This document shows positions 1-64,000 of a stretch of DNA of 64,000 nucleotides, one piece after another. The stretch comes from Thermoanaerobaculia bacterium (GTDB taxonomy: Bacteria > Acidobacteriota > Thermoanaerobaculia > Multivoradales > Multivoraceae), in assembly GCA_963664405.1 (NCBI GenBank), contig OY761158.1, positions 899,020 to 963,019 on the forward strand, in the 5' to 3' direction. The notes under the pieces are model-generated. The model had not been told where the DNA came from. It saw nothing but the letters and a program-made list of their open reading frames with translations, and searched no databases. The position numbers and the translations under genes were made by a program. How positions within the stretch are numbered: position 1 is the first letter of the stretch; the number at the start of each line of letters is the position of its first letter.

Positions 1-2373
1 CCAGAAGAAACCGCCGAGGTTCAGCGAATGGTTGCCGAGCTGGAAGGTGCGGCTGGCGGAGAGGTTCAGCACGTGCTCGCGGTCGTCGCCGGTGCGGCCA
101 AAGTAGTTGATCGCGGTCAGCGGGATGCCGCTCACCGGATCGACGACCGTTTTGCCCTCGAGGAAGGGGTTGTCGTCGTCGTTGCGGCAGCACAGGTTGC
201 CTTCGGAACGGCCCAGGGTGTAGTTCGACCGGACCACCCAGTTGTTGCGAAAGCTCCGGTTGAGCTCGAGCTGCAGCCCCTGGTACTCGCGCTGGCCCTC
301 CGGGTAGTTGGCGACCAGCCGGAAGACGCTGCCGTCCGGGGCGAATTGGTCGTTCGGCCACATCAGGTCGTCATGGTCCCAGAAGATGCCCCGGGCCTTG
401 AACGCCCACAGGTCAGAGAACTGCCACTCTACGCCCAGGGTGACCTCGTCCTTGTAGTAGGGATTGATGTCGGTGATCAGGGTATCGAGCGCCGGTATCT
501 GCGTGCGCCGGAATATGTCGTACAGCCCGGTCGCAGAGTTCCACCCGAACTCGTTGTAGGCGTTGACGCCGTTGGGCTTTCGTGTGAACTCGTCGTTCAC
601 GACCTCCTGCGCGATGTGATGGTAGTAGCGGCCCACCGTCCCTTTGAAGAGGAGCCGTCCGTTGCCGCTGGCGTCGTAGACCGCCGCCAGCCGGGGGGCG
701 AGGTCGGTCGAGGAGGCCGCGACGTCCCCGATGTCATTCTTCTGCTCCTGGTCCTCCACCCGCAGACCCACCGTCATCGACCAGTGATCGCCCCAGGAGA
801 GACGGTCCTGGACGAAGAGGGCGATGGCGGTTGACTCGGTCTCGATGAGCCCCGCGGACGGCAGGTACACCCGCTTCCGCACGGGGACCTCGAACCCCCC
901 AGGTGCGTTGGCGTCGAAGTTCCTGCCCTGGTAGCGGTCGGGCACGTTGTTGAGCGTCTCCCAGTTCACCACCTGCCAGTCGGCTCCGAACTTGAGCTCG
1001 TGCACGCCGGCGAACAGGCTGAAGGCCGAGTTCGCCTGATTACGAGGATAATAGCGCTGACCGGTGCCGAGCGGACTGGCGATGGCCAGGCGCCGAAAGC
1101 CGGAGTTCAGGTCCCAGTAGGCGCCGACGTTCCCCGCCGTATCATCGGGGCTGGCATTCGGGTCGGCGGTCCTGGTCACGAGCTGGCTGCGGTCGAAGAC
1201 GGCCCTGTGTGCGGCGGCGCGGGTCTCGAGGAACATGTTGGAGCTCACGGTCCAGTTCCAGTTCGCCATCGCGAGCTCCTGGTCGACCTCCTGGTGCGGA
1301 ACCGAGAAGACATCGAAGCGGTTTGGGTTGGAAAGGCTGCGAAAGGTGTGGGGAGCGTTGATTCCCATGACGTAGAAGCTGTGACTCGAGCCGGGCTGGA
1401 AGTTCAGCTTCGCCAAGGCCACTTCGCCCTGGTTGCTACTGTCCACGGGGGTTTGGTCACCCGTGGCGGCGAGTACGTTTTCCGTGTCCTCGGAGTAGGA
1501 GACGAAGAACCACGCCTTGTCCCGCGCCATCGGTCCCCCGAGGGCGGTCTCGTAGCTGTTCTGGATCTCGTCGTTCCGGGGGAGCGGCACCGCGTCGTAC
1601 TCGGCGCGCCACTTCTGGCTCTGGGGGATGTAGCGGAAGTCGCCGTGGAAGCGGTTGGTGCCCGACTTCACCATCGCGTTGGCGATCCCTCCGGTGACCC
1701 TGCCGTACTCTGCGGTATACCCCGAGCCCTCGATCCGCACCTCGGATATGACGGTGGAGGGCAAAAACAGCTGGGAGCTGCCGCCGAGGCGGGAGAACGA
1801 AGTGTCGACGCCGTCGATGAAGCCGCCAAGATCCTGCCAGGATTGGCCGTTCACCCCCGCGCGGTGGTCGTACCAGTACTGGGATCGGGCGTTTTGATAC
1901 ACCCCCGGCATGGAGGTCAGCACCGACTGCCAGCTGCGCGAAGCGAAGGCGAGGGTTTCGGTGACCTCGGCCGCCATCGATGTCGTCGTCGAGACGTCGT
2001 ACTTGTTGACCAGCGGCACCTCGGAGACGACCTGAATGGTCTCGCCGGCGGTGGCGAGTCGCAGCGTGAGGTCGACGGTGCGGCGCTGGCCAGTCCCGAC
2101 CCGCAGCTCGGCCTCGGCCATCCCCAGGCCCTCGAGCTCCGCCGTCACGGTGTACGGCCCGGGTGCGAGAAGACCGAAGCGGTACTGCCCCTGGGCATCG
2201 GTCCTGGTGTCGTGGGAGCCTTGCTCGCTCCCGAGCGTCACGCTGGTGCCGGGGAGCGCCTCCCCGTCCGAGCTGGTGATCGTTCCCTGGATGGTCCCGG
2301 TCAGGGTGCCGTCGGCTAAGAGCGGAGGAGCAAGAAGAATCGAGATTCCGAGAGCTAACATCAATCTGTGCAT
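1..2373 (-). CDS. Outer-membrane protein with N-terminal carboxypeptidase-regulatory-like domain (TonB-dependent receptor-like), partial; the 3' end runs off the window
   Basis: Minus-strand translation from ATG at 2373 gives MHRLMLALGISILLAPPLLADGTLTGTIQG..., a signal peptide followed by a CarboxypepD_reg-like segment and long beta-barrel-like sequence. GGAG Shine-Dalgarno lies upstream. The stop is not in the window, so it is absent from the ORF track. The track ORFs 28..834 and 1000..2319 are its antisense shadows. Confidence 0.7.
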   Translation of the reverse strand, partial: MHRLMLALGISILLAPPLLADGTLTGTIQGTITSSDGEALPGTSVTLGSEQGSHDTRTDAQGQYRFGLLAPGPYTVTAELEGLGMAEAELRVGTGQRRTVDLTLRLATAGETIQVVSEVPLVNKYDVSTTTSMAAEVTETLAFASRSWQSVLTSMPGVYQNARSQYWYDHRAGVNGQSWQDLGGFIDGVDTSFSRLGGSSQLFLPSTVISEVRIEGSGYTAEYGRVTGGIANAMVKSGTNRFHGDFRYIPQSQKWRAEYDAVPLPRNDEIQNSYETALGGPMARDKAWFFVSYSEDTENVLAATGDQTPVDSSNQGEVALAKLNFQPGSSHSFYVMGINAPHTFRSLSNPNRFDVFSVPHQEVDQELAMANWNWTVSSNMFLETRAAAHRAVFDRSQLVTRTADPNASPDDTAGNVGAYWDLNSGFRRLAIASPLGTGQRYYPRNQANSAFSLFAGVHELKFGADWQVVNWETLNNVPDRYQGRNFDANAPGGFEVPVRKRVYLPSAGLIETESTAIALFVQDRLSWGDHWSMTVGLRVEDQEQKNDIGDVAASSTDLAPRLAAVYDASGNGRLLFKGTVGRYYHHIAQEVVNDEFTRKPNGVNAYNEFGWNSATGLYDIFRRTQIPALDTLITDINPYYKDEVTLGVEWQFSDLWAFKARGIFWDHDDLMWPNDQFAPDGSVFRLVANYPEGQREYQGLQLELNRSFRNNWVVRSNYTLGRSEGNLCCRNDDDNPFLEGKTVVDPVSGIPLTAINYFGRTGDDREHVLNLSASRTFQLGNHSLNLGGFFW

Positions 2374-2480
2374 AACCTTCTCCTGGGTTGGACCACTCGA
2401 AGGCAACCAGACTGCCATTCGACCCCTCCTCGAGTGGTCACTTTACGACGCAGGATAGCCTATCAGAGAATCCCGTCTCG

Positions 2481-2500
2481 TCTATGACGCCGGTCATAGA
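2481..2500. promoter_or_regulatory. Perfect 8-bp-arm palindrome tctatgac-gccg-gtcataga in the divergent intergenic region
   Basis: Read directly from the sequence. It sits between the start of the outer-membrane gene (2373, minus) and the recombinase start. It is a candidate operator. Confidence 0.25.
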
Positions 2501-2547
2501 AAGGCCGAGGACGGGCCGCTCTTTCCCTACCCTGCTCGCTCGCCTTT

Positions 2548-3283
2548 TTGGGTACCGCGAGTGCGCGGACAGGCCGAAGGCCAAGGCGGCCATGCGAAGG
2601 ACACCTAGTGCTCGTCGTTATCAGTCTCTATATCGCCAGCGCGATCTCGCAGTTCCTCGAGTGGTGTGAGAGCCGGAAGCTCGAGCTCCACACGCTCGAG
2701 CCCATCATCATCGCCGCCTACATCGAGGAGCTCGGTCAACGGCGATCGCCGACGACTGTGAAGCAAAACCTCGCAGCCATTCGGATGCTCATGGACTATC
2801 TCGTGGTGGGTCAAGTGCTTCCCTTCAATCCGGCCGCCGCGGTGCGTGGGCCGAAGCACGTCGTCAAGGTCGGCAAGACCCCCGTTCTCTTCGAGGACGA
2901 TGCACGGAAGCTCTTCGAAGCAATCGACGCGTCGCACGTTGTTGGTCTGCGCGATCGCGCAATGATCGGCGTGATGATTTACTCCTTTGCTCGTGTCGGG
3001 GCCGTGGTGGCCATGCGCGTGAAGGACTACTACACCCAAGGACACCGAGCCTGGTTCGTGCTCCACGAAAAAGGTGGCCGCCATCATCGTGTGCCGGCAC
3101 ACCACAAGGCCGTCGAGTATCTCGATGCCTATGTTGAGGCCGCAGGTATCGCGAAGGAAGGTTCCTCGAAGCTCTTCCGTACCGCCCGCGGGAAAACGCG
3201 AGAGCTGACCGATCGAGGGATGACCCAAAGCGACGCGCTCCGCATGACGAAGCGTCGGGCCAAGCGGAACCTGTCAAGAACTT
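2548..3283 (+). pseudogene. Tyrosine recombinase/phage-type integrase, N-terminal and central portion, interrupted by an IS3-family insertion
   Basis: The translation has an N-terminal SAM-like core-binding region and the start of the catalytic domain (ARVGAVVAMRVKDY...HRVPAH). The usual C-terminal HxxR...Y segment is missing here and reappears after the IS at 4915..5128 in another frame. Confidence 0.8.
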
Positions 3284-3304
3284 TGAGACACCTTGAGTCA
3301 TAAA

Positions 3305-4309
3305 TTAGTGAAGGTCCTCTTCGGTCGAGGCCGGCGGATCCTCAGGCCGGTTGATATAAACGGTTCCAGGTAAAGGCGCGACGATGGGTCGCCCTCGGAG
3401 GAAGCGTTCTGGGTGAGTTTGGAAGGCGCCATCGAGCGCGACTTGCCGTGCGGCAAGGACCTGCTCCGCTCGACCGTGGTGGACGCCGTGCGGCGTCAGG
3501 TGGGCGATCCCACCGTGGCGGTGCTCGGTGTTGTACCAAGGGAAGAAGGTCCTGCAGAAAGCCTGGGCGGCCTCCTGGCTGGCGAATCGGGAGGGGAAGC
3601 TCGGGTGGTACTTGAGGGTCTTGAACTGGGCCTCGGAAAAGGGGTTGTCGTCACAGACCTGGGGCCGGCTGAGCGACTGAGTGAGTCCCAGATCGGCGAG
3701 CAGCTGAGCCGTGCACTTGGCGGTCATCGGGGAGCCCCGATCGCTGTGCAGGGTGAGCACCTCAGGTTTGACGTCGTGCTTGCAGCAGGTCTCCTCGATG
3801 AGGCGACCGGCGAGATTGGCGTTCTCGCGGGGCGCGAGCATCCAGCCGACGACGTAGCGGCTGAAGATGTCGAGCAGGACGTAGAGGTAGTAGTAGCTCC
3901 ACTTCTCAGGACCCCGCAATCGGGTGATATCCCAGGACCAGACTTGGTTGGGGGCGGCCGCCACCAGCTCCGGCTTGGTGTAGTCGGGGTGGCGAAGCTG
4001 GTTACGCCGTTCGCGCACCGGCGCTCGCGCAGCGAGGATGCGGTACATGGTCCTCTCCGAGCAGAGGTAGCGTTGCTCGTCCAGGAGCGTGGCGACGACC
4101 TCGGCGGGGGCACGGTCGACAAAGCGAGGCGAGTCCAGGACGCCCAGGACGGCTTGGCGCTCGTCCTCGCTCAGAGCCCGGGCAGGTGTTGGCCGGGGCT
4201 GCGGCCCGGTAGATGGCTTCCGACGACGGTACAGGGTCGCCCGTGCCACGCCGAGAGCGACACAGGACGGCTTGACGCCGACCTGCAGCGCCAATTCGGC
4301 TGCGGCCAT
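3305..4309 (-). CDS. IS3-family transposase OrfB (DDE integrase core domain)
   Basis: 334 aa with WSWDITRL...HSDRGSPMTAK...YNTEHRH..., the typical rve/DDE domain of IS3 OrfB. Its start overlaps the OrfA stop (TGATG). Confidence 0.9.
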   Translation of the reverse strand: MAAAELALQVGVKPSCVALGVARATLYRRRKPSTGPQPRPTPARALSEDERQAVLGVLDSPRFVDRAPAEVVATLLDEQRYLCSERTMYRILAARAPVRERRNQLRHPDYTKPELVAAAPNQVWSWDITRLRGPEKWSYYYLYVLLDIFSRYVVGWMLAPRENANLAGRLIEETCCKHDVKPEVLTLHSDRGSPMTAKCTAQLLADLGLTQSLSRPQVCDDNPFSEAQFKTLKYHPSFPSRFASQEAAQAFCRTFFPWYNTEHRHGGIAHLTPHGVHHGRAEQVLAARQVALDGAFQTHPERFLRGRPIVAPLPGTVYINRPEDPPASTEEDLH

Positions 4310-4863
4310 CAGGAGCTCCTCCCGTCCTCGAGGTTGAAGCCCAGCAGCCCGGCAACTTTTCCCTGCACTTCGAGGATCAGCTCTGCCTTGCGCAGCGCCT
4401 CGCGAGTACGGGATAGCTCCTTTTCCAGTTGCTCGACCTTCTTGGCCAGCGGATTGCCGGACTTCGCCTTGCGCCCTCGCCTTCGGCCCAGCCTTCGCAG
4501 AGCGCCGGTCCTGCGTGCCCTGCGCCAGGCCGTCAGGTGGGAGCTGTACAATCCCTCGCGACGCAGGATCGCGCCGATGTCGCCAGGCGTGGCCACTTCG
4601 ACTTCCTCGAGGATTCGCAGCTTGTACTCGGCCGTGAAGGTTCGCCGCGTTGGCTTGGCGACCACCTCAGGATCCAACACAGGGCTCGGCCGCGCCCAGA
4701 TGGCGCCCGCTGCTGCGTCTCCGTGCTCGCTACGCTCGCCCGTCGGCGCCTCCGCGGACCCCAGCTGGGCGCACGGGGGAAGCTGGGAAACCTCCTCCTC
4801 GCCCCGGACCGCAATGGACGTGCCTGCTGATCTCATCTCTTGCATCTTCCTCTCTTCAGACAT
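4309..4863 (-). CDS. IS3-family transposase OrfA (HTH plus leucine zipper)
   Basis: 184 aa with a basic coiled-coil C-terminus (KKVEQLEKELSRTREALRKAELILEVQ), typical of IS3 OrfA. OrfB starts in the -1 frame at its stop codon. Confidence 0.85.
   Translation of the reverse strand: MSEERKMQEMRSAGTSIAVRGEEEVSQLPPCAQLGSAEAPTGERSEHGDAAAGAIWARPSPVLDPEVVAKPTRRTFTAEYKLRILEEVEVATPGDIGAILRREGLYSSHLTAWRRARRTGALRRLGRRRGRKAKSGNPLAKKVEQLEKELSRTREALRKAELILEVQGKVAGLLGFNLEDGRSS
4347..4353 (-). other. Candidate -1 programmed ribosomal frameshift heptamer GGGAAAA (X XXY YYZ) near the end of IS3 orfA
   Basis: On the minus strand the orfA codons read cag gga aaa gtt. A -1 slip reads through into MAAAEL..., the OrfB start, giving an OrfAB fusion. 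Confidence 0.45.
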
Positions 4864-4914
4864 CAGGTTTCACCTCTCCGCCCTACTCTATTTAAGGGGT
4901 GGCGAGATGTCTCA

Positions 4915-5128
4915 AGCATCTTGGCAGAGAGGGAAGAGCGCAGGCTTGCCAACGTCGATCGGCAACCATACCTTTCGGGCGACGGGCATTACTGACTATC
5001 TCGCCAACGGCGGGACGTTGGAAACCGCCGCCCAGATCGCTGGCCACGCCTCAACGCGAACGACCCAGCTCTACAACCGCAATCCCGAACGCATCTCGCT
5101 CGCTGAAATCGAGCGCATCCGGATCTGA
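4915..5128 (+). pseudogene. Tyrosine recombinase C-terminal fragment (HxxR...Y catalytic tail) displaced by the IS3 insertion
   Basis: It is the tail of track ORF 3413..5128: ...NHTFRATGITDYLANGGTLETAAQIAGHASTRTTQLYNRN.... This is the canonical H-x-x-R ... catalytic Tyr box of tyrosine recombinases. Its frame differs from the N-terminal part at 2548..3283. Confidence 0.8.
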
Positions 5129-5136
5129 GAGGACGT

Positions 5137-5180
5137 GTCAGACTACCTCCAGGCCCGCCAACGAAACCCTACCCTTAGCG
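5137..5180 (+). repeat. 44-bp direct repeat copy A (att-like) immediately 3' of the recombinase
   Basis: gtcagactacctccaggcccgccaacgaaaccctacccttagcgg matches 6161-6205 with 2-3 mismatches. Confidence 0.7.
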
Positions 5181-5280
5181 GAACTCTCCCTAGGGATTGC
5201 TTGACTCTCCTTATAGGAGGCCGAAGCCGGCACCAATAGAGGTGAGGGCGGGACGCCCCCCAGAGGAGCAGTGAAATCGC

Positions 5281-6237
5281 ATGACAGACAATCGGCCCGA
5301 ACAGAGGGAGGGACGACCCTTTCACCACGGCGAGTCCCTACCCACGCAACTGACGGAAGAGACCCGTCGCGAGTTTTTCTGGAAGCTCTTTCTCGAGGCC
5401 GCTGAGCGATGTGTGCCCAAGTTCTTCGAGACATACACAACGGCAGTGATAGATCGAACGGAACCGCATAAGGCCCCGTTCGATTTTGAGTTTGCCGGGG
5501 CGATGTACATAAAAAGCGAGGGTGCCAACACGATAGTCGACCAGAAGGTGGTCGACGAGTACAAGTCTGCCCGGTCCCTTTCCGCAGAAGGGCTGATCAA
5601 GGGATGGCTCACCGAGTGGCGGATACAGCTCCGCCCCGAAGTGGAGGACGAGGTTCTGTCACTCTTCGTGAACCCTATCGTTCTCCCACCCCGGGTTCAG
5701 ACGTGGACCGACGTGACACAGGGGTGGACGAACGGCATCTGCAAGAAATATATTGATGACCAAAACGCCATAGTGGGCCATATGTGGTCGAACGGAGACG
5801 TGTGGTGGGCCGAAGACGAGAAGCAAGCACCGTTCCGCCCGTACAATCCCCTCAGAGTTACGCGCGAGGACTGGCTGGATCATGCACGAAAGTACTGCGA
5901 CCTCGTTGAGGCTGCCGCCCGCTGGTGGGGCAGTAGCGATACTTCGATGGGCTCTCGCCGAGAGCGTCATCTTGGTGGCGATCGGCTGACAGCCGAGCGG
6001 GACACAGCATGGTTGGTGCGACGTCTGCTTCTCGGGGAGTCGCCAGATCGGATCGCCAGGGTCTACGACGACGAGCTTGAGAAGGCGGGGGTGGATGATG
6101 ACGTTCAGCCGAAGGGCCGTATGGTGACGAAAGCCCTTCGGCGGACGGCCAAAACAATGGGAGTCAGACTTCCTCCGGGCCCGCCAACGAAACCCTACCC
6201 TTACCACTCCTTAGCCCTCCAAAGAGAAGAGGGGTGA
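5281..6237 (+). CDS. Hypothetical protein, 318 aa; low-GC cargo gene between the att-like direct repeats
   Basis: Long ORF with ATG start. Its composition is visibly AT-richer than the flanks. I recognised no conserved domain. Its 3' end is encoded by direct-repeat copy B. Confidence 0.6.
   Translation: MTDNRPEQREGRPFHHGESLPTQLTEETRREFFWKLFLEAAERCVPKFFETYTTAVIDRTEPHKAPFDFEFAGAMYIKSEGANTIVDQKVVDEYKSARSLSAEGLIKGWLTEWRIQLRPEVEDEVLSLFVNPIVLPPRVQTWTDVTQGWTNGICKKYIDDQNAIVGHMWSNGDVWWAEDEKQAPFRPYNPLRVTREDWLDHARKYCDLVEAAARWWGSSDTSMGSRRERHLGGDRLTAERDTAWLVRRLLLGESPDRIARVYDDELEKAGVDDDVQPKGRMVTKALRRTAKTMGVRLPPGPPTKPYPYHSLALQREEG
6161..6205 (+). repeat. 44-bp direct repeat copy B (att-like)
   Basis: gtcagacttcctccgggcccgccaacgaaaccctacccttaccac is the second copy of the 5137-5180 repeat. 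It overlaps the 3' end of the cargo CDS. Confidence 0.7.
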
Positions 6238-6243
6238 CGGCCG

Positions 6244-6363
6244 ATGCTAATTGAGATCCTGGGTCTCGCTATCGCTGCCGTTGGTGCGGCCGCCGCTGTG
6301 TATGCCGCATGGCGTACGCGAGACAAGGTGGAACCCACCGAGCATGATCAGAGTACTCAGTAA
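6244..6363 (+). CDS. Small 39-aa single-pass membrane peptide (MLIEILGLAIAAVGAAAAVYAAWRTRDKVEPTEHDQSTQ); candidate type I-toxin-like or holin-like peptide
   Basis: Not in the ORF track because it is under 60 aa. ATG lies 7-9 nt after a GAGGGG Shine-Dalgarno and is translationally coupled to the stop of 5281..6237. It has a hydrophobic helix followed by a charged tail. Confidence 0.35.
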   Translation: MLIEILGLAIAAVGAAAAVYAAWRTRDKVEPTEHDQSTQ

Positions 6364-6520
6364 ACAAGGAAACCCCCCGGCCTGCCTGTATGGACAGAGG
6401 GGCTCTCTCTTTGTATTCGTCCGCGATGCCGCGCCAGGAAAAGCCGAGAGTTCCTCTCTGTGACCCTTGAGCTGCGGTAGCAAGTGTCTCGTCATTCTGG
6501 CCGTCCGCCTATCCCCCCAC

Positions 6521-6548
6521 TTGACGAACTCTCGCGACCCGGTAGTAT
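6521..6548 (+). promoter_or_regulatory. Near-consensus sigma70-type promoter (TTGACG, 16-nt spacer, TAGTAT) upstream of the RHH antitoxin gene
   Basis: cacTTGACGaactctcgcgacccggTAGTATgg sits about 30 nt upstream of the ATG at 6579. Confidence 0.4.
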
Positions 6549-6578
6549 GGAGTCATACCAGCTAACACAATAGGTTCT

Positions 6579-6848
6579 ATGGAAATGGCTCACAAAAAAC
6601 TCTCCATCTCGCTACCCCCTGATCTCTATGAGCAGGCCGAGGCCGTGCGGAAGGCCGAGCACCGTACACGCTCAGAGCTCGTCCGAGAAGCGCTGCGCTC
6701 CTACATAGAGCGCTCCCGTCGCATTCCCGTGGTCGAACCCACCAGCCAAGAGGCGCGCATGTTCAAGGACGGCTGGAAGGCTTACAAGGCCAACGAGTAC
6801 GTGACACTCGAAGAGCTTCACAATGAGATGGCAGGTAGTCACAAATAG
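6579..6848 (+). CDS. Ribbon-helix-helix (CopG/ParD-like) antitoxin
   Basis: 89 aa. An N-terminal beta-strand then two helices (SISLPPDLYEQAEAVRKAEHRTRSELVREALRSYIE) is the classic RHH fold. It overlaps the downstream toxin gene by 26 nt. Confidence 0.8.
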   Translation: MEMAHKKLSISLPPDLYEQAEAVRKAEHRTRSELVREALRSYIERSRRIPVVEPTSQEARMFKDGWKAYKANEYVTLEELHNEMAGSHK

Positions 6849-7095
6849 GGCCGCCGTCAGAGACATCCGACGCCTCCCTACCCGAGCCCGCACCCGGATT
6901 CTTGAGGCCATCTCCGACATGGCCATCGATCCTTTCAGTGGAGACGTCGTTCGACTCAAGGGGCGCTCACCGCGTCTCGAATTTCGCCGTCGGGTTGGGT
7001 CGTGGCGCATCCTCTTCGGCGTCGACTACGATCAGACGACGGTCGTCGTCTTCAGAGTAGCTCGTCGCACAACACGCACCTACAAGAAATCATGA
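6823..7095 (+). CDS. RelE/ParE-family type II toxin
   Basis: 90 aa; ...RLKGRSPRLEFRRRVGSWRILFGVDYDQTTVVVFRVARR... matches the RelE/ParE core. Its stop overlaps the parA start (ATGA). Confidence 0.8.
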   Translation: MRWQVVTNRAAVRDIRRLPTRARTRILEAISDMAIDPFSGDVVRLKGRSPRLEFRRRVGSWRILFGVDYDQTTVVVFRVARRTTRTYKKS

Positions 7096-7589
7096 CCACC
7101 ACCCTCGCCATCGTGAACCAAAAAGGAGGTGTCGGAAAGACGACGAGTACGATCAACCTCGCCTATGCCCTCGCTCAGCAGGGCAAGCGCGTTTTGATGG
7201 TGGACACTGACCCGCAAGCGAGCCTGACGAAGTACGCAGGCTATGAGCCCGACGAGCTCGAGCTCGCCGGCACGACGCTCTATCACGGCCTCACGACGCG
7301 GAAGGCGCTACGGAAGCTCATCCTCAAGAACGAGAGCGTGGACCCACATCTTCTGGCTGCAAGCAAGAACCATCACCATGACATTGGTGCTGCCGCCAAA
7401 AAGCGCGGCAACATCATGCTCCGCGATGCCCTGGCCAAGATCAAAGACGACTACGACTTTGTCCTCATTGACTCACCGCCCTGGCTCGGTAAGGTAACAG
7501 GACCAGCGGGGCCATTTGAACGAAAACCTACCGGTTTCGGTGCCGGTCCGACAGTCAGAGCCGTAGGATTCGGTAGGAGAATCACCTAA
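7092..7589 (+). pseudogene. parA: ParA/Soj-family partition ATPase, C-terminally truncated; the tail is encoded by the Tn3 inverted repeat
   Basis: MTTTLAIVNQKGGVGKTTSTINLAYALA... shows Walker A and continues through DYDFVLIDSPPWLG. The reading frame then runs into the Tn3-family IR (7508..7545) and ends after 27 unrelated residues. About 110 C-terminal residues of a normal ParA are absent. Confidence 0.75.
7508..7545 (+). repeat. Tn3-family terminal inverted repeat (left)
   Basis: See the mobile_element entry. The outer GGGG is at 7508. Confidence 0.75.
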
Positions 7590-9379
7590 TTGTCGCCCTC
7601 GATGAAGTACGTGCCGTTGGGCATGACGTGCTTGAACGGTAGCAGCGAGATGTGCGACAGATCCTCGTCGTCGATCGCCTCGCCCTCGGCTCGAAGCCGG
7701 TCGACGATCTCGCCGATCCGGACCGTGTTCCAGTACAGGATCGCGTTTGAGACGAGGCTCAGACAACTCGCCTTGTTCATGATCTCGACGTAGTCGCCGG
7801 TCGTGAACTCGCCTTGGTCGGCGAAGAAGATCCAGCGCGACAGCTTCTGTCGGTACTCTCCCTTGTTGAGCTGCTTCTGGACCGTCCGGCGCAGCTCTCG
7901 ATCGGTGAAGTATCGAAGGACGTAGTTCGTCTTCACCATGCGGCCGAGGCTGCGGACCGCCTTCGACAACCGATCGTGAGGAGACCCGCTAGTGAGGCGC
8001 TGTACGACCACGTTCGCTGGAGCCGTCCTCAGTTTGAGAGACCACGCGACCCGCATCATTGGATCCCACTGCTCCTCGATCAAGTCGAGGTCAACCGTCT
8101 TCCTCAGTAGAGGAGCGAACGCTCCTTCAGCCGAGGACCTCGATGGTCGATAGAGTTGCTGGCTCTTGAGGTTCTTGATCCGCGGCATGAAGTAGTACCC
8201 AGCAGGTAGCACAGAGCGAAGACGATCTCGGTGTAGCCATCCGTGTCGGTTGTATGTTCTCGGAGCCGGAGAATCGTGTTGTTATCGAGGAGACCGTCCA
8301 GGACGTAGAGCGCCTCCCGAGGACCACACGAGATCGCTCGCGTGCTGAAGACCGCGAACTGGTCGGAAACGTGCGTGTACAGGCTGATCCCTTTGTCGTA
8401 GTACCCGAAGTATCGGGGGTAGTACGACGCGAGGAGGCTGGCCGCACGGATCTTGAACCGCTGACCATCAGATGACGACGTCTGGCCATCGCCGTGGATG
8501 GCGCTCAGCGGTAGAGCGTGGTGAGCGTTGACGATGGCCGCGTTTGCATCATTCAGAGTCTCCTCCCGGATGTAGTAGTGGAGAACGTAGCGGAGCATGT
8601 CCAGAGTGACGCCGGTAACACTCGCGCTCATGGAAACGACGCCGAGGTTCGTTGCCTGGGAGATGATCGCTGCTAGCAGCGATTTGTAGAACTCCTCCGG
8701 CCTCGAGCGGTGTTGTTGTACCGGCAGGAAGCTCTGAGTAAAGCGGGTCGATCGATCGACATCCATGAGGAGCTGCTCGACCCGAACCAGCGGCAAGCTG
8801 GCGTTGATCATCTTCTGCAGTCGGCTCTCCGGCGGCTTCTTCTTGTCGTCTCGACGGAGCTTCAGCCTTCCTTGGTCGACCCGAGCGAATCGGTCCTGGC
8901 CATATCGACTGCCGGCTCGCCGGTTCCCGTCCTGAAACTCGTCGACAAGTCTCGGCCGCACCTCGGTAGGTTGGGGCTGCTCGAGGTCGGCAAATGAATC
9001 CGCCTTCGAATCCTCCCACCGATCGTCCGAGAGAAGGAGGTCCCAGAACGCAACGTGCTGTTTGCTCTCGGGGATGAATAGGTCCCCCGAGCGAAACGCG
9101 TCCCGGAGCGCCAGAGCCAGTCCGGTTTCCCAAGCGTTGCGATTGAGTGAGCCCGGCTCTTCTCCGGGAAGCACCGAGCGCAGGTCGCTCGCGACGAAGC
9201 CAGTCGGCGCGTCCGCGGGAAGGCTCTTGAGGGAGTCGCTCGAGTTCGTTCCCGGTCAACGACCAATCTCGGACAAGCTCGTCATCGGAAAGGCGCTCGG
9301 GTAGTGCAACCGCGTGGCGTCGCTGGCGGCCCGAGAGAAAGCGTTCCGGAGGAGGACGGTTTTCACTGATGCCGATCAC
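7586..9379 (-). pseudogene. tnpA: Tn3-family transposase TnpA remnant in three frames (9379-9260 N-terminus, 9174-8104 DDE region, 8212-7586 C-terminus); about 400 internal residues deleted
   Basis: Track ORFs 8549..9379, 8104..9174 and 7586..8212 hold, in order: the TnpA N-terminal motif (LSDDELVRDWSLT), the central DDE region (SSDGQRFKIRA...YFGYYDKGISLYTHVSDQFAVF...YVLDGLL...EHTTDTDGYTEIVFALCYLLG), and the C-terminal region (QLNKGEYRQKLSRWIFFADQGEF...LYWNTV...LSHISLLPFKHV). Total length is about 600 aa versus about 1000 for an intact TnpA. Confidence 0.8.
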
Positions 9380-9608
9380 CCCCTGGATTGTTCAGAGCAG
9401 TCCTCGTTCGTGGCGCCTCATGAGAGCGGTGACCGGGACGCGTAGTGCCTGATACTCAGGAGCCAGAGGGCTCGGGTGCGGTTTCAAGGTCGGACTACAC
9501 TAGCCCAACACGCTCTTCGTGAAGCTAGATAACGAACACGATAGGCGAAGAACGCGGAACCGTACCAAGGGCTGGGCAACTGGGACCGACCAACTGGCCA
9601 CTACCTCC

Positions 9609-9646
9609 GAGCGACCGGAACCGTAAGTTTTCGTTCAAATGCCCCC
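9609..9646 (-). repeat. Tn3-family terminal inverted repeat (right)
   Basis: Reverse complement of 9609-9646 matches IR-L at about 85%. Confidence 0.75.
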
Positions 9647-9653
9647 GCAGATC

Positions 9654-9815
9654 CATCCTGCGGAAGATCAGTATCACTTCCTCCGGATGCGGAATATGGC
9701 GCCGAGGACGGCGCATCCTGCGGAAGTGATCGGTATCACTTCCTTCGGATGCGGAATATGGCGCCGAGGACGGCGCACTTGGGCGTTGCTTCCTATCCGC
9801 TCCGGGGAACGGCAC
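9654..9815 (+). repeat. Tandem 62-64-bp repeat units; each unit holds a palindrome (GAAGTGAT-CGGT-ATCACTTC) plus the GC hairpin GGCGCCGAGGACGGCGC; member of a dispersed repeat family
   Basis: Two tandem copies of catcctgcggaag(tg)atc(g)gtatcacttcc(t)tcggatgcggaatatggcgccgaggacggcg, then cacttgggcgttgcttcctatccgctccggggaacgg. The same modules recur at 21016-21062 and 58281-58720. Confidence 0.6.
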
Positions 9816-9957
9816 AGGCAGAACCGAGCCGCGGCACCCCGTCCCCGGTTTCGTTTCCTGCCGCGCACTCCTCTAGCCGCCACTAGCTCAAGCGCTCAGA
9901 AACAAACTGCCCCGCTTCGACGTCAGAAGGGAAAGTCGAAAATCGAGGAGGAAGAAC

Positions 9958-10332
9958 ATGCATCGACCAACAACGCTGTGGTTCCTGGCTTTCGTAGTCG
10001 TCTCATTGGTGGGCCTTCCCGCCGCGGCCGGCGAGGGGGTTCTGGGAAAATGGGAGGCCGCCATCGAGACGCAGAGGGGTAGCAACGAGATCGTGATGGA
10101 GTTCAAGGGATCAGACGAAGAGCTCCAGGGAACGTGGACTGACGGACGTGGCGCCGCAGATCTCGACGACTTGAAGTACGCCGACGGCAAGCTCAGCTTC
10201 AAACGCGCTGTCGAGTTCCAGGGCAACTCCTTCACTCTCGGCTATGCGGCCACGGTCGACGGCGACACGATGAATGTCACGATGACAACGCCCCAAGGAG
10301 AGAGGGAGTTCACCGCCAAGCGCGCCAACTAA
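9958..10332 (+). CDS. Small secreted protein of unknown function (signal peptide plus beta-rich domain)
   Basis: Strong Shine-Dalgarno (ggaggaagaacATG). N-terminal hydrophobic signal LWFLAFVVVSLVGLPAAAG. Confidence 0.6.
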   Translation: MHRPTTLWFLAFVVVSLVGLPAAAGEGVLGKWEAAIETQRGSNEIVMEFKGSDEELQGTWTDGRGAADLDDLKYADGKLSFKRAVEFQGNSFTLGYAATVDGDTMNVTMTTPQGEREFTAKRAN

Positions 10333-10353
10333 CGCCACCCGCAAGCAACGCGC

Positions 10354-10944
10354 TCAGTTGACCGCGCTTGTCCCCGACTCGCGGTACTCCTCCGAGAGCT
10401 GGCGGAGGACGGAGAGCATCGACTCGCCGTCGTAGACGCCGCCGAAGAGCCAGTTGTCGAGCAGTATCGTCGGCACGCCGGTGACGCCAAGGGCGAACGC
10501 TTCGCGGGTGCTGTCTTCGACACTCTCGAAGCCGTGCTCCTCGTCGGCAAGCGGGTCCACACCGACCAGCTCCTTCGCCAGTTGGAGCAGGGTAGGTGTC
10601 AGCTGGGGCGTCTTGTGCTCGAAGATGGAACCGAAGACCTCCTTGCGCCAGCGTGCTTCCGCGCTTGGAGAATCCGTGTGGAGCGCCACCACAGAGGCGG
10701 GCCGGGAGTCGAGCCAAGGATCCGGCATCTCCGCGCGGACGCCAAGGGACCTCCCCGTCTCGCGAACAGAATTTCGAATCTCCTCGCGAAAGGAATCACC
10801 CCGACCCCAAGGTGCGGCCATCGTGAGGTCGATCGGGCGCCATTCGAGCTCCACGCCAAGCTCGGCGATCTCCTCTTCGATGTTTGAAAGCACGCAATGG
10901 GCCACGTAGCAGAGGGTCGACGCGAAGTCGTAGTAGACCCGCAT
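10354..10944 (-). CDS. DsbA/FrnE-like thioredoxin-fold oxidoreductase
   Basis: MRVYYDFASTLCYVAH... is a DsbA-like N-terminus with a redox-motif region. I trimmed the start to the internal ATG because the track ORF start overlaps the divergent neighbouring gene. Confidence 0.6.
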   Translation of the reverse strand: MRVYYDFASTLCYVAHCVLSNIEEEIAELGVELEWRPIDLTMAAPWGRGDSFREEIRNSVRETGRSLGVRAEMPDPWLDSRPASVVALHTDSPSAEARWRKEVFGSIFEHKTPQLTPTLLQLAKELVGVDPLADEEHGFESVEDSTREAFALGVTGVPTILLDNWLFGGVYDGESMLSVLRQLSEEYRESGTSAVN

Positions 10945-11053
10945 GCTGACGATTTCCATCGTGTCGCTATTCTTGGCGCAAACGAGGCTCCTGTCCAGCT
11001 CGAGGCGACAATCGATTAGGATCAGGGTCGTAAGTACAGAAAACGGGAGGATC

Positions 11054-11842
11054 ATGAGCTACGAACGGATCAAGCTCGAGTTCGAAGGAAACGTCGCCGT
11101 CCTGCGCTTCAATCATCCGGAGGTCCTGAACGCCATTGGCGCCCAGATGGTCGGTGAGATTGCCGACGCCATTGCAGAAATCGAGGACCCCAGCAACGGC
11201 GCGCGCTGTCTGCTGATCACCGGCGAGGGAAGAGCCTTCTGCTCCGGCGCGAACCTGGCGGATAGCGGTCGAGAGCAGCGGTCCGGGGGAGCGAGAGGGA
11301 TGCTGCGCGGCAACTATCATCCCATTCTGTGCGCCTTGCGGGACCTCGAGATGCCCATCGTCAGCGCCGTCCACGGGGCGGCGGCCGGAGTCGGGATGAG
11401 CTTCGCGATCATGGCCGACATCGTTTGCGCCTCGAAGGAAGGTTACTTCCTGCAAGCCTTCGCCAGGATCGGGTTGGTTCCCGACGGCGGCGCCACCTTT
11501 CTGCTGCCGCGGCTCGTCGGATGGGGCCGAGCCGCCGAGCTGGCGTTGTTGGCGGAGAAGCTGCCGGCGGAGAAGGCGCTGGAGTGGGGATTGGTGAATC
11601 GACTCTACGACGACCAGGAGAGCTTGATGGAGGGGGCGATGGAAATGGCTCAGAGATTGGCGAACGGGCCGCGGTCCCTGGCGCTGATCCGCAGGGCCTT
11701 ATGGGCCACCTGGCAGCACGCCTACGAACAGCAGTTGGATCTGGAGGCCCGCCTCCAAGGTGAGGCCTCACGGAGCGAAGACGCCCGCGAAGGCGGGCTC
11801 GCCTTCCTTGAAAAGCGGAAGCCGGACTTCAAGGGCAGGTAG
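11054..11842 (+). CDS. Enoyl-CoA hydratase/isomerase (crotonase) family protein
   Basis: MSYERIKLEFEGNVAVLRFNHPEVLNA...ITGEGRAFCSGANL...VHGAAAGVGMSFA... is the crotonase fold signature. GGGAGG Shine-Dalgarno lies upstream. Confidence 0.85.
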   Translation: MSYERIKLEFEGNVAVLRFNHPEVLNAIGAQMVGEIADAIAEIEDPSNGARCLLITGEGRAFCSGANLADSGREQRSGGARGMLRGNYHPILCALRDLEMPIVSAVHGAAAGVGMSFAIMADIVCASKEGYFLQAFARIGLVPDGGATFLLPRLVGWGRAAELALLAEKLPAEKALEWGLVNRLYDDQESLMEGAMEMAQRLANGPRSLALIRRALWATWQHAYEQQLDLEARLQGEASRSEDAREGGLAFLEKRKPDFKGR

Positions 11843-11884
11843 GGGCGGGCCCCGGCTTTTCTGCGACTCTCAAAGGAGACAAGA

Positions 11885-12253
11885 ATGAAGGTGGTACGGG
11901 TATACGCGGGCGACGACGGCGAGTCACATTTCGAAGACGTGGAGATCGCGACTGAGGCGCGCGGCGTTGGCGGGCGACTGTCGAGACTGATCCAAGGCAG
12001 CGGAGTGATTTTCCGCGAAGTCGACGGGAGTTACGATCTCGACTTCCATACCGCTCCGCGGCGGCAATTCGTCGTAAATCTGACCGGCTCAGTCGACATC
12101 ACGGTCGGCGATGGCACAGTTCGACGCCTGGGCTCCGGCGAGATCCTCCTCGCCGAAGACACCACCGGCCACGGCCACAAGAGCCACGCGGTAGAAGGCC
12201 AACCCCGCTCATGCCTCTTCATACCGCTCAGTGACGATGCCGAAGTAGCGTAG
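11885..12253 (+). CDS. Cupin-domain protein
   Basis: 122 aa. Small beta-barrel-like sequence with a His cluster (TTGHGHKSHAVEG). AAGGAG Shine-Dalgarno. Confidence 0.55.
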   Translation: MKVVRVYAGDDGESHFEDVEIATEARGVGGRLSRLIQGSGVIFREVDGSYDLDFHTAPRRQFVVNLTGSVDITVGDGTVRRLGSGEILLAEDTTGHGHKSHAVEGQPRSCLFIPLSDDAEVA

Positions 12254-12322
12254 GGCCGGGTGCCGTGGAGGCCCGGCAGCACTCGGCTTTCATCAGACAT
12301 CGACGATCTCCTCTCTCCCTTT

Positions 12323-13489
12323 TCAGTGCAGTGAACGGCCGATGAGGTTGCGCGCAATGATCAGTCGCTGGATCTCGTTCGGACCCTCGCCGACGCGACG
12401 GATGCGCAGCTCCCGCCACCAACGCTCCAAGGGTAGATCCTTGGTCATGCCATAGCCGCCGTGAATCTGCATAACTCGATCCACCACTCTTGCCGAGGCC
12501 TCGGTCCCGATCAACTTGGCCATCGCTGCTTCGGTACGGAACGAAAGCCCGCGATTCGCCCGGTCCGCGGCGGCAAGAACAAAGTAGCGCGCCGTGCGGA
12601 TGTCTGTCTCGTTGTCGACGATCATCCATTGAATCGCCTGCCGTGTCGCGAGAACGTCTCCGAAGGTCTCTCGAACATTGACGTAGTCGATCGCCATCTC
12701 CTGAGCCTTGATCGCCAACCCGATGCAGCCCGCGGCGTAGGGGATCCGCTGTCGCGAAACCCGGTCGGTGGCGATCGCGAAGCCACCATTGACCTCGCCG
12801 AGAACATTGGCGGCCGGCACGCGAAGATCCTTGATCTCGATCTCGGTGGCGTAATGGCTCGAACGCAGGGTGTGGATGACACGACGCACATGAAAGCCGG
12901 GCATGTCGGTATCGATCAGAAAACAACTAATCCCCTCGCGCCCCAGAGTTGGATCCGTACGCGCGAAGATCAATCCGAAATCTGCCTTGTCGGCACCGGA
13001 GATGAAGGTCTTCTCGCCGTTGAGAATCCAATCGTCGCCCTGGCGCACGGCCGTGGTCCGGATCGCCCTAGCGGGGTCGCTCCCGCCGGACGGCTCTGTT
13101 AGGCCGAAGAAACCGCGCTTCTCCCCGCGCAGCGTGGGATACAAGTAGAGCTCCTTCTGAGCGTCATCGGCTTCGTAGAGCTGCGCCAGACCGGCTCCAC
13201 CGAAAACGCCGTAGCAGGGGGCATAGAGGCCGGCCCGGTGCTGGGACATTTCGATCGCCATCAGCGTGCGCGTAACGATATCGATACCCGGGCCGCCATA
13301 CTCCTCCGGGATGTCCAGTCCATAGAAGCCCATCTCTTTGACCTTGGCTACGAGTCGAGCACGATCCTCAGCCTCGAGCTCACTGGCATCGGGGTCGAGC
13401 GCACCCTCGAGAGGGGCGATCTCTTCCTGGACGAAACGGCGAACAGTCTCGACAATGAGGCGCTGTTCCTGGTCTGGCTCGAAGTCCAT
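12323..13489 (-). CDS. Acyl-CoA dehydrogenase
   Basis: 388 aa with the ACAD N-terminal, middle and C-terminal signatures (GLTEPSGGSDPA..., ...QIHGGYGMTKDLPLERWWRELRI...). Confidence 0.9.
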   Translation of the reverse strand: MDFEPDQEQRLIVETVRRFVQEEIAPLEGALDPDASELEAEDRARLVAKVKEMGFYGLDIPEEYGGPGIDIVTRTLMAIEMSQHRAGLYAPCYGVFGGAGLAQLYEADDAQKELYLYPTLRGEKRGFFGLTEPSGGSDPARAIRTTAVRQGDDWILNGEKTFISGADKADFGLIFARTDPTLGREGISCFLIDTDMPGFHVRRVIHTLRSSHYATEIEIKDLRVPAANVLGEVNGGFAIATDRVSRQRIPYAAGCIGLAIKAQEMAIDYVNVRETFGDVLATRQAIQWMIVDNETDIRTARYFVLAAADRANRGLSFRTEAAMAKLIGTEASARVVDRVMQIHGGYGMTKDLPLERWWRELRIRRVGEGPNEIQRLIIARNLIGRSLH

Positions 13490-13499
13490 CTTGGCCTCC

Positions 13500-13835
13500 T
13501 CAGGCTGGGCTCAGCCGGCCCAAAGTGGCGACATCGTCGTTGTTGTCGCGGGGAAGCTCACCGTGATCGGCAAGGTGGAGCATCAGCAGCTCCTGGTATC
13601 GACTCATGTACTGCATCGTTACTTCGCAGCGGAAGAGGAACGACCCTTCGCCCCGCGCTGAGAGTTGCGAAGAGAGCTCGCTCCGAAGGCCGAAGAGAGA
13701 GTGACCGCCAGCGTAGCCGATCAGGAGGATCGTCTCAGCCTCGTCTGCCAGCTGATATACGCCCAGCTGGCCGGGTAAGGCCTCGACGCTCCCTTCGTCG
13801 AGAATTCGCCAGGGCTTGTCGAGACGAATGGACAT
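13500..13835 (-). CDS. Small hypothetical protein with a GIY-YIG-like motif (GVY-x10-LIGYAG), upstream in the operon with the acyl-CoA dehydrogenase
   Basis: 111 aa. Spacing and residues resemble the GIY-YIG nuclease-fold motif plus downstream R and E residues. The stop lies 11 nt before the ACAD start. Confidence 0.4.
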   Translation of the reverse strand: MSIRLDKPWRILDEGSVEALPGQLGVYQLADEAETILLIGYAGGHSLFGLRSELSSQLSARGEGSFLFRCEVTMQYMSRYQELLMLHLADHGELPRDNNDDVATLGRLSPA

Positions 13836-14237
13836 GGCGCTCCATCATATCGAGGCGCGAGAAATTCCATCGCGCAACCTTGATCCAAAGAGCGAGGAAG
13901 TAGAGAGTGACTCGACTCTCGACTGCGTGGCTGCCCGGTGCCGAGCTCCTCCTGCTGCCTGGAGAGCTGCGACCCGGCGCGGCAAAGATCCCGCGCCCTA
14001 CCTCGAAGCTCTCCGACTCATGGCCGAGTTCCAACTACCAACTGGGTCCAGAAAGCGCTCCCTACCTCTCGCGGCCCGATCTCGCGCTCGGCGGCTTTCG
14101 TCGCAGCCTGACCCATTGGGAGATTCGAGTGGACTACGTCCAGCACAATATCTCGGCACTGCTGGGCTCCGAGATTCTCCTCGAAGAAGCCTCATCGAGC
14201 GCTAAAACGGGGAGCCACCGGGAGTAGAATCGACTCC

Positions 14238-15395
14238 ATGCAACTCAAGTACGGATGCAACCCCAGCCAGGCCTTCGCGTCGATCGAGCCGATCGACCCG
14301 GCGACGAATCCCGTCCGCGTGCTCAACGGTACGCCCTCCTTCATCAATTTCTGCGATGCCCTCAACGCCTGGCAATTGGTCCACGAGACCCGCGCCGCCC
14401 TCGGTCTGACCGCCGCTGCGAGCTTCAAGCATGTCTCGCCGGCTGGTGCGGCTGTCGCCGTCGACTTGTCTGACGAGCTGCGAGCGGTCTACGAAGTGGG
14501 TGAGATCGATCTGACACCGGCCGCGACGGCCTACCTTCGCGCTCGCGGGGCCGATCCGAAGAGCAGCTTCGGAGACTTCGTTTCGCTTTCCGACCCGGTC
14601 GATATGGCGACCGCGACATTCCTCAAAAGGGTGATCTCCGATGGGATCGTCGCGCCAAGTTACGAAGAAGGAGCCATGGAGCTGCTCGCCTCCAAGAAGG
14701 GCGGCAGCTTCATCGTCATGGAGGCCGACCCCGACTTCACTCCCCCAGCCCGCGAATCTCGTGAGATCTTCGGCATGAAGATGGCGCAAGATCGCCACGA
14801 CCACCAGGCGTCCCCCGCCGATGTCTCGAACGTCGTCGTCGGCGAGATGCCCGACGAGGCGATCCGCGATCTGGTGATGGGGCTCGTTGCCATCAAATAC
14901 ACCCAGTCGAACTCGGTGGGCTACGCGCTCGACGGCCAGATGATCGGCATCGGCGCCGGGCAGCAGTCGCGCGTCGACTGCACCAAACTGGCCGGAGCGA
15001 AGGCCGACGTGTGGCACCTCGGCCGCCACCCCAAAGTCTTGGGTCTCCATTTCAAAGACGAAGTGAGCCGCCAACAGCGGATCAACTGGCGCGTGCGCTA
15101 CATCGAGGGAGACCTCACCGCCCTCGAAGAAGCGGCTTTCGCAGAGGGGCAGGAGTCAGCGGCCGAGCCGCTGAGCGACGACGAGAGGCGCGACTGGATC
15201 GCAACGCTCGACGGTGTTTCGATGATCTCAGACGGATTCATCCCTTTTCGCGACAATATCGATCATGCACAGCGCCATGGCGTAAGCTACATCGTCCAGC
15301 CCGGTGGCTCCAATCGCGACGAAGAGGTGAATCAGGCCTGTCGCGAATACGGCATCGCTATGGCTCACTCTGCCGTCCGCCTCTTCCACCACTAG
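14238..15395 (+). CDS. AICAR transformylase-domain protein (PurH C-terminal AICARFT domain only; no IMP cyclohydrolase/MGS domain)
   Basis: YGCNPSQ..., KHVSPAGAAVA..., C-terminal GVSYIVQPGGSNRDEEVNQACREYGIAMAHSAVRLFHH match AICARFT signatures. A 400-bp leader precedes it. Confidence 0.8.
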   Translation: MQLKYGCNPSQAFASIEPIDPATNPVRVLNGTPSFINFCDALNAWQLVHETRAALGLTAAASFKHVSPAGAAVAVDLSDELRAVYEVGEIDLTPAATAYLRARGADPKSSFGDFVSLSDPVDMATATFLKRVISDGIVAPSYEEGAMELLASKKGGSFIVMEADPDFTPPARESREIFGMKMAQDRHDHQASPADVSNVVVGEMPDEAIRDLVMGLVAIKYTQSNSVGYALDGQMIGIGAGQQSRVDCTKLAGAKADVWHLGRHPKVLGLHFKDEVSRQQRINWRVRYIEGDLTALEEAAFAEGQESAAEPLSDDERRDWIATLDGVSMISDGFIPFRDNIDHAQRHGVSYIVQPGGSNRDEEVNQACREYGIAMAHSAVRLFHH

Positions 15396-15596
15396 CGGCC
15401 GACCGTCCAGGGCACCCCACCTCGCCGCGTGCTCGTCGCGCAGCTCCTCGGAGTACGCCAAAGTACGCCTGCGTCGCCTCGCTCCTGCGCAGCGGCGATC
15501 TGGGGCACCCTGAACGCTCGGCCTGAGTTGCAACTCCCATCATCCGGAATCCGGGCGGCGCCGTATAGGAGGGTAGACTCTCCTTAGAGCCCTCTG

Positions 15597-17972
15597 ATGG
15601 CGCATATTCGAAGTATCACTCGCGGTGTGCTGGTAATCGGCCTCGTGGCGTTCGCTGGGCCGACGATCGGACAGCCGCGGCAGAGCTTCTCAGGGGACTA
15701 CTGGGCAGGGTGGCTGCAAGAGGTCACACCTCTGATGGGGCCGGCAGAAAGAGAGACCTTCGACAGCCTCGTCACCGACGCGCAGCGTGACGCCTTTGTG
15801 CGGGAGTTTTGGCGAGCCCGAGATCCGGCACCTTCGACGCCGCACAATGAGCTGCGAGATCAATGGGATCTCCGCATCCGGCAGGCCCAGCTCTTCTTCA
15901 GAGACCTCTCGAGTGATCTCGGCCAGGTCTACCTATTTCTGGGGCCCTTCGATGTCGTGCCGCTCGAGTGCGAGGGGGCGGATGTGGGGTTTCTGAGCTG
16001 GGATCTCGACGAGGATCCCTTCTCGGTGGCCATGATCTCGTCCGGTGAAGGACCCGCCAAAATGGCCGACACTAAGGAACTGCTCGACATCGTCGGCCGA
16101 TGCCCGCCGCCGGCAGCCGTGCGAGCGGGATCCATCGGACTCCCCCCTCTCGCCACTCTGCTCGAGCACACGACTGCACCCGCCCCGGTCCAAGACTGGC
16201 TGCCAGCATTTCGATCGCATCTCGACGAGGTTCCGGAACAAGCGGGGATCTACCGCGCGGACATGGAGATCAGCTTTCCTTCGATCCGCAACGGGGTCGC
16301 GATCGTGGAACTGGCCTTCCGACTGCCCAGCGCTGAGTTGCCGCCAAAGTCGGACGACCGGCTGCTCGAGAGCCTCGCCCTGCGAGTCGATCTTCTCGGA
16401 ACCTACGGCACCACACGCATACGGCACCGCTTCTACCTTCCTATCGAGGAGAGACCGGATCTGCGCCTCGCCGCGCGGCGGGCGTTGCGCTCCGGGGACT
16501 ACTACTTCGTGGCCGAGCTTGCCGACGATTCCGGCGACATTCTGCTGCGACACTTCGGTCTTCTCCGCATTCCCGAGACCTCACCGAACGGCAGCCACGC
16601 GGACACCACAGCCTTCCCCAAGACCTTCGCCAACAACAACATTACCCAGCTCGCCGCTCGTCCTCGGCTGCGCCTCCCCGCCATCGAAGGAGTGGTAGCG
16701 GGGCCCACCGACGTCATCGTCGAAGCGACGGGTGCCGGAATTCGGCGAGTTGCATTCCTGATCGACGGAAGCGAAGTCGCCTCCGCTTCAGAGCCTCCCT
16801 TCACCGGTCATGTCGACTTCGGACCCCGCCCCCGCACTCTCACTCTCGCCGCGGTGGCGTTGGACGCAAACGAAGGCGAGATGGCCCGAGACAGCACCGA
16901 CGTGAACTTGGAGACGAGGCCGTTCCGTCTCCTGCTGCCCGAGCCACCAGTCGACGAGGAAGATCGACTGGTGATCGAGCCGGAGGTTCTCCTGCCTGAA
17001 GGCGCGTCGGTCGAGGTGGTCGAGATCTATTGGGAAGAGTCGCTGGTCTACGAGTTTCACCAGCAGCCCCCCTACAAGCTGCTCCTGCATCTGAGAGGAG
17101 CTCCTAAGCCGGCCTACCTTCGAGTCGTTGCCCGACTCGACGACGAGCGCGTCACCGAGCTGGTCAAGCCGCTCGGAATGACAGGCGGCTTCGAACAGGT
17201 GGAGGTCGATCTCGTCGAGTTCCTCGCTACCGTCACCGATTCCGATGGCCGTCCGGTCGTCGATCTCGAGCCCAGCGACTTCAGGGTGCTCGAAGAGGGC
17301 GTCGACCAGGTCATCCGCCAGGTCGAGACCTTGGAGAACGTGCCGCTGACGGTCGGCCTCCTCATGGACACCTCCTCCAGCATGGAAGAGGCTCTCGACG
17401 AAAGCCTAGACGCCGCCGCGCGCTTTTTCGACGAGGTTCTCAAAGAGGGAGACAGCGCCACTTTCTTGAGCTTCAACCACGAGCCGAGATTGATAGTGCC
17501 GCTGACGACTTCGACCGAGCGTCTCCGTGAGGGGCTGGCGAATCTCTCTAGTTGGGGCGGAACGACTCTATTCGACAGCGTCATGCTGGCCCTCTACTAC
17601 TTTCAGGGGCTCGAGGACCGTCGGGCATTGGTCGTACTCACCGATGGCCTCGATGAGCACAGCCGATTCACCCTGGAGGAGCTACTCGATGAAGCGGTGC
17701 GCTCGGGGGTGATCGTGCACACCATCGCCCTGGGCCCGGATGCCACCCCCAGTCCCCTACAGCGCTTGGCAGAGGCAACCGGCGGAGGATTCTTCACCGT
17801 CGACGGGCCGGGCCGGCTGGCTGAGATCTACGACCAGATCCGCCGCGAGCTCCACGCGCAGTATCGGATCGCATACCAATCGGCGACTGTGGGCGAAGAC
17901 TTCCGTTCGGTCAAGGTGCTCACTCGCCAAACCGGGAACCATGTGCGTGCTCTCAGGGGCTACTACCCCTGA
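15597..17972 (+). CDS. GWxTPRxE-domain plus von Willebrand factor A (VWA) domain protein (Acidobacterial VWFA-related family)
   Basis: N-terminus has DYWAGWLQEVTPLMGPAERETFDSLVTDAQRDAFVREFWRARDP, the GWxTPRxE motif. C-terminus has a VWA/MIDAS-like region (LMDTSSSM...TLFDSV...VVLTDGLDEHS). Confidence 0.8.
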   Translation: MAHIRSITRGVLVIGLVAFAGPTIGQPRQSFSGDYWAGWLQEVTPLMGPAERETFDSLVTDAQRDAFVREFWRARDPAPSTPHNELRDQWDLRIRQAQLFFRDLSSDLGQVYLFLGPFDVVPLECEGADVGFLSWDLDEDPFSVAMISSGEGPAKMADTKELLDIVGRCPPPAAVRAGSIGLPPLATLLEHTTAPAPVQDWLPAFRSHLDEVPEQAGIYRADMEISFPSIRNGVAIVELAFRLPSAELPPKSDDRLLESLALRVDLLGTYGTTRIRHRFYLPIEERPDLRLAARRALRSGDYYFVAELADDSGDILLRHFGLLRIPETSPNGSHADTTAFPKTFANNNITQLAARPRLRLPAIEGVVAGPTDVIVEATGAGIRRVAFLIDGSEVASASEPPFTGHVDFGPRPRTLTLAAVALDANEGEMARDSTDVNLETRPFRLLLPEPPVDEEDRLVIEPEVLLPEGASVEVVEIYWEESLVYEFHQQPPYKLLLHLRGAPKPAYLRVVARLDDERVTELVKPLGMTGGFEQVEVDLVEFLATVTDSDGRPVVDLEPSDFRVLEEGVDQVIRQVETLENVPLTVGLLMDTSSSMEEALDESLDAAARFFDEVLKEGDSATFLSFNHEPRLIVPLTTSTERLREGLANLSSWGGTTLFDSVMLALYYFQGLEDRRALVVLTDGLDEHSRFTLEELLDEAVRSGVIVHTIALGPDATPSPLQRLAEATGGGFFTVDGPGRLAEIYDQIRRELHAQYRIAYQSATVGEDFRSVKVLTRQTGNHVRALRGYYP

Positions 17973-17994
17973 CAGCGAAAATGACGGGCTGGAG

Positions 17995-19299
17995 CTAGCG
18001 TAGATTCTCCATCGCATCCACCGCAACGTTCGCCAGGGCGCGCACACCGAGACTGAGCGCCCCTTCGTCGGCAAAGAAGTGGGGCGAATGGTTACGGGCG
18101 ACAGTGGCCGGATCGGCACCCTCGGGAGCGACGCCGAGGAAGAAAAAGACTCCTGGGATCTCCTGTTGGTAGTGCGAAAAGTCCTCAGCGGTGGTGGTCG
18201 GGTCGACCACCTGCGCCTTGCCCTTCCCAGCCACTCGCACCAGCGTCGGAGCGATCATACTGGTCAGCTCGGGATCGTTATAGGTGACCAGATTGCCCCC
18301 ACCGAAGCGAATCTCCGCGGTAGCTCCCGCGCTCGCCGCGATCGACTCCGCAGTACGCCGGATCCGACGGTGCAATTCCAAGCGCACTTCCGGATCGAAG
18401 GTCCGCACTGTGCCAACCATCTCCACCTTATCGGGGATGATGTTGCCCCGCACACCTCCATGGATACTCCCTATGGTGATGATCGAGGGTGTCCGGGTCA
18501 CGTCGACTTGACGACTGACGATACTCTGTAAGCCCAAGATAACTTGGGAGGAAACGACGATGGGATCCACCCCTCCCCAAGGCACGGCGCCATGGGTCTG
18601 CCGACCGTGAATAGTGATGTACAGAGAGTCGCTCGAAGCCATGATGCCGCCGCTCCTGTAGCCGAGGGTGCCCAGGGGATAGGGGAAGACGTGGAGGCCG
18701 AAGATCGCTTCGGGCCGCGGATCCTCGAGAGCGCCCTCGGCGATCATCAAACGGGCCCCTCCCTTCTCTCCCCGCGGCGCCCCTTCCTCGGCGGGCTGAA
18801 ACAGAAACTTCACCGAGCCTCTCAAATGCTCGCGAAGGCCGCTCAGAACCTCTGCAACCCCCATCAAGATCGCCAGGTGCTGGTCGTGCCCGCAGGCGTG
18901 CATGACCCCGACCTCACGGCCCTCGTACATGGTTGTCTGGGTCGAGGCGAACGGCAGATCCACGAGCTCCGTTACCGGTAAGGCATCCATATCGGCACGC
19001 AGCGCGATCACCGGACCTTCCTCGCCGCCGCGAAGCAGCCCCACCACACCGGTGTGAGCGACCTCGGTGCGCACTTCAAGCCCCAGGGCCTCGAGATGCT
19101 CCGCGACTTTGCGCGCGGTGCGGACCTCACGATTGCTGAGCTCCGGATGGCGATGAAAGTCTCGACGCCACAAAACGACCTTCGCTTCGATCTCGGCCGT
19201 CAAACGGTCTATCTCACTTGCGAGGTCGGCGGCTCCGACCGGCAGAGCAGCCAGGCAAAGAGCGGCAACTAGACCAGCGTTTCCAAAGTTCGCGCACAT
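17995..19299 (-). CDS. M20-family amidohydrolase (peptidase M20D, hippurate hydrolase-like); the annotated start codon and first about 10 codons lie inside a MITE
   Basis: ...RRDFHRHPELSNRE...LRADMDALPV...HACGHD... are M20D signatures. The only in-frame ATG upstream of the signal peptide (LVAALCLAALPVGAA) is MCANFGNAGL, encoded by the MITE terminal repeat. Confidence 0.75.
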   Translation of the reverse strand: MCANFGNAGLVAALCLAALPVGAADLASEIDRLTAEIEAKVVLWRRDFHRHPELSNREVRTARKVAEHLEALGLEVRTEVAHTGVVGLLRGGEEGPVIALRADMDALPVTELVDLPFASTQTTMYEGREVGVMHACGHDQHLAILMGVAEVLSGLREHLRGSVKFLFQPAEEGAPRGEKGGARLMIAEGALEDPRPEAIFGLHVFPYPLGTLGYRSGGIMASSDSLYITIHGRQTHGAVPWGGVDPIVVSSQVILGLQSIVSRQVDVTRTPSIITIGSIHGGVRGNIIPDKVEMVGTVRTFDPEVRLELHRRIRRTAESIAASAGATAEIRFGGGNLVTYNDPELTSMIAPTLVRVAGKGKAQVVDPTTTAEDFSHYQQEIPGVFFFLGVAPEGADPATVARNHSPHFFADEGALSLGVRALANVAVDAMENLR

Positions 19300-19434
19300 A
19301 TCTCGGGCCCTTCTGCCCGCTGGCGTCGTTACGCCTCCTCGACATATTGCCCAATATGCCTGCGTCAGCGCGCCTAGCCAGCGAACAGAATGACCTCGAG
19401 CTATGCAGCACGAACTTTGGAAACGCTGGTCTAG
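19269..19434. mobile_element. MITE copy a (166 bp) with about 24-bp terminal inverted repeats CTAGACCAGCGTTTCCAAAGTTCG...CGAACTTTGGAAACGCTGGTCTAG
   Basis: About 90% identical to the copies at 46999-47163 and 48683-48846. It is perfectly bounded by CTAG and lies between the glpK stop and the M20 start. Confidence 0.75.
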
Positions 19435-19464
19435 TGCCCAGGCGTACTTTCTCAGAGCCGGCAT

Positions 19465-20961
19465 TTAAGGCGCGGCCCAAGACCGGGATCGATTCACCGC
19501 ATCGTGCCAGCGATCCACCAGGCCTTTGCGAGTCTTGGGTCTCATATGGGGGCGAAACTGGCGATCAAGCAACCAATTCTTCTCGACGTCACTCTTGCTC
19601 TTCCAGAATCCAACGGCGAGACCGGCAAGATAGGCGGCCCCCAAGGCCGTGGTCTCAGAGACAACGGGACGGCGCACAGTCCGGCCAATGATGTCGGATT
19701 GAAACTGCATCATCAGATCGTTGGTCGAGGCGCCCCCGTCGACGCGCAGCTCACGCAACCGAACTTTGGAGTCACGCTCCATCGCATCGACGACATCACG
19801 CGACTGATAGCACATCGATTCGAGCGTGGCGCGGGCGAGATGCTCGCGAGTCGTGCCGCGCTCGATACCGACGATGACGCCACGCGCGTAGGGGTCCCAG
19901 TAGGGAGTGCCGAGGCCGACAAAGGCAGGCACGAAGAAGACGCCGCCATTGTCCGGGACCGCCGACGCCAGCCGTTCGACATCACTCGACTTGCGCAGGA
20001 TTCGGAGCCCGTCGCGCAGCCATTGCACCGCCGCCCCAGCGACGAATACCGAGCCCTCGAGACAATAAGTCACCTTCCCGTCGACGCCCCAGCCGATGGT
20101 AGTGAGCAACCCGTTCTTGGAGCGCACCGCCTTCGGCCCCGTGTTCATGAGCACAAAGCATCCGGTGCCATAGGTGTTCTTCACCATTCCCGGTCTAAAG
20201 CACCCCTGTCCAAAGGTGGCGGCCTGCTGGTCCCCCGCGATACCCGCGATCGTAATGGGCTCAGAAAAGAGCTTGGCTTCGGTTTCACCGAAGGGGCCGC
20301 TCGACTCTCGCACCTGGGGCAGCATCTCCACAGGAACCTCAAGGATCTTCAGCAGTTCTCGATCCCACTCGAGAGTATTGATGTTGAAGAGCAAAGTACG
20401 GCTGGCATTGGAGAGGTCGGTGGCGTGCACACGACCGCCGGTCAACCGCCACAACAGGAAAGTGTCGATCGTGCCGGCTAGAATCTCGCCCTTCTCAGCC
20501 CGCCGCCGAAGGCCGCGACTGCGGTCGAGGAGATACTTGATCTTGGTACCGGAGAAGTACGGATCGAGAACCAGCCCTGTTTTACGCTGGAACTTGCCCT
20601 CCAGACCCTGATCCTTGAGTCGAGCGCAAATCGGCGCCGAGATCCGACTCTGCCAGACGATCGCATTGCTCACCGGTCGGCCGCTGGCCTTCTCCCATAA
20701 GACAACGGTCTCGCGCTGATTGGTGATACCGATCGCAGCGACATCTCGGGCCTGCGCCTTGGCCTTCCTCAGTGCCGCACGAGCCGTGGAGAGCTGGGTG
20801 CGCCAGATCGCTTCAGGGTCGTGCTCGACGTGACCGGGCGACGGAAAGAGTTGAGGAAACTCCCGCTGGGCACTCGCGACCGCCCGCCCCCTGCGATCGA
20901 ACAAGATGGAACGGCTGGAGGTTGTTCCCTGATCGAGAGCGAGAATGTAGCGCGCCCGCAT
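19465..20961 (-). CDS. glpK: Glycerol kinase
   Basis: 498 aa. ILALDQGTTSSRSILFD..., ...ITNQRETVVLWEK... and FGGY family C-terminal signatures. Confidence 0.9.
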   Translation of the reverse strand: MRARYILALDQGTTSSRSILFDRRGRAVASAQREFPQLFPSPGHVEHDPEAIWRTQLSTARAALRKAKAQARDVAAIGITNQRETVVLWEKASGRPVSNAIVWQSRISAPICARLKDQGLEGKFQRKTGLVLDPYFSGTKIKYLLDRSRGLRRRAEKGEILAGTIDTFLLWRLTGGRVHATDLSNASRTLLFNINTLEWDRELLKILEVPVEMLPQVRESSGPFGETEAKLFSEPITIAGIAGDQQAATFGQGCFRPGMVKNTYGTGCFVLMNTGPKAVRSKNGLLTTIGWGVDGKVTYCLEGSVFVAGAAVQWLRDGLRILRKSSDVERLASAVPDNGGVFFVPAFVGLGTPYWDPYARGVIVGIERGTTREHLARATLESMCYQSRDVVDAMERDSKVRLRELRVDGGASTNDLMMQFQSDIIGRTVRRPVVSETTALGAAYLAGLAVGFWKSKSDVEKNWLLDRQFRPHMRPKTRKGLVDRWHDAVNRSRSWAAP

Positions 20962-21015
20962 CGACTTCTCAGCTTAACAGCCTAGAGAACTGACGAGCTA
21001 GGCTGCCGAACAGGG

Positions 21016-21062
21016 TGCCGAGGACGGCGCGCTCTGCCGAAGTGATGGGCATCATAGGGACC
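21016..21062 (+). repeat. Third-locus copy of the hairpin-plus-palindrome repeat family, upstream of the Gfo/Idh/MocA gene
   Basis: ggtgccgaggacggcgcgctctgccgaagtgatgggcatcatagg parallels ggcgccgaggacggcgcatcctgcggaagtgatcggtatcac at 9700-9745. Confidence 0.45.
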
Positions 21063-21097
21063 GGGTCTAGGGTCACTGCTAACATCGCCCTCCTCGC

Positions 21098-22264
21098 ATG
21101 GATGGGCTGAAGCGAAGACTCAGGATGGGCATGGTCGGCGGCGGGCGTGATGCCTTTATCGGCGCCGTCCATCGCATGGCCGCGGGTCTCGACGGGCTGA
21201 TCACCCTGACCTGCGGCGCCTTCAGCTCAGAGGCCGCGAAGTCGAAAGACTCGGGCCGCGAGCTGTTCGTGGCAGAGGGCCGCTGCTACGGCTCTTGGCA
21301 GGAGATGCTCGATCGTGAAGCCGCTCTTCCCGACGACCTCCGTATGGATTTCGTTTCGATCGTCACTCCGAACTTTCTCCACTACCCCATCGCGATGGCG
21401 GCGCTGGAGCATGGGTTCCCAGTGGTCTGCGACAAGCCGATGACGATGGATGTCACCGAAGCCTTCGCTCTCGCTCGGCAAGTCGAGTCCACCGGTCTCC
21501 CCTTCTGCCTGACTCACAACTACACCGGCTATCCGATGGTCAAGGAGGCCAAGCACCGGGTCTCCCAGGGTAGCCTCGGCAAGATCCGAAAAATCGTCGT
21601 CGAGTATCCCCAGGGCTGGCTTGCCGGCAGGCTCGAAGCCACCGGCCAGAAGCAGGCCGACTGGCGAACCGACCCCGCTCGAGCCGGTGCGAGCTGCTGC
21701 ATGGGCGACATCGGCACCCACGCCGAGAATCTCGCTGAGTACGTGACCGGCTGCGAGATCGAATCGCTATGCGCCGACCTCACGACTTTCGTCGACGGCC
21801 GTCCCCTCGACGATGACGGCAACGTACTCCTGCGCTTTCGCGGCGGCGCTCGTGGGGTACTGCACGCCAGCCAGATCTCGATCGACGAAGAGAACGACTT
21901 GCGGTTGCGCGTTTATGGCGAATCAGGGGGCCTCGAGTGGCGGCAAGAAGAGCCGAACACGCTGATCCTCAAGTGGCCCGACCGGCCACGAGAGATCCTC
22001 CGCACCGGCGGCCCGACCCTCTCAGAGGCGGCAGCCTCCGCAACCCGTCTGCCGATGGGCCATCCGGAAGGATTCATCGAGGCCTTCGCGAATCTCTACC
22101 GCGGCTTCGCCTTTGCGGTCGAGGGTCGTCTTCGCGGTGAGCAGCCGCCGGCCGCCAGCCTCGACTTTCCAGGAGTCGGTGACGGCCTGCGCGGGATGCT
22201 CTTCATCCAGGCCGTGGTCGAAAGTAGCAAGAGCCAGACCAAGTGGACCCCACTCATCTCCTGA
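21098..22264 (+). CDS. Gfo/Idh/MocA-family NAD(P)-dependent oxidoreductase
   Basis: MGMVGGGRDAFIGAVH... is a Rossmann N-terminus and the C-terminal fold is typical. The start is either 21098 or the internal ATG at about 21125. Confidence 0.85.
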   Translation: MDGLKRRLRMGMVGGGRDAFIGAVHRMAAGLDGLITLTCGAFSSEAAKSKDSGRELFVAEGRCYGSWQEMLDREAALPDDLRMDFVSIVTPNFLHYPIAMAALEHGFPVVCDKPMTMDVTEAFALARQVESTGLPFCLTHNYTGYPMVKEAKHRVSQGSLGKIRKIVVEYPQGWLAGRLEATGQKQADWRTDPARAGASCCMGDIGTHAENLAEYVTGCEIESLCADLTTFVDGRPLDDDGNVLLRFRGGARGVLHASQISIDEENDLRLRVYGESGGLEWRQEEPNTLILKWPDRPREILRTGGPTLSEAAASATRLPMGHPEGFIEAFANLYRGFAFAVEGRLRGEQPPAASLDFPGVGDGLRGMLFIQAVVESSKSQTKWTPLIS

Positions 22265-22291
22265 GACGAGCCGACAAGGAAGCCGAAACAC

Positions 22292-23290
22292 ATGCCCAGA
22301 CCTGTCACCCTCTTCACCGGCCAGTGGGCCGACCTTCCAATCGACACCCTGTGCGCCAAGGCAGCAGATTTCGGCTATAACGGGCTCGAGCTCGCCTGCT
22401 GGGGCGACCACTTCGAAGTCGACCGTGCCCTAGCGGAGCCGAACTACTGCTCATCGCGGCGCGACCTTCTGAGTAGCCACGGGCTCGAGCTCCACGCCAT
22501 CGCAAACCACCTCGTGGGTCAGGCGGTTGCCGACCGCATCGACGAACGGCACCAAGCGATCTTGCCGGAGCGCGTCTGGGGCGACGGCGACGGAGAGGGA
22601 GTCCGTGAGCGCGCAGCCGAGGAGATGAAGAACACCGCGCGGGCGGCCGCAAAGCTCGGCGTCAAGGTCGTCAGCGGCTTCACCGGCAGCCCGATCTGGC
22701 ACCTCCTCTACTCCTTCCCTCCGACGCCCGACGAAATGATCGACGCCGGTTTCGAAGAGGTCGCCCAGCGATGGACACCGATCCTCGATGTTTTCGCCGA
22801 GCAGGGCGTGCGCTTCGGGCTCGAGGTGCACCCCACCGAGATCGCCTTCGACATCGTCAGTGCCGAGCGCACTCTCGAGGCACTCGATCACCACCCCGCC
22901 TTCGGCTTCAACTACGACCCCAGCCATCTCGGCTACCAGAGTGTCGACTACGTAGAGTTTCTCTACCGCTTCTCTGACCGCATCTTTCATGCCCACATAA
23001 AGGACGTGTACTGGGCCGACGAGCCTCGCTCCTGCGGTGTCTTCGGCGGCCACCTCCCGTTCGGAGACCGACGCCGTTACTGGGACTTTCGCTCTCCCGG
23101 GCGAGGCTCGATCGACTTCGAGGAGATCATCCGCGCCCTGAACAACATCGGCTATGAGGGTCCCCTGTCGGTGGAGTGGGAGGACCCGGGAATGGATCGC
23201 GAGCACGGCGCTATCGAGGCTTGTGAGTTCGTCAAGGGTCTCGACTTCAAACCCTCCGAGGTGGCCTTCGACGCCGCTTTCGAGCAATGA
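22292..23290 (+). CDS. Sugar phosphate isomerase/epimerase (xylose isomerase-like TIM barrel)
   Basis: 332 aa of AP-endonuclease-2/TIM-barrel family sequence (...[12 protein letters not shown]..., ...HPTEIAFD...). Confidence 0.8.
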
Positions 23291-23302
23291 GGGGACGTTG
23301 CC

Positions 23303-25444
23303 GTGCGGCGTAAGCGAATCTTCTGGCCGATGGTTCTGCTACTGACTCAATGGCAATCGATCAGCTTGGCTCAATCCGCAGAGGAAGAACGAGCGCCGAG
23401 CTTTAGTGAGGCCCAGTCCGCCGCCGGAAAAGTCGCATATAGGAAACACTGTGCCTCCTGTCACAGGGCAAAGCTGGAAGGCTTCCAACTCGCGCCGGCT
23501 CTGGTTGAGAAGCGTTTCGATCAGTCTTGGCGCGGCAAATCCGCTGACATCCTGCAATTTCACATACGTCGCATGCCTCCCGAGCCGGCGGGAGAGCCCG
23601 GAAGCCTGAGCGACGAGACCTATGCGAATATCCTGGCCTACATTCTCCTTTCCAACGGCCTCGAAGCAGGGGGCGATGCTCTGCCCTCGGACTCATCTGC
23701 TCTTGCCGACCTGACCATACCGAGGTTGCCGGGAGTGGAGCTCGATCTAGGCGCGCCGGTCGTCGCGGCGGGCGAGTCCCAGCTACTGAAAGACCTGCCA
23801 ACGCTCACCAGTGAAGAGCTGCGCGACCCAACGCCCGAGGACTGGCTGCATTGGGGAAGAACTCTCGATGGGCACAGCTACAGTCCGCTGAAGCAGATCA
23901 ACCGTGGAAACGTGAAAGATCTGAAGCTGGCCTGGCGAGCGCCTCTTCGCTTCGGCAGCAATACTCCGGCTCCAGTGGTTCATCGAGGAGTGATGTTCCT
24001 TCACACACCTCCGGACACCGTGCTGGCGATGGATGCCACGGACGGCCGCGTGCTGTGGCGCTATCAGCGTAAAGGCATAGATCAGCCGACCAAGAAGAGG
24101 GGCGTCGCTCTCTACGGCGACATGGTGCTCGTGCCCACCTCCGACTTGCATGTGGTTGCCCTGAGCGCAAAGACCGGTAAACCGATCTGGGACCACACCC
24201 TCGACACAAGAGCACCAGACACCATGCGCCGCGGCTTTCACCTCAGAAGCGCCCCGCTGATAGCCAAAGACAAGGCCATCATCGGGGTCACGGTTTATGC
24301 ACCCAAGGGCGGCTTCATCCTCGCTCTGGACGTCAATTCGGGAAAAGAGGTGTGGCGGTTCAACACCATCGCCAGGCCGGGCGAGCCGGGGGAAAACAGT
24401 TGGAACGGCCTACCCCTGGAAAGGCGTAAAGGTGGGTCCGTTTGGCACCAGGCTACCTATGATGCGGAGCTGAACCTCGTCTACTTCGGTATCGCGCCGA
24501 CTTACGACACGGAGCCCCTCCTGATACCGATAGAGAAGGAGGGCATCAACAACGACGCGCTCTACACCAATTGCACCGTCGCCCTCGACGCCGATACCGG
24601 TGAGCTGATCTGGCACTATCAACACATGGCAAACGACCAGTGGGACCTGGATTGGGTCTTCGAGCGTCAGATCGCAAGCCTTAGCGTCGACGGCGAGCTC
24701 CGCAAGGTGGTAATGAACGTCGGCAAGATGGGGATCCTCGATGCTCTGGATGCAGCGACCGGCGAGTACCTATTCTCGGTCGACAGCGGGACGCAGAACG
24801 TAATTACCGCTATCGACCCTGAAACCGGCGCCAAAACCATCGACCCCGAGAAGGTGCCCAATTCGAAGCGAGGATCGCTGATCTGCCCGAGCGCTGTCGG
24901 CGCCAGAAGCTGGCCGCCGACTTCCTACAGCCCAAGGACGAAACTGCTGTACGTGCCCATCACCGAAGCCTGTTTGAACATGGGACCGACAGGACAAGGG
25001 GGCCGGCTACTCAGTACCGGTGTAGATCTGTCTCTGGCAACGCACCCGGATGCCAGTGACGGAATGGTAGGGCGCCTCCAGGCCATCGACCTTGTGAGCC
25101 ATGAATTGGGCTGGACCCACGATCAGCTCACTCCGCTTTCGACCGGCCTATTGACCACCGCCGGCGGGTTGCTCTTCTCCGGCGATATCGATCCCTCGTT
25201 GAAGGCTTTCGATGACGAGAGTGGTGAGCTGCTCTGGCAGGTCGAGCTCGACGACGCGCCCAGTTCGACCCTCGTAACGTACAGCGTTGACGACAAGCAA
25301 TACATCGCTGTCGTGGTGGGCCTGACAAATAATCATATCCGAGACATAACCAGCTCCTACCTAAAGTGGAGCAAGAGCATCGATACGCCGAGGGATGCCC
25401 CACCCAAAGGAGGGGCCGCCGTCTGGACATTCTCATTGGAATGA
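23303..25444 (+). CDS. PQQ-dependent dehydrogenase (beta-propeller quinoprotein) with an N-terminal c-type cytochrome domain (CASCH)
   Basis: GTG start. Signal peptide, then heme motif CASCH with downstream Met (IRRMPPEP), then PQQ propeller W-motif repeats. The stop overlaps the xylA ATG (ATGA). Confidence 0.75.
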   Translation: MRRKRIFWPMVLLLTQWQSISLAQSAEEERAPSFSEAQSAAGKVAYRKHCASCHRAKLEGFQLAPALVEKRFDQSWRGKSADILQFHIRRMPPEPAGEPGSLSDETYANILAYILLSNGLEAGGDALPSDSSALADLTIPRLPGVELDLGAPVVAAGESQLLKDLPTLTSEELRDPTPEDWLHWGRTLDGHSYSPLKQINRGNVKDLKLAWRAPLRFGSNTPAPVVHRGVMFLHTPPDTVLAMDATDGRVLWRYQRKGIDQPTKKRGVALYGDMVLVPTSDLHVVALSAKTGKPIWDHTLDTRAPDTMRRGFHLRSAPLIAKDKAIIGVTVYAPKGGFILALDVNSGKEVWRFNTIARPGEPGENSWNGLPLERRKGGSVWHQATYDAELNLVYFGIAPTYDTEPLLIPIEKEGINNDALYTNCTVALDADTGELIWHYQHMANDQWDLDWVFERQIASLSVDGELRKVVMNVGKMGILDALDAATGEYLFSVDSGTQNVITAIDPETGAKTIDPEKVPNSKRGSLICPSAVGARSWPPTSYSPRTKLLYVPITEACLNMGPTGQGGRLLSTGVDLSLATHPDASDGMVGRLQAIDLVSHELGWTHDQLTPLSTGLLTTAGGLLFSGDIDPSLKAFDDESGELLWQVELDDAPSSTLVTYSVDDKQYIAVVVGLTNNHIRDITSSYLKWSKSIDTPRDAPPKGGAAVWTFSLE

Positions 25445-26781
25445 ATGGAATGAACGAGTACTTTCCCGAAGTCCCAGGCCCGATCCCTTTCGAGGGACCC
25501 AAATCCAAGAGCCCTCTAGCCTTCAAGTGGTACGACGCCGGCCGCAAGGTCGCCGGCAAGACCATGGAGAGGCATCTCAAGTTCGCCGTCGCCTACTGGC
25601 ATACCTTCAAGGGAGACGGCGGCGATCCCTTCGGCGATCCGGTCTATCGTCGCCCCTGGGACGTCGGCGACGACCCGATGCAGATCGCGCGGCAGACTCT
25701 GGACGCCGCCTTCGAGCTCTTCACCAAGCTCGGCACTCGCTATTACTGTTTTCACGACCGCGACCTGGCTCCCGACGGCGGGTCGGTGGCGCAATCGCGC
25801 GACAATCTCGCCGCGCTCGTCGGCCTCGCCAAGAAGAAACAGAGACAGACCGGCGTTCGCCTCCTGTGGGGCACCGCCAATCTCTTCAGCCACCCGCGCT
25901 ACACCCATGGCGCCGCCACCAACCCCGACCCTCTGGTGGTAGCCCACGCCGCGGCCCAGGTTCGCGCAGCGCTCGACGCCACGATCGAGCTCGGCGGCAC
26001 CGGCTACGTCTTCTGGGGCGGCCGCGAAGGCTATACCTCTCTTCTCAACACCGACCTCCGACAGGAACGCCGCCAGATGGCAGCCTTCCTCCGCATGGCG
26101 ATCGACTACGCCAGGAGTCGAGACTTCAAGGGCATGTTCTTCATCGAGCCCAAGGCCCGCGAGCCCACCCTCCACCAGTACGACTTCGATGCCGCCACGA
26201 CCCTCGAGTTTCTGCGCGAGTTCGATCTTCTCGACGACATGATGCTCAATGTCGAAGCCAACCATGCCGCTCTCGCCACCCATTCCTTCGAGCACGAGCT
26301 CCGAGTTGCGGCAGGCGCCGGTCGACTCGGCAGCATCGACATCAATCGAGGCATCGAGGGAGTCGGTTGGGATACGGACAACTTCGCAATGGATGCCACT
26401 ACCTGCACCCTGGCGATGCTCGTCGTTCTCGAACAGCGCGGCCTTCGCTTCGGCGGCCTCAACTTCGACGCCAAGGTTCGCCGCGGGTCGTTTGACGGGG
26501 TCGATCTCTTCTATGCCCACATAGGCAGCATGGACGCGTTTGCCAGGGCCCTTCTCGTCGCCGACCGCATTCGGCAGGATGGCGTTCTCTCCGCGCCGCT
26601 GGCCGAACGGTATTCCGCCTTTCGTCGAGGATTCGGCCGTTCCCTGATGCGAGGAGAGGCCACTCTCGAAGCCGGTGAGTCTGCCGCCGAGCAGCAGGGC
26701 GAGCCTGCACTCCTGAGCGGCCGCCAGGAGCTCCTCGAGACTCTGCTGAATGACTACATCCACAACCCCGACATCGTCTGA
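25441..26781 (+). CDS. xylA: Xylose isomerase
   Basis: MNGMNEYFPEV..., FKWYDAG..., ...FHDRDLAP..., ...FIEPKAREPT..., ...WDTDNF... are class I/II XylA signatures. Confidence 0.9.
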   Translation: MNGMNEYFPEVPGPIPFEGPKSKSPLAFKWYDAGRKVAGKTMERHLKFAVAYWHTFKGDGGDPFGDPVYRRPWDVGDDPMQIARQTLDAAFELFTKLGTRYYCFHDRDLAPDGGSVAQSRDNLAALVGLAKKKQRQTGVRLLWGTANLFSHPRYTHGAATNPDPLVVAHAAAQVRAALDATIELGGTGYVFWGGREGYTSLLNTDLRQERRQMAAFLRMAIDYARSRDFKGMFFIEPKAREPTLHQYDFDAATTLEFLREFDLLDDMMLNVEANHAALATHSFEHELRVAAGAGRLGSIDINRGIEGVGWDTDNFAMDATTCTLAMLVVLEQRGLRFGGLNFDAKVRRGSFDGVDLFYAHIGSMDAFARALLVADRIRQDGVLSAPLAERYSAFRRGFGRSLMRGEATLEAGESAAEQQGEPALLSGRQELLETLLNDYIHNPDIV

Positions 26782-26784
26782 GGG

Positions 26785-28361
26785 TTGATGAGCTCTGGCC
26801 GCTTTCTGGGCCTCGACTGCGGCACCCAGAGCCTGGCTGCCGTGATCGTGGACTTCGAGGTCGGTGAGAGGGTCTGGGAAGACACGGTTCTCTTCGACCG
26901 CGATCTTCCTCAGTATGGGACCCGGACGGCGCACTCGCCGGCAGCGACCCCCGGATGGTTCACGCGCCACCCCTGATGTGGGTGGAGGCTCTCGACCTCT
27001 TGCTGGCGCGGCTGCGCGAGAACGGGCCCGACCCGATTTCGATCCGCGCCATCGCCGGCTCCGCGCAGCAGCATGGCTCGGTCTATCTCAATGCGAGTGC
27101 GGCCCGGACCCTGAAGCAACTCGACCCAGAGACCGCTGCGCACCTTCAGCTGGCAGCGTGTCTGTCACGCGACACCTCGCCTATCTGGCAGGACTCTTCG
27201 ACCACCGACGAATGCGCCGAGATTCGCGACCGTCTCGGCGGCGTCGAGGGCGCCGTTAGGACGACCGGCTCTGACATCTTCGAGCGGTTCACCGGCCCCC
27301 AGATCAGACGCTTCTCGAAACGATCTCCCGACGCTTACGAGGCCACCGAGGCGATCACCCTGATCAGCGGATTCCTCGCCTCTGTTCTCAGCGGCGGACC
27401 TGCCCCCCTCGAGCCCGGAGACGCGGCGGGGATGAGCGTGATGGATATTCGCAAGCTCTCCTGGCACCCGGCCGCGGTGGCCGCGACCGCCCCCGATCTC
27501 TGCCGCCGTCTGCCCCCGATCTGCCCTTCCGACCGAGCCATCGGCCCGATCGCGAAGTACTTCGTCGAGAACTACGGTTTCGCTGCAGAGACCCTCGTTC
27601 TACCCTGGTCCGGCGACAATCCTTCCAGCCTGGTAGGCCTCGGCCTAGTGAGAAAGGGCATGGTCGGCCTGAGCCTGGGGACCAGCGACACCTATTTCGC
27701 CTGTGTCGACGAGCCCGCGGTGGACCCGCGCGGCGAGGGTCACGTATTCGGCTCGCCGACCGGCGCTTGGATGACGCTGAACTGTTTTCGCAACGGCTCC
27801 CTTGCCCGAGAAGCAATCCGCGACCAGCATGGCCTCGATTGGGCGAGTTTCTCAGCTGCCCTGAGGTCCACTCCGCCGGGGAACGGCGGTCGACTGCTCC
27901 TCCCCTGGATGGAGCCAGAGATCGTGCCACGCACTACCGAGCCCGGCTTCATTCGCGGGCCCGGCCTGGACCTCGGAGACGCCGACGGCAACTGTCGCGG
28001 CGTCATCGAAGGGCAGGCTCTGGCAATGCGCCTCCACGCGTCGTGGATGGGACAACGGCCCGTCGCTATCCGTGCCACCGGCGGCGCCTCGGACAATGAC
28101 GCCATCCTTCAGGTCTTAGCCGACGTCTTCGCCTGCCCGATCGCGCGATTGGAGACCCCGAATGGCGCCGCCCTGGGCGCCGCCCTACGCGCCGCCCATG
28201 GCTATTGGCTCAATGAGGACCGCGCCCGGTCCTGGAGCGACGTTGTCGCCCCTTTCACGGCCTCGCCAGCGGGGGCGACGATCAGCCCCGATGAGAAAGC
28301 CGCTGGAGCCTATGACGAGCTCTTGCCGCAATATGCAGCCCTGGAGAAAGACAATCTATAG
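26785..28361 (+). pseudogene. xylB: Xylulokinase (FGGY family) with an apparent single-base frameshift at the C4 run 26968-26971
   Basis: Frame 1 gives FLGLDCGTQSLAAVIVD...ATPGWFTRHP then a stop. Frame 3 continues PLMWVEALDLLLARL... through the rest of the FGGY kinase to 28361. Adding one C to cacccc gives a continuous ...PGWFTRHPLMWVEAL.... Confidence 0.7.
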
Positions 28362-28377
28362 CGCAATGAGCAGATTG

Positions 28378-29907
28378 CTACTCAGCCGTTTGGGCTGAAT
28401 CGGCAACGAACTCGGCGACGCGACGAGTGAGGTAGGCGTGGAACGGGTTGTAGCGCTGTCGCATCAGCAGATCCAGCGGAACCGCGAGCGCCCCTCGCTC
28501 GCCCCGGGCCTCGAGTAGACCGAAAGGAAACGGATCCCCCAGATCCATGGCGGTTCCGTATACAGGATCGTCAGGCGGAAAGGGCACGGCAACGTGAGAT
28601 TGGGAGTAGACACCCTGAGGCCACTCGAGGCCCAGTCTCTCGTGGTGCGGGCGAGTGGAGCCCGCCGGCGTCAGATGGGCTTCGACCTCGCTCGTCATCG
28701 TGGCGGAGTTGGTGACCACAGTCAGAGAGAAGGGCAGGGGATCCGGCGATTCCGCGCCGGCAGGCAGCCAATTCGCCTCCGGGCTCAGAAACTCCTCGAT
28801 CTCGGCGAGCCGATTGACATCAAAGACCACCAGCTCGCTGCCGTTGGCGATCCGCCCCACCCGCAACCGGCCGTAGAGTCGACCCAGCGAAGTGTCGAGC
28901 GGTACGGTGCCATCCACCCTCGACGCAAAGCTCAGGGCCGGCGGCAGCTCCTCCAGGCGGCCGCGCTCTTCGAGGCGCTCTAGGCCTCTTTCGAGCTCCG
29001 AGGTCAGTAGATGGATCTCTTCCGCCGCCCGCATCGGGAAGGAGTTGTACTTGAAGGGATCGAACTCCGACTCGATCGAGCTCCAGGCCAGCTTCTTCAT
29101 TCCCGGAAGACGACTGAACAGGAGCTGCCAGCGGGCCAGGGCTGCCATCCGGGTGACCGCGAAGGCCGGGGAAAGGAAGACCAGGCCGTCCGGACGAGGG
29201 AGGCTCGGATCGCTCAGGGCCGAGACGGCGTGGTCCAGAGCCAGCGCGGCCCCGTTCGAGTAGCCGGCGAGGATGAGAGCTCCATCATTTCTCTGCTCAT
29301 CAGCGGCGCGAACGGCGACACGTACGGCTGCTCGCCAGTCCTCCCAGGAGACCTGTCGGAGGTCACCGGGAACGGTGCCGTGTCCCGGCAACCGCAGGCC
29401 GATCGAGACCAGACCCTGGGCAGCCAGAGTCTCGGCCAGGCTGCGAACACTGTAGGGAGAGTCCGAGAGGCCGTGCAGGAGAACGGCTGCGCCGCGCCGC
29501 TTGGCAGGCTCGATGACGAAGGTGCGGTTCCAGTTCCGCGGCAGAGTGTCGGGATTCGTCGGCCCAAGAGGTCGATAGCGGCTCAGGCGCGGGGGTTCAT
29601 CCTCCACTGCGAGCAGATCCGTCGCCACGGCCGCAAACAGCCGTTCCTCACGGGCAATGTAGTCCTCGAGTCCGAAAGATCCTCCGAGCTCGCGAGCTCT
29701 GAGCTCTTCGCGGGGCTCTAGACGATGCCAAGCTCGAAGGTCGGGCTGACGGCGGGCCTTCCCCACATAGGCGACGACGCCTGCCAGCAGGGCTCCAAGC
29801 ACCATCAGGCCGACGACCTTCAGCCCACCGACCCAACGCGAGCGGCTGCCTTGGCCAGAGGGGAGCCTCATGCGGCCGAGTCCATGGCTCGGCTTCGGAG
29901 CTCCCAT
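28378..29907 (-). CDS. Membrane-anchored alpha/beta-hydrolase-fold protein
   Basis: N-terminal TM segment (VVGLMVLGALLAGVVAYV). Core with nucleophile elbow (LAGYSNGAALAL). Confidence 0.65.
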   Translation of the reverse strand: MGAPKPSHGLGRMRLPSGQGSRSRWVGGLKVVGLMVLGALLAGVVAYVGKARRQPDLRAWHRLEPREELRARELGGSFGLEDYIAREERLFAAVATDLLAVEDEPPRLSRYRPLGPTNPDTLPRNWNRTFVIEPAKRRGAAVLLHGLSDSPYSVRSLAETLAAQGLVSIGLRLPGHGTVPGDLRQVSWEDWRAAVRVAVRAADEQRNDGALILAGYSNGAALALDHAVSALSDPSLPRPDGLVFLSPAFAVTRMAALARWQLLFSRLPGMKKLAWSSIESEFDPFKYNSFPMRAAEEIHLLTSELERGLERLEERGRLEELPPALSFASRVDGTVPLDTSLGRLYGRLRVGRIANGSELVVFDVNRLAEIEEFLSPEANWLPAGAESPDPLPFSLTVVTNSATMTSEVEAHLTPAGSTRPHHERLGLEWPQGVYSQSHVAVPFPPDDPVYGTAMDLGDPFPFGLLEARGERGALAVPLDLLMRQRYNPFHAYLTRRVAEFVADSAQTAE

Positions 29908-30150
29908 CTGCTCAGCCGGCCGCTGAGGAGTATTCGGATTCTTCTCCCTATTCTCCAGCCTTCGCTACTCCTTCCGGGCGGCGGCGCCGAGTGAGCTGAT
30001 CCCTGAACGGGTCGTGCGATCATAGCAATGCGGTAGAGCGGCTCTTGGCGGTCGCGTGCTTACGCCCCCGGCGATCGAGGCCGTGCTCGACTAAACTGGC
30101 GTCAACGAATACCTGACTGCGCGGGCAGCCCTGCTAGAGTCGATGGAGTC

Positions 30151-32193
30151 ATGCTACCGGGGGATCAAGGGCTCGATTTTGAAGGCGATCTCAACGACGC
30201 ACAGCTCCAAGCGGTCCGCAATCTCGAGGGCCCGCACCTGGTCATCGCCGGTGCCGGCAGCGGCAAGACCAGGACTCTGGTCTATCGGGTAGCCAACCTG
30301 GTCGAGCAGGGGGTGGCCCCCGAGTCGATCCTTCTTCTGACCTTCACTCGCCGCGCCGCGAAGGAGATGCTGCGCCGCGCCAGTTCACTGCTCGACGAGC
30401 GCTGCAACCGAGTCGCCGGCGGCACCTTCCACTCCTTTGCCAACATCGTCCTTCGGCGCTGGGCGGAGCTGCTCGGATACTCGAAAGACTTCACCATTCT
30501 CGACCGCGCCGACGCCGGCGCCCTCGTCGGCAGCTTACGCAGCGAGCACGGCCACGACCGCAGGGAGCGTCGTTTCCCTCGTAAAGACACCCTCGCGGAT
30601 CTGTTCTCCAAGCAAATCAATACCCACCGCTCTCTCGAACAGCTCCTGGAGGAGGACTACCCCCAGTTTCTCGACGACCTCGACGCCATCTCGGAGATTC
30701 AGGAGCAATACCGCGCCCGAAAGAAAGAGCAGAACGTCATGGACTACGACGACCTGCTGGTGAATCTGAGAGACCTCCTCGCCAACCACCCCGACCAGCG
30801 CAACCGCCTCTCCTCCACCTATCGCTATGTCATGGTCGACGAGTACCAAGACACCAATCGACTGCAGGCTCATATCGGGGCTCTCTTGGCGTCGGCACAC
30901 GGCAACATGATGGTGGTCGGCGACGATGCCCAGTCGATCTACTCCTTCCGCGGAGCCGACTTCCGCAACATCATGGACTTCCCCAAGATCTTCTCCGACT
31001 GCCAGGTGACCGTGCTGGAGGAAAACTATCGGAGCACTCAGCCCATTCTGGATCTCAGCAACGAGATCCTGCGTGCCTCGACAGAGAAGTACTCCAAAGA
31101 GCTGACCACGCAAATCGAAGGGAACGCGAAGCCGGTCTACGTGCGCACCGCCGACGACCACGACCAGGCTGCCTTCATCTGCGACGCAATCCTCGAGCTC
31201 CGAGAAGAAGGCGCTCCGCTGGAGGAGATCGCCGTGCTGTCACGGGCGGCCTGGCACACCAATTCTCTCGAGGTCGAGCTACGCCGTCGCAACATCCCCT
31301 TTCGCAAATTCGGCGGCATCAAATTCGTCGAAGCTGCGCACGTCAAAGACGTCTGCGCACTGCTGCGCATCAGCCTCAACCCGCTCGACGTCAGCAGCTG
31401 GCTTCGCGTTCTTCAGCTGTTGCCGGGAATTGGACCGCGGCGAGCCCAACAGATGACCGAGCTCGTTGTACGCAGCGCAGGAGACCCGGAGACCGCCTTC
31501 TCCACCCAGTTCCGCGCCGCTCGTTACGGACCCGGCTTGCGCAAGCTCAGCGATGCTCTTCGCGACATCTCGAGGGGGAGCGAGGCGGCTGTCGGCGAGC
31601 GCATCAAGGGGGCTCTCGCCTACTATAAGCCTTTGATGTCGAATAACTACGACGACGCCACTCGACGCGCACAGGACCTCGAGGCGCTCCTGGTCATTGC
31701 CGAGCGTTACCAGACTCTCGAGCGCTTTCTCACCGATATCGCCATCGAGCCGCCCGAGTTCGGCAGGGGCCTCGAGGATCGAGATCGAGATGACGAGTGG
31801 ATCACTCTGTCGACGATTCACTCCGCCAAGGGCCTCGAGTGGGAGAGCGTCTTCGTCATCAACCTGGTCAACGGACACTTTCCGGTGATGAGCGCCACCC
31901 TCGAGCCCGACGCCTTCGAAGAGGAGCGACGCCTACTGTATGTAGCGGTGACCCGTTGCAAAGAGAATCTCTTCCTGCTCAAACCCGAGGTCGTGGCCTC
32001 GAGGGCGTGGATGAGCGGCGTCGGAGAGACCAGTCCGCTGATCCGAGAGATCAAGGGCTTCGACTCCCTCACCGAGAGCCGAAGCTACCGCCCCAGTCGA
32101 GATCACGACAGCTTCGGCGGCGGCATCACCAGTCCTGGCGCGAGCAGAGACCGCCTGTCGCGGATCGAGGACTACTTCGACGACGAGAGGTAG
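30151..32193 (+). CDS. UvrD/PcrA/Rep-family ATP-dependent DNA helicase
   Basis: LNDAQLQAVRNLEGPHLVIAGAGSGKTRTLVYRVANLV... is Walker A, followed by the helicase motifs and C-terminal domain. 680 aa. Confidence 0.85.
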   Translation: MLPGDQGLDFEGDLNDAQLQAVRNLEGPHLVIAGAGSGKTRTLVYRVANLVEQGVAPESILLLTFTRRAAKEMLRRASSLLDERCNRVAGGTFHSFANIVLRRWAELLGYSKDFTILDRADAGALVGSLRSEHGHDRRERRFPRKDTLADLFSKQINTHRSLEQLLEEDYPQFLDDLDAISEIQEQYRARKKEQNVMDYDDLLVNLRDLLANHPDQRNRLSSTYRYVMVDEYQDTNRLQAHIGALLASAHGNMMVVGDDAQSIYSFRGADFRNIMDFPKIFSDCQVTVLEENYRSTQPILDLSNEILRASTEKYSKELTTQIEGNAKPVYVRTADDHDQAAFICDAILELREEGAPLEEIAVLSRAAWHTNSLEVELRRRNIPFRKFGGIKFVEAAHVKDVCALLRISLNPLDVSSWLRVLQLLPGIGPRRAQQMTELVVRSAGDPETAFSTQFRAARYGPGLRKLSDALRDISRGSEAAVGERIKGALAYYKPLMSNNYDDATRRAQDLEALLVIAERYQTLERFLTDIAIEPPEFGRGLEDRDRDDEWITLSTIHSAKGLEWESVFVINLVNGHFPVMSATLEPDAFEEERRLLYVAVTRCKENLFLLKPEVVASRAWMSGVGETSPLIREIKGFDSLTESRSYRPSRDHDSFGGGITSPGASRDRLSRIEDYFDDER

Positions 32194-32203
32194 CGACTCC
32201 CAC

Positions 32204-32987
32204 GATGACGCCAAGACTCGACGACCATGTAGCGCTAATCAGCGGCGGTGGCAGTGGCATCGGTGCGGCGATCGCCCGTAGCTTCTCCGCGGCCGGGGCC
32301 AAGGTAGCGATCAGCGGGCGGCGATCAGAGGTGCTGCAGCAGAGCGCCGAAGCGATCACCGAGGAGACGGGAGGAGAGGTGTTTTCGGCCGCCGGCGACG
32401 TCTCGAGTCCGAAAGACTGCAGGCGCATGGTAGCAGAGACCGTGGACCGCTTCGGCGGCCTGCAGGTCCTGGTCAACAATGCCGGAGCCTACGCCGGGGG
32501 ACCTCTTCTGGAGAGCTCCTCCGAGACCATCCATGCGGTCGTCGACGTCGACCTCAAGGGCCCTATGTTCTTGAGCCAGGCGGCATTGCCTGAGCTCAAG
32601 AAGAGCGCTGATCTGCGCGCCTCGATCCTCAACATCTCTTCTTCCGTGACCTTCCATCCGGTGGTCAATTTCTCGGTCTACTCCGCGGCCAAGGCCGGAC
32701 TGGAGATGCTCACGCGCTGTTGGGCTTCGGAGCTAGGGCCCGATCGGATCCGGGTGAATGCGATCTGCCCCGGAGTTGTGCGTACGCCGGTCTTCGGAAC
32801 GATCATGCCGCAGGATCAGGTGGACGACTTTCTCGCCACCTTCGACCACGCTACACCCCTGGGCCGCATCGGCGAGCCCGAAGATGTCGCTCGGCTCGCC
32901 CTCTTCCTGGCCAGCCCGGCTAGCGAATGGATGACTGGCGCGGTGATTCCTCTCGATGGCGGACTCAGCCTGGCTGCGAGTACGTGA
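32204..32987 (+). CDS. Short-chain dehydrogenase/reductase (SDR)
   Basis: ALISGGGSGIGAAIA... is the Gly-rich motif. ...NAG... and YSAAKAG give the catalytic YxxxK. Confidence 0.85.
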
Positions 32988-34021
32988 GCGCGGTTGTCAA
33001 GAGAACGCTCGGCAATCTTCTGCTTATGGGCCTGGCCCTGGGGATTGCGACACTCCTTGGAGAGTTGGGGCTTCGTGTGTTTCTGCCGCAGAAAACCATG
33101 TACCCCCGCTATGTCGACTCGCCCGACTATCCGATCGCTCTTCCAGCGAATAGCAAGATCGTCCACGCCCAGGGGGGGCGCTGGCGCTTCGAGTACAACA
33201 CCAATCGAGAGGGTCACCGTGGCACCTACCTCTCCGTATCCGACACTGACCACACGACTCGCGTGGTCACGCTCGGCGACTCGTTCACCTTCGGCGAGGG
33301 GGTCAACGACGACGACGTCTATCCGCACGTACTCGCGGAGCTTTTGGGGTCCGGCTATAGCGTCATAAACGGCGGCATGAGTGGCTGGGGTATCGACTCT
33401 CAGATCAAGTGGTTCTTCAAGGAGGGCGCGCCCTACCGGCCGCTCATCGTGACCCTCCAGTTTTCCGGCAACGACCCCTCTGATTTCTACGGAGTGACGA
33501 AGATCGAGGACGGGCAGTTCACCTTTCATCCTAATCCAAACATCAGACCCTCCTGGCAGATGAGGATCTCCAGGTCTTACCTCCTGCAGAAGTCTCACAT
33601 CTATGCAGGCGTCCGCGGTCTTTACGTTCGCTCCATCGTTCGAGAGGAAGGCGACACCCGCCGCGACGAGCTCAAGCCCGAACCCCGTCCAGGCGAGGAG
33701 AAGTACGCACGAATGCTGCAGCTGTTCGCCGACACCCTCCGCCGGCAGGGCTCAATGCTGCTCTTCCTCAGCGTGACTCACGGGCACGCCGACGAGTCCT
33801 ACCACTACGACCTGAATCACTTCCCGACGATCAGAGATGCGACGACCCGGCTTGATGCCGCAGGACGGATGCGCTTTGTGGAGCTACCCAGCGCTGAGAT
33901 GCGGCAGTATCCGGGCAGCCCCGAGGGCCATAAATGGTCCGCTCCGCATCATCGTCTCGCAGCCCATGCGATCGCCCAAGAGATTCGAACTATCCACGAT
34001 CCTGGCTCGGGCGACGACTGA
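32984..34021 (+). CDS. SGNH/GDSL-family hydrolase with an N-terminal membrane anchor
   Basis: GTG start overlaps the SDR stop (GTGA). A TM helix is followed by VVTLGDSFTFGEGV, the GDS(L) block I. Confidence 0.65.
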   Translation: MSAVVKRTLGNLLLMGLALGIATLLGELGLRVFLPQKTMYPRYVDSPDYPIALPANSKIVHAQGGRWRFEYNTNREGHRGTYLSVSDTDHTTRVVTLGDSFTFGEGVNDDDVYPHVLAELLGSGYSVINGGMSGWGIDSQIKWFFKEGAPYRPLIVTLQFSGNDPSDFYGVTKIEDGQFTFHPNPNIRPSWQMRISRSYLLQKSHIYAGVRGLYVRSIVREEGDTRRDELKPEPRPGEEKYARMLQLFADTLRRQGSMLLFLSVTHGHADESYHYDLNHFPTIRDATTRLDAAGRMRFVELPSAEMRQYPGSPEGHKWSAPHHRLAAHAIAQEIRTIHDPGSGDD

Positions 34022-34038
34022 GATCTCCCGCTCGCAGC

Positions 34039-35292
34039 TTACGCCCCGAACTTGGCCAGCTTGCCGGCGTTGGCCATCGCCAGCGGCAGAAGGTCGAGGT
34101 GACGCAGCGAGCCGAGACTCCCTCCACGGCAATCCATTTCGGTAAAGCTGCGCCCGTCCGGGCGGACAAGACGGCTCCATAACAACACCGGAAGCGGGTG
34201 CCAGGAATGGGCCCGCAACGGCACTGGTGTCGAGTGGTCGCCGGTGATCACGACGACGTCGGGCTCGCCTTCGAGGAGCTCGGGGAGGATGGCGTCGAAG
34301 TCTTCCACCTGCTCCGTCTTCTTTGCAGAATCGCCGTCCTCGCCATAGCTGTCGGTCTTCTTCACGTGAAAGTAGAGAAACTCGTAATCGCGACTATGAG
34401 CACGGTAGGAAGCCAGCTTTGCCGGCGTCCGCTCGCCGGTGCCCTCGAGATCGATCGGGGGGCACTCCATACCCACCAGCCGTGACACTCCGCGGTACAT
34501 CGGGTAAGCGGCGATCGAGCCTGCTCGAAGGCGGCAGATGTCACCAATCCGCGGCAGCTCAGGTCGTCTGCCAATGCCTCGCAAAAGCACCCCGTTGACC
34601 GCGGGCTCCGCCTCTCGCGCCACCGGCACATCGCTCAGCACCTCGGCGCAAAGCTCGGAAAGGCGCTCGAGGACGCTCGCCGTCCGACTGTCGGATTGAT
34701 CGCCGCTCTGAGCCTTCGCGGCTCGACGCGCCAGCCCGACCCGGCCCGGATCGGTGTCACCGACTTCCCCCCCGAGTCCCTCGCCGCGCAGCCGCACCAC
34801 GAACCTGTATTCGGACTCTGTATGGAGCTCGACCGCGACACCCTCGACTTCTGAGATCTCCGCCTTCAGGGCGGTTATCAGTTCCTCATTCAGCGCGGTC
34901 GAGATCCGCCCTGCCCGGCGATCCGCAACAAGGCCATCGTTGTCAAAAGTGGCAAAGTTGCCCCGAGCCGCCACCTCCTCACCGCCAAGATCGAGATCGA
35001 TCCCGAGCGCCGAGAGCACTCCTCGGCCGACGTCGTAGACCAGCGGGTCGTAACCGAAGAGGGAAAGGTGACCAGGCCCGCTACCGGGTGTGATCCCTGG
35101 AGCAACTACAGTCGAAAGCCCGAGAGACGCCTCTCGCGACAGCGCATCGAGATTGGGTGTATCAGCCGCCGAGAGCGGCGTTTCCCCATCGACGGGAACG
35201 TCACCGATGCCATCGAGAACCACCAAGAGGATTCTGGTGTCGCTGGCGATGCTGAGTCTCTGCAGCAGAGCGAGGGGATACGGCAACACCAT
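34039..35292 (-). CDS. apgM: Cofactor-independent phosphoglycerate mutase, archaeal type (ApgM)
   Basis: 417 aa. LLVVLDGIGD..., ...TPNLDAL..., ...ITGDHSTP... match the ApgM/metalloenzyme superfamily. Confidence 0.8.
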   Translation of the reverse strand: MVLPYPLALLQRLSIASDTRILLVVLDGIGDVPVDGETPLSAADTPNLDALSREASLGLSTVVAPGITPGSGPGHLSLFGYDPLVYDVGRGVLSALGIDLDLGGEEVAARGNFATFDNDGLVADRRAGRISTALNEELITALKAEISEVEGVAVELHTESEYRFVVRLRGEGLGGEVGDTDPGRVGLARRAAKAQSGDQSDSRTASVLERLSELCAEVLSDVPVAREAEPAVNGVLLRGIGRRPELPRIGDICRLRAGSIAAYPMYRGVSRLVGMECPPIDLEGTGERTPAKLASYRAHSRDYEFLYFHVKKTDSYGEDGDSAKKTEQVEDFDAILPELLEGEPDVVVITGDHSTPVPLRAHSWHPLPVLLWSRLVRPDGRSFTEMDCRGGSLGSLRHLDLLPLAMANAGKLAKFGA

Positions 35293-35317
35293 ACTCGGAT
35301 TGTACCTCCGGCGCCCT

Positions 35318-35830
35318 CTAACTGACCGGCCCGCAGCAGATGCGGAGGTCGCCGGGGTTCTTATGGTCGTAGCGCCACAGCAGCTCCCCCCTCAGCGCGT
35401 CCAGGGCGAAGAGACGATTGTGCGAAGAGGTGGCGTAGAGGATGCCGTCATATACGACCGGCGAGGTTTCGAGCTGAATCGCCACGCCCGTCGGCAGCAT
35501 CCACGCCAAACGTAAGCTACTCAGGCTCTCGGCGTCGAGCGCCTCGATCGGAGAGTGGCGCCAGGCCGCGAAGTTACCGCCGAAGTGGAGCCAGGCAGCG
35601 GCCGTCGGCGAGTCGGCGAGCAGCTCGTCGGTCACCGGCCCCATCCCTCTCCCGGCGGGCGCGTCGCGGGTCCAGTGGCTGGCTGCAGGACCCACGCCGG
35701 GATTCCCCTCGCCCTGCTGGGCCGGCAGCAGATTTCCCGAGAAGGCAGCGAGGCACAAGAGAAGAGCGAGTGCCCGCAACGAGCTGGTCAATCCGAGTCG
35801 ACCCGTCGGCCGGAAAAGCTGAACTTCTGA
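35318..35830 (-). pseudogene. N-terminal about 170-aa remnant of a PQQ-dependent alcohol dehydrogenase, truncated right after the CC ring motif
   Basis: Signal peptide then ...AAAWLHFGGNFAAWRHSPIEALDAESLSSLRLAWMLPTGV...ETSPVVYDGILYATSSHNRLFALDALRGELLWRYDH...RICCGPVS* parallels the N-terminus of the intact PQQ-ADH at 58694..60358 but stops 26 nt before the apgM start. Confidence 0.65.
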
Positions 35831-37374
35831 CTGCCGAGCTCCACTTCGCCTGAAAGCTCGGAGGACTCGAAGCCACCCCTTCCCTGCACTGCCAGCCGGC
35901 CGAACGAAGAAGCCAGGATGGCGCTGAAGCCCGCATCTCCGCCCGCGACTTCTATCAGCCGACCTTCGATTAGCTCTCCATTGATCGGGATGTACCACAT
36001 CCCCTCTCCCTCGGACGGAAAGTGCAGCACCGTCTCTATCACTTCGTCCTCGTTCTGATCTCGCTCCCATACCCGAACGGCAAAGACTTCTCCGGGATGA
36101 TCCCGCCTGAGCTCGGCGGAGATGAGCTTCAGTCTGTCCTCCGCGCTGAGAGGGCGCAGCCCCTCTTTCACGGTGTAGTCGACGAAGCCGATCATCATCT
36201 CGTCGAAGGACTCATTGCCGAAGGTCACGTCGACACTCGGGTCCGGGTTGTCCGGGTTGTCCGGGTTGCCGGCCGAGTTGTCGAAGTGGGCAAGGCAATC
36301 GATGCGAGTACCGGCAGGAAGATCGAGGGGCGCCTCGAGCTCGTAGACGGTCTGCCAGTTGAAGTCGTAGCCCGGCACCCGCAGAAGGGTCTCGCGCCTG
36401 CCGTCCGGGTAGATGGCCGTGTAGGTGAAGTCCCTGCCCCGATAGTGCATATGAGGAAAGAGAGAGTAGAGCACGCTGTCCTGCCGGAAGGTGAAAGACG
36501 AGCGCACCGCGTGATTCTCGGCGCCGGAGGGAATCTTGAATCCGGTATTCTGCACCCACAAGTTGACCAGCTCTTTCTCGGGCTCGCCTTCGAGGAAGTG
36601 CAGACCGATACGCGTCTGGTCGCTACTGGCAGCGTCGGTCGGGTGGTAGTGCATGTCCGCAACGATCCTCGAGCCCTTCTTGAGCAGTCGACCCGTTCCT
36701 TCAGGGAAAGTCATCGGAACCATCCCTGCGGCCCACGCACCGAGCCAACCGGTCGGCGATTGCTGGCCGTCTTCGAGCACGAAGATGATCACGTGGTGCA
36801 CGACTCGGCGGTTCGAAGGCAGAATCTCGATCGACTGCACCCAACGGTCCTCGGGCAGCTCATACGTCGCGGACATGTTCTTGAAGACATCAGGACCGCC
36901 CCCCGCGAGCTCGACGGCGTCAAAGGCCACCTCGAGGTCGGGTTCACCCAGGCGCCAGCCGTCGCCGAAAGCGGGGACCGTCGGCATGTCCGCAGGATCG
37001 CCCGCCGGCGCACCCTGCTTGACCCAACGTACGAGAATCTCTTTCTCCCGGTCGCTCAGCCGCCGATCATTCGAGAACTTGCCGTAGGACGCATCGGCGT
37101 GCCACGGAGGCATGGTTCCCTCACTCACGGCTCGCCGAATGGACTTCGCCCACGGACGAACCTCGTCGTAGCTGCGAAGGGCCATCGGGGCGATGTCGTC
37201 GGGTCGGTGACAGGTCACGCACTTTTAGTGCAGAACGGGCGCGACATCTCTGCTGAAGCTGATCTTCTTGGGCAGGTCCGCCACGTCGGTGGCGGCGGGA
37301 CGGCTGGCGGCAAGAATCGGAGCCGCGGTCACCGTAGCGGCGACGAGCAACGTGACGGAAGAAACGATCTTCAT
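35788..37374 (-). pseudogene. Secreted PSCyt1-type cytochrome c domain protein with a C-terminal copper type II monooxygenase-like (PHM/DBH-like) region; an in-frame TAA stop sits inside the conserved heme-motif region
   Basis: ATG at 37374 gives MKIVSSVTLLVAATVTAAPILAASRPAATDVADLPKKISFSRDVAPVLH*KCVTCHRPDD.... The stop (37225-37227, minus strand) interrupts the conserved F-x-RDV-x-P-I/V-L...CxxCH block. The track ORF 35788..37218 begins at the GTG of that CxxCH motif. Confidence 0.65.
36241..36267 (-). repeat. Perfect 9-bp tandem repeat x3 (AACCCGGAC on the coding strand) encoding NPDNPDNPD
   Basis: gtccgggttgtccgggttgtccgggtt on the plus strand. It lies inside the monooxygenase-like domain of the gene above. 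Confidence 0.6.
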
Positions 37375-37443
37375 GGAGTCTCCTTGGGCATCCTCTGTCT
37401 AGGACGAGAAAAGTCCGATTTGGTTTCACCCGAGATCGTACTT

Positions 37444-38871
37444 TCAGCCCTCTTGGTAGGCCCGGTGCCGAAACAAAAACTCGATGATGTTGCCTTCGTG
37501 CGGCTGAAACCAGTCTAACTTGATCGTCGGGATCGCGCCAAGGTTGAGCCGGTCGATGTTGGTCGCATCCTTGAGCTGAGCGCGGAACTGGGCGTCCTCG
37601 GTGATCGCACTTCCGACCAGAGTCTGGCCGATCGAGCCGAGCATCTTCTCCTGCGGGCACTCGACCACCGAGGCGAAGGGGAACATGTACTCACTGTGGG
37701 CGAGAGGGGCTTCCGGCGACGGGCAGTGGATGATCGTAGGACAGAGATAGTCGCAGCGCTCCTTGGCAACCAATCGATCTTCGCCATCGTTTCGCGCTCT
37801 TGCCGTCATGTCGGCTGCGCCTCCCTCACCTAGCTGGTCTTCGATCTGATTCGATACCGCCTCGGCTACGCCGGGCACGGTAAAGGCCGCCAAGGCGCTC
37901 TCCGGGTCGGTCGCCGACAGCGGACGCACCGGAGCCAATCGCTCCGCCAGCGCGGTGGCGATCTCTTTGGTGTGCCGAGAGGCCCAGATTCCGGAGCAAT
38001 TGATGCAGCCGCGACCACTGTTCAGCAGCACGCTATCCGTCATGATGTCGAGATAGCTCTCCCAGTCGTCGACCACGTCGTCGCCAAGCAGGATCTTGGA
38101 GAAGCCAGGCCCGTGGACCTGCACCGACGGATCGCCCTTGTACTGCTCCACGGTAGCGGTTCCGCCGAAGATCAAGCTCTTCGAGCACCCCGCGAGAACG
38201 GCGGCGCCGATGTCACCAAGCCCGGGGTAAATACAGATCGTCTCTCGCGGGACACCGGCCTCGAAGAAAGCCTGTGTCATGCGAAAGGGGGTCCACGGCT
38301 CCTGCGGACCCGGCTTGAACACCAGACCGATCTGCAGAGGGATGATGGGAAGCCACAGCGTATGCACACCCGGCGAGTTCGAGGGCAGGACCAGGCCAAG
38401 GACTGGAGAAAGCGCCTGATAGCTCACCGGAACTCCACGCTCTTCGACCCCATTCCCCTCGCTCAGAATCTCGAGCGGCAGGCCTCTTGTGAGCGAAGCG
38501 AGGATCTCCTCCATATGGGTGAGGACGAAGTGGTTCTTCTCCATATTCGCCCGCGACATATGCTCGGGCAAGCCGGTCGTCGCCGACTGCATGCGGACGA
38601 AATCGGCAGGGCTCTGGGTGCCGTTGCCGAGCTGAAGATCGCCCTCCATGTAGAGGTCGGCCACCTTCTTCATCATCTCGAGGAGCTCGCGAATGGGGAT
38701 CTCCCTCAGTAGGTCGCGGGCTCGCTGCTGCTTGCGCATGTCCCTCTGCACCATGCCGGCGTTGGCCTGACTGATCTGGGCCAGCTCCTCACCGGTCTCG
38801 AAGTGGACCACCGAGTCCTTCTCGAGGCTGTCGTAGGGCTGTCCCCAGCGAATCAACGGAATATCAAGCAT
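37444..38871 (-). CDS. Aldehyde dehydrogenase superfamily protein (acyl-CoA/aldehyde reductase-like)
   Basis: Start trimmed to MLDIPLIRWGQPYD (AGGAG Shine-Dalgarno). ...LVLPSNSPGV... and ...LLNSGRGCINCSGIWASRH... are the catalytic Cys region of the ALDH fold. Confidence 0.75.
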   Translation of the reverse strand: MLDIPLIRWGQPYDSLEKDSVVHFETGEELAQISQANAGMVQRDMRKQQRARDLLREIPIRELLEMMKKVADLYMEGDLQLGNGTQSPADFVRMQSATTGLPEHMSRANMEKNHFVLTHMEEILASLTRGLPLEILSEGNGVEERGVPVSYQALSPVLGLVLPSNSPGVHTLWLPIIPLQIGLVFKPGPQEPWTPFRMTQAFFEAGVPRETICIYPGLGDIGAAVLAGCSKSLIFGGTATVEQYKGDPSVQVHGPGFSKILLGDDVVDDWESYLDIMTDSVLLNSGRGCINCSGIWASRHTKEIATALAERLAPVRPLSATDPESALAAFTVPGVAEAVSNQIEDQLGEGGAADMTARARNDGEDRLVAKERCDYLCPTIIHCPSPEAPLAHSEYMFPFASVVECPQEKMLGSIGQTLVGSAITEDAQFRAQLKDATNIDRLNLGAIPTIKLDWFQPHEGNIIEFLFRHRAYQEG

Positions 38872-38914
38872 TTCGACTCCTAGTATTGGCCGGATTGGCG
38901 CCGGTTCCCGGTCG

Positions 38915-39991
38915 TCAGTAGACTCCGACAGTGGTCGTAGAGGCCATCTTGGCAAAGGGACGCACGCCACTGATCCCGTCCCAGGGGTAGGCTTCGTATG
39001 GCGGCTCGCGCTCCCCTTCATCGCGCTCGAGGAATCCTGGCACAAAAAACTCCTTGGTGAGCGTGGTCAGACGCACTCGACCGGTCTCGCCATAACCAAC
39101 GACCTGGTCGGGATTGTCGGGATCCACGACTTCGATCGCGGCTCGGGGCTGGGGCGCGTAGTAGCTGATCTTGTAGCCGTCCTCGGAACCGACCGGCTTG
39201 GAAGCGGCCAACCCCATCAACGTATTACCGTAGGTCGGTGCAATATAGGTCCCGTCGAGAAACTCTTCCACGGCGAAGCGGGTCCACTGCGGAGTGAACT
39301 CGGTGCCGCCGGCAAAGATCCCTCGCACCCCCTTCTCGCGAATGCTCGTGCCTTCCTCTTCTAAGCGCAGACACAAGGCTTCGATGAGCTTCGGCGTGCC
39401 GAACATGCACTGAATGTCGTGGCCGGCGTCGAGGACCGTGATCGCCTGGTCGACGCAGTGATCCTGATAGGCCTTGAAATGATCCATCCACCCCTTGCGA
39501 ATGAGCTTCACCACCCAGCGCGGGTCGAGGTCGATGCAAAAGCAGATGCCGCCACGGAACTGGGCCAGGTGCTCCACCGAGAGGCGTAGCCGACGAGGTC
39601 CGGAGGGCCCGAACATGAGCCAGTTGGCACCCTTGGGAAAGTGCTCCTCGGGAAGGGTGTCGGAGAAGAGCTCGTAATCGGTACGAAAGTCGGCGATCGC
39701 GACGCGGCTCTTGGGCACTCCGGTAGTGCCGCCGGTCTCGAACACAAAGGCCGGCTGGCCGCTCAGCCCTTTCGGTATCCAGCGCTCTACGGGCCCACCG
39801 CGAAGCCACTCGTCTTCAAACGGTGGGAACTTGCGCAGGTCGGCAAAAGACTCGACCGCTTGACGAGGGTCGAAGCCCAAAGTGCTCGCCTTCTCCAGCC
39901 AGAAGGGACTGCCGGTGTCGGTATTGAAGTGCCACTCCATCATCTCGCGCACCTGGGCGTCGAGCATCTCTCGTGCTTCGTCTGGGGTCAC
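38915..39991 (-). CDS. Adenylate-forming enzyme of the PaaK/F390-synthetase/LuxE-like family
   Basis: 358 aa. FETGGTTGVPK is the AMP-binding P-loop-like motif, near the N-terminus as in PaaK/LuxE-type ligases. Co-oriented immediately upstream of the ALDH gene. Confidence 0.7.
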   Translation of the reverse strand: MTPDEAREMLDAQVREMMEWHFNTDTGSPFWLEKASTLGFDPRQAVESFADLRKFPPFEDEWLRGGPVERWIPKGLSGQPAFVFETGGTTGVPKSRVAIADFRTDYELFSDTLPEEHFPKGANWLMFGPSGPRRLRLSVEHLAQFRGGICFCIDLDPRWVVKLIRKGWMDHFKAYQDHCVDQAITVLDAGHDIQCMFGTPKLIEALCLRLEEEGTSIREKGVRGIFAGGTEFTPQWTRFAVEEFLDGTYIAPTYGNTLMGLAASKPVGSEDGYKISYYAPQPRAAIEVVDPDNPDQVVGYGETGRVRLTTLTKEFFVPGFLERDEGEREPPYEAYPWDGISGVRPFAKMASTTTVGVY

Positions 39992-40066
39992 CGGGAGCTC
40001 TCCTTGTAGTCGTCGCCTCGACCGAGTCGAGGAGGTCGAGGCCGCTGAATTATAGACCGAGCCGGC

Positions 40067-41125
40067 TCACTGCGGGGAGTGATGTGTGGCCACTCTTCCG
40101 CCGCATCTGGAGCCCTCGAGGAGAGTGAAGAAACGCACGATCTGCTCTTCTGCCCAGTGCCTGGTCGTTCCGGGCGTAGGGCCGTGGACGAACCCGGCAT
40201 GCCCGCCGCGAGGTGTGAAACGCGGTACCAACCAAGGCGACCGCTCGCAAATCTGGTGAGGCAGCGTAGAACCGGGGTTGAAGGGGTCATCTTCCGCCGC
40301 TATCAGTACTGTGGGAACGCGCACGCCGTCGAGAAACTGACCACAGCCCACTTTGCTCCAATAGTCGAAAGCATCATCGAAGCCGTGGAGTGCCGCGGTC
40401 GCCCAGGTGTCGAAGTCGGCGAAGGTGCGACTCGCAGCGATCTTTTCGCGATCGAGCAGTCCCGGATATTGGCGCGCCTTCTCCAGCGCCTTGGGGATGA
40501 GAGTGCGCAGGAACCTACGCACATAAAGACCGCCGAGTGCGCCATCAATGGCAGGACCACTCACTCGCAGGTCGAAGGGAGGAGAGACCACAGCCGCGGC
40601 GGCAACCTGCGCCGGCACCTGCTCCTCTCTCTCGCCGAGCCACTTAGCGAGTACGTTGCCACCCAGCGAGAAACCCGCGATATAGAGCGGCACGCCCGGA
40701 GCGCGGCGGCGAAGCTCGTCCTGGACAAAGTCGAGATCGGTGGTCTCCCCCGAGTGATAGAGCCGGGGAGCAAGGTTGATGTCTCCGTCGCAGGAGCGGA
40801 ACTCGAGAGCAGCCACGCTCCAGCCGAGAGCAACAAAGGCATGGCGCAAACCGACTATGTAATTAGACGAAGCGCACCCTTCGAGGCCGTGCAGCAGGAG
40901 CACGAGGGGCCTCTCTTGGCGTCCGTCATGGAGCCACAGGCTCAGCCGATCGCCGTCGGGAGTCTGCCAGTGCTCGCGGCGCCCTCCGGGAGGGGGCTGG
41001 CGGCGAAAGAAGGGGCTCCAGATCGTCTGCGCGTGGCGGCCGCGCAACCACCACGGCGGACGGAATGGAAAGCGTGAGAGCTCTTCGACCGCGGCGGCCT
41101 TATCGAAGGCGAAGCCAGTGGGCAA
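40067..41125 (-). CDS. YheT-like alpha/beta hydrolase
   Basis: ...PLVLLLHGLEGCASSNYI...YIAGFSLGGNVLAKWL... is the nucleophile elbow, with the C-terminal His region. Confidence 0.8.
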   Translation of the reverse strand: MPTGFAFDKAAAVEELSRFPFRPPWWLRGRHAQTIWSPFFRRQPPPGGRREHWQTPDGDRLSLWLHDGRQERPLVLLLHGLEGCASSNYIVGLRHAFVALGWSVAALEFRSCDGDINLAPRLYHSGETTDLDFVQDELRRRAPGVPLYIAGFSLGGNVLAKWLGEREEQVPAQVAAAAVVSPPFDLRVSGPAIDGALGGLYVRRFLRTLIPKALEKARQYPGLLDREKIAASRTFADFDTWATAALHGFDDAFDYWSKVGCGQFLDGVRVPTVLIAAEDDPFNPGSTLPHQICERSPWLVPRFTPRGGHAGFVHGPTPGTTRHWAEEQIVRFFTLLEGSRCGGRVATHHSPQ

Positions 41126-41128
41126 GTT

Positions 41129-41737
41129 TCAGACTCGATTGCGATAGAGCGCGGGATCCACGACCTCGGCCATCGCTCGCCGGTCTAGCCCGCCGCCCAG
41201 AAACTCATCAAGACGACGGGCGTGAGGCTCCGGATCCGCGAGAACTTCCCTGTAGCTGACGAAGAGCGTGTCGAGATGGCGCCGATACCCCACCATGAAC
41301 CTCACGTGGCGCAGGTGCTCGACATAGACCTCGCGCATCTTCTCGTCTTCGGGGCCACTCTCCTCTTCGCGGTGCTCCAGCATCTTCTGCTGCGAGCGCA
41401 ACACTTCGCTCAGATCGCGCTCCATGAACACGACCTTGTAGTTGTTGTCGGCCGGAAGATCCTTGAGCAGGAAAGAGATGACCTTGATCGCTTTGCCTCG
41501 CGATCGGCGCAGCCATCTGCGGTCTTCCATCTTCGCAAGGTCCTTGACCCGCTCGTCTTCGTAGTAGCCCCTGGGGTTGTCGTCGTCGGCGATGCGTACG
41601 CCGTCAACGGTGACCTCGAGCCCCCCTGCCTCGAGCATCTTCATCGCCATCGAGGTGCCGGAGCGGGGCAAGCCCGAAACGACGACGACCGGTCGCCCAA
41701 AACGGATTCTTCTGAGCAGCTGGGAGAGTCCGACCAT
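41129..41737 (-). CDS. Sulfotransferase-family protein (P-loop PAPS-binding 5'-PSB motif)
   Basis: VVVSGLPRSGTSMAMKML is the 5'-phosphosulfate binding motif. 202 aa. Co-oriented with the upstream hydrolase (4-nt gap). Confidence 0.7.
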   Translation of the reverse strand: MVGLSQLLRRIRFGRPVVVVSGLPRSGTSMAMKMLEAGGLEVTVDGVRIADDDNPRGYYEDERVKDLAKMEDRRWLRRSRGKAIKVISFLLKDLPADNNYKVVFMERDLSEVLRSQQKMLEHREEESGPEDEKMREVYVEHLRHVRFMVGYRRHLDTLFVSYREVLADPEPHARRLDEFLGGGLDRRAMAEVVDPALYRNRV

Positions 41738-41873
41738 GATCGAGATTCGCCGCCGTACGATAGCGGCTCAGCAGGCCGTATCCTAGCTGAGCCAGCTTGA
41801 ATTAGCGGAACCGCGGCGCATACACTACCGCGGCGCAGCAAGGGTAGTTGGCAAACCTCAGAGACTCTCACCA

Positions 41874-44003
41874 TTGACTATTCAAGAAGGTCGCAAGCGA
41901 CCGCTCCTCCTGCTGGCCGGCAGCGCGCTGGCCTGCCTGTGCACCTCCCTCCCCGTCGCGGCCTACGTCGGCCCTGGCGCGGGTTTCGCCTTGGTCTCCG
42001 GTTTTCTCGTCATCTTCACCACCATTCTTCTCGCCGGCCTTGCGCTCCTGGTCTGGCCGTTCCGAATGATGTGGCGTCTGCTCCGTAACCGGGGTAGAAA
42101 GAAGCCTTCGATCCAACGTTTCATCGTCGTAGGACTCGACGGCCAGGACCCGCGCATCACCGACCGCCTGATCGCCGAGGGACGGCTGCCCAATCTTCAG
42201 CGGCTAGCTGAGATGGGGAGCTACGGGCGACTCGAAACGGTTTTCCCATCGCTCTCCCCCGTGGCCTGGTCGTCCTTCAGCACGGGCACCAACCCGGGCG
42301 GTCACAATATTTTCGACTTCGTCGAACGAGACACCAAGACCTACCTGCCGAAGCAGGCCTCGACCGAGATCGGCAAGCTCGAGCGCACCCTCAAGGTCGG
42401 GAAGTTTCGTATTCCTCTGCACAAGCCCACATTGCGGCTGCTACGTAAGTCCAAGCCGTTTTGGACCATCCTCGGCGAGAACAACATCTGGAGTACCGTC
42501 CTCCGCGTTCCGATTACGTTCCCACCGGATCGCTTCTACGGAGCTCAGCTCTCGGCAATGATGGTGCCCGACCTGCTCGGGACTCTCGGCACTTTCCTGT
42601 TTTTCACATCGCAGCCCAGCGCAGGTCAGATCAAAGAGGGCGGCCTTCGCTTTGAGCTCTCTCACGAGGGCGGAGCTTTTACCGCCATGATCGAGGGACC
42701 GGAGAACAGCTTCCTCGAGGGGGAGCCGCCGATGCAGATTCCCCTGCGCATTGTCCCCGACACGGCAACAGGGCGTGCCGAGATCACACTTGGCAAGGAA
42801 GTCATCGAGCTGGCGCCGAGGGAGCTCAGTAATTGGATCACGCTCACTTTCGATGCCGCGCCGGGCATCAAGGTGCAGGGGCTGACCCGCATCATGATCA
42901 CTGAGATGGGTGAGGAGGTCTCGCTCTATCTCTCGCCGATCAATCTCGACTCGGAGAAACCGGCGATGCCCATCTCCCATCCCTCCTACTACTCGACCTA
43001 CTTGTCGAAGAAGATCGGCAAGTACTCCACTCTCGGGCTTGCGGAGGACACCTGGGCCCTCAACGAAGGCATCACCGACGACGCCACCTTTCTCGAGCAG
43101 ACCTACGACATCGACAACGAGCGGCAGGAGATGTTCTTCGCCGCCCTAGATCGCCTTCGCAAAGGGGCTTTGGTCTGTGTCTTCGACGCCACCGACCGCA
43201 TTCAGCACATGTTCTGGCGCTACACCGAAAAAGGGCATCCCGCCGACTCCGGCTCCTCTGGCGGTGAGAACCGTGCCGCCATCGACGAGATCTACGTTCA
43301 CAATGACGAGTTGGTGGGCCGGGTGCTCGACAAGGTGCAGCCGAACGACGTCTTGTGTGTGATCTCGGACCACGGGTTCACCTCTTTCCGTCGCGGTGTC
43401 AACCTCAACCGTTGGCTGATGGACGAGGGTTATCTGACGCTCAAGGAAGGCGCGACGGGCGAGGGCGACCTGCTTGGTGATGTCGATTGGTCCAGGACTC
43501 GAGCGTACTTCCTCGGTCTGGCAGGGATGTTTCTCAACGTCAAGGGGCGGGAGGCGAAAGGCATCGTCTCTCGCGGCGAAGAGGCGAAGTCGTTGAAGGC
43601 CGAGATCATCGCCAAGCTCAACGGGCTTGTCGACGAAGAAAAGGGCGAGGTGGGAATCACCGAAGTCTTCGACACCGCCGAAATCTACTCGGGGCCCTAC
43701 CTCGGCAACGCACCGGACTTCATCATGGGCTACAACGAGGGCTACCGAACCTCGTGGGATTGCGCCAACGGCATCGTTGCCGGGCCCGTCTTCGAAGACA
43801 ACACGAAGGCCTGGAGTGGCGATCACGGGGTCGATCCGCGTCTCGTCCCCGGGGTCTTCTTCTGCAACCGAAAGGTCGACGCGGAAGAGCTCTCCCTGCT
43901 AGACCTGGCGCCAACGATTCTCACTCTCTTCGGCATCGAGCCTCCAAAGCACATGGAAGGCAAGCCCCTGTTCAAGCCGGACTCCTTTGGCGAGGCCGCG
44001 TGA
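41874..44003 (+). CDS. Alkaline-phosphatase-superfamily type I phosphodiesterase/nucleotide pyrophosphatase-like protein (PF01663-like), membrane-anchored, paralogue 1
   Basis: N-terminal TM helices, then IVVGLDGQDP..., ...PSLSPVAWSSFSTG..., ...VISDHGF..., ...WSGDHG.... 709 aa. Confidence 0.75.
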   Translation: MTIQEGRKRPLLLLAGSALACLCTSLPVAAYVGPGAGFALVSGFLVIFTTILLAGLALLVWPFRMMWRLLRNRGRKKPSIQRFIVVGLDGQDPRITDRLIAEGRLPNLQRLAEMGSYGRLETVFPSLSPVAWSSFSTGTNPGGHNIFDFVERDTKTYLPKQASTEIGKLERTLKVGKFRIPLHKPTLRLLRKSKPFWTILGENNIWSTVLRVPITFPPDRFYGAQLSAMMVPDLLGTLGTFLFFTSQPSAGQIKEGGLRFELSHEGGAFTAMIEGPENSFLEGEPPMQIPLRIVPDTATGRAEITLGKEVIELAPRELSNWITLTFDAAPGIKVQGLTRIMITEMGEEVSLYLSPINLDSEKPAMPISHPSYYSTYLSKKIGKYSTLGLAEDTWALNEGITDDATFLEQTYDIDNERQEMFFAALDRLRKGALVCVFDATDRIQHMFWRYTEKGHPADSGSSGGENRAAIDEIYVHNDELVGRVLDKVQPNDVLCVISDHGFTSFRRGVNLNRWLMDEGYLTLKEGATGEGDLLGDVDWSRTRAYFLGLAGMFLNVKGREAKGIVSRGEEAKSLKAEIIAKLNGLVDEEKGEVGITEVFDTAEIYSGPYLGNAPDFIMGYNEGYRTSWDCANGIVAGPVFEDNTKAWSGDHGVDPRLVPGVFFCNRKVDAEELSLLDLAPTILTLFGIEPPKHMEGKPLFKPDSFGEAA

Positions 44004-45931
44004 CCCGAGCTATTGCACTGGCCGCAACAGTGCTCCTTCTGCTCGGTTGCGGCGGAGCTAAGGCGCCGGAGAAGAGGATCATCGTCCTCGGCTTCGACGG
44101 CATGGACTACAGCCTCGCCCGTGAGCTGATCGACGAGGGGCGACTGCCCAATTTCGCCCGCCTCGAGCGCGAGGGAAGCTTCACCCCTCTCGAGACCTCC
44201 GTACCGCCCGAGAGCCCAGTGGCCTGGTCGAACTTCATCACCGGAATGGACTCGGGCGGCCATGGCATCTTCGACTTCATCCACCGCGACCCAGCGACAC
44301 TGCTTCCTTACGCCTCAGACTCGCGGGCGCTGCCGGAGGGGTTCACTCTGAAGCTCGGGAAGTGGCGTTTCCCCATCACCGGCGGTGGTTTCGAATCGCT
44401 GCGACAGGGTGAGCCTTTCTGGAAGACGCTCGAGGAGAGCGGTATCGAGACATGGATTCTGCGTATGCCCGCCAACTACCCGACCTCGGGTCTCGCGACT
44501 CGGGAGCTCAGCGGCATGGGCACACCGGACCTCAACGGGGCGAGCTTCTTTTCCTTCTACACGTCGGAGCTCTTCTACCCCACTGAAGGGATCACCGGCG
44601 GCGAAGTTTTCGAGTGGGATGTGTACGACAACGTGGCCGAGCACAAGCTCTTCGCAGCCGAGAACCCGTTGATCGAGGATGGCGAAAGGCTCAGCGTCGA
44701 CTTCAAGGTGTACCTCGATCCGGCGATCCAGGCGGCCAAGATCGAGGTCGCCGACGATGTCGAGCTCGTACTTCGCGTCGGAGAGTGGAGCGACTGGGTC
44801 GCCATCGAGTTCGACCTTCTTCCGTTCAAGAGTCTGCATGGCATCTGTCGCTTCTATCTCAAGTCGATCGAGCCAGAGCTCGAGCTCTACGTGAGCCCGA
44901 TCAATTTCGATCCGCTGCTACCGGACGCACCGATCTCGACACCGGCGTCCTACGCCACCGAGCTGGCCGAGGCCGACGGCCGTTTTTACACCCAGGGCAT
45001 GCCGGAGGACACCAAGGCTCTGACCGGCGGCGTGCTCGAGATCGACCAGTTCCTCGAGCAGGCTGCGATTGCGGGTCGAGAGATCGCGGACCAGTACCAG
45101 AGTGTTCTGGCAGACTTCACCGACAGCACTGCGGGGCTGCTCTTCTATTACACCGGCAACCCGGACCAGATCTCCCACGCGATGTGGATCACCCGGGACC
45201 CCCAACACCCGGCTTGGGATGAAGAGACCTACGGCCGATACCGCGATCTCATTCCCAGCGTCTACGAGAGCCTCGACCGGATGGTGGGTCACACCCTCGA
45301 CACCATGAGCTCTGACACCACCCTGGTGGTGATGTCAGATCACGGGTTCGCTTCCTGGCGACGCAGCCTGAACCTCAACACCTGGCTGGTGGAGAACGGT
45401 TTCATGGTTCTCAGCGACCCGGACCTCGAGGTCGACCCCGGCTTCTTCGGCAACGTCGATTGGAGCCGTACTCGTGCCTACGGCATGGGCATCAACGGCT
45501 TGTACATCAATCTCCAGGGGCGCGAGAAAAACGGCGTCGTCTCGCCGAGCGAGCGCGAAGCGTTGATGGACGAGATCGCGACCGCGCTCCTCGCGACCAT
45601 AGATCCGGAGACCGGCGCACCCGCCGTAACCAAGGTCTACCGGCGCGAGGAGGTCTATAAAGATCGCGGTCAGCTGGAGATAGGACCCGATATCCAGATG
45701 GGTTACGCGAAGGGCACTCGCGGCTCGAGCCAAGGGGCGCTCGGAGATATCGAGCCTCAAGTCCTGCGCGACAATCTAGACGACTGGAGTGGCGACCACA
45801 TAATGGACCACGAAAGCGTGCCGGGCGTCCTCTTCACCAGTCGCCAACTGGCACGCGAGGCACCGAGCCTAAAGAGCCTTGCAGCCGCGATCATCGCCGA
45901 GATGGACGTCAAAGCAGAGTTCCCGCAGTAG
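43999..45931 (+). CDS. Alkaline-phosphatase-superfamily phosphodiesterase-like lipoprotein (PF01663-like), paralogue 2
   Basis: GTG start overlaps the paralogue-1 stop (GTGA). Lipobox LLLGCGG. ...IIVLGFDGMDY..., ...PPESPVAWSNFITG..., ...VMSDHGF..., ...WSGDHI.... Confidence 0.75.
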
Positions 45932-45965
45932 GCGCTCGCAGCCAGGCACAGGAAGGAAAACAACC

Positions 45966-46157
45966 ATGTTCGGATCCAAGGTAAAGCTCGACAAAGGTCT
46001 TCTGGCGAAGGTCAAGAAATACTCGGATATAGCCGGCTACTCCTCGCCCAAGGAGTTCATCACCCACGCCCTCGAAAAAGAGCTGGCGCTGCTCGAAGAC
46101 GCCGACTCCGAAGAGGAGATTCGCAAGCGTCTGAAGGGCCTAGGCTACATTTCCTGA
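45966..46157 (+). CDS. Small 63-aa protein with a ribbon-helix-helix-like pattern
   Basis: Shine-Dalgarno GGAAGGAAAACAACCATG. SKVKLDKGLLAKVKKYSDIAGYSSPKEFITHALEKELA fits beta-strand plus two helices. I trimmed the track ORF to the internal ATG. Confidence 0.5.
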   Translation: MFGSKVKLDKGLLAKVKKYSDIAGYSSPKEFITHALEKELALLEDADSEEEIRKRLKGLGYIS

Positions 46158-46168
46158 GGACTCGCTCG

Positions 46169-47002
46169 ATGGCGGTATTCAACGCGCTCGTAAGGCGCCT
46201 CATCGACGCCCTCTTGGGGCCGTTCCAAAACTACCCGGCGATGGTGACTCTGCTGCCGATCTCGGTGGTGGTCACCGTTGCCGCGCTGTTGGTGCTCAAG
46301 CGAACCTCGAACCAGGAGGCTCTCAACCGCGTCAAGGCGAAGACGCACGCCGGCATCTTCGAGATCAGGCTCTTCAACGACGATCTGAGGGCCATCTTCT
46401 CGGCCCAACGGAACATCTTGGTTCAGGTAGCAAAGCAGATCGGCCTGACCCTAGTGCCCCTGCTGTGGATGCTAGTGCCGATGGCCGTCCTCCTCCCTCA
46501 GCTCCAATTCCAGTACGGCTACCTTGGCATCGAGCCCGGCGAGCCGGTGCTCCTCATCGCCACCCTCGACGCACCGCTGGGAGCCGACGAGACGAAGCCG
46601 GTCTTTCACCTCGAGACCCCCACCGGCGTTCGCGCGGAGACGGGGCCAATCTGGGTGCCCGCCAAGAACGAGCTGGTGTGGCGCCTGGTGGCGGATGAGC
46701 GCGGCAGCTTTGAGCTCTTGATCGTCGATGGCGGGGGAGGTAAGTCGGTCACCAAGAGCCTGGAGGTCTCGGACCAGATCCGAAGGCGCTCGCCGAAGAG
46801 GGTTACCGGCTTCTGGTCCCAAATCGCCTACCCCGCCGAGTCCCCGCTGCCGCCCGGTGCGCCTTTTCGGGAGATCTCCCTCGCCTACCGAGACGCAGAA
46901 GTCAGCTTTTTCGGCTGGGAGACCAACTGGATGATCGCCTTCCTCCTGCTCACCCTCGTCTTCGCCTTTGCCCTACGCGGGCCCCTTGGCGTCACCTTCT
47001 AG
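46169..47002 (+). CDS. Hypothetical membrane protein; its stop codon TAG is the terminal CTAG of a MITE
   Basis: 277 aa with several hydrophobic segments. It starts 12 nt after the small RHH-like gene. Confidence 0.55.
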   Translation: MAVFNALVRRLIDALLGPFQNYPAMVTLLPISVVVTVAALLVLKRTSNQEALNRVKAKTHAGIFEIRLFNDDLRAIFSAQRNILVQVAKQIGLTLVPLLWMLVPMAVLLPQLQFQYGYLGIEPGEPVLLIATLDAPLGADETKPVFHLETPTGVRAETGPIWVPAKNELVWRLVADERGSFELLIVDGGGGKSVTKSLEVSDQIRRRSPKRVTGFWSQIAYPAESPLPPGAPFREISLAYRDAEVSFFGWETNWMIAFLLLTLVFAFALRGPLGVTF

Positions 47003-47163
47003 ACCAGCGTTTCCGAAGTTCGCGCACAGTTCTCGGCCCCTTCTGCCCGCTGGCGGCGTTGCGCCTCCTCGACATAGTCCCTGCTATGCCTGCGTCGGCG
47101 CGCCTTGCCAGCGAACAGAATGACCTCGAGTTCTGTACACGAACTTCGGAAACGCTGGTCTAG
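46999..47163. mobile_element. MITE copy b (165 bp)
   Basis: ctagaccagcgtttccgaagttcg...cgaacttcggaaacgctggtctag. Same family as 19269-19434 and 48683-48846. Confidence 0.75.
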
Positions 47164-47216
47164 CCAGACGGCCGAGGCGGCCAGAGAGCGATCGCTCGTA
47201 GGAGACGCGCTCGCCC

Positions 47217-48001
47217 TCAGCTAAGGCTGGGAATCTTGGCGCGCAGGAACTTTCTTGTCTTTTCGATCGCTCGCCGCACATTTTGCGGTTCTTTCCATTC
47301 TGTGACGAGCTCGGCATTCTGCGCCAGCGCGGCGATCTCTCGCGCGATCGGCAGCGGGTGGTAGAGATCGTTTCCCGCCAGGATCAGAAGCGGCGTCTCG
47401 ACTGTTCGCACAAAGTCGCGGCCGACATTGAACAAGAAATCGCGGTTGTACATACTGTTGCGAAAAGGAGCAAGGGTGCCGTCCTCGAGACCATCCTGGC
47501 GCTCCTTCATGTCGTCGGCCCAGCCGTCGAACATCTCGTAGAACGCCGCTCGATTGTCGTGAAGCCCGATCGGGCTCTGCAGAACAGCCGCGGTGACTCT
47601 GCCGGGGTCTGCCTCCATGACCCCGAATGCGTAGGAGCAGCCAATGCAGCCGCCATAGAGGTGGCAGCTCTCGATCTCGAGGTGATCGAGCAGAGCAATC
47701 TGGTCGGAGGTATAGCTCTGCCACCCGTCGCTCGCTCGCACCGGCGCAGTCGAACCGCCCGCGTTGCGCTGATCCATGGCTATCACCCGGAAATCAGCCG
47801 AGAGCTCCAGCCGTGGGTCGAAAGGAGAGCGCTCCCAGGTATCGGCGCTGGAGCGCATGCCGCCGGGAGCGAAGAGCAGTAGAGGGTAGCCAGCCCCGCT
47901 CTCTTCCCAATGGATCTTGACACCCCCCCCGCTCGAAGATCGGCAATTCGTGAGCCCCCGTAGTCGATCCGTTTGACTCTGCCAGAAGGGCAGCCTAGCA
48001 T
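47217..48001 (-). pseudogene. Alpha/beta hydrolase with a frameshift at a C8 (G8 on the coding strand) homopolymer
   Basis: The track ORF 47217..47858 carries the nucleophile elbow (HLYGGCIGCSYAFG) and C-terminal half. The N-terminal ...ADLRAGGVKIHWEESGAGYPLLLFAPGG is in another frame. The two meet at cacccccccc (47923-47930). Confidence 0.6.
47923..47930. repeat. C8 homopolymer at a frameshift site
   Basis: Read directly. G7 or G10 on the coding strand would restore the frame. Confidence 0.8.
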
Positions 48002-48104
48002 TCTCTTTTTCGGATAAACGCTACGATCTTCGAATCTGAGCGTAAGGTGGCTCAGCCTTGGTGGTGAGACCTGTGCCAGCATACTGTCCCGCCAACCTCA
48101 TGCC

Positions 48105-48656
48105 ATGAGCGAGGAAAAGAACGACCATCGCGCCTCCTTTCAGCTGATCCGCGGTGGGCGCGCGGGGAGTGAGGATCAGGGAGCGATCCAGGTCGTCATG
48201 GCCTCACCTGAGCAACAGCCGTTCTCGGTAGAGGCGGTCATTCATGAGGAGGATACCTATCTGGTCCTCTCCTCCGAGCCCCGACCCGAGCAGACCAGGC
48301 CCGAGCACCCGATCCGCATGATGACAGCTCTACTCGAAGTCGAGCCCAAGCCCTTGGGTAGCATTGTGGTACGGCCGGGCCTTCCCTTGAAGATCCTGGC
48401 AGTCGTCCACGATCTCCAGCGCGAGCCCTCATGGAAAGAAGAGTGGGTCATCGCGGCGCTGGCTGGCGCACTCGAGGAAGTCGAGCGCCGTGAGCTCCGC
48501 TCGGTGGCACTCGAAATGCTAGGAGCTGTACACGGCAAGCTGGAGCGGCCTCGCTTCCTCCAGCTGCTGCGGCGCTCGTTGCAACAGGCCGATGCCAAGA
48601 GCCTCGAGCGGGTTTGGCTCATCCCCCCCGACCGGCCCACTCTCGAAAGCATTTAG
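48105..48656 (+). CDS. Hypothetical protein, 183 aa
   Basis: ATG ORF divergent from the hydrolase gene. No domain recognised. Confidence 0.5.
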   Translation: MSEEKNDHRASFQLIRGGRAGSEDQGAIQVVMASPEQQPFSVEAVIHEEDTYLVLSSEPRPEQTRPEHPIRMMTALLEVEPKPLGSIVVRPGLPLKILAVVHDLQREPSWKEEWVIAALAGALEEVERRELRSVALEMLGAVHGKLERPRFLQLLRRSLQQADAKSLERVWLIPPDRPTLESI

Positions 48657-48682
48657 GGAGACACGAGAGGCCGTAGCTGGTC

Positions 48683-48846
48683 CTAGACCAGCGTTTCCAA
48701 AGTTCGCGCACATATCTCGGCCCCTTCTGTCCGCTGACGGCGTTTCGCCTCCTCGACATATTGCCAATATGCCTGCGTCGGCGCGCCTGGCCAGCGAACA
48801 GAATGACCTCGAGCTATGTATACGAACTTTGGAAACGCTGGTCTAG
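48683..48846. mobile_element. MITE copy c (164 bp)
   Basis: ctagaccagcgtttccaaagttcg...cgaactttggaaacgctggtctag. Its last CTAG supplies the TAG stop of the minus-strand gene 48843..49487. Confidence 0.75.
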
Positions 48847-49487
48847 TCAATCGCGAAGCAGTAGAAGTACCCGTTGCCGCCAGTTCCCTGCAAATCCTTC
48901 TGACCGCAGGCCCGGCTCCCATGAGCCGAGTTCCACGACGACGGTACCTGTCCGCCCCCTTGGCGATCATGGTGGCCGACCTGCGCACTGCCGGCACCGT
49001 TCGTTGTCCAGTTGCTGCAGGTGTGATCTTTGCCGTCGGTGAAACGGGTCCCATCCAACTGGGACCCGGTCAAGATGTCGTGCATATTGGGATCATCACC
49101 CCGGCCGTTGACAACCTCGCCCTTTTCATTGAGCTGCGTCTCTTTGGTGAGACCTACGTTCGAGTAGTGCAGCTCGCTGACGTTGGCGGCAACCTGCGCT
49201 CCCTTGGCATTGAACCAGGGCCCTGAACCGATGCGGCCTCTGGCATCGACCCCTCCGGAGCCACCCGTGCTCAAATAAGCGTGCCATGTCTTGGCGCCGC
49301 CACCCGCAGCCTTCGCCAACATGGCGCAGTGTCGGTCGGCCCCATCGAGCCCCCCGAGGTTGGCACCGTCACCCGACCCCCGGCTGGTAATGAAGAAACT
49401 CATCGCACCCTTCTCCTGCGAGAGAACGGGCGAAGCCGCCACTGCCAATATCGTTCCAACAAGTAGACATCTGATCTCGACCTTCAT
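48843..49487 (-). CDS. Secreted Gly/Asn-rich protein of unknown function
   Basis: Start trimmed to MKVEIRCLLVGTILAVAASPVLSQE, a signal peptide. The rest is low-complexity Gly-rich with conserved Cys residues. Confidence 0.55.
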   Translation of the reverse strand: MKVEIRCLLVGTILAVAASPVLSQEKGAMSFFITSRGSGDGANLGGLDGADRHCAMLAKAAGGGAKTWHAYLSTGGSGGVDARGRIGSGPWFNAKGAQVAANVSELHYSNVGLTKETQLNEKGEVVNGRGDDPNMHDILTGSQLDGTRFTDGKDHTCSNWTTNGAGSAQVGHHDRQGGGQVPSSWNSAHGSRACGQKDLQGTGGNGYFYCFAID

Positions 49488-49634
49488 CGGTTTTCCTCCA
49501 CACTCCTCATCATACGGGTTCCGGGGTCTGCTAGCCACGAGCCTCACTCCGGAAGGATAGCCTAGCTCACCCATCGACCTCTACCGGCATACAATGCGTT
49601 CTCTCCCAAGCTTCCGACAGGAGGAAGAGATCTC

Positions 49635-51485
49635 ATGCGCTCCAGGCCGCTGACATTGTTTCTCTGTACTGCGCTCTTTGCGACATACGCGGTTGATTCT
49701 GCCAATGCTGCGCAGCAGGCTGCGGCACCCGCCGGCGACGACTGGCCGATGTATCGCGGCGATCTGGCCGGCACCGGCTACTCGGCCCTGGCCAAGATCA
49801 CCCCCGCCAACGTTTCGAGCCTCACGCGGGTGTGGACCTACTCTCTCGAACGCACCAATGGGGGTGGCGGAGGCAACCTCCAGGCGACGCCCATCGTTGT
49901 CGGAAACGTAATGTACCTCCCCGCAGCAGACCGCGTGGTCGCGCTCGAGCCCGCGACAGGGAGCGAGATCTGGCGACATCTCGTCACTGACGGCAGCCCC
50001 TCTCGCCGCGGTGTCGCCTACTGGCCGGGCGAGGGCCGAACGCCCCCACGCATCATCTTCACCGCCGGACGCCGACTGCTCGCTCTCGATGCCGCGACCG
50101 GCGCACCGATCTCGAGCTTCGGGCACAACGGCGAAGTCGACATGGTGGTGCCCTACAACTCGGTTCCTCTCGTCCATCGCAATGTCGTCGTCGTCGGCGC
50201 CAACACTCCACCTGGAACGAGCGGCGGCATCGGCAATGCAAGAGCCTACAACGCACGCACCGGCGCCAAGTTGTGGGAATTCAGCTCGGTGCCACTGCCC
50301 GGTTCCGTGGGTCATGACACCTGGGAAGGCATGAGCTGGAAGGACCGACTCGGCGCCAACGCGTGGCCGTTCTATTTCACCGTCGATGATGAGCGCGGGC
50401 TCCTCTACATACCGCTCGCCTCGCCCATCCCCGGCTACTACGGTGGCGACCGCAAGGGCGCCAATCTGTTCGGAAACTCCGTTGTCGCGGTAGACCTCCA
50501 AACAGGTGAGTACAAGTGGCACTTCCAGACCATCCATCACGACCTCTGGGATGCTGATCCCCCCGCGCCTCCTGTCCTGTTCGACATCAAAAGAAGTGAT
50601 CGAACGATCCCGGCACTCGGCCTGACCACCAAGTCGGGCTACGTCTACATTCTCGACCGTGCCACCGGAGAGCCGATCTTCGGGGTCGAAGAGCGCGCGG
50701 TTCCCGCAAGCGACGTCCCGGGCGAGGCTGCGTATCCGACTCAGCCATTCCCCACGAAGCCGCTGCCGGTGGGTCGTGTGAGCTACGAGCCTGAGGACCT
50801 GGTGACCGCCGCAGACACGAGCGCGGAGCACGCCGCCGCCTGCGCCGAGCTACTCGCGACCCTCGGTGAAGTCCACAACGCCGGGCCCTTCACCCCCTGG
50901 GCCTATCGCACCGACGGCGCTCCCGCCAAGACCACGTTGAATTTTCCCGGAGGCCTCGGCGGACACAACTGGGGCGGCGGCGCCTTCGACCCATCCTCCG
51001 GCTATCTCTTCGTCGTCAACCAGGACGTCGGTGCGCTGGGCTGGATGGTCGACTCCGACGACCCGACGCGAGGGTCGTATCGGCGCGTCGGCCCAAGGCC
51101 CGCAAGCTTTGAAGTTCAAGTCGGGGGAGTCCGAATGCCATGCCAGAAACCACCCTGGGGCCGACTCACAGCGATCGACTCCTCGACCGGGGACATCGCC
51201 TGGCAGCGCCCTCTCGGCATTACCGAGCAGCTCCCTCCAGACCGCCAGAACACCGGACGGCCCGTACGAGCCGCAGCCATCGTCACCGCCAGTAGCCTGC
51301 TCTTCGTCGCTTCGACCGACGACAACCGCTTCCGAGCCTTCGAAGCGACAACGGGCAAGGAGTTGTGGGAAGACCGACTCCCCCGACACGGAAATGCCAA
51401 CCCCATGACCTATCGGGGCAACGACGGCAAGCAGTACATCGCTCTGGTCGCGCTCGATACGTTACTCGTCTACGGGCTGCCGTAG
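49635..51485 (+). CDS. PQQ-dependent beta-propeller dehydrogenase (glucose/aldose dehydrogenase-type quinoprotein), secreted
   Basis: Signal peptide. [14 protein letters not shown]... and repeated W-motifs ([38 protein letters not shown]) mark the PQQ propeller. Confidence 0.8.
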
Positions 51486-51664
51486 CTCCCCCGGTACTCA
51501 CCAGCCCCCCAGGGTCTGTGACGGCCATTCTTCGGCCGCGGACGCCCCCGTCGCCGCCAACCCCTCCAGATCAGGAGGCCAAGCATCACCTGTTAGGCTA
51601 CCTCTCACTGCCTCTACCGGCAGTTGAGCCCGATCTGGCTCGCCGAGATGCCGATCCCTCCCAG

Positions 51665-53119
51665 ATGACCCGGATTGCAGAGATCGTCGTCGCAACGGCC
51701 AGGTCCTGGCCGCGGCGGAGCGCACGCGGATTGCGCGCGGCCGCCCTGTTGCCATTCCTCGGTAGCTTGGCGTGCGTCAGCGAGGCACCGCGAAAGGGCA
51801 AGCCCACTATCGTGATCGTCATCGCCGACGATCAGGGCTGGGGCGACCTCAGCCATCACGGCAACACCAACCTCGAGACACCGAACATCGATTCGTTGGC
51901 TCGAGACGGCGCCAGCTTCCGCCACTTCTTTGCCAGCGCGGTGTGCTCGCCGACGCGTGCCGAGCTCCTCACCGGCCGTTACCATCCGCGAGGCGGCGTA
52001 CGCGGGACCAGTGCGGGAGCCGAGCGATTGGATCTCGATGAACGTACTCTCGCCGAGACCTTCAAGCATGCCGGCTACGCGACCGGCGCCTTCGGCAAGT
52101 GGCACAACGGTAGCCAGCATCTCTACCATCCGAACGCGCGTGGATTCGACGAGTTCTACGGCTTCACCTCGGGCCACTGGGCGCTCTACTTCGATCCACC
52201 GCTGGATCACAACGGTCGAGCCGTCCGCGGGAGCGGCTTCATCATCGACGACCTCACCGATCATGCGCTGAGCTTCATCGAAGACAACGCCGCGAAGGGC
52301 GAGCCTTTCTTCCTCTATGTCCCGTACAACACGCCGCACTCGCCGATGCAGGTACCCGATCGCTTCTACGAGCGCTTCGCCGGCGCGGAATTGCCTCTCC
52401 GCCATCGCGACCCGGACAAAGAAGATCTCGAGCACACGCGCGCGGCAATGGCGATGGTAGAGAACATCGACTGGAACGTCGGCAGACTCCTCCACCGGCT
52501 CGACGAGCTCGGTCTGGGGGACGACACCCTCGTTCTCTATATGAGCGACAACGGTCCCAACGGCTGGCGCTGGAACGGTGGCATGAAGGGGCGCAAGGGC
52601 ACCCTCGACGAAGGAGGCCTGCGGGTTCCGGCCTTCGTGCGCTGGCCGGGGAAGATTGATGCAGGGCAGGAGGTTGAGCCGATCGCTGCCGCCATCGACC
52701 TGCTACCGACTCTCGCCGAGCTGGCTGGAGTCGAGGTTGTGGGTGACCGGCCCCTCGACGGCCGGAGCTTGGCGCCGCTTCTTGTCGGCGAGCGAGCGCA
52801 GGAGACGTGGCCGGACCGCGAGATAGCCAGCTTCCACCGTGGCGAGGTCACTCTTCGCACCCAGCGCTTCCGCCTCGACCCCGAGGGTCGCTTGTTCGAT
52901 CTGCAAGAGGATCCGGGTCAACGCGTCGACATCACCGACAAGCAACCGGCCGAGGCTCGACGGCTGCAAAGATTGGCGGAAGAGCTCTCCGCCGAGATGG
53001 CCGGAGAGCTCGGGCCGGTAGACGATCGACCGTTCCTTATCGGAGGAGACCGCGATACCTTGGAGACCTGCTCGAGCACCCGATGCGGCGGGCAGTGGTT
53101 TCGTCTTCAACTCTGGTGA
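51665..53119 (+). CDS. Arylsulfatase (formylglycine-dependent sulfatase)
   Basis: Start trimmed to MTRIAEIV. ...[14 protein letters not shown]...[15 protein letters not shown]... is the C-x-P-x-R FGly motif, followed by the GKWH block. Confidence 0.85.
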
Positions 53120-53153
53120 GCGCGTCCTTGGCACGAGCACACCGCTCTTCACC

Positions 53154-55178
53154 TTGATCTTGGCCTCTCTCGGCGCCTTTGGCCTACCAATCCCGGCAGC
53201 CGCGGCGGCTCTCTATTCTCTCTTTCTCGCAGCAACGGCAGTGACGGGTGCTCGTCTCCTACTGCGCCGGGGGGCGCCCGTGCTGGCGGTGTCGTTCGTG
53301 GCGCTGGTCGTATCTGGCTTCGGCAACGTCCTGCACTTTTTCGGTATGGAGACAACGCTCTTCATGTGGCTACTCCTCAGGGCGGTCTCGGACGCGGTGG
53401 CAGATCGATCGAAAGCAGCGGGGCTGGCGATGGGGCTGGCCTGCCTGTGCCGCTATGAAGGCTTCCTGTTCGCTGCAATTCTGATGGTTGCCATGGCAGT
53501 CCGGCGTCGTCGAGCCGCCTGGGGCGCGGCCGCTGCGGCTGTGCCCGTCGTCCTGCCCTGGCTCCTCTTCGCCAGGTTGTACTTCGGTTCTGTATTGCCA
53601 AGCACTCTCGCTGCCAAGGCCGGTGACGTAGGCTTCGGCGAGTACCTCCGGCGGTCTCTGCTCCTTCAGCTCGACGGTCTCCACCCACTGCGGCACTTCA
53701 CGCTCGGTCCTCGGTGGAGTGAGATCGTCGAGTGGGGGTGGCGCTGTTCCCGCTCCTACTTTGGCTCGCCTACGGTGTCATCGGCGCGCCGGTTCTGCAT
53801 CGCTGGCACCTCGTGCCGGCAAGCCTTCTGCTGACCCTGCTCGGCTTTCTTGCAGGGAGCGAAGCACCGTCGCCTCTGCCGTCTGGCGCGAAGCGGTTGG
53901 TTGGCGGGACACTGGCGCTGGCGGTGTGCGTATGGCTGCCTTCGGCGACGCGGGCGGAGAAGTCGTCCCTCGTTGACACCGGCTACTACGTGGGTCGGGT
54001 CAAGGCATACCGAGAGATGGCCGATTGGATCGTAGCCAACGATGCGGCGGATCTCGAGCTCCTCACCCTCGAGCCCGGTTATCTGTGCTTCCTGACTGGG
54101 AACCCGGCCATCGACCTCGGCGGGCTGGTGACTCCGGGGCTCCACTTCCATGATCCGCGAGATCGACGCAGTCGGGTCGTAGACGTGGTGGCAAGGCGAG
54201 AGCCGCCACTTGTGGTGACGAGTTTCGGGCATCCACCGGGTCTCGGCTTGCCGGGGTACATCATCGTGTACGAGTCGTTCCCTGGGCGGCAGCTCCTGAT
54301 GAGGGAGTCGGTCTATCGCTCTCGCTTCGACGCTCTGGCGGCCCGTCGCCTCCGGCCCAGCGAGCCGCCCCGGGGGGGGGCTGCGGCACCCCTTCGCGTT
54401 GGATATGGCTCTGTCGACCACACCGGCGGCGGTGCCGTGGGAGGGCGATGAGACGCCACCATTCGTAATCGACTTCGACGAGATCTCGTTCGAGCTCGGC
54501 ACTGCGGATAGGCAGGGAGCCGTGGCTCAGCTCGTAGTTGAGGGAGTGACGGTCCTGCAGACCCGTCCGCCCGGGCGAAGATCGGGGGGCCAGCGAGGTA
54601 TGGAAGGCTCGATGCAGACGATCATCTGGCCAGTGTACCCATGGCAGGGGCGCAGTGCGGTGCTTCGATTCGTCGATGCCGCGGCCGCGCCACATTGGCT
54701 CGACGCAGGGCGAGTTCGTTCACTGCGTCACAGCAGGAGGCTTCTCTTCGATGGCTTCGAGGCAGACGGGTACTCCCAGCGCTGGGAGGAGGTGTTCGAC
54801 GGCGGTCCGTCGCCGCTGCGTGACCTCGCTCTCGTGCGGGGCCCTGGTTTCTTGTTATCGGGGTCGGCGGCGTCGAGCTTGGGGCGGGAAGGCGGGCAGA
54901 CACTCCGCAGCCTGCCGTTCGCGGTGAGCTCCGACTTTCTCTCGATGCTCGTTCTCGAGTCTGGGGCCGCGACCCGGATCACCCTGCGAGTAGCCGGCAG
55001 GAGAGTGCGATCCTTCCGTGGTCGCCGAGAGGTGCAGTCGCCGCGAGCGCTGACCTGGAATCTCACACCTTTTCTCGGGCGTACGGCCGTACTCTCGGTC
55101 GTCGATGGCGATCCGAGTGCTCAGCGGGGTGTCGTTGTCGACGAGATCGTGTTCTTCGATCGCGAATCGCCGGGCTGA
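53154..55178 (+). pseudogene. Polytopic membrane protein (GT-C-like hydrophobic core) with C-terminal beta-sandwich-like repeats, split over three ORFs by two frameshifts (about 53735 and at the G9 run 54372-54380)
   Basis: Track ORFs 53154..53834 (frame 0), 53732..54451 (frame 2) and 54399..55178 (frame 0) read as one continuous hydrophobic protein if the frames are repaired. A G9 homopolymer sits at the second junction. Confidence 0.45.
54372..54380. repeat. G9 homopolymer at a frameshift junction
   Basis: ccccgggggggggctgcgg, read directly. Confidence 0.7.
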
Positions 55179-55255
55179 GGTGCGGGCGCCGACGACCGTG
55201 GCGGCGCAATGGCGCTCGGTGCCGGGCTCGAGATCTACCAGCTGAACGATGTCCT

Positions 55256-56734
55256 CTAGAAGAAGAGCTGAACCCGTTCCCCGTGGAGCTCATGCACTGT
55301 CGAACGGGTGGCGGGCCACATCGGGTCCGCCAGGGTGGAATTCCAGCTCGCAAGCTCGCCTTCGAGACGCTCGACGATCTCCGGATGCTCCTCGGCAAGG
55401 TTGGTCTGCTCACCCTCATCCACAGACAGGTCGTAAAGCACGGTCATCTGGCCCATCGGCGATTCGCCGGAGTGCGCCACCACCGGTAACAATCGCGGAA
55501 AGGCCGCGAAGTCGTCGTCACCGAGATCGGTCTTGTTCACCTTCCACATTTTCCACTTTCCCCATCGCACCGCGAGATTGGGCTTGGCACGCCAGAACAG
55601 TAGCTCGTGTGGCGGCCCGGTCGCCGCGTCGAGGAGGTGGGGCATCAGATCGACGCTATCAAGCCCGCGCTCTTCGGAACCGGCGACGGCGGCAAAGGTC
55701 GAGTAGAGATCCAGCGAGATGATCGGCTCACGGTACACGGTGCCCCGCGCCAGCCTGGCCGGCCATTTGAAGAGGAACGGCACTCGAATGCCGCCTTCGA
55801 GGTGATAACGCTTGGCGCCACTCAGAGGCGCGTTGGTGCAGATCTCTGCCGGCATGTAATTGACGCAGCCGTTGTCTGAGAAAAACACGACCAAAGTGTT
55901 CTCCTCGAGCCCGTGCTCACGAAGCTCGTCCACCACGTCGCCGACGTAGTCGTCCAACGACGCCACCATCGCCGAATAGATCCGCCTGCCGTCCTCCTCG
56001 ATGTGGGCATAGCGGTCGGTGTATTCGGCGGTTGCCTGGATCGGCGTGTGGGGGGTCTTGGGGGTGAGCATCAGAAAGAAGCGCTCTTCCTTGTGACGGG
56101 CGATGAAGTCCACCGCCTTGTCGGCATAGACGTCGGTCAGATAGCCCTCGACTTCGACCCGTTCGAAACCGTCGAAAGCCATCGCGGGGGTCATCGGCGC
56201 CATGTCGGCCGGCCACGATTGCACTCCCTCGACTCTGGAATCGATGTAGGAAGCGCTACTGCCGCCGAAGAATTCGTCGTAGCCGCGGTTGAGCGGGTTG
56301 TGCGGCTCATCTTGGCCGAGGTGCCACTTGCCGATCAGTCCGGTGACATAGCCCGCGTCTTGCATCAGATTGCCCAAAGTTCTGAGATCGGTCGGCAGCT
56401 TCGCGACCCCGCCTCCCGAGTCGTTGAACTCATAGCCGAAGCCGGTCGGGTAGCGACCGGTCTGCAACCCCGCACGAGACGGACTGCACACCGCGGCGGC
56501 GACATAGCCGTCGGTCAGACGAACGCCGTCGCGGGCCAGCCCATCGATATGGGGCGTTTGAATCGTCGTCCCACCGTAAGCCCCGAGATCACCGTAGCCA
56601 AGATCGTCGGCCAGAATGACCACGATATTGGGCGGCTCGTACGAAGTCTCCGTGGACGGTGGCGCGTCGGTTGTGGGCAGCTCGCCACACGCCGCGAGCG
56701 AAAGGGCAAGCAGAAAAGTCGGTGAGCGCCTCAT
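55256..56734 (-). CDS. Arylsulfatase lipoprotein
   Basis: Lipobox LALSLAACGE. IVVILADDLGYGDL...AAVCSPSRAGLQTGRY... and the GKWHLG block. Confidence 0.85.
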   Translation of the reverse strand: MRRSPTFLLALSLAACGELPTTDAPPSTETSYEPPNIVVILADDLGYGDLGAYGGTTIQTPHIDGLARDGVRLTDGYVAAAVCSPSRAGLQTGRYPTGFGYEFNDSGGGVAKLPTDLRTLGNLMQDAGYVTGLIGKWHLGQDEPHNPLNRGYDEFFGGSSASYIDSRVEGVQSWPADMAPMTPAMAFDGFERVEVEGYLTDVYADKAVDFIARHKEERFFLMLTPKTPHTPIQATAEYTDRYAHIEEDGRRIYSAMVASLDDYVGDVVDELREHGLEENTLVVFFSDNGCVNYMPAEICTNAPLSGAKRYHLEGGIRVPFLFKWPARLARGTVYREPIISLDLYSTFAAVAGSEERGLDSVDLMPHLLDAATGPPHELLFWRAKPNLAVRWGKWKMWKVNKTDLGDDDFAAFPRLLPVVAHSGESPMGQMTVLYDLSVDEGEQTNLAEEHPEIVERLEGELASWNSTLADPMWPATRSTVHELHGERVQLFF

Positions 56735-56812
56735 TAGACCTCCGGTAGCGTGAAGAACGTGAGTACCCTATGCTGACAGAATCGGTCGTAGCGAACCAGG
56801 ACCGATTAGAAG

Positions 56813-58279
56813 ATGAGCTCGGTAACGCCCTTCCTCCCCGCTCTGCTACTCCTCGCTGGGTGCCGGGGTCCAGATCCTTCTCGCCGTGACTCTCGTCGAG
56901 CAACCTTCCCCGCACTGACGGTCGCCGAGGCTCCAACAACGGCGAGGACCCCGGAGGGTCAGTACATCTCGTGGAAGGAGCACCGCATCGACGATCAAGA
57001 CCTGAACGGCGGCATCGAGCTGCGCGGCGGTGACGGCCTCCAGATGGCCGACCTCGATCGCGACGGTCACCAGGACATCGTCTCGGTCCACGAAGACAAC
57101 TACCACATTCGTCTCGCCTTCGGCACCGACGATCCGGACCGGTGGGAGCTCGCGACCTTGGCGGAAGGCGAGGAGGCGAACGCCGCCGAAGACGTCTCGA
57201 TCGCGGACGCCAATGGCGACGGCTGGCTGGACATCGTCGCCGCGACCGAGCTGGCGCACCTGATCTACTTCCAGAACCCCGCAGACCCCACCGAGACACG
57301 CAGTGGCGCATGGCCGCGCACGATCCCGCCGGGCACACGAGACCGAGGCTCCTGGATCCGGGTCTTCTTTGGCGACTTCGACGGCGACGGCAGGCCGGAA
57401 GTCTCGGGTCCGAACAAAGGCGACCAACTTCCCGCCGAAAAAGAAGGACCGGCCGAGTTCGCACCCAAAGAGATCTCCTGGTTCGAGCTACCCGGGGACC
57501 CTCTTGCCGGCGATCTGTGGGAAGAGCACGTGCTGGTGCGGATCAAGATCCCGATGAACGCTCGACCTGTAGACCTCGATCGCGACGGCGACCTCGACAT
57601 TCTCGGTGGCAGCCGCTTCGAGATGCGCCCCTTCTGGTTCGAGAATGTCGGAGGGTCGCCGACCGACTTCGAGCTTCACCCGATCGACGTAAGCGGTCGC
57701 AACCAGGCGCAGCCGGAGATCTTCGGCGGCAAGTGGCTGACAGCGATGAACGTCGTCATCGAAGACCTCAACGACGACGGCCGGCTCGACATCATCCTCC
57801 AGGAGACGCCCTTCATAGTCAGCTGGATGGAGCAGCCTCCAAGCTTCAACCAGCCCTGGCAGCTACACAAGATCGGCGACTTGAGCCCCGACACGTCGAC
57901 CGGTCTTACCTTGGTCGACATCGACGGCGACGGGCGCAAGGATCTATTCACCGGCGGCTACAGCCAGAACCCTCGCGATCATGACGGTGAGGACATCACC
58001 ACGAACAGCCAGACCGGACGCCTTGCATGGTGGAAGCAGCCGGCGGACCCGAGCGCCGAGTGGACCCTGCACAACGTCAGCCGTCGCAAGCGCGGCATGT
58101 ACGACCAGTTCGTCGCCCGCGACATGGATGGTGACGGAGACGTCGACTTCGTCACCACGCGAGGCAACAGCGGGACTTACGACGGCGTACTCTGGCTCGA
58201 GCAGGTCCGCACTGCCGAGCAGACCCGGTCGTTCCTGCCGGCCCGCGAGAAGGAGAGCGCCCACCTCCCCCTGCCCTAG
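56813..58279 (+). CDS. FG-GAP/VCBS-repeat (integrin-alpha-like beta-propeller) lipoprotein
   Basis: Lipobox LLLLAGCRG. Repeated D-x-D/N-GDG Ca-binding-like loops (ADLDRDGHQD, ADANGDGWLD, FDGDGRPE, DLDRDGDLD, LNDDGRLD, DIDGDGRKD, DMDGDGDVD). Confidence 0.75.
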   Translation: MSSVTPFLPALLLLAGCRGPDPSRRDSRRATFPALTVAEAPTTARTPEGQYISWKEHRIDDQDLNGGIELRGGDGLQMADLDRDGHQDIVSVHEDNYHIRLAFGTDDPDRWELATLAEGEEANAAEDVSIADANGDGWLDIVAATELAHLIYFQNPADPTETRSGAWPRTIPPGTRDRGSWIRVFFGDFDGDGRPEVSGPNKGDQLPAEKEGPAEFAPKEISWFELPGDPLAGDLWEEHVLVRIKIPMNARPVDLDRDGDLDILGGSRFEMRPFWFENVGGSPTDFELHPIDVSGRNQAQPEIFGGKWLTAMNVVIEDLNDDGRLDIILQETPFIVSWMEQPPSFNQPWQLHKIGDLSPDTSTGLTLVDIDGDGRKDLFTGGYSQNPRDHDGEDITTNSQTGRLAWWKQPADPSAEWTLHNVSRRKRGMYDQFVARDMDGDGDVDFVTTRGNSGTYDGVLWLEQVRTAEQTRSFLPAREKESAHLPLP

Positions 58280-58280
58280 C

Positions 58281-58720
58281 CGGGGAAAATGATGGATATC
58301 ATTTCCCCCGACTAGTTGTTCTTTGGCGCCGAGGACGGCGCACTCAGGCGGTGCTTCCTATTCGCTCCGGGCAGCGGTCCGGTTTCCTTCCGCGCAGACT
58401 CCTCTAGGAAGCCTGGACCACAGGAGCTACGGGTGCGCCGTCCTCGGCGTCCTTCCCGAGAGCGGCTCCGCAGGAGCCGGTCGAGTTGACCGCCGTGGAG
58501 CTCGCGCCAGCGAGGTCACAAGAACAACAATGAGCCGGAGGAAATGATAGCCATCATTTCTGGAGGCGAAGCCCGAACGCTAGGAGAGTGTCCGAGTATT
58601 CGGCCAGAGCCGTTTCCCGGAGCGAGTAGGAAGCAACGCCCTAGTGCGCCGTCCTCGGCGCCAACAACAATGAGCCGGAGGAAATGATAGCCATCATTTC
58701 TGGAGGCGAAGCCCGAACAC
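58281..58720. repeat. Dense composite repeat array: three AAATGAT-N4-ATCATTT palindromes (58286-58307, 58541-58560, 58685-58704); a 55-bp inverted-repeat pair built on GGCGCCGAGGACGGCGCAC (58324-58380 versus 58605-58662); and a 57-bp direct repeat (58519-58576 and 58663-58720) that duplicates the last codons of the PQQ-ADH gene
   Basis: Read directly from the sequence. The modules match those at 9654-9815 and 21016-21062. The region lies between the convergent 3' ends of 56813..58279 and 58694..60358. Confidence 0.7.
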
Positions 58721-60358
58721 GAAGAGCGCGCTGCCGGCGGCGGCAGCTACGTACTGCTTACCTTCGACGGCATACGTGATCGGACAGCTGGCAATCGACC
58801 CGCCCAGAGTCGCCTTCCACAGCAGCTCACCCGTCTTCGCATCGAGGGCGTGGAAATAGCCCTCGCGGCCGCCGGCGAAAACGAGGTCGGAGGCCGTGCT
58901 CAAGACGCCACTCTGAGTGACATCGGTCATCTTGAATCGCCAACGCTGCTCGCCCGTTCGCGGATCGAGAGCCAGTACCGCACCGTTGGCGACGTCTTCG
59001 GTCCAGTTATTGATCAGTGGGCGACCCCTACCCGTCACGCCCGGCGCTCCGGGGTTCGGACTGGTCGGCGGACCACCCAAGAAGCGTTGACCGGGTCGGT
59101 ACTCGACCTCCACCGGTCGGAACACATGTCCGCAGTTCTCCCATGCAGAAACGTAGATCAGCTCGGTGTTGGGGCTGAACGAAGGAGAAAACCAATTCGT
59201 GCCTCCGGGAACGCAAGGGTAGGTCGTCGCTCCGAGGGGTTGAGGGGTCTCGATCGGTCGTCCCTTCTCGTCGAGCCCGCTAGCCCAGTTGACCTTGACG
59301 AAGGGCGTCCCCCTGATGAATTCGCCGGTGGCGCGGTCGAGCACATAAAAGAAGCCGTTGCGGTTTGCCCACAGCATGAGCTTGTCGCTGCCCACTCCGG
59401 TGACGTCTAGATCGACGAGCACAGGAACCTGGACCGCGTCATAGTCATAGTCATCGTTGGGAGTGAACTGGAAGTGCCACTCGAGCTCGCCGGTATCGGC
59501 GTCGAGCGCGACGACAGAGTCGGAGTAGAGGTTGTCGCCGGGTCGTTGGGCCGGATTCCAGTCCGGCCCCGGGTTGCCGATGCCCCAGTAAGTGAGGTTG
59601 AGCTCGGGGTCGTAGGAGCCGGTGACCCACACCGACGCACCACCATGCTCCCAGGCGTCGCCGCCGCCCTCCCAGGTCTCATGGCCAGGCTCCCCGGGCC
59701 CCGGGATGGTGTAGAAACGCCACACTTCATCCCCGCTCACGGCATCGTAGGCGGCAATGAACCCGCGGATTCCGTACTCGCCGCCGGCAACGCCGACGAC
59801 GACCTTGTCACCGATGACCAGGGGAGCCAGGGTCATCGCGTAGCCCAGACTGGGGTCGGCAACCGCGGTCTTCCAGATCGGTCGGCCGGAGATGGTGTCG
59901 ATCGCGATCAACTGCGCGTCGATCGTCGCCATGAACAGAGTCTCGCCGAGAATGGCGAGGCCCCGGTTCACCGAACCACAGCACGGTCTCGACTCGGAGG
60001 AAGGGACGTGCTCATACCTCCAAAAGGCACTTCCGAGCTTGGCGTCGAGAGCGATCACGGTGTTCGGCGCTTCGGTCAGATACATAACACCGTCGACCAC
60101 CAGCGGAGTGGTCTCGAACTTTTCCAACGACCGAGCCTGGAACACCCACTTCATTTCCAGCTCGCCAACGTTGTCCGGTGCGATCTGCCGTAACAGACTG
60201 TGGCGGGTACTCGCGTAATCGCCGGAATAGGTGAGCCAGTTGTGCGGCTCTTTCGCGGCTTCGAGCAGGCGTTTGGACGTCACCTGTGCGCTCAGGCTCT
60301 GAGCCGGCAGCATCAGCGAGAGAAGCAACAGGCCGGCACGACTCATGAGTCTGCGCAT
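58694..60358 (-). CDS. PQQ-dependent alcohol dehydrogenase (methanol/ethanol family, XoxF/ExaA-like)
   Basis: Start trimmed to MRRLMSRAGLLLLSL, a signal peptide. ...NWLTYSGDYASTRHSLL..., the CC ring (RPCCGSVNRG) and propeller W-motifs follow. The start overlaps the upstream cytochrome stop (TAATG). Confidence 0.85.
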   Translation of the reverse strand: MRRLMSRAGLLLLSLMLPAQSLSAQVTSKRLLEAAKEPHNWLTYSGDYASTRHSLLRQIAPDNVGELEMKWVFQARSLEKFETTPLVVDGVMYLTEAPNTVIALDAKLGSAFWRYEHVPSSESRPCCGSVNRGLAILGETLFMATIDAQLIAIDTISGRPIWKTAVADPSLGYAMTLAPLVIGDKVVVGVAGGEYGIRGFIAAYDAVSGDEVWRFYTIPGPGEPGHETWEGGGDAWEHGGASVWVTGSYDPELNLTYWGIGNPGPDWNPAQRPGDNLYSDSVVALDADTGELEWHFQFTPNDDYDYDAVQVPVLVDLDVTGVGSDKLMLWANRNGFFYVLDRATGEFIRGTPFVKVNWASGLDEKGRPIETPQPLGATTYPCVPGGTNWFSPSFSPNTELIYVSAWENCGHVFRPVEVEYRPGQRFLGGPPTSPNPGAPGVTGRGRPLINNWTEDVANGAVLALDPRTGEQRWRFKMTDVTQSGVLSTASDLVFAGGREGYFHALDAKTGELLWKATLGGSIASCPITYAVEGKQYVAAAAGSALFVFGLRLQK

Positions 60359-61170
60359 TAGCTCAACCCCTTCAAGGACAGTAGGTAGGCCAGCACGTCG
60401 GCTCTCTCTTCCGCCGTCAGGGTCTCTTCGTACGAAGGCATATCCGAGGAGGTGAGGATCGTGAGCTCGCGGAGAGTGACCTTTTCCAGCGAGACCAGAC
60501 GCTCGTGATCGTCGATGAGCTGGACGGTGAAGGTGTCTTCGTTGATGCGGCGACCGTTGATCACCGTCCCATCGCTCTTTACGACTCTCACCGGGCGGTT
60601 GATCGGTAGTGTCGAGCCTTCCGAACCGAGGATCGCTCGTTCGAGCTGAGCCGCGGTGCGAACGGAGCCTATGTTGCTCAGATCCGGCGCGGAGCGCGGC
60701 CCTCGACCGAAGACCCTGTGACAGCTTCCGCACTCGCCCTTGCCTTCGAAGAGGGCCTGACCCTGTCCGCCATCACCGAGCGAGATCGAGCCGAGATTGG
60801 CGGTCGTGATGTTGCGAACGTAGGCGACCAGAGCCGTGATCTCGGGGGCGGTGTACTCGGTCGGCGTCATCTGCGTTCCCGGAATTCCGTCACGAATATT
60901 GTTGCCAAGAAGAGCGTCGCTCGGAGAGTTCGGGAAGTCCCCGAGGCGAAGATTGACCTTGCGCTCCATGTCGCCGTTCTCGCCGTGGCAGGAAACACAG
61001 TGATTACTGTAGAGGTAGAACCCGTACTCGATGTCGGTCTGTTCGTAGCCACCCGCATCCTGGGCGCCGAGAGGAAGCCCTGCCATCACCACCATCGATG
61101 CAACTCCGACCGACGCCCGCTTGAACGATCCGTACCCGACCCGTACTATCCACTGCCATCGGTTCTTCAT
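60358..61170 (-). CDS. Diheme c-type cytochrome (CVSCH and CGSCH), likely electron acceptor of the downstream PQQ-ADH
   Basis: Start trimmed to MKNRWQWIV..., a signal peptide. Two CxxCH motifs. Translationally coupled to the PQQ-ADH. Confidence 0.8.
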   Translation of the reverse strand: MKNRWQWIVRVGYGSFKRASVGVASMVVMAGLPLGAQDAGGYEQTDIEYGFYLYSNHCVSCHGENGDMERKVNLRLGDFPNSPSDALLGNNIRDGIPGTQMTPTEYTAPEITALVAYVRNITTANLGSISLGDGGQGQALFEGKGECGSCHRVFGRGPRSAPDLSNIGSVRTAAQLERAILGSEGSTLPINRPVRVVKSDGTVINGRRINEDTFTVQLIDDHERLVSLEKVTLRELTILTSSDMPSYEETLTAEERADVLAYLLSLKGLS

Positions 61171-61204
61171 GATTGATGAGATTCTACTCACTTCGAGGTA
61201 ACTC

Positions 61205-62305
61205 GTGCCGCACACTCCCATCGGCCGTCTGACGATACTCCTTGCCGCCGTCGCCACCGGCTGCGGAGCGACCGTCGCGATCGCGCAGCGCGGTGCCGAT
61301 TTCGGCACCGAACCGCCTCATGTCATTCTGGTCATGGCCGATGACCTGGGCTGGGGCCAGACCAGCTACTACGGCCACCCTCTCCTCGAGACTCCGAACC
61401 TCGACGCCATGGCCGACAACGGACTGCGCCTCGACAGGTTCTACGCCGGCGCCCCTTCCTACACTCCGACCCGAGCCAGCGTGCTCACCGGTCGCAACAA
61501 CGATCGTACCGGGGCGGTCCGGGTTCCCGGCCCGATCAACAAGCAGGAGAAGATGATGCCGGTCGCCTTTCAGAATGCGGGCTACGCGACCGCGCATTTC
61601 GGCAAATGGCATCTCAACGGGCTCCACGCCAGGCCGGGTTTACCCATCCTGAAAGAAGACCCTTACCATCCCGGTGAGCTGGGCTTCGACTACTGGCTCA
61701 GCTGCTCGAACAATTTCGATCGCGACCCGATCCTGAGTCGCAACGGCGACATCGAAGAATTCGAGGGTGACTCCTCGGAGATCCTCGTCGAGGAGGCGCT
61801 CAGCTTCATCGAGCGAGAGACGGCCCAAGACAAGCGCGTTTTCGTGGTCATATGGTACTCCTCGCCACACCGGCCGTTGGCCGCGTCCGAGGAGGACGCC
61901 AAGCCCTTTAGCCATCTCGATCCGGGCTCCCGCGACCACCATGGCGAGATTGTGGCGATGGATCGCTCCATCGGCGCCCTACGCAGTGGCCTTCGCGACC
62001 TCGGCATCGCCGAGAACACTCTGGTCTGGTTCAAGAGCGATAACGGCGGCCTACCCGACATCGACTACGGCCCTGGCTACGGCCCCATCGTGCCGGATAC
62101 CACCGGCCATCTGCGAGGATTCAAGAAGGACTCCTACGAGGGCGGTCTGCGGGTGCCTGCGCTGATCGAGTGGCCGGAGCGCATTCAGCCACGAATCACC
62201 CACTACCCCACCAGCACGATGGACATCTTTCCCACCCTGATCGAGGTCGCGGGCCTCGACCCCCGCCGGCTGCCGAGAACCGTCCCTATTCACCGTCAGT
62301 CGATC
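61205..62305 (+). CDS. Sulfatase N-terminal catalytic domain (FGly-dependent) lacking the usual about 100-aa C-terminal subdomain; abuts DUF3604 in another frame
   Basis: Signal peptide. ...HVILVMADDLGWGQ...APSYTPTRASVLTGRN... is the C/S-x-P-x-R-type motif region, then the GKWHL block. Sulfatase-like sequence runs to about ...IHRQSIALIP, after which frame 2 degenerates and stops at 62485. Confidence 0.7.
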
Positions 62306-62310
62306 GCACT

Positions 62311-64000
62311 TATCCCGACAACGTCTATTGGGGCGACACCCATCTCCACACCTATCTGTCGGGAGACGCTTTCACTCTCGGCACCCGCCTCACACCTGAG
62401 GACGCCTATCGCTTCGCAAAGGGAGAGACCCTTCGAGCGACCGGCGGCGAGAAAGTACGGCTTCGCCGCCCACTCGACTTTCTGATGGCGGGCGATCATG
62501 CAGAGAATCTGGGAGCGGTGCCGCGGCTCGCAGCCGGTGATCCGAGAGTCGAGGCAAGCGAAGACGGCCGACGCTGGGCGGAAGTGCTCGCGAGCATTCC
62601 AGCGCTACCGGATATTCTGAACGCCGCAGATCCTGAAGGCTTCGATCAGGGCAATCGCGAGCTGGGGATCGCCAAAGGCGCTTGGCAGGCCGGCTATGCG
62701 ATCGATGACGACTTCAGGCGCGAGGTCTGGCACGAAGTCATTGCCGTTGCCGAGAAGCACAACGACCCCGGTAGATTCACCGCCTTTGCCGGCTTCGAGT
62801 GGAGCGGGAGGGACCCCGGCATGATCCACAGAAACGTCCTCTTTGCCGGCGGGCCGGAACAGACCCAACAGGTGCTGCCCTTCTCACGCTTCGACAGCGA
62901 CAATGAAGAAGACCTCTGGTCCTACCTACAGGACTACATGGATCGGGTCGGGGGCGAAGTGATTGCCATTCCGCACAACAGCAACCTGAGCGGCGGCCGC
63001 ATGTTCCGGCCAACCAACTACGACAACCAGCCGTTCACAAGAGCCTACGCCCAGACGCGCTCCTCCTTGGAGCCCATCGTCGAGGTAACCCAGATCAAAG
63101 GCGACAGTGAGACTCACCCGATCATCGCACCTAACGACGAATTCGCCGACTACGAGACCTGGGGCGGCAGCCCTCCCAAGGCTAAGCCGGGGGCGCCGGC
63201 GCCGGACCTCGCCCTCTATGAAGAGAGCGTGGCCAACTCGTATGCCCGCTCGGCGTTGAAGGCAGGGTTGGGTCACGAGGCCGAGCTGGGGGTGAATCCC
63301 TTCAAATTCGGCATGATCGGCAGTACCGACTCCCACACCGCTCTCGCCACCGCCGACGAGGACAACTTCTGGGGCAAGATGGGCCTCAACGAGCCCAGTC
63401 CTTACCGAGCTGTCAAGCAGTGGAGTTTCAGCTCTTCCGGATACGCGGCGGTGTGGGCCGAAGAGAACACCCGAGAATCTCTGTTTGCGGCGATGAAACG
63501 TCGCGAGGTCTATGCCACCACGGGTCCGCGAATGACCGTGCGCTTCTTCGCCGGCTGGGACTACTCCGCCGACGATGCAGCGAGTCCGAAGCTGTCAGAC
63601 ATCGGCTACGGCAAAGGAGTACCCATGGGCGGCGACCTGGCTCGGGCCCCCACAGGGAAGGTGCCCAGCCTGTTGATTCGAGCAGTGAAGGACCCCGACG
63701 GCGCCAACCTGGATCGCGTGCAAGTGGTCAAAGGCTGGCGCACCAGCTCCGGCGAGCTGCTCGAGCGCGTTTACGACGTAGCTCTCGCTGATGGCAGAAC
63801 CGTGGACGCGAAGGGCAAGGTGCAGCCCGTGGGCAGCACGGTCACTCTGCAGGAGCCTACGTACTCGAACAACATTGGCGACCCCGAGCTGTATGTGGTT
63901 TGGCGCGACCCGGATTTCGATCCCGACGAGCTCGCCTTCTACTACGTGCGAGTGCTGGAGATCCCGACGCCGCGCTGGACGGCCTACGATGCCAATTTCT
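62311..64000 (+). CDS. DUF3604-family protein, N-terminally truncated (no start codon or signal peptide in frame); continues past the window end
   Basis: Frame 1 from 62311 gives YPDNVYWGDTHLHTYLSGDAF..., the hallmark N-proximal DUF3604 motif, and reads open to 64000. The upstream frame-1 stop at 62041-62043 is followed by no ATG or GTG with a signal peptide. Confidence 0.7.

Follow-up and report, generated by a model that had tools for sequence, protein, structure and literature searches.

An IS630-type MITE lies in frame within the predicted signal peptide of an M20 amidohydrolase gene that keeps its ancestral start codon next to glpK

MITEs inserted in frame within genes are known from several bacteria, the Rickettsia palindromic elements (RPEs) being the classic example and ERIC, BOX and QMITE1 of Coxiella further ones (PMC10969869). 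MITEs can also supply promoters or sites for RNase III (PMC10969869). The Correia elements of Neisseria work through promoters and IHF sites that they carry themselves, and through cleavage by RNase III in untranslated regions. In this study, we analysed a MITE at the 5' end of an M20 amidohydrolase gene in a 64-kb stretch of DNA (the window). Like the RPEs, ERIC, BOX and QMITE1, it is a short palindromic mobile element lying in frame and without a stop in a coding gene whose ORF stays intact, and its canonical length is a whole number of codons. The RPEs, however, occur in many genes, stay in the mature protein and have no known parent, whereas only one of 17 distinct complete copies of the present element (the M20 one) lies within a recognisable gene, the M20 insert is upstream of the predicted signal-peptidase site and would be removed, and the element comes from an IS630-type transposon. 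The M20 locus is a further example of the known in-frame intragenic MITEs and no new kind of system. What is distinctive is the place of the MITE, which separates the n-region of a predicted cleavable signal peptide from the h-region and leaves two candidate starts.

The longest ORF of the M20 gene encodes 489 aa (17995..19464, minus strand) and runs from the ancestral ATG across the MITE to the stop codon. A shorter form of 434 aa (17995..19299, minus strand) starts at an ATG inside the MITE and corresponds to the database annotation: P0001, the publicly annotated protein on the 6.78-Mb contig of the source genome, has 434 aa, is 100% identical and starts at the MITE ATG. The protein collection contains no 489-aa form, all its gene calls taking the 434-aa start, and this counts against translation from the ancestral ATG. 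The M20 protein, a putative periplasmic amidohydrolase, matched TIGR01891 (8.8e-98, 327.8 bits; cut-off 153.75), PF01546 (133 bits; cut-off 24.6) and PF07687 (41.6 bits; cut-off 21), placing both the catalytic and the dimerisation domain above curated cut-offs; in the 489-aa form the TIGR01891 match begins at about residue 85. The 434 residues 3' of the MITE are full length, with no stop, frameshift or loss of a conserved motif, and they match every family model. The gene immediately upstream, also on the minus strand, is the glycerol kinase gene glpK (19465..20961, minus strand; NF000756 at 6e-235), whose TAA stop (19467-19465) abuts the ancestral M20 ATG (19464-19462) as TAAATG.

The initial annotation had placed a MITE in the 5' end of this gene, and our results bore this out. 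The element (copy A) spans 19269..19434, 166 bp including the flanking CTAGs, with terminal inverted repeat arms at 19268..19295 on the side of the M20 gene body and at 19408..19435 on the glpK side. The arms are 28 nt long and 96% complementary, and enclose 112 nt. Two more copies were found in the window, copy B (46999..47163, 165 bp) and copy C (48683..48846, 164 bp), which are 89% and 93% identical to copy A, respectively; copies A-C can be aligned over their whole length at 89-93% identity and sit in unrelated flanking sequence. Allowing up to one mismatch, the window contains the 24-nt terminus CTAGACCAGCGTTTCCAAAGTTCG six times, which accounts for the three elements, and 0 occurrences were expected in shuffles. 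The repeat arms, the terminus copies and the end-to-end alignment together indicate that the MITE is real. All three window copies carry CTAG on both sides, and the empty sites of relatives carry one (C/G)TAG. If the target duplication consists of the TA at 19270-19271 and that at 19432-19433, the element proper is 160 bp (19272-19431); sequence alone cannot tell a TA duplication from a CTAG duplication.

IS630-family elements insert at TA with duplication of the TA (PMC2170065, which cites Tenzen and Ohtsubo (1991) for a preference of IS630 for TA within CTAG). We searched reference genomes with the exact terminus. The results showed complete copies of 166-179 bp in Acidobacteriota and Vicinamibacteria MAGs, and single terminus ends in one alphaproteobacterial MAG. 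Elements in L005 and L002 end in exactly this 24-nt sequence, beside a 392-aa IS630-family transposase ORF (NF033545, 1.4e-60); at its opposite end, that insertion sequence resembles the MITE only in part. Judged by this shared terminus and the CTAG flanks, the element is an IS630-type non-autonomous MITE of 160 bp with a TA duplication in a CTAG target. It resembles IS630 and Tc1-mariner elements in the 24-nt terminal identity and in the TA within CTAG that flanks every copy, but unlike an autonomous IS630 element it has only 160 bp and no transposase gene, the autonomous partner having been found only in an alphaproteobacterial MAG. A tblastn search of the 64-kb window with the IS630 transposase gave no match, and an Rfam search of 19000-19700 returned nothing at E<=1.

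We collected 18 complete copies from the window, reference genomes and metagenomes, with one contig counted twice. The modal length was 166 bp (11 of 18 copies), and such a canonical MITE adds 162 bp, or 54 codons. Phase CTA|G was stop-free in both orientations in eight of the ten distinct 166-bp copies; when the interiors were shuffled, 21% were stop-free in this phase in one orientation and 6% in both. Copy A differs from the copy in L058, from another metagenome, at two internal positions (~99% identical), which suggests that the insertion of copy A is young.

Within the M20 gene, the MITE follows codon 10/11 and separates the positively charged n-region (MPALRKYAWA) from the hydrophobic core (LVAALCLAALPVGAA). 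The MITE parts the ancestral start codon and the first 10 codons (19435..19464, minus strand) from the gene body, and the hydrophobic core and predicted signal-peptidase region lie at 19228..19272 (minus strand; Kyte-Doolittle heuristic only). Two statements of the initial annotation agreed with these results, namely that the hydrophobic signal segment LVAALCLAALPVGAADL starts exactly at the MITE boundary and that an in-frame ATG inside the MITE yields MCANFGNAGL (19299-19297, minus strand). It had also taken the MITE ATG for the only in-frame ATG, which proved wrong: in the M20 frame the insert comprises 54 codons with 0 stops, and the frame stays open across it to the ATG at 19464-19462. Translation of 19470-19150 gave a leading stop symbol followed by MPALRKYAWALDQRFQSSCCIARGHSVRWLGALTQAYWAICRGGVTTPAGRRARDMCANFGNAGLVAALCL..., with no stop after it. 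The ancestral ATG is in frame with the whole enzyme and lies 165 bases upstream of the MITE-internal ATG. Nor is the stretch before the first conserved block devoid of ATG, GTG and TTG, as had been claimed, since in-frame TTG codons occur at 19203-19201 (codon 88) and 19173-19171 (codon 98) on the minus strand, ahead of WRRDFHRHPEL. Both TTGs lie downstream of the signal peptide and are unlikely starts; they fall within the conserved N-terminal helix, and their use would delete the signal peptide carried by the homologues compared.

We then compared the locus with its relatives. The 90%-identity cluster of P0001 contains two further proteins, P0121 (435 aa; N-terminus MPALRKYVPGVVVALCLAALPVGAVDL) and P0122 (N-terminus MLALRKYARAVVVALCLAPPVGAADL). 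The MITE-free relatives open with MPALRKYVPG or MLALRKYARA at an ATG homologous to 19464. Their loci (L008-L011) come from four different samples or assemblies, are ~98% identical in these genes and share a common neighbourhood of a GFO/IDH/MocA oxidoreductase, glpK, M20 and a VWA protein. DNA alignment showed that the MITE is missing from all four loci. The empty site in the relatives reads ...AAGTATG(C/T)CC(C/G)GG(G/C)A GTAG T(T/C)GTCGCT..., and the occupied site in the window reads ...AAGTACGCCTGGGCA CTAG[...]CTAG TTGCCGCT.... A window-specific change of GTA to CTA at codon 11 creates the CTAG that holds the element, and removal of 162 bp from the window gave a 435-aa protein (MPALRKYAWALVAALCLAALPVGAADL...), the length of P0121. 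Almost certainly, therefore, an IS630-type MITE interrupts the signal peptide in frame, and the gene has kept its ancestral start directly next to the glpK stop. The initial annotation had named, as evidence that would refute its reading, orthologues with a different N-terminus that is interrupted at this site, the gene being inactivated. Such orthologues exist, P0121 and P0122 starting MPALRKY and MLALRKY, but an interrupted orthologue N-terminus does not imply inactivation. It had further offered a choice between a new N-terminus and promoter from the MITE and a displaced start with a silent gene; the original start has indeed been displaced, but the choice omits the surviving in-frame ancestral ATG.

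The distance between the glpK stop and the M20 start is 1 nt in the relatives and 0 nt in the window. An M20 gene beginning 1 nt after glpK in the relatives points to co-transcription with glpK, so that a promoter of its own would be unneeded. We scanned 19100-19700 on both strands for sigma-70-type consensus sites only. The results showed no promoter-like site, and no terminator-like sites were detected in a scan around the MITE. It is therefore highly improbable that, in the manner possible for Correia elements, the MITE provides an outward-facing promoter and so frees expression of the peptidase from glpK; sigma-70-like promoters have been reported in several bacterial MITEs (PMC10969869), but the empty scan and the ancestral spacing of 0-1 nt argue against one here, and the promoter proposed in the initial annotation found no support. 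The M20 MITE also differs from Correia elements in lying inside coding sequence.

The explanation that we favour, with a likelihood somewhat above even, is that M20 is translated from the ancestral ATG through the MITE, coupled to glpK, as a 489-aa precursor. M20 would be transcribed from glpK, as in the MITE-free relatives, and ribosomes ending glpK would restart at the ancestral ATG, traverse the MITE and melt its hairpin. The intact glpK-M20 stop-start junction, which is the way the relatives must initiate, speaks for this read-through. In the alternative put forward by the initial annotation, the MITE ATG is the working start. The precursor would then have 434 aa and the signal peptide MCANFGNAGLVAALCLAALPVGAA, with its first 10 residues donated by the MITE. 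We regard this as possible but rather unlikely.

Folding of the mRNA from 19480 to 19230 (251 nt) gave -149 kcal/mol (z = -9.8). In this fold the MITE forms a single hairpin of ~75 bp, a near-perfect duplex in which the internal ATG (19297..19299, minus strand) and the GAAGG 9 nt upstream of it are paired, and 25 nt separate the base of the hairpin from the ancestral ATG upstream of it. This pairing argues against the MITE ATG in the full transcript. The 3' half of the MITE folded alone was unstructured (z = +0.9), so that the ATG would be accessible in a transcript that is processed or begins internally; however, as no promoter-like site was found in or near the MITE, there is no reason to expect a transcript without the 5' arm. 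In addition, ribosomes that had started at the upstream in-frame ATG would cover the site during elongation. The MITE resembles the Correia elements in being a presumably co-transcribed MITE whose inverted repeats form a long RNA hairpin (predicted here), and like them it may alter downstream expression. Against read-through, a duplex of ~75 bp could stall ribosomes or draw RNase III, as with Correia elements (PMC10969869).

The Shine-Dalgarno duplex energy was -5.0 kcal/mol at the internal ATG and -3.0 kcal/mol at the ancestral ATG. These energies did not discriminate among the four candidate starts, the long ORFs of the window having a median of -4.45 kcal/mol versus -3.1 kcal/mol for random 20-mers. 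The GAAGG match of the internal ATG is about the median of the window's long ORFs; being typical of window genes, it favours the MITE start and counts against read-through. The M20 start of the relatives is likewise without a Shine-Dalgarno sequence. The internal ATG and its preceding GAAGG are also present in sibling copies of the MITE (copy C, L058, L007 and L060), and are thus generic to the subfamily and show no adaptation at the M20 locus. We consider the MITE-internal ATG a pre-existing feature of the MITE subfamily and, at best, a secondary start.

Signal peptide features were then compared between the forms. The MITE ATG is in frame, 9 codons before the hydrophobic core, which would give a signal peptide of normal length with HPEL at residue 50, inside the range of homologues, and it is the start chosen by gene callers (P0001). 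Its n-region, however, has a net charge of 0 and no K or R; in a crude scan of 114 homologues, 107 had at least one of these residues in the n-region, and the family median n-region length was 8. The ancestral n-region has a net charge of +2. Translated from the ancestral ATG, the 489-aa precursor would have an n-region stretched to 64 residues with a net charge of +7, a length far above the family median that may slow or block export. This n-region contains GRRARD, placed 12 residues ahead of the hydrophobic core, and lacks a second hydrophobic segment. The core LVAALCLAALPVGAA is common to every candidate form of the M20 protein and to the relatives, and the h-region and the VGA/GAA site are present in all forms, judging solely from charge counts and a Kyte-Doolittle profile.

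The MITE insert lies upstream of the predicted cleavage site, PVGA|A|D. In the read-through precursor, signal peptidase would cut after ...PVGA(A), so that the residues encoded by the MITE would be lost together with the signal peptide, giving a mature enzyme the same as that of the relatives. The discarding of the MITE peptide would explain why the insertion is tolerated. Signal peptides extended by long n-regions exist, for example in the extended signal peptide region of autotransporters. The read-through precursor would resemble these in its long basic N-terminal extension before a normal core and cleavage site, but the autotransporter extensions are conserved with evolved functions, whereas the M20 extension would be a recent mobile-element accident. 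Two other types of signal were considered and rejected. A Tat signal from GRRARD was dismissed by inspection, since the S/T-R-R-x-F-L-K pattern is missing and the RR is 12 residues from the hydrophobic core. A lipoprotein signal from AALC was dismissed because Leu at -1 is unfit for a lipobox.

A further explanation is that the recent insertion impaired or silenced M20, either because export fails from the 54-residue insert or because the hairpin blocks translation or invites RNase III, severing the ancestral start from the gene body; the ORF would be intact because too little time has passed since insertion. The ~99% identity of copy A to the L058 copy and the lack of the insertion in the ~98% identical relatives agree with such a young event. 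The hairpin is very stable, and Correia hairpins in mRNAs are cut by RNase III (PMC10969869). The open frame and the 166-bp length are built into the MITE family, and therefore provide no evidence that selection kept the gene open; we had considered the in-frame, stop-free state as a signal of selection and dropped it for this reason. Pairwise dN/dS against L008 was 0.32 for M20 and 0.06 for glpK, and this higher value for M20 would also suit an impaired gene. In contrast, the 434 downstream residues carry no disabling change, two usable in-frame starts are left, and the insert is hydrophilic and basic, with no extra hydrophobic segment to mis-insert in the membrane. A three-way comparison of the first 345 codons, an extent set by L011, showed 13 window-specific codon changes, 9 synonymous and 4 non-synonymous, with two of the four non-synonymous changes in the signal peptide. 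This pattern on the window branch fits purifying selection and argues against impairment, which we judge unlikely but still realistic. The insertion may nevertheless be too young for the intactness of the gene or its substitutions to inform on function, and, as it appears young, continued selection after the insertion is not demonstrable from substitutions.

The 434-aa database protein begins at a codon of a mobile element, with the ancestral start 165 bases upstream in frame. Stopping at the first ATG beside the conserved part leads gene callers and readers alike to misjudge such genes. The locus would also represent a natural case of a mobile element that costs little in a coding region, made up of whole codons, free of stops and in a part that is cut off after export. 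With two starts, a very stable hairpin and an unusually long signal peptide, it offers a simple test system that could show how far Sec signal peptides and translational coupling tolerate disruption.

Finally, we considered whether the IS630-derived MITE family is built to be harmless within genes, which would make it the equivalent in Acidobacteriota of the Rickettsia palindromic elements. We hold this to be quite doubtful. If it were true, M20 would be a live example, the encoded peptide being carried in the signal peptide and then clipped. The copies other than the M20 one were intergenic or exactly at stop codons, and the read-through frames flanking them look non-coding (translations judged by eye). 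The canonical MITE is stop-free in CTA|G in both orientations and in xCT|AGx in one orientation, and these are the only phases possible for CTAG in coding sequence.

We compared the MITE copy C (48683-48846) with the corresponding site in two MITE-free relatives (L062:3566-3575 and L063). The TAG stop of the minus-strand ORF 48843..49574 is provided by the right-hand CTAG of copy C, and the MITE-free relatives carry a single CTAG, which already contains the stop codon of the same gene. Because this lone CTAG already holds the stop, copy C is an insertion into the TA of the ORF's stop codon, with the stop restored by the element itself. Immediately to the left of copy C, the window has 9 additional bases, TAGCTGGTC, that are similar to the MITE terminus and could be a footprint.

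Copy B (46999-47163) was compared with L061:4831-4900 and L062:149-1870. The TAG stop of the plus-strand ORF 46169..47002 is contained in the left-hand CTAG of copy B. The results showed that a MITE of the same family is also present at this CTAG in the relative L061, where it is truncated and lies in the opposite orientation, pointing to an inversion or a recurrent insertion site. A DDE_Tnp_1 transposase gene of 573 aa lies downstream, and the remaining neighbourhood of the site in the relative's assembly is on a separate contig.

CTAG is strongly depleted across the window as a whole, with 57 sites observed where base composition predicts 218 and a Markov estimate gives 117. Of these 57 sites, 6 flank the three MITEs, and the stop codon of the M20 amidohydrolase gene (17995) also lies within a CTAG.

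We considered the MITE family as a set made up of the window copies and those at L001, L003, L018, L041, L048, L055, L058, L059, and L060. A canonical copy measures 166 bp, for a net +162 bp, or 54 codons. In 8 of 10 copies, phase CTA|G had no stop in either orientation, and phase xCT|AGx was usually open too when the element is read in copy A's mRNA sense; such open-phase combinations arose in 1-6% of shuffles of the MITE interior. As the copies share ancestry, these results are only suggestive of a coding-compatible design. On the minus strand of L001, read-through translation upstream of the MITE at 2812-2977 showed another, degenerate stretch resembling the MITE peptide (…SFCSLSRSDEAGILGICRR…), which suggests a decayed second copy near the first.

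An IS630-family insertion sequence in the alphaproteobacterial MAG CAWDKL01 (L002, L004, L005, and L006) has one end identical to the MITE over 24 nt and an opposite end only partly similar to it. The MITE matching this end is otherwise found in Acidobacteriota, suggesting a transposon family shared between phyla.

At the glpK-M20 junction, the glpK stop abuts the M20 start in the window (TAAATG, 19462-19467), whereas all four relatives have one A between them (TAAAATG, e.g. L008:3997-4003). Pairwise dN/dS against L008 was 0.32 for M20 (17995-19464) versus 0.06 for glpK (19465-20961), five times higher in M20. Codons 8-13 of M20, in the signal peptide, differed between all three relatives.

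Follow-up and report, generated by a model that had tools for sequence, protein, structure and literature searches.

The minus-strand gene described here, which encodes a predicted fusion of a cytochrome c domain to a copper monooxygenase core, is most probably a recent and genuine nonsense pseudogene specific to one strain, a reading that we draw from comparison of its sequence with those of its relatives. It lies in a 64-kb window (the whole stretch of DNA that was analysed, 64,000 nucleotides), where the frame from ATG 37374 to the TGA at 35790..35788 holds one internal stop only, a TAA at 37227..37225, in place of a glutamine codon found in two sister strains. In the course of events that we propose, the codon for Gln50 would have gone from CAA to TAA by one C→T transition, seen on the plus strand as G→A at 37227, and translation would then end after 49 residues, comprising the signal peptide and about 25 mature residues. 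A restart at GTG 37218 or at ATG 37113 would give a product with neither an export signal nor an intact CxxCH, and because such a product would be expected to fail in maturation, no periplasmic haem protein would result, which is the ground for regarding the gene as a pseudogene. The gene would already have been dispensable in the lineage, with independent lesions accumulating across strains. Two points in this account are inferred, the correctness of the base call and the absence of any useful product.

One gene with a single in-frame stop

A sequence-only reading of the window had placed an in-frame TAA inside this minus-strand gene, and direct reading of the DNA together with its translation finds the stop where it was said to be. 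The minus-strand reading is MKIVSSVTLLVAATVTAAPILAASRPAATDVADLPKKISFSRDVAPVLH-TAA-KCVTCHRPDD…, the underlying DNA is ...AAGATCAGCTTCAGCAGAGATGTCGCGCCCGTTCTGCAC TAA AAG TGC GTG ACC TGT CAC CGA CCC... and the translation across the site is ...KISFSRDVAPVLH*KCVTCHRPDD. The stop had been described, correctly, as lying within the gene just before the haem-binding CVTCH; its spacing had been given as three codons, whereas the order TAA-AAG-TGC puts it two codons ahead of the first haem cysteine. The elements reported on either side were also recovered, namely a Shine-Dalgarno sequence (AAGGAG, 37385..37380), ATG 37374 and an N-terminus, MKIVSSVTLLVAATVTAAPILAAS, that is predicted to be signal-peptide-like for the upstream part, and for the downstream part a 476-aa ORF starting at the GTG of CVTCH, with the GTG at 37218. 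In the public record the downstream part is represented by a 441-aa product (P0001) called from ATG 37113. The positions of these features, and of those discussed further below, are collected in Table 1.

Table 1. Positions in the window of the disrupted gene, its internal features and the adjoining deletion
Feature	Position	Strand	Remarks
Shine-Dalgarno sequence AAGGAG	37380..37385	-	5 nt ahead of ATG 37374; direct sequence reading
Whole disrupted gene	35788..37374	-	528 codons plus terminal TGA, from translation
5' ORF, 49 aa plus stop: signal peptide and start of haem domain	37225..37374	-	Public record P0146, a separate 49-aa protein
In-frame TAA, codon 50	37225..37227	-	CAA (Gln) in sister strains L068 and L069
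CVTCH haem-binding motif	37207..37221	-	C52, C55 and H56 invariant in family
Downstream ORF, 476 aa from GTG 37218 (V of CVTCH)	35788..37218	-	ORF list
Segment bounded by TGCGGACATGC repeats (36994..36984, 36661..36651)	36651..36994	-	333 nt lost in L069
Three perfect tandem copies of AACCCGGAC (NPDNPDNPD)	36241..36267	-	Two copies in sister strains and in all 32 aligned homologues
PQQ-dependent dehydrogenase remnant, first 157 codons	35318..35791	-	Pfam PQQ positions 1-87 of 595
Deletion junction, about 1,766 nt lost relative to L068, L069 and L071	35321..35323	-	Contig comparison

Over its full length, the 49-aa ORF ahead of the stop aligns with residues 1-50 of P0002, a homologue of 525 aa (E = 1e-7), and the two sides of the TAA are therefore parts of one gene. 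The other 527 codons are open and keep every residue that is invariant in the family. The sequence-only reading had allowed for two genuinely separate genes, and it can be imagined that the 49-aa peptide and the 441-476-aa product are such a pair, or that the downstream part acts alone in the cytoplasm; both a 49-aa and a 441-aa protein are called in the public record, and a GAGGG stands 4 nt before ATG 37113. Against this, every orthologue is a single gene, no relative is split at the site and the sister strains read straight through it, and the downstream product would be deprived of the signal peptide and of the first cysteine of CxxCH, or of the whole motif, signal peptide and motif both being family-invariant. 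We consider a functional split of this kind extremely improbable, and treat the locus as one disrupted gene.

Further into the gene, inside a conserved block, the 9-nt unit AACCCGGAC is repeated, and its third copy is private to the window gene (Table 1). In-frame expansion by slippage, confined to the window strain, would seem to be its origin.

The ancestral codon and the case for decoding

The sister-strain contigs came to light when the 49-aa ORF and neighbouring window proteins were looked up by cluster. One of them, L068 (22 kb), has 97.3% DNA identity to the window over 11.7 kb spanning the gene, and for another, L069 (1.97 Mb), the identity is 97.4% and 96.0% in two blocks that span it. 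The two contigs come from different samples, and each has CAC-CAA-AAG at the place of CAC-TAA-AAG in the window, so that the window differs by one C→T transition from a glutamine codon; the strings CACTAAAAGTGC and CACCAAAAGTGC tell the two alleles at the site apart. Only one assembly carries the TAA. An exact DNA search of genome contigs, and of metagenome contigs with NNN at the codon, gave no match to the site, and no contig encoding the 441-aa product is on record.

The alignment with orthologues that had been proposed in the sequence-only reading was carried out, and a sense codon occupies the column in 36/36 relatives at the fetched loci. The residues recorded there for the 36 family genes are Glu (9), Ala (6), Ser (5), Lys (5), Asp (4), Arg (3), Asn (2) and Thr (2). 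Each of the 32 aligned homologues is likewise a single uninterrupted gene. Synteny is conserved in two further loci, L008 and L066, where apgM (65% identical to that of the window) directly follows the gene and UvrD is nearby, which supports the orthology of these nearest relatives. The closest orthologue from a species representative, in a Thermoanaerobaculia MAG (L008, 6460-6475), is frameshifted within a run of G at the GGGPDVF motif, probably through an error of the MAG assembly.

It was also suggested that the stop might be read through or recoded, so that a near-cognate or suppressor tRNA would insert, for example, glutamine at the TAA and the haem protein would be made at full length. 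The frame is indeed open on both sides of the TAA, which is all that the locus shares with known cases of programmed readthrough or stop reassignment, and near-cognate decoding as glutamine would restore the ancestral residue. The remaining evidence is against it. A stop was found at the column in 0/36 fetched-locus relatives, L068 and L069 included, and in 0/32 aligned proteins, so that it is conserved in no orthologue, and TAA serves as an ordinary terminator in the window, where apgM and four other long ORFs end in it, the alignment of apgM extending to the final residue of the orthologue. The check for other in-frame TAA codons that had been called for found none in the window in a sense frame with coding sequence on both sides, by a codon log-odds scan of every stop flanked on each side by 45 or more open codons; the scan is noisy, and the four sites that it flagged are the TGA gene boundaries at 22262, 26779 and 41129 and a TGA at 34852 antisense to apgM. 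No stimulatory structure is apparent, the RNA fold around the stop being no better than that of shuffled sequences (z = -0.36), and there is no tRNA gene in the 64-kb window that might act as a nearby suppressor. Among bacterial stops UAA is the least leaky, and both release factors recognise it. Given an unconserved stop, TAA terminators, an ordinary fold and no tRNA, programmed readthrough is very unlikely, and decoding of the TAA by any such route is in our estimation very improbable. The narrower proposal, that the TAA is bypassed at a useful level via tRNA-Gln (inserting Gln50) and that some full-length periplasmic haem–copper monooxygenase is made, is hardly credible; were it true, the strain would offer a natural bacterial example of UAA readthrough that is functional.

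Sister-strain lesions, relaxed selection and the adjoining deletion

A nonsense pseudogene was one of three options left by the sequence-only reading, and it is the one favoured by the CAA of the sister strains and by three further lines of evidence: independent damage to the gene in L069, a relaxed dN/dS and an adjoining deletion. The L069 orthologue has no stop and has instead lost 333 nt (111 codons) in frame between 11-nt direct repeats, TGCGGACATGC, a deletion which removes residues ~131-241, including the invariant HH193/194. The deletion lies at L069 6918-6928, the equivalent of window 36651..36994, and leaves a product of 414 aa without the first copper subdomain.

The L068 gene carries -2 and +1 frameshifts, and these were considered as a third independent lesion and then rejected. 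Compared with the window and with L069 alike, its contig shows nine other +1 C indels, insertions that split several genes (the AMP-binding-like, aldehyde-dehydrogenase-like and phosphodiesterase-like genes), and the name of the record ('_2x_l') suggests 2x coverage. The frameshifts are thus probably low-coverage long-read errors, which leaves the L069 deletion as the only solid sister lesion.

Between the window and L069 the disrupted cytochrome c–PHM-like gene differs by 13 non-synonymous changes and 7 synonymous ones, giving a dN/dS of 0.58, a value which derives from 20 substitutions only and which is approached by two other neighbours, also at 0.4-0.5. In the same comparison dN/dS is 0.55 for the PQQ dehydrogenase remnant, 0.51 for the sulfotransferase-like gene and 0.41 for the hydrolase-like (abhydrolase) gene, and 0.12, 0.11, 0.10 and 0.06 for the phosphodiesterase-like gene, apgM, the aldehyde-dehydrogenase-like gene and the AMP-binding-like gene, respectively. 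The ratio of non-synonymous to synonymous changes in the disrupted gene differs from that of four constrained neighbours pooled (Fisher p = 2e-4), and shows no difference from the neutral expectation (p = 0.29). The gene thus looks dispensable in this lineage, and selection on it looks relaxed. Along the region dS is uneven, which suggests recombination.

The next gene on the same strand is also damaged in the window. The TTG start of the PQQ-dependent dehydrogenase remnant overlaps the TGA of the disrupted gene, and the remnant ends in a TAG that was created by the deletion, which removed codons 158-585 of the dehydrogenase together with a 138-aa cytochrome c gene and reaches to 26 nt before the start of apgM. 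In L069 and L071 the haem–copper gene is followed by separate genes for a 585-aa PQQ dehydrogenase and a 138-aa cytochrome c, the called start of the dehydrogenase in L069 overlapping the stop of the haem–copper gene, and in L068 one 680-aa product spans the two reading frames. A functional link of the whole family with PQQ dehydrogenases was considered and set aside, a PQQ-like gene being present in the flanks of only 3/67 fetched loci; the linkage is specific to the species group.

The last of the three options was an error of base calling or consensus, by which the true codon would be CAA and the gene intact in the window strain. The TAA is separated by one substitution from the codon of the sister strains and is known from one assembly only, and because the rest of the ORF, with its 527 open codons and its invariant residues, is intact, the event must be very recent and is, by sequence alone, indistinguishable from one miscalled base. 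The assembly nevertheless looks accurate, as no indel separates the window from L069 over 6.9 kb, by which neither of the two assemblies seems error-prone, and the long genes of the window give full-length Pfam matches (e.g. PQQ 1-595 of 595). Moreover, the L069 lesion, the relaxed dN/dS and the 1.77-kb deletion alongside all raise the prior for a true mutation, which makes a mutation much likelier than a miscall at this site. We therefore rate a base-call error as unlikely, and continue to favour a genuine nonsense mutation.

Several other observations were made in the surroundings of the gene. Between 30115 and 35321 the window is mosaic with respect to L069 and L071, the identity being 97.4% upstream, 94.5% in apgM, 85-89% across SDR–UvrD and then 97.7%, which suggests a recombination tract with its edge at the deletion junction. 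Between SDR and apgM the window has ~1 kb (32988..34033, with a GDSL-lipase-like ORF) where L069 has 36 nt. The window also holds three full-length PQQ-dependent dehydrogenase genes in its 64 kb, at 23303..25444 (+), 49635..51485 (+) and 58694..60733 (-), one of which encodes an N-terminal cytochrome c domain; the first and the third of these three share 31-32% identity with the remnant at 35318..35791. At 40067..41737 (-) a sulfotransferase-like and an alpha/beta-hydrolase-like ORF share a frame and are set apart by a TGA (41129..41131) and one codon; the pair has the same layout in L069, where it is annotated as two genes, and this is probably mere adjacency. Lastly, at 53022..55178 (+) there are three overlapping ORFs in different frames and an antisense ORF, with an unusually high GC content at codon position 2, and none of the ORFs in this stretch has a Pfam match.

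The protein family and comparison with known systems

Behind its signal peptide the encoded protein consists of a cytochrome c domain, a PHM/DBH-like copper monooxygenase core and, at the C-terminus, a beta domain; it is accordingly modelled as a fusion of the first two of these domains, predicted to be periplasmic in the family. Both the CxxCH (C52-V-T-C55-H56) and the signal-peptide-like N-terminus are encoded, and in the window strain the TAA separates them. A homologue search of 5.8 billion proteins returned more than 5000 relatives, nearly all of 510-540 aa and uninterrupted, most of them unnamed or named 'mono/diheme cytochrome c family protein'. The closest relative in this search is 64% identical, the search having omitted the sister-strain products, which are broken too (127, 254 and 414 aa; at least 95% identical), though these are in the same collection. 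The family is spread over Acidobacteriota, Planctomycetota, Nitrospirales and other groups. No curated family covering the whole protein was found in Pfam or NCBIfam, an NCBIfam scan of the query giving no family match, and literature searches on bacterial PHM-like proteins or cytochrome c fusions found nothing relevant.

In an alignment of 33 sequences the invariant positions are C52, C55, H56, M88-P-P-W, HH193/194, H242, H244, H308, H310 and M393/394. At E <= 0.01, Pfam Cytochrome_CBB3 is matched by 31/33 members, Cu2_monoox_C by 21/33, Haem_bd by 13/33 and Cu2_monooxygen by 3/33. Searches of the PDB by sequence and by profile gave no meaningful match, and none of the profile matches came to E <= 1. 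The AlphaFold2 model (pLDDT 85.9, pTM 0.82) consists of a small helical N-terminal domain, a double beta-sandwich of ~300 residues and a C-terminal beta domain, and its 31 best Foldseek matches in the PDB are to PHM or DBH without exception (E values between 1e-11 and 2e-8, with a TM of about 0.6 on the target).

The likeness to PHM and DBH (PDB 1PHM, 4ZEL) thus resides in the central ~300 residues, which are predicted to adopt the same two-subdomain beta-sandwich (Foldseek E = 1e-11, probability 1.0). The family of the window gene differs in being bacterial and periplasmic and in having a cytochrome c domain at the N-terminus and an additional beta domain at the C-terminus, and it shares only about 15% sequence identity with PHM. 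The ligands of the two copper sites of PHM, which we take to be H107, H108 and H172 for CuH and H242, H244 and M314 for CuM, appear to be mirrored by HH193/194, H242/H244, H308-x-H310 and M393/394, an equivalence that comes from comparison of motifs and not from residue-level superposition. By analogy, the haem domain may supply electrons in place of ascorbate, the donor in the animal enzymes.

The sequence-only reading had labelled the protein as PSCyt1-type, after the planctomycete cytochrome c domain (PF07635), and here the likeness extends to a motif only. A F-x-x-D-V-x-P-I-L-x-x-x-C-x-x-C-H pattern by the signal peptide is common to both, whereas PSCyt1 is matched at E <= 0.01 in 0/33 aligned family members, and the query has no PF07635 match in Pfam even at E <= 0.1. 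The PSCyt2 and PSD1 partner domains are absent, and the haem domain of the query instead scores with Cytochrome_CBB3 (16.2 bits) and Haem_bd (22.3 bits), both under the 27-bit cut-off.

As an event, the disruption is of a kind already known, a routine pseudogene of little importance in itself. Its practical consequence is that the locus is better annotated as one disrupted gene, where the public record has a 49-aa and a 441-aa protein as separate entries. Its wider value lies in a natural loss-of-function series among strains that are ~97% identical, made up of a nonsense codon, an in-frame domain deletion and the deletion of a neighbouring operon, and touching a gene that looks dispensable in this lineage from a widespread and uncharacterised family of cytochrome c–fused PHM-like copper monooxygenases. 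Compared with ordinary bacterial nonsense pseudogenes there is nothing notable to set it apart: one premature stop lies one mutation from the sense codon of close relatives whose orthologues are intact at the site, dN/dS is relaxed, the gene is independently damaged in another strain and neighbouring genes have been lost. The window ORF is otherwise undamaged, from which the nonsense event would appear to be very young.

Follow-up and report, generated by a model that had tools for sequence, protein, structure and literature searches.

The window, a stretch of 64,000 nucleotides from a Thermoanaerobaculia bacterium, contains eight closely spaced genes between positions 37444 and 47002, raising the question of whether they serve one pathway or more than one. 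The four genes on the minus strand code for an aldehyde dehydrogenase (ALDH)-like reductase partner (37444-38871; 475 amino acids from its ATG, the open frame reaching 39045), a truncated ANL adenylating enzyme that is EhpF/GriC-like (38915-39991; 358 amino acids), a YheT-like alpha/beta hydrolase (40067-41125; 352 amino acids), and a PAPS-type sulfotransferase (41129-41737; 202 amino acids). Divergently from the latter, the plus strand carries genes for an enzyme of the alkaline phosphatase (AP) superfamily, PF01663 (PDE1; 41874-44003; 709 amino acids), a PF01663 paralogue (PDE2; 44000-45931; 643 amino acids), a protein of 63 amino acids with an invariant GLGY[IML]S tail at its end (45966-46157), and a TMCO1/DUF106-like membrane protein (46169-47002; 277 amino acids), the last one lying beyond the coordinates covered by a first-pass annotation of this DNA. 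All genes were retrieved at, or a few bases from, the positions given by that annotation. Furthermore, a public protein collection held exact matches for the ANL enzyme, the YheT-like hydrolase, the sulfotransferase, PDE1, and the 63-amino acid protein, and the called gene lengths agreed for all eight genes in a relative with 97.7% identical DNA. The domain assignments were correct as well, as the Pfam families Aldedh, AMP-binding, Abhydrolase_1, Sulfotransfer_3, and Phosphodiest were all matched. Similarly, the start of PDE2 does overlap the stop of PDE1 in a GTGA, and the distinction made between an anchored and a lipoprotein paralogue agrees with two N-terminal hydrophobic segments in PDE1 and a lipobox-like LLLLGC in PDE2. 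The gaps between the minus-strand genes, given as 4-45 nt, are actually 43, 75, and 3 nt.

The locus probably combines two conserved, mutually independent modules, found side by side only within this Acidobacteriota lineage, with a lineage-specific YheT-like hydrolase. Module A (the ANL enzyme and its ALDH-like partner) would be a reductase akin to EhpF/EhpG and GriC/GriD, and module B (the sulfotransferase, PDE1, the optional PDE2, the 63-amino acid protein, and the membrane protein) a separate membrane cassette. Each module is strongly conserved separately. Among 82 loci anchored on PDE1, the ANL gene was found in one, and the ALDH-like and YheT-like genes in none, even though the upstream flank measured 4.5 kb or more in 25 of these loci (0 of 25). 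In 82 loci anchored on the ANL gene, the sulfotransferase/PDE block occurred in ten and the YheT-like gene in one. Adjacency of both modules was encountered in about four lineages of the Acidobacteriota, namely the window with loci L167 and L168, locus L019, a Multivorans-like group, and two Vicinamibacterales, which may be due to a weak functional connection and not to synteny by descent. The YheT-like gene is lineage-specific and falls outside both modules, as beyond the window it was found only in loci L019, L167, and L168.

Module B is a self-contained membrane-associated cassette, conserved in the 82 PDE1-anchored loci, including a Gemmatimonadota genome, and no further conserved neighbours were found in these loci. 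A first component is the sulfotransferase, which exceeds the cut-off of Sulfotransfer_3 (39.5 versus 27 bits), precedes PDE1 in 59 of the 61 loci with enough flank, and possesses a 5'-PSB motif (GLPRSGTS) and 3'-PB residues (R107 and S115) that are invariant in 76 out of 76 sequences. Secondly, PDE1 and PDE2 resemble the PF01663 enzymes NPP and PhnA in scoring far over the threshold of Phosphodiest (96.7 and 106.3 bits, respectively, versus 23 bits). PDE1 has more than 7,700 homologues, the top matches being 64-77% identical, and its invariant columns include D89, S128, D441, H445, D499, H500, and H651, residues that, mapped onto the NPP ligands, would constitute a two-metal site and a serine nucleophile. 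Unlike NPP and PhnA, both paralogues are large (640-710 amino acids), with an extensive inserted beta-rich region, their putative nucleophile is Ser instead of Thr, and PDE1 carries a conserved N-terminal membrane hairpin (AYxGPGAGF motif; Y31-G37 invariant). None of the solved PF01663 structures is close, the best being PhnA (E 0.007 over 66 residues), and the structure model of PDE1 was poor (pLDDT 55). PDE2 is present in 32 of the 39 PDE1-anchored loci with enough flank, and one variant of the cassette is devoid of it. Thirdly, the 63-amino acid protein occurs in 35 of 36 loci (63-86% identity). Its earlier labelling as a ribbon-helix-helix (RHH) protein found no support, as it matched no Pfam family even at E=10 and a profile of 22 homologues retrieved no RHH protein from the PDB. 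On reading the sequence, it is the beta-alpha-GxS-alpha pattern alone that resembles an RHH protein.

Lastly, the 277-amino acid membrane protein, present in 29 of 29 PDE1-anchored loci, appears to be TMCO1/DUF106-like (Oxa1 superfamily) and has an Ig-like beta-sandwich between TM2 and TM3. Members of that family are recognised by a fold of three TMs plus a coiled coil and by PF01956, which the score of the window's own copy does not reach. The literature ascribes DUF106 to archaea and eukaryotes (PMC5868721). Compared with TMCO1, EMC3, and archaeal Ylp1, the window protein is bacterial, its beta-sandwich between TM2 and TM3 comprises about 130 amino acids, and, unlike these general biogenesis factors, it shares its cassette with a sulfotransferase and with enzymes of the AP superfamily. 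A published description of this five-gene cassette was not found.

For module B, conserved synteny, intact catalytic motifs, and the fold of the membrane protein were observed; the compartments and roles of its products are predicted. The sulfotransferase and probably the catalytic domain of PDE1 would be located on the cytoplasmic side, and PDE2 would be a periplasmic lipoprotein. The Oxa1-like protein may insert or scaffold the PDE1 hairpin, or it may move a lipid-linked product across the membrane. A tentative and rather doubtful elaboration is that module B represents an undescribed envelope system of Acidobacteriota and Gemmatimonadota, in which the Oxa1-like protein, a bacterial offshoot of the DUF106/TMCO1 branch with a periplasmic Ig-like domain, cooperates with the hairpin-anchored PDE1, in many cases its lipoprotein paralogue, and the PAPS sulfotransferase. 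Its role would be that of a dedicated insertase of the PDE1 hairpin or of a scramblase acting on a lipid-linked product that is sulfated or phosphorylated, and the 63-amino acid protein would bind through its invariant LGY tail. Separately, module A may be a housekeeping reductase for a primary metabolite common to Planctomycetota and Acidobacteriota.

Concerning module A, the ANL enzyme matches Pfam AMP-binding with 32 bits and has EhpF (3hgu/3l2k) as its nearest solved relative (E 8e-42; residues 14-347 versus 27-357 of 369), which is also the sole close relative among solved structures. It lacks the C-terminal subdomain, shows homology to EhpF from end to end, and is 36% identical over its full length (349 amino acids aligned) to a plasmid-encoded EhpF-like protein. 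More than 8,000 homologues exist, the best 120 listed all being at least 73% identical, and the gene occurs in at least 596 loci of species-representative genomes. An identity of about 71% is kept between Acidobacteriota and Planctomycetota; in a representative search, the window's ANL clade was a tight orthologous group whose next full-length relatives are 42-61% identical. The ALDH-like gene lies directly downstream on the same strand after a gap of 43 nt, and the two stay side by side in 74 of the 82 related loci, which come from Acidobacteriota and Planctomycetota. Its product matches Pfam Aldedh with 59 bits and is 23% identical over about 420 amino acids (E 1e-21) to an EhpG-like protein of an ehp cluster on an Escherichia coli plasmid. 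The catalytic Cys289 and Asn165 are invariant in all 74 homologues, and His253, with which the Glu of the KauB motif LEAGGKS aligns, replaces the general-base Glu in all 74 as well. The trees of both proteins split almost cleanly into Planctomycetota and Acidobacteriota, and their distance matrices correlate (r=0.73).

The nearest known system is EhpF/EhpG from Pantoea agglomerans, where the pair serves the phenazine pathway to D-alanylgriseoluteic acid (EhpF structures 3hgu, 3hgv, and 3l2k); both module A proteins are homologous to it end to end. The plasmid-encoded EhpF-like and EhpG-like proteins compared above are likewise specified by an adjacent gene pair inside a phz/ehp cluster. In both systems, an ANL enzyme of about 355-370 amino acids without a C-terminal subdomain is directly followed by an ALDH-family protein that retains the catalytic Cys and has lost the general-base Glu. 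EhpF/EhpG differ in belonging to an antibiotic cluster and acting on phenazine-1,6-dicarboxylate, whereas phz genes and other biosynthetic genes are lacking around the loci of the window's clade; moreover, the EhpG-like protein has Gln at the position where the window's ALDH clade has His253. The chemistry of EhpF/EhpG, said to have been proposed by Bera et al. in 2010, would lead from carboxylate to aldehyde through an adenylate, and an ehpF deletion mutant reportedly accumulates phenazine-1,6-dicarboxylate. Module A likewise resembles GriC/GriD of grixazone formation in Streptomyces griseus in consisting of two proteins, an AMP-binding enzyme and an ALDH-like reductase. Homologues from Streptomyces that are 35-37% identical bear the name "arylcarboxylate reductase" or "AMP-binding protein", an ALDH family protein is encoded directly downstream of one of the latter (H2), and the same gene order is found in haloarchaea. 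The link to GriC/GriD is drawn from the literature and from the NCBI name "arylcarboxylate reductase" of the 35% identical homologues, rather than from a direct sequence comparison. According to PMC10179220, which cites Suzuki et al. 2007, the AMP-binding GriC makes the acyl-AMP and GriD reduces it to the aldehyde, the substrate being 3-amino-4-hydroxybenzoate. Unlike the window, the Streptomyces genes are part of an aromatic-acid secondary-metabolite cluster. Such a context, typical of EhpF/EhpG and GriC/GriD, was not found at the window's locus; neither the window nor the 82 ANL loci contained phz, gri, DAHP-synthase, or NRPS genes.

Homology predicts that the two components of module A together reduce a carboxylate in the manner of EhpF/EhpG and GriC/GriD. 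The truncated ANL enzyme would use ATP to activate a free carboxylic acid as its acyl-adenylate, Cys289 of its partner would accept the acyl group as a thioester, and reduction with NAD(P)H would release the free aldehyde, the presence of His253 instead of the water-activating Glu presumably disfavouring hydrolysis of the thioester. The cross-phylum identity of about 71% and the absence of a biosynthetic-cluster context suggest that the substrate is not an antibiotic precursor but some common small metabolite. Alcohol dehydrogenases occur nearby in both phyla, suggesting that aldehyde and alcohol are converted into each other.

The first-pass annotation had recognised a pair for activation and reduction of an acid, which is right in kind, but had likened it to LuxC/LuxE instead of EhpF/EhpG and GriC/GriD. 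In its fullest form, a Lux-like reading would make the YheT-like hydrolase, the ANL enzyme, and the ALDH-like protein counterparts of LuxD, LuxE, and LuxC, which in this lineage would release an acid, activate it, and reduce it to a fatty aldehyde. The logic is indeed parallel, in that an adenylate former activates the acid and a reductase of the ALDH superfamily makes the aldehyde. In addition, an alpha/beta hydrolase gene precedes the pair in the window's lineage, as LuxD would, with all three genes on one strand (gaps of 75 and 43 nt), and the hydrolase motifs GFSLGG, DDPF, and GGHAG can be read as an intact Ser/Asp/His triad. However, matches to LuxC (PF05893) and LuxE (PF04443) were absent, only Aldedh and AMP-binding being found at E<=0.01. 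Furthermore, the hydrolase is YheT-like and not LuxD-like. Besides its Abhydrolase_1 match, it reached 201 bits with NCBIfam PRK10985 versus a cut-off of 267 bits (aligned over the full length, residues 21-335 of 352), so that it would be a relative of YheT and not an equivalog. It is not conserved with the pair either, accompanying it in just four of about 85 loci. The characterised relatives of the pair use aromatic and not fatty acids, and strong conservation across phyla would be odd for a broad fatty-acid enzyme. A Lux-like fatty aldehyde pathway is improbable overall.

The direction of the predicted EhpF/EhpG-type reaction was taken as reductive. Operating oxidatively, an alcohol would be converted by a PQQ or iron-containing alcohol dehydrogenase into an aldehyde, and further into an enzyme thioester and an acyl-AMP, resulting in aldehyde detoxification or in ATP from AMP and pyrophosphate. 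The neighbourhood is suggestive in this respect, as a PQQ dehydrogenase and a cytochrome c are located downstream of the ALDH-like gene in a close relative, a PQQ dehydrogenase gene adjoins the ANL gene in eight Acidobacteriota loci, and an ErcA-like iron-containing alcohol dehydrogenase gene follows the ALDH-like gene in 21 Planctomycetota loci; loss of the hydrolytic Glu would also preserve the thioester for transfer. Against it, PQQ dehydrogenases are periplasmic and the ANL/ALDH pair is cytoplasmic, and the window itself has a truncated PQQ dehydrogenase and no cytochrome c. The genetic and biochemical precedents in the family are reductive, judging from the published account of GriC/GriD and from the reported ehpF deletion phenotype. 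ANL enzymes are not known to form ATP in vivo, which also counts against the oxidative direction, making it very unlikely overall.

Assigning all eight genes to one pathway, in which a lipid-type acid is activated and reduced and the product is a sulfated or phosphorylated lipid or glycolipid, as the annotation had suggested, appears highly improbable too. The eight-gene order is kept in loci L167 and L168 (97.7% identical DNA), locus L019 retains the arrangement minus PDE2, the ANL gene is near the sulfotransferase block in the ten ANL-anchored loci mentioned above, and the predicted compartments (a cytoplasmic sulfotransferase, and membrane and periplasmic AP enzymes) would fit an envelope product. 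Nevertheless, the eight-gene neighbourhood turned out not to be a conserved unit in relatives. Besides the near absence of module A and YheT-like genes from PDE1-anchored loci, co-transcription is not kept in the Multivorans-like loci, because the ALDH-like gene has switched to the other strand and the ANL gene converges on the sulfotransferase gene. The cassette occurs alone in Gemmatimonadota, where it is intact without module A, as in a 9.3-Mb genome, and the reductase pair occurs alone in Planctomycetota. Moreover, no acyltransferase, acyl carrier protein, or glycosyltransferase is a conserved member of the loci of either module, and nothing specific speaks for a sulfated or phosphorylated lipid. 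The weakest proposal, which identifies the ALDH-like protein with PaaZ and the ligase with PaaK, both from phenylacetate catabolism, and regards the other genes as unrelated, can be dismissed as practically inconceivable, as it is refuted by NCBIfam scores (23 bits for PaaZ, PaaN-DH, and 18 bits for haloarchaeal PaaK) far under the cut-offs of 563 and 700 bits, the ANL enzyme lacks the C-terminal subdomain required for CoA thioester formation, and other paa genes are absent from the window and the related loci.

The two-module reading of the locus implies that split carboxylate reductases of the GriC/GriD type, so far known from a few antibiotic pathways, are not restricted to these. Since module A forms such a strongly conserved orthologous group (Acidobacteriota and Planctomycetota; at least 596 species-representative loci), it suggests that the core metabolism of two phyla abundant in soil and marine environments includes an acid/aldehyde step that has gone unrecognised. 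As a compact, carrier protein-free reductase, it may also be of use in biocatalysis. Module B, in turn, is a widespread five-gene cassette that would place a TMCO1/DUF106-like protein of the Oxa1 superfamily in bacteria; its substrate, once found, may reveal a new envelope or phosphate/sulfate-related function in poorly studied phyla. Tight gene spacing in a single genome was no predictor of a shared pathway here.

The region between the sulfotransferase gene and PDE1 (41738-41873) had been annotated with two palindromes as possible operators. The sole inverted repeat of the two is GGCTCAGC-N13-GCTGAGCC, whose 8 bp are at chance level, being reached by 5% of shuffles and by 36 of 470 real 136-nt tiles. 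The other one, "cgcggcgca...cgcggcgca", consists of two direct copies of the 11-bp ACCGCGGCGCA (41810-41820 and 41827-41837), a repeat that is rare by chance (0.13% of shuffles; 3 of 470 tiles). Upon inspection of the sequence, a promoter-like TTGAAT-N18-TACACT was noticed on the plus strand, with the copies of ACCGCGGCGCA flanking the -10 element, the whole spanning 41797-41837; the promoter is a putative one, because the window's own match is under the threshold of the consensus scan. In the same spacer of relatives, a TTGC..N17..TATACTACA motif was present in 16 of 64 cases.

The region at 37444-46157 consists of two independent modules that have been joined, as indicated by the company that its genes keep at related loci. 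A first module (Module A) comprises the genes for a truncated adenylating enzyme (ANL; 38915-39991, minus strand, 358 aa) and an ALDH-like partner (37444-38871, minus strand, 475 aa from its ATG, with the frame open on to 39045), together a putative two-component carboxylate reductase. A second (Module B) comprises the genes for a sulfotransferase (41129-41737, minus strand, 202 aa), the PF01663 paralogues PDE1 (41874-44003, plus strand, 709 aa) and the optional PDE2 (44000-45931, plus strand, 643 aa), a 63-aa protein (45966-46157, plus strand) and, just beyond the region, a 277-aa membrane protein (46169-47002). The YheT-like hydrolase (40067-41125, minus strand, 352 aa) is a member of neither. 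Among 82 loci anchored on ANL, the sulfotransferase/PDE block was present in ten, every one from Acidobacteriota, and YheT in one; in a Multivorans-like group, the ALDH gene has moved to the opposite strand and ANL is convergent with the sulfotransferase gene. The PDE1-anchored set (one Gemmatimonadota genome, one 9.3-Mb genome and 80 metagenome loci) contained ANL in one of 82 loci, and neither ALDH nor YheT in any. The eight-gene neighbourhood, on whose conservation the first-pass annotation had staked its proposal, is thus not conserved, leaving a single pathway for a sulfated or phosphorylated lipid unsupported.

The gene identifications of that annotation were right, since the open reading frames were found as described and the Pfam domains (Aldedh, AMP-binding, Abhydrolase_1, Sulfotransfer_3 and two Phosphodiest) agreed. 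In addition, five of the region's seven ORF products had exact matches in a public protein collection, and the called gene lengths in a 97.7%-identical relative equalled those of the region. PDE1 and PDE2 do overlap at GTGA, as annotated; the minus-strand gaps, given as 4-45 nt, measured 43, 75 and 3 nt. The 75-nt spacer between the YheT-like hydrolase and ANL holds a perfect 7-bp hairpin (CCTCGAC-CGA-GTCGAGG; 40018-40034), and GGAGAG lies 6 nt ahead of the GTG start of ANL, so that this gene may be under translational or transcriptional control of its own.

Module A is a very conserved representative of the family of EhpF/EhpG and GriC/GriD. EhpF was the sole close solved relative of ANL (E 8e-42), the alignment spanning nearly all of both proteins. 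From work by Bera et al. in 2010, EhpF is said to be an atypical ANL enzyme without the C-terminal subdomain, and EhpF and EhpG were reportedly proposed to reduce phenazine-1,6-dicarboxylate to an aldehyde via an adenylate. An ehp-type cluster carried by an E. coli plasmid contained an adjacent EhpF-like/EhpG-like pair, with 36% identity between ANL and the EhpF-like protein over the full length and 23% between the ALDH-like and EhpG-like proteins over approximately 420 residues (E 1e-21); the latter two have idiosyncratic motifs in common, among them GPGxxK and a C-terminal PH(E/D). A passage of PMC10179220 that cites Suzuki et al. (2007) describes how GriC (AMP-binding) and GriD convert 3-amino-4-hydroxybenzoate, via its acyl-AMP, into the aldehyde. 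Some Streptomyces homologues, 35% identical, bear the NCBI name arylcarboxylate reductase; a literature search on this name and on two-component carboxylic acid reductase returned nothing relevant. The order ANL-then-ALDH also occurred in Streptomyces and in one haloarchaeon. The earlier reading as an activation/reduction pair was right in kind, and its family is that of EhpF/EhpG and GriC/GriD. A LuxC/LuxE-like module, which it had brought to mind, is contradicted by both Pfam models failing to match, and a PaaK/PaaZ assignment was rejected on negligible equivalog scores.

Alignment of the ALDH-like protein to the canonical ALDH KauB and 74 family members revealed no variation at the catalytic Cys289 or the oxyanion Asn165. 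The position of the general-base Glu is occupied by an invariant His253 in the ALDH-like family and by Gln in the EhpG-like protein. These residues fit an enzyme in which an acyl-thioester is kept for hydride reduction and not hydrolysed. Distant ANL/ALDH pairs (36-37% identity) were also encountered on plasmid 2 of Halalkalicoccus jeotgali (L170), behind a sodium:solute symporter gene, and on a Streptomyces goshikiensis plasmid (L169), adjoining DAHP synthase and PabB, indicating that the two-gene module is reused in catabolic-looking and biosynthetic settings.

Homologues of ANL numbered more than 8000, the best 120 listed all being at least 73% identical, and at least 596 loci were present in species-representative genomes. 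The best 80 of these belonged nearly all to Acidobacteriota (Thermoanaerobaculia, Vicinamibacteria) and Planctomycetota (Pirellulales). Outside the ANL clade, the next full-length relatives were 61, 50, 47 and 42% identical, followed by others at 33-39%; the EhpF-like family is small as a whole, an exhaustive representative search yielding 282 clusters at E<=1e-30. In 74 of the 82 loci, the ALDH partner adjoined ANL; the other loci lay mostly on short contigs. Neighbour-joining trees set Acidobacteriota and Planctomycetota apart almost completely (77 of 79 ANL sequences and 73 of 73 ALDH sequences), mean ANL identity was approximately 75% within and 71% between phyla, and the ANL and ALDH distance matrices correlated (r=0.73). 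Judged from these sequence comparisons, the two genes have been passed on as a pair, for the most part vertically and with very strong constraint on both.

A search for neighbours of the pair that are conserved across phyla yielded phylum-specific contexts only, none identifying the substrate. Those in Planctomycetota were an ErcA-like Fe-ADH (21 loci), a BamB-like propeller and a HemN-like radical SAM protein; those in Acidobacteriota were a pterin carbinolamine dehydratase, a LolD-like ABC ATPase, an FtsX-type permease and, in eight loci, a PQQ dehydrogenase. The alcohol dehydrogenases near the pair in both phyla hint at a link between the aldehyde and an alcohol. Downstream in the window, 34039-35292 encodes an archaeal-type cofactor-independent phosphoglycerate-mutase-like metalloenzyme (PF10143 and PF01676), the third AP-superfamily gene within 12 kb, which also lies near the pair in the related loci L003 and L167. 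The gene that follows ALDH (35788-37374, minus strand) encodes a CxxCH haem motif at the N-terminus together with copper monooxygenase motifs of the PHM/DBH-like kind (HHVIIF, MHYH and HMHYRG), and its frame is interrupted by a stop near codon 50 (APVLH*KCVTCH). Within the window, 322 nt (36662-36983) are missing from L167, which is 97.7% identical, and present in L003. Conversely, comparison of 35318-36070 with L167 (14328-16093) revealed 1766 nt absent from the window. In L167 these encode a C-terminal part of a PQQ-dependent dehydrogenase (approximately 430 aa), a cytochrome c of 138 aa and the opening codons of the iPGM-like gene; all that the window retains of the PQQ-dehydrogenase is a shortened remnant. 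The difference reflects either a true deletion or faulty assembly.

Module B is a conserved, uncharacterised cassette with a hypothetical function. Among PDE1-anchored loci with enough flanking sequence, a sulfotransferase gene lay upstream of PDE1 in 59 of 61, mostly divergently, and the 63-aa gene was found in 35 of 36, a membrane-protein gene of approximately 275 aa in all 29 and PDE2 in 32 of 39. In the variant without the lipoprotein paralogue PDE2 (L092, L093, L107, L114, L116, L122, L126, L139, L140, L148, L155 and L019), the 63-aa gene comes straight after PDE1. No further genes conserved with the cassette were found around PDE1-anchored loci, and no relevant literature emerged from a search for a cassette that combines DUF106, sulfotransferase and alkaline-phosphatase genes.

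The sulfotransferase has invariant PAPS-binding motifs and neither a signal nor a membrane segment, and should hence be cytoplasmic. In PDE1, the residues mapped to the AP-superfamily two-metal site are invariant, as are a Ser in the nucleophile position, an N-terminal AYxGPGAGF motif and a hydrophobic hairpin; a basic cluster past the second hydrophobic segment suggests that the catalytic domain faces the cytoplasm. The lipobox of PDE2 predicts that this paralogue should be periplasmic. No close solved structure was found for PDE1 or the sulfotransferase, and the PDE1 structure predicted from a 12-sequence alignment (pLDDT 55) was too poor for fold comparison. The 63-aa protein, 63-86% identical across loci and always ending in GLGY[IML]S, had been labelled RHH, for which Pfam and PDB profile searches gave no backing. 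Its C-terminus (RLxGLGY[IML]S; 46112-46157) resembles the IAKLQSLGYLGG element that stands between the AP and TPR domains of a PDE-TPR fusion in another locus (L086, 16105-18558, minus strand); speculatively, the tail could be an AP-domain-associated element provided in trans. The 277-aa membrane protein was modelled confidently (pLDDT 89), with an Ig-like beta-sandwich between TM2 and TM3. PF01956 (EMC3_TMCO1) was matched by 8 of 28 homologues, and some are labelled DUF106 by JGI. The protein is probably a bacterial TMCO1/DUF106-like one (Oxa1 superfamily), and its gene always lies within the sulfotransferase/PDE cassette. As DUF106 has been described as archaeal and eukaryotic (PMC5868721), the most unusual feature of the region is this probable bacterial member, set in a fixed cassette.

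Finally, of two palindromes suggested in the 136-nt spacer between the sulfotransferase and PDE1 genes, one is an inverted repeat, the sole one present (GGCTCAGC-N13-GCTGAGCC), and the other is in fact an 11-bp direct repeat, ACCGCGGCGCA. The 8-bp inverted repeat is at chance level, being equalled in 5% of shuffles and in 36 of 470 real tiles; as an operator it was rejected, being absent from 63 other sulfotransferase-PDE1 spacers, a comparison in which the 97.7%-identical relatives are too similar to be informative. A consensus scan of 37000-47300 for promoters and terminators gave sites no more numerous than in shuffled sequence. A promoter-like motif, TTGC..N17..TATACTACA, was common to 16 of 64 spacers, and the window carries a promoter-like element of TTGAAT (41797-41802), 18 nt and TACACT (41821-41826). 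The direct repeat, reached in 0.13% of shuffles, flanks the TACACT -10 element exactly, one copy on each side, and is plausibly a candidate operator arrangement peculiar to this lineage.

Follow-up and report, generated by a model that had tools for sequence, protein, structure and literature searches.

Two convergent genes lie in the window (the entire 64,000-nucleotide stretch of DNA that was analyzed), a FG-GAP repeat protein gene at 56813..58279(+) and a PQQ alcohol dehydrogenase gene at 58694..60331(−), both identified by Pfam matches; a 414-nt spacer separates their stops. The region between them is dense in nested symmetries. All three palindromes named in the original prediction are present in the form GAAATGAT-N4-ATCATTTC, at 58286-58305 (one mismatch), 58541-58560 and 58681-58700, the third having been placed at 58685-58704; this pattern matches four times in the window, including a variant at 9723-9742, versus 0.01 expected matches. 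The 55-nt inverted repeat is likewise real (58323-58377 and 58610-58664, 89% complementary), and a further pair, I3 (58287-58323 and 58663-58699), extends it to ungapped arms of at least 91 nt. When gaps are allowed, the arms span two 132-nt units in their entirety, 58276-58407 and 58580-58711, with an overall identity of 75%; the repeat originally seen is the best-conserved part of these two opposed units. The internal inverted copy of the hairpin module corresponds to a lone GC hairpin, GTGCGCCGTCCTCGGCG, at 58433-58449 (17 of 17 bases), a sequence with six matches in the window versus 0.16 expected. The direct repeat is exact but measures 56 nt, with 58523-58578 identical to 58663-58718, its first copy having been placed at 58519-58576. 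Across all of these features, the earlier coordinates differ from the remeasured ones by at most 4 nt.

Alignment of the local copies with copies elsewhere defined the anatomy of a ~130-nt unit, which reads, from A to B, CTAG, palindrome A, CTAG, T-rich linker, GC hairpin g, core B, tail, and CTAG. Module A is an imperfect palindrome of 32-40 nt, (G/C)CTCCA GAAATGAT NNNN ATCATTTC CTCCG(C/G). The linker that joins hairpin A to g is TTGYCYTTT, and hairpin g, GCGCCG AGGA CGGCGC, is invariant across copies. The conserved core of B reads AC..GGC..TGCTTCCTATTCGCTCCGGGAAACGG, the tail ends in CTCGGACACGCTC followed by CTAG, and in the family pattern five unspecified nucleotides separate GGACGGCGC from GGCG. 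The composite A-B unit possesses no terminal inverted repeats; its left end, CTAG(G/C)CTCCAG, and the reverse complement of its right end, CTAGGAGCGTG, have only CTAGG in common, while hairpin A, when solo, trivially constitutes an inverted repeat by itself. Adjoining modules share one CTAG, and the number of modules varies, with A only, A-g, A-g-A-g-B, and A-B arrangements all represented. In one sub-family (L001 6800-6820, L015 1333-1347), hairpin A is separated from the linker by 15 additional nt (GCGCGCCCCGSCTAG), found in copies of two separate origins. A third CTAG-bounded module of ~91 nt (L002 2368-2458 and 4033-4111; L009 1954-2044) has the last 23 nt of tail B in common and stands head-to-tail with A-B units; the TAG stop of an ORF at L002 1478..2371 falls in the end of this module.

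With this anatomy in hand, the region can be read from the FG-GAP gene toward the dehydrogenase. Unit 2 is a full A→B copy on the plus strand (58276..58407; nhmmer E = 4.6e-38, and alignments). The TAG of its first CTAG (58276-58279) is the stop of the FG-GAP gene, closing a 489-codon ORF with a GC3 of 0.81; the hairpin A3 core follows at 58286-58305, a second CTAG at 58312 leads into the T-rich linker TTGTTCTTT, hairpin g lies at 58327-58343 with the B core and tail after it, and the terminal CTAG occupies 58404-58407. The middle segment (58408..58522, minus strand) is made up of a 25-nt tail (58408-58432) that matches the tail after g in the relative L017 described below, the fragmentary GC hairpin g2 (58433-58449), recognized by its match to other copies, and 73 nt (58450-58522) that found no relative among the compared sequences; within the middle segment, only the g part matches other copies. 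Next on the minus strand is the 56-nt exact duplicate (58523..58578, 100% identical to 58663-58718), which comprises module A1 and 11-12 nt of the native dehydrogenase 3′ end. Unit 1, the second full A→B copy (58580..58711, minus strand; nhmmer E = 9.7e-36), has its B-end CTAG at 58580-58583, g1 at 58644-58660, and the hairpin A1 core at 58681-58700. Its 5′ CTAG is missing and the unit forms an in-frame fusion to the dehydrogenase, the last eight codons of which (58694..58718, minus strand) are inside the repeat, as judged from the translation and the C-termini of homologues.

Unit 1 shares 87-89% identity with the L002, L006, and L009 copies and 75% with unit 2; the two units are thus separate members of a family, not the two ends of one element. 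Since the units are opposed, the whole region (a folded stretch of 456 nt) forms one long imperfect hairpin on either strand, with z = −9.6 and −11.6. The 440-bp region is best read as an insertion hotspot at which members of a small repeat family with hairpins have piled up, and not as one structured element.

The same convergent gene pair is found without the array in two close relatives, L017 and L018, the contigs of the two further proteins in the 90% cluster of dehydrogenase P0001; both are low-coverage (‘2x’) assemblies with frameshifts, in which indel-level detail is uncertain. In L017, where the flanks are 96–97% identical to the window, a 75-nt spacer consists of A, the linker, g, and a 26-nt tail, and is devoid of the B core, unit 2, and the duplicate. 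In L018, where the flanks are 93–96% identical, ~20 nt lie between the stops, and the spacer is a single perfect palindrome, a solo hairpin that overlaps the stop of the dehydrogenase and adjoins that of the FG-GAP gene. These sites agree with the original proposal that inserted repeat elements build the array. Conservation of the array in relatives had been named as the outcome that would favor an ancient RNA gene; its gain and loss among close relatives argues that the array is not such a gene. The FG-GAP stop reads gccCTAG[unit 2]CTAGgaagcc in the window (filled) and gccGTAGggagcc in L017 (empty), and either insertion or precise loss is possible for this pair. The empty site in the relatives is GTAG and not CTAG, with GTAG replacing CTAG only on one strand at the L017 and L018 sites; TA, TAG, CTAG, or insertion 3′ of a fixed motif without duplication are all compatible with these sequences. 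Of the 26 positions in the L017 tail, 19 (73%) agree with the window tail that follows the lone g and 8 with the sequence after g1. As the L017 tail matches what follows g2 and not what follows g1, the L017 arrangement can, judging by these sequences, be derived from a window-like one by a single recombination between the two direct g copies. The three close relatives, whose spacers at this gene pair measure ~20, 75, and 414 nt, furnish a natural series for repeat gain and loss. Among dehydrogenase orthologues at 78–80% identity, L004 showed no downstream synteny, and these orthologues supplied no pre-insertion state. Elsewhere in the relatives, 276 and 314 nt are missing inside sulfatase genes compared with the window (L017, near 3729 and 11087, and L018), and the dehydrogenase and FG-GAP ORFs are split (L018 2972-4452 and 4472-5938); these gaps and split ORFs are probably assembly errors or pseudogenes.

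The repeat has also altered the dehydrogenase itself. The 120 closest dehydrogenase homologues mostly end in ...LFVFGLR[DE]*, and an 80%-identical orthologue ends GGC GAC TAG g, such that CTAG overlaps its stop. Translation verified that the second copy of the direct repeat encodes the ...FGLRLQK* terminus of 58694..60331(−). Within this terminus, FGLR (58706-58717) is native, and LQK with the TGA stop (58694-58705) is contributed by the left arm of hairpin A, which reads C CTC CAG AAA TGA. The first copy of the direct repeat, described as carrying the same codons out of gene context, does hold the native FGLR codons (GTTCGGGCTTCG, encoding (V)FGLR), but its LQK* is element sequence. LQK* is therefore not a copied native gene end, as had been supposed; element sequence replaced the native end, and had already done so in both relatives. 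The C-termini are FGLRLQK* in the window, FGLRLQSLQK* in L017, and FGLRLQSLQSLQK* in L018, following the number of copies of a 9-nt unit, GCCTCCAGA, which belongs to the left arm of hairpin A and encodes LQS in frame: one copy in the window (58699-58707), two in L017 (6652-6669), and three in L018 (4430-4456), giving the endings LQK*, LQSLQK*, and LQSLQSLQK*, respectively. By this comparison, the element-derived LQK* ending is older than the divergence of the three relatives. Removal of CTAG from CTTCG-CTAG-CCTCCAG yields the junction CTTCG|CCTCCAG. A stop-bearing CTAG would thus have been lost at the dehydrogenase (4-7 nt, or 7 nt if the ancestor ended in ...RD*), whereupon translation would have run three codons into hairpin A to the TGA.

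The 56-nt duplicate lies inside the array, adjoining the B-end CTAG of unit 1 and 140 nt from its source. Its native part is 11-12 nt, GTTCGGGCTTC(G), corresponding to (V)FGLR, and the remaining 45 nt are module A. It is identical to its source throughout, while the L017 module A differs at 4 of 45 positions, and it is missing from both L017 and L018. From these comparisons, we read the duplicate as having probably arisen recently and locally, through slippage or a template switch in hairpin-rich DNA.

The family extends well beyond this spacer. The window contains three family loci, the second of which (9658..9877, plus strand) comprises two tandem 62-nt repeats of an A′ hairpin and g, and, after these, a B tail interrupted by an insertion; the A′ hairpin there carries the compensatory changes GAAGTGAT/ATCACTTC. 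The third is a degenerate fragment, g and then an A-like hairpin, at 21001..21060 (plus strand). A strict B-core pattern, the only one applied, hit at least three loci on the 1.6-Mb contig CAXWPL010000005.1 of a related Acidobacteriota MAG. A CTAG-hairpin-CTAG pattern hit 12 JGI metagenome contigs, of which 11 are family members, with nhmmer E-values from 1e-17 to 3e-43; the match in L016 (43% GC) is probably due to chance. Profile searching with nhmmer recovered 13 near-complete units and several solo A hairpins. Rfam 15 returned no match at gathering score in the window, the only other hit being a chance-level gntR-DTE of 16.6 bits at E below 10, and a literature search for the repeat sequences found no paper. 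As far as these searches show, the A-B family appears to be undescribed; it is a new family of a familiar general kind, the small non-autonomous intergenic repeats. A tRNA-linked integration site, considered as a candidate, was ruled out as the window holds no tRNA genes.

Other mobile sequences and repeats reside in the window. The hairpin array at 9.7 kb begins directly after the right inverted repeat of a Tn3-family remnant (window 7500-9654), in which a transposase remnant at 8104-9174(−) (PF01526, E = 4.6e-63) lies between 32-nt inverted repeats, 7500-7531 and 9623-9654, bearing a GAACGAAAAC motif; a ParA-like ORF is located nearby at 7002-7589. A 41-nt direct repeat (5137-5177 and 6163-6203, 95% identical and 1026 nt apart) contains AACGAAAC, like a Tn3-type end, and may be a further remnant of the same mobile region. 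Weak coding repeats (63–78%) derive from paralogous PQQ-dehydrogenase/sulfatase genes, 24553-24636 and 50457-50528 versus 59454-59539, as well as 52059-52104, 55656-55701, and 61566-61611; these are unrelated to the A-B array.

Family copies end sharply at CTAG, in most copies on both sides. This tetranucleotide is depleted four-fold in the window (57 observed versus 218 expected; GATC and TCGA occur 548 and 776 times, respectively), and 15 of the 57 (26%) are in or at repeat elements that constitute 2% of the sequence. Approximately nine of the 57 overlap the stops of long ORFs. All copies lie either outside genes or at their ends. The sample of copies is small and was found by way of the A hairpin; in 10 of its ~17 members, a long, high-GC3 upstream ORF is closed by the TAG of the A-end CTAG. 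Two further ORFs, that of the window dehydrogenase and one in L012 unrelated to it, run on to the hairpin TGA and acquire an ...LQK* ending (...SLQK* for the L012 ORF). The B end is at a stop in 2 of 13 units; in both, the A end is at a stop as well, and the unit exactly fills the gap between convergent genes. Where only one end is on a stop, it is the A end in six to eight units and the B end in none, which, for all the smallness of the sample, is unlikely under random orientation. At each flank of the array, the A end of one full unit abuts the stop codon of the convergent gene. A second family, whose ~168-bp repeats have terminal inverted repeats of 37 nt starting CTAGACCAGCGTTTCC, is present in the window (19268-19435, 46999-47164, and 48683-48847) and in L003 (365-532); its terminal CTAGs hold the TAG stops of ORFs 46169..47002(+) and 48843..49574(−), and it recurs in a related MAG at ~90% identity.

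We next consider structure. Hairpin A folds with z-scores of −3.3 to −6.2 versus shuffled controls, the exception being that of unit 1 (z = −0.3), in which the outer stem is disrupted because the 5′ CTAG is lost. Two lines of evidence suggest that the pairing in hairpin A is maintained: i) in 14 copies, seven pairs are changed on both sides, as in CTAGGC...GCCTAG versus CTAGCC...GGCTAG, compared with 3.7 in shuffles (1 in 500 of which reach the observed number) and one or two in slid controls, and ii) the internal loop is replaced and fully paired in L001, L008, unit 2, and the 9.7-kb copy. Hairpin g never varies and thus yields no covariation evidence. Beyond hairpins A and g, the unit folds no better than shuffles (z = −0.5 to −2.1). 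B was considered as a structured RNA and rejected; the third hairpin proposed by RNAalifold poorly pairs two direct repeats (CTCAGG), and the variable dinucleotide after GGC has no covarying partner.

Hairpin A has a predicted free energy of −20 to −40 kcal/mol and extends from the stop codon on; in A→B units, TTGYCYTTT comes after it. An internal loop breaks the stem, the top of which is rich in A/U, the T tract is not continuous, and solo A copies are without one. A simple consensus terminator scan did not call hairpin A, and scans of the region found no promoter-like site and only two terminator-like sites, both weak and inside B. We tentatively entertain the possibility, judged less likely than not, that the hairpin at the stop together with TTGYCYTTT serves A→B units as a terminator or as a stabilizer or protector of the 3′ end; such a role would explain the orientation bias. 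REPs located within ~15 nt of a stop codon can lower the expression of the upstream gene, and by analogy the same could apply to A-B units.

Taken together, a model emerges in which the A-B units are a non-autonomous, CTAG-associated repeat family of the REP/MITE type, and the region comprises two independent, opposed copies, a g-tail fragment, and a 56-nt duplication, with the unit possibly acting as a portable terminator; we hold this reading at a probability of roughly 75%. The units would be mobile DNA with CTAG/TAG, or a position beside it, as the point of entry, and copies would survive mainly where the entry TAG is a stop codon or lies in a spacer. Every unit would bring new CTAGs and hairpins, and copies could accordingly accumulate and recombine at one site; this would give rise to the nested symmetry. 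Candidate enzymes would be of the IS630/IS5-like, CTAG-targeting type or of the single-strand Y1/RAYT type; for the latter, insertion by Y1 3′ of a fixed tetranucleotide would fit a unit without terminal inverted repeats. A screen of 10 window ORFs found no transposase of the A-B unit, no RAYT, and no Y1 transposase.

Could the region instead be a single insertion? The original prediction likened it to a MITE with its own terminal repeats; in such a composite element of ~340-440 bp, arms of 55-130 bp would be the terminal inverted repeats, and one insertion would have duplicated the gene end as its target. The long inverted repeat, the folding of the whole region as a giant hairpin, and the native gene codons in the direct repeat are all as this reading would have them. 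Yet each arm is a complete ~130-nt unit that is found singly at unrelated loci elsewhere, the arms are a mere 75% identical with unit 1 nearer to foreign copies, and L017 retains part of the unit-1 side without unit 2. Furthermore, the direct repeats do not flank the inverted pair, as copy 1 lies inside it, and the proposed target-site duplication of 56 nt is far above any known one; module A accounts for approximately 45 of the 56 nt, and the family's apparent target duplication does not exceed CTAG. We thus regard a single composite MITE as very improbable. Hardly more probable is that local duplication and rearrangement alone, by slippage or template switching at a terminator hairpin already in place, built the region without any mobile element. 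To this, one may credit the exact duplicate close to its source, the 62-nt tandem duplication at 9.7 kb, the 9-nt in-frame repeat present one, two, and three times in three relatives, and the derivability of L017 by recombination between direct g copies; units of ~130 nt that recur with 75–90% identity (87–89% for unit 1) at unrelated loci of several genomes are what it leaves unexplained. Local rearrangement clearly also happens, on top of the dispersed family.

A stronger rival, though still an unlikely one, holds that the units are a functional structured RNA, a 3′-UTR module or a small RNA, kept under selection with the B core as a protein or RNA binding site and with mobility secondary or absent. 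The B core and g, with its AGGA loop, are almost invariant across genomes in which the flanking genes differ, the units are co-oriented with upstream genes, and hairpin A covaries. Against this stand the lack of an Rfam match, the shuffle-like folding outside A and g, the invariance of g, which denies it covariation evidence, and the missing array at the orthologous site of close relatives; invariance would be equally expected of a transposase recognition site or of recent spread. That the array is an assembly artefact of collapsed or chimeric repeats is about as improbable as the composite MITE; inverted and direct repeats are typical sites of misassembly, but independent assemblies contain units bounded in the same way, the genes on either side are intact, and the LQK-ended protein is on record from a 6.78-Mb contig. 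Returning to the dispersed family of mobile repeats, a bolder version, to which we assign a low probability only slightly above that of the structured RNA, is that the A-B unit may be an undescribed module that, without terminal inverted repeats, integrates at TAG/CTAG and is kept in one orientation as a ready-made gene end. Such an end would comprise stops in three frames, a hairpin from the stop codon on, a U-rich tract, and the invariant B core bound by a putative factor of the host or the element. If true, a self-spreading ‘portable 3′ end’ would be shaping termination and C-termini across an Acidobacteriota lineage.

An odd-looking region is in this way explained as a hotspot of a small repeat family, documented in a poorly studied phylum, and the model also offers a reason for why the repeats land on stops. 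The repeats rewrite protein C-termini, here from FGLR[DE]* to FGLRLQK*, LQSLQK*, or LQSLQSLQK*, which cautions that gene ends and ‘structured RNA’ candidates annotated in these genomes may be repeat-derived.

Among known systems, the A-B family bears resemblance to several. REP/BIME elements are GTAG- or CGTC-tagged palindromic repeats mobilized by RAYT tyrosine transposases, and the ends of GTAG-REPs frequently supply the TAG stops of flanking ORFs (Di Nocera et al. 2013, PMC3733652). Module A is similar to these in being an extragenic imperfect palindrome of 32-40 nt that occurs solo or in mosaic clusters of alternating orientation, and in carrying at the foot of its stem a tetranucleotide ending in TAG that is often the stop of the flanking ORF; REPs also have proposed roles in termination and mRNA stabilization. 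Module A differs in that its stem carries CTAG as the tag on each side in nearly all copies (GTAG at one L018 site), rather than GTAG or CGTC at one end, and in that the top of its hairpin is A/T-rich, while the usual A-B unit adds a ~90-nt asymmetric conserved tail, g and B, that is missing from REPs. With CTAG-targeting MITEs, the family has in common that it is small, non-coding, multi-copy, and dispersed, with presence/absence polymorphism at the 58-kb locus, that CTAG stands on both sides, as after duplication of a CTAG or TA target, and that the co-resident 168-bp family, which does have terminal inverted repeats, likewise places its CTAG ends on stop codons. IS630 targets TA within CTAG (cited in the reference list of PMC2170065), and MITEPsy1, which derives from the IS5-family ISPsy2, duplicates CTAG on insertion (PMC3189936). 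The A-B unit, being without terminal inverted repeats, departs from the classical definition of a MITE.

A unit of this build also invites comparison with the elements mobilized as single strands. Palindrome-associated elements derived from IS200/IS605 have asymmetric ends without terminal repeats and carry subterminal hairpins; as a rule, the left and right cleavage motifs in this family are not identical. By analogy, the A-B unit could be seen as similarly asymmetric, with a hairpin at the left end, a small hairpin, CCGA-N4-TCGG, at the right, and a fixed tetranucleotide flanking it on the left and closing it on the right, as expected for insertion 3′ of a specific target; its left and right cleavage motifs would, however, be identical, and we know of no Y1 transposase or TnpB partner for it. 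BOX elements of S. pneumoniae, ERIC, and Correia sequences are modular repeats able to modify the ends of genes and to supply terminators or RNA-processing sites. The A-B family shares with these a modular build, a variable number of modules, and an expected co-transcription with neighboring genes; it differs in having no sequence relationship to them and in residing in a host of another phylum, and its tie to CTAG/TAG stops is much tighter.

Follow-up and report, generated by a model that had tools for sequence, protein, structure and literature searches.

In the window, by which we mean the whole stretch of 64,000 nucleotides that was analysed, the 5' part of a sulfatase gene is joined to a DUF3604 gene without a 5' end, and this arrangement was most probably produced by a real and recent deletion of 519 bp that reached from the first of two overlapping genes into the second and made pseudogenes of both. 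The anatomy of the locus and its comparison with relatives were read directly, and on this basis the deletion would be real in the organism and neither product would be functional. A first-pass annotation had noted that a sulfatase catalytic domain abuts DUF3604 in another frame, which was borne out by Pfam matches that are in both cases far beyond chance. The features of the locus are the following.

61205-62263, + strand: sulfatase remnant in frame 2, with a GTG start, residues 1-353 and the complete N-terminal catalytic domain, ending ...IEVAGLDP
61460-61462, + strand: TAC codon of Tyr86, where the homologues have the catalytic Cys that becomes formylglycine; the motif is Y-T-P-T-R and not C-x-P-x-R
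62041-62043, + strand: TAA by which frame 1 is closed ahead of the DUF3604 remnant, from the frame 1 codon list
62170-62172, + strand: GTG, an unlikely start; from the stop at 62041 to the beginning of the DUF3604 homology, frame 1 has no other canonical start codon
62260-62264, + strand: probable deletion scar, with the junction 62263/62264 inside a run of five C made by the join
62263-64000, + strand: DUF3604 remnant in frame 1, open and running past the window end; its first codon corresponds to residue 19 of the closest relative, P0001
62264-62485, + strand: end of the sulfatase ORF after the junction, 73 out-of-frame codons and a TGA, in which the DUF3604 gene is read in its +1 frame

The best match to the DUF3604 remnant in the protein collection was P0001 (625 aa, 92% identical, ENA sample ERZ27250328), which is encoded on a metagenome contig of 2588 bp, L001. 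Directly upstream of the P0001 gene, positions 2-598 of this contig hold the 3' part of a sulfatase gene, the product of which is identical to the window protein over the first 43 residues of the piece and then goes on for 155 more. The TGA of the sulfatase gene overlaps the ATG of the DUF3604 gene (ATGA, 595-598), and the intact genes are therefore already one base out of frame.

When the window was mapped against L001 at the level of single bases, positions 62134-62263 matched L001 1-130 with 99% identity (129-130 of 130-131 nt) and positions 62263-64000 matched L001 649-2386 without gaps and with 90% nucleotide identity overall, the identity being about 95-97% to roughly 63560 and about 70% from there on. 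Missing from the window is L001 131-649, that is 519 bp or 173 codons, and this segment was found nowhere else in the window. The loss comprises 155 sulfatase codons plus the stop and codons 1-18 of DUF3604 (start and signal peptide), and the earlier estimate of about 100 plus about 40 codons has to be replaced by these numbers. The N-terminus of P0001 reads MRAVLAMLLVWSTSAAGQPPAGENRPYSPSVDRTFPDNVYWGDTHLH and the corresponding part of window frame 1 reads ...PPAAENRPYSPSVDRTYPDNVYWGDTHLH; this alignment implies that the DUF3604 homology reaches base 62263, where it begins with PPAAENRPYSPSVDR..., and that only the first 18 residues are gone. The two homologies accordingly meet at 62263/62264 and not at 62305-62311, where the switch had been placed before. 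The breakpoints share 1 nt of microhomology (C) and an imperfect GAC..CC repeat. The C5 run at 62260-62264 is the only homopolymer of at least five bases in 62200-62330 and lies exactly on the junction, at odds with the previous statement that the switch point has no homopolymer.

As the loss is a multiple of three bases, the offset of the ancestral frames was preserved and the apparent -1 frame is explained without any indel error. The first-pass annotation had taken the locus for more than a simple indel error, namely for a deletion by which a 5' sulfatase piece came to adjoin a DUF3604 gene lacking its N-terminus, and both points are supported by the intact arrangement in L001; the one-base offset has its origin in the ATGA overlap and not in the deletion. 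The ancestral state is drawn from this one close relative together with the general architecture of the homologues. A 27-mer of the left flank that is common to the window and L001, CTGATCGAGGTCGCGGGCCTCGACCCC, had no exact match in the GTDB genomes or the JGI metagenomes, and these searches brought up no further assembly of either allele. A metagenome scan with P0001 gave no closer DUF3604 relative and none above 65% identity, and when the C-terminal sulfatase piece encoded on L001 was used as a protein query, no relative exceeded 64% identity.

The frame 2 ORF (61205-62485, + strand) encodes 426 aa, has GAGG 8 nt before its GTG start and a signal-like N-terminus. Its residues 38-350 matched the Pfam Sulfatase profile PF00884 over positions 1-300 of 301 (E about 9.6e-52), with a score of 176.6 bits compared to a gathering cut-off of 25, which places it among the type I sulfatase domains. 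The C-terminal subdomain of the PF16347/PF14707 type is absent, SGSH_C being matched only at profile positions 10-54 of 154 and below the cut-off, so that the earlier description of a complete N-domain lacking its C-terminal subdomain was confirmed. Beyond residue 353 the Pfam scan revealed no sulfatase homology; the stretch RRLPRTVPIHRQSIALIP is the DUF3604 leader in the wrong frame and does not consist of sulfatase residues. Full-length homologues are 59-73% identical to the window sulfatase and, among the 119 homologues listed, continue past the point where its homology ends for a median of 131 residues. Like the formylglycine-dependent type I sulfatases (PF00884 plus an SGSH_C-type subdomain), the window copy has the complete N-terminal catalytic domain, with the motifs DDLGWG, GKWH and DNGG, which we take to be the metal and substrate sites of type I sulfatases; unlike them, it is without the C-terminal subdomain of about 130-155 aa and has a 73-residue out-of-frame tail. 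The homologues carry labels such as arylsulfatase A-like or N-acetylgalactosamine-6-sulfate sulfatase.

In type I sulfatases a Cys or Ser in the motif C/S-x-P-x-R is converted to the catalytic formylglycine, and Tyr cannot be converted. The window sulfatase departs from this motif: at the alignment column of Tyr86 a Cys is present in all 119 homologues listed and Tyr in the window copy only, and the Cys is also kept in the other two sulfatases of the window, at 51296-53119 (+ strand) and 55256-56767 (- strand). The enzyme should therefore be inactive even without the deletion. The change from Cys to Tyr is a second lesion, separate from the deletion, and fits a gene that was already or subsequently free of selection. 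Its independence of the deletion favours real decay over a fault of the assembly.

The frame 1 ORF matched PF12228 (DUF3604) over profile positions 3-563 of 591 (E 1.5e-208; 694 bits compared to a gathering cut-off of 20.4) and, as had been noted, is open to the window end. It belongs to the family also by its N-proximal WGDxHxH motif, which is present as WGDTHLHT from 62329. A start codon and a hydrophobic leader before YSP...WGD, as expected of a complete DUF3604 gene, are lacking: compared with the family, the window copy shares WGDTHLHT but has neither a start codon nor the signal peptide of 18 residues. The window stops inside the gene, at 64000, and the C-terminal end (profile positions 564-591) falls beyond it. 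Upstream, the stop at 62041 was confirmed as TAA, and between this stop and the DUF3604 homology frame 1 contains no ATG and no signal peptide, in agreement with the first reading, which had missed the GTG at 62170. Neither promoters nor terminators were detected in 60900-62700. Of the 120 DUF3604 homologues listed, 119 have a hydrophobic leader 20-94 residues before WGDxHxH. The one leaderless homologue among these 120 looks like a late start call.

Compared with L001 the DUF3604 frame is ungapped and free of stops over 579 codons, with a dN/dS of 0.15, a value that indicates no relaxation and that integrates the whole divergence, so that a recent pseudogene and a still-expressed gene give the same picture. 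That the frame is still open suggests that the deletion is recent. The DUF3604 protein of the window itself is missing from the protein collection, which fits an annotation as a pseudogene and proves nothing.

The sequence of events that we propose begins with an ancestor in which an exported sulfatase of about 510 aa would have been followed directly by an exported DUF3604 protein, stop and start overlapping in ATGA. An illegitimate deletion with essentially no microhomology would then have taken the 3' end of the sulfatase gene and the 5' end of the DUF3604 gene, after which the sulfatase ORF would run for 73 nonsense codons into DUF3604 until the stop at 62485. The sulfatase would be dead threefold, by Tyr in place of the formylglycine Cys, by loss of the C-terminal subdomain and by the junk tail. 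DUF3604 would be left without a plausible start or export signal and would thus either remain untranslated or, at best, end up in the wrong compartment. The earlier suspicion that both genes are dead is therefore probably correct, judging from the comparison with L001, Tyr86 and the lost signal peptide. The event has the form of known pseudogenes and fusions created by deletion between adjacent genes, in that a deletion with minimal microhomology runs from the end of one gene into the beginning of its neighbour on the same strand; it differs from a fusion by deletion in that the two parts meet in different reading frames, so that one would not expect a fusion protein, and in that the offset stems from the ancestral ATGA overlap and not from the length of the deletion.

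Among the alternatives, an artefact of the assembly has the largest share of what is still a small probability: the organism would have the intact pair of genes, and the 519 bp would have been dropped in the assembly or consensus, or the window would represent a minority deletion allele. The 426-aa ORF is on record from a contig of 6.78 Mb, a length that suggests an assembly based on long reads, possibly from a mixed population, and no second assembly carrying the junction was found in the searches above, both of which leave some room for such a fault. Against it, the breakpoints share a single nucleotide and would offer no repeat for an assembler to collapse, the flanks are collinear with L001, and the change from Cys to Tyr damages the sulfatase regardless of the deletion. 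We consider it improbable that one base was under-called and that the true sequence at 62260-62264 is C6, in which case the deletion would have created a newborn exported fusion, in frame, with a dead sulfatase N-domain and the signal peptide of that domain replacing the signal peptide of DUF3604. One added C would indeed open a single reading frame of 932 codons or more (...IEVAGLDPPPAAENRPYSP...), the sole nearby homopolymer of at least five bases sits on the junction, the join falls where the sulfatase core domain ends and where the mature N-terminus of DUF3604 is predicted, and the DUF3604 frame is intact. However, this requires a sequencing error at exactly that base, in a homopolymer that is short and in a window with few frameshifted ORFs: among about 30 long ORFs covered by the Pfam scan there was one clear frameshift split (a Tn3 transposase) and one ORF that is possibly truncated (14112-15395), so that the assembly is not riddled with indel errors. 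Moreover, relatives had been suggested as a means to distinguish separate genes from fusions, and they argue against a fusion: no protein with both PF00884 and PF12228 was present among the 120 sulfatase and 120 DUF3604 homologues listed, and no stop-to-stop ORF with both domains was found in 165 related loci (86 + 79). The sulfatase part, without its nucleophile and C-terminal subdomain, would in any case be passenger sequence at best. If C6 were true, the locus would show a gene fusion caught at birth and made by a single deletion.

Continued expression of DUF3604 as a functional cytoplasmic protein, from the GTG at 62170 or by reinitiation, is about as improbable as the C6 fusion. The GTG is in frame 31 codons upstream of the homology, and both the intact ORF and the dN/dS of 0.15 relative to L001 would be in line with a gene in use. 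But this GTG lies within the translated sulfatase ORF, no AGGAGG-like or other Shine-Dalgarno sequence could be read in front of it, the leader that it would add is out-of-frame sulfatase sequence that is hydrophilic (best 10-aa Kyte-Doolittle value -0.45), and 119 of the 120 homologues listed are built for export. The least probable reading, with a negligible chance of being correct, is that a sulfatase-DUF3604 fusion is made on purpose, through a programmed -1 frameshift of the ribosome or through slippage of transcription at the C run. The locus does resemble genes with a programmed -1 frameshift, such as dnaX and the IS3 transposases, in that two coding regions follow each other on one strand and the second (here DUF3604) is in the -1 frame with respect to the first (here the sulfatase), and a C run is present at the switch. 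It differs from them in that no slippery heptamer of the form X XXY YYZ occurs in the sulfatase frame in 62044-62330, for which reason a programmed site was rejected, and in that the closest relative, L001, has two separate and complete genes, which leaves the arrangement without an evolutionary history. To our knowledge, the known cases of transcriptional slippage also need longer runs than C5.

With the deletion as the preferred reading, the locus is a case of ordinary gene decay, and its consequences mainly concern annotation. A pseudogene label is called for on both ORFs at 61205-64000. The 426-aa ORF is already on record as protein P0121, and what is recorded there as a "sulfatase" would be a truncated remnant without its nucleophile and with a junk tail. 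More generally, a one-base offset between abutting domains need not mean a sequencing error; here it would be the footprint of an ATGA overlap that survived because the deletion took out 3n bases.

An AlphaFold model of P0001 (pLDDT 85, pTM 0.87) matched the PHP family of metal-dependent phosphoesterases, with a predicted PHP-type barrel carrying His/Asp ligands, and has an Ig/FnIII-like beta-sandwich at the C-terminus. In the alignment of DUF3604 homologues, the invariant His, Asp and Glu columns fit a PHP-type metal site; in the window copy, WGDTHLHT is presumably the PHP-type HxH metal motif. No PDB sequence significantly matched the DUF3604 profile and a literature search for DUF3604 / PF12228 gave nothing relevant. 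As a lead at the level of the fold, the model points to DUF3604 as a putative PHP-like metal-dependent phosphoesterase with a beta-sandwich, and the leaders of the homologues point to export. Export, fold and neighbours are modest leads for an uncharacterised family and not findings on the window locus.

In the contigs of six close DUF3604 homologues that were read, one or more sulfatase genes adjoin DUF3604 in four (P0001, P0002, P0009 and P0013) and no sulfatase neighbour is present in two (P0006 and P0011); beta-lactamase-family and esterase genes are often found near the close homologues. Among DUF3604 loci in GTDB genomes, 12/80 had a sulfatase within 10 kb (4/5 of the closest and 8/75 of the others), and among metagenome loci 13/79 had one within 4 kb, mostly in the closer relatives. 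These counts are descriptive only, and the link to sulfatases is frequent only among the closest DUF3604 relatives; it is clade-specific and not the fixed association that had been envisaged. As a weaker companion reading, DUF3604 may act as a secreted PHP-type metallohydrolase that works together with sulfatases in this clade. The protein search with DUF3604 also returned an esterase-DUF3604 fusion (P0092), and a short sulfatase fragment on a DUF3604-bearing contig (P0242) is located at a scaffold end and is uninformative. The last 23 kb of the window contain many genes for sulfatases and members of the alkaline phosphatase superfamily.

Along the last ~400 bp of the DUF3604 alignment between the window (63560-63960) and L001 (1946-2346), a metagenome contig of a close relative with an intact sulfatase and DUF3604 pair, nucleotide identity was ~67-82%, down from ~95-97%, and this fall in identity suggests that the segment encoding the C-terminal beta-sandwich is recombined or fast-evolving. 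Decay similar to that in the window was seen in the sulfatase/DUF3604 cluster of another relative (L004, 14701-17248), where a 113-aa N-terminal DUF3604 remnant (HMM positions 7-93) adjoins a C-terminal piece (588-640), a beta-lactamase-family gene is broken in two (135 + 166 aa) and the sulfatase comprises only 269 aa. Tandem DUF3604 paralogues were frequent among the related loci, with two to four consecutive copies (L010, L021, L025, L031, L033, L052, L053, L055, L057, L113 and others). In P0092, a 918-aa protein from a Desulfobacterales MAG, DUF3604 is naturally fused to esterase domains (PF00756 and PF12146), and esterase genes were also present within the DUF3604/sulfatase clusters of the related loci L002-L004.

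Window positions 41129-61171 form an island with many sulfatase and alkaline-phosphatase-superfamily genes, which includes the following features:

41129-41767, minus strand, sulfotransferase
41787-45931, plus strand, two large Phosphodiest-type proteins
49566-51485, plus strand, PQQ dehydrogenase
51296-53119, plus strand, sulfatase with intact Cys
55256-56767, minus strand, sulfatase with intact Cys
56810-58279, plus strand, FG-GAP repeat protein
58694-60733, minus strand, PQQ dehydrogenase
60358-61171, minus strand, dihaem-type cytochrome c

Outside this island, at 23291-25444, the window encodes a third PQQ dehydrogenase, whose N-terminal part is a cytochrome c domain.

A second broken gene of the window encodes a Tn3-family transposase (7586-9255, minus strand) and sits within a mobile element. 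Its DDE_Tnp_Tn3 profile matches are divided between two frames, 9255..8104 (profile positions 2-193) and 8281..7586 (191-389), and the frame change, near 8195-8205, looks like the loss of one base from GGT TAC (ctgggtactacttcatg). At 13904-15395 on the plus strand, the Pfam match of an AICARFT_IMPCHas ORF (14112-15395) starts only at position 74 of 311 in the profile, and the overlapping upstream ORF (13904-14227, plus strand) had no Pfam match; the AICARFT_IMPCHas ORF may represent an N-terminal truncation, a frameshift or a naturally short form. An IS3-like element (3305-4869, minus strand) has its HTH_Tnp_1 and rve/rve_3 domains spread over two frames that overlap, the frameshifted arrangement usual for that family.
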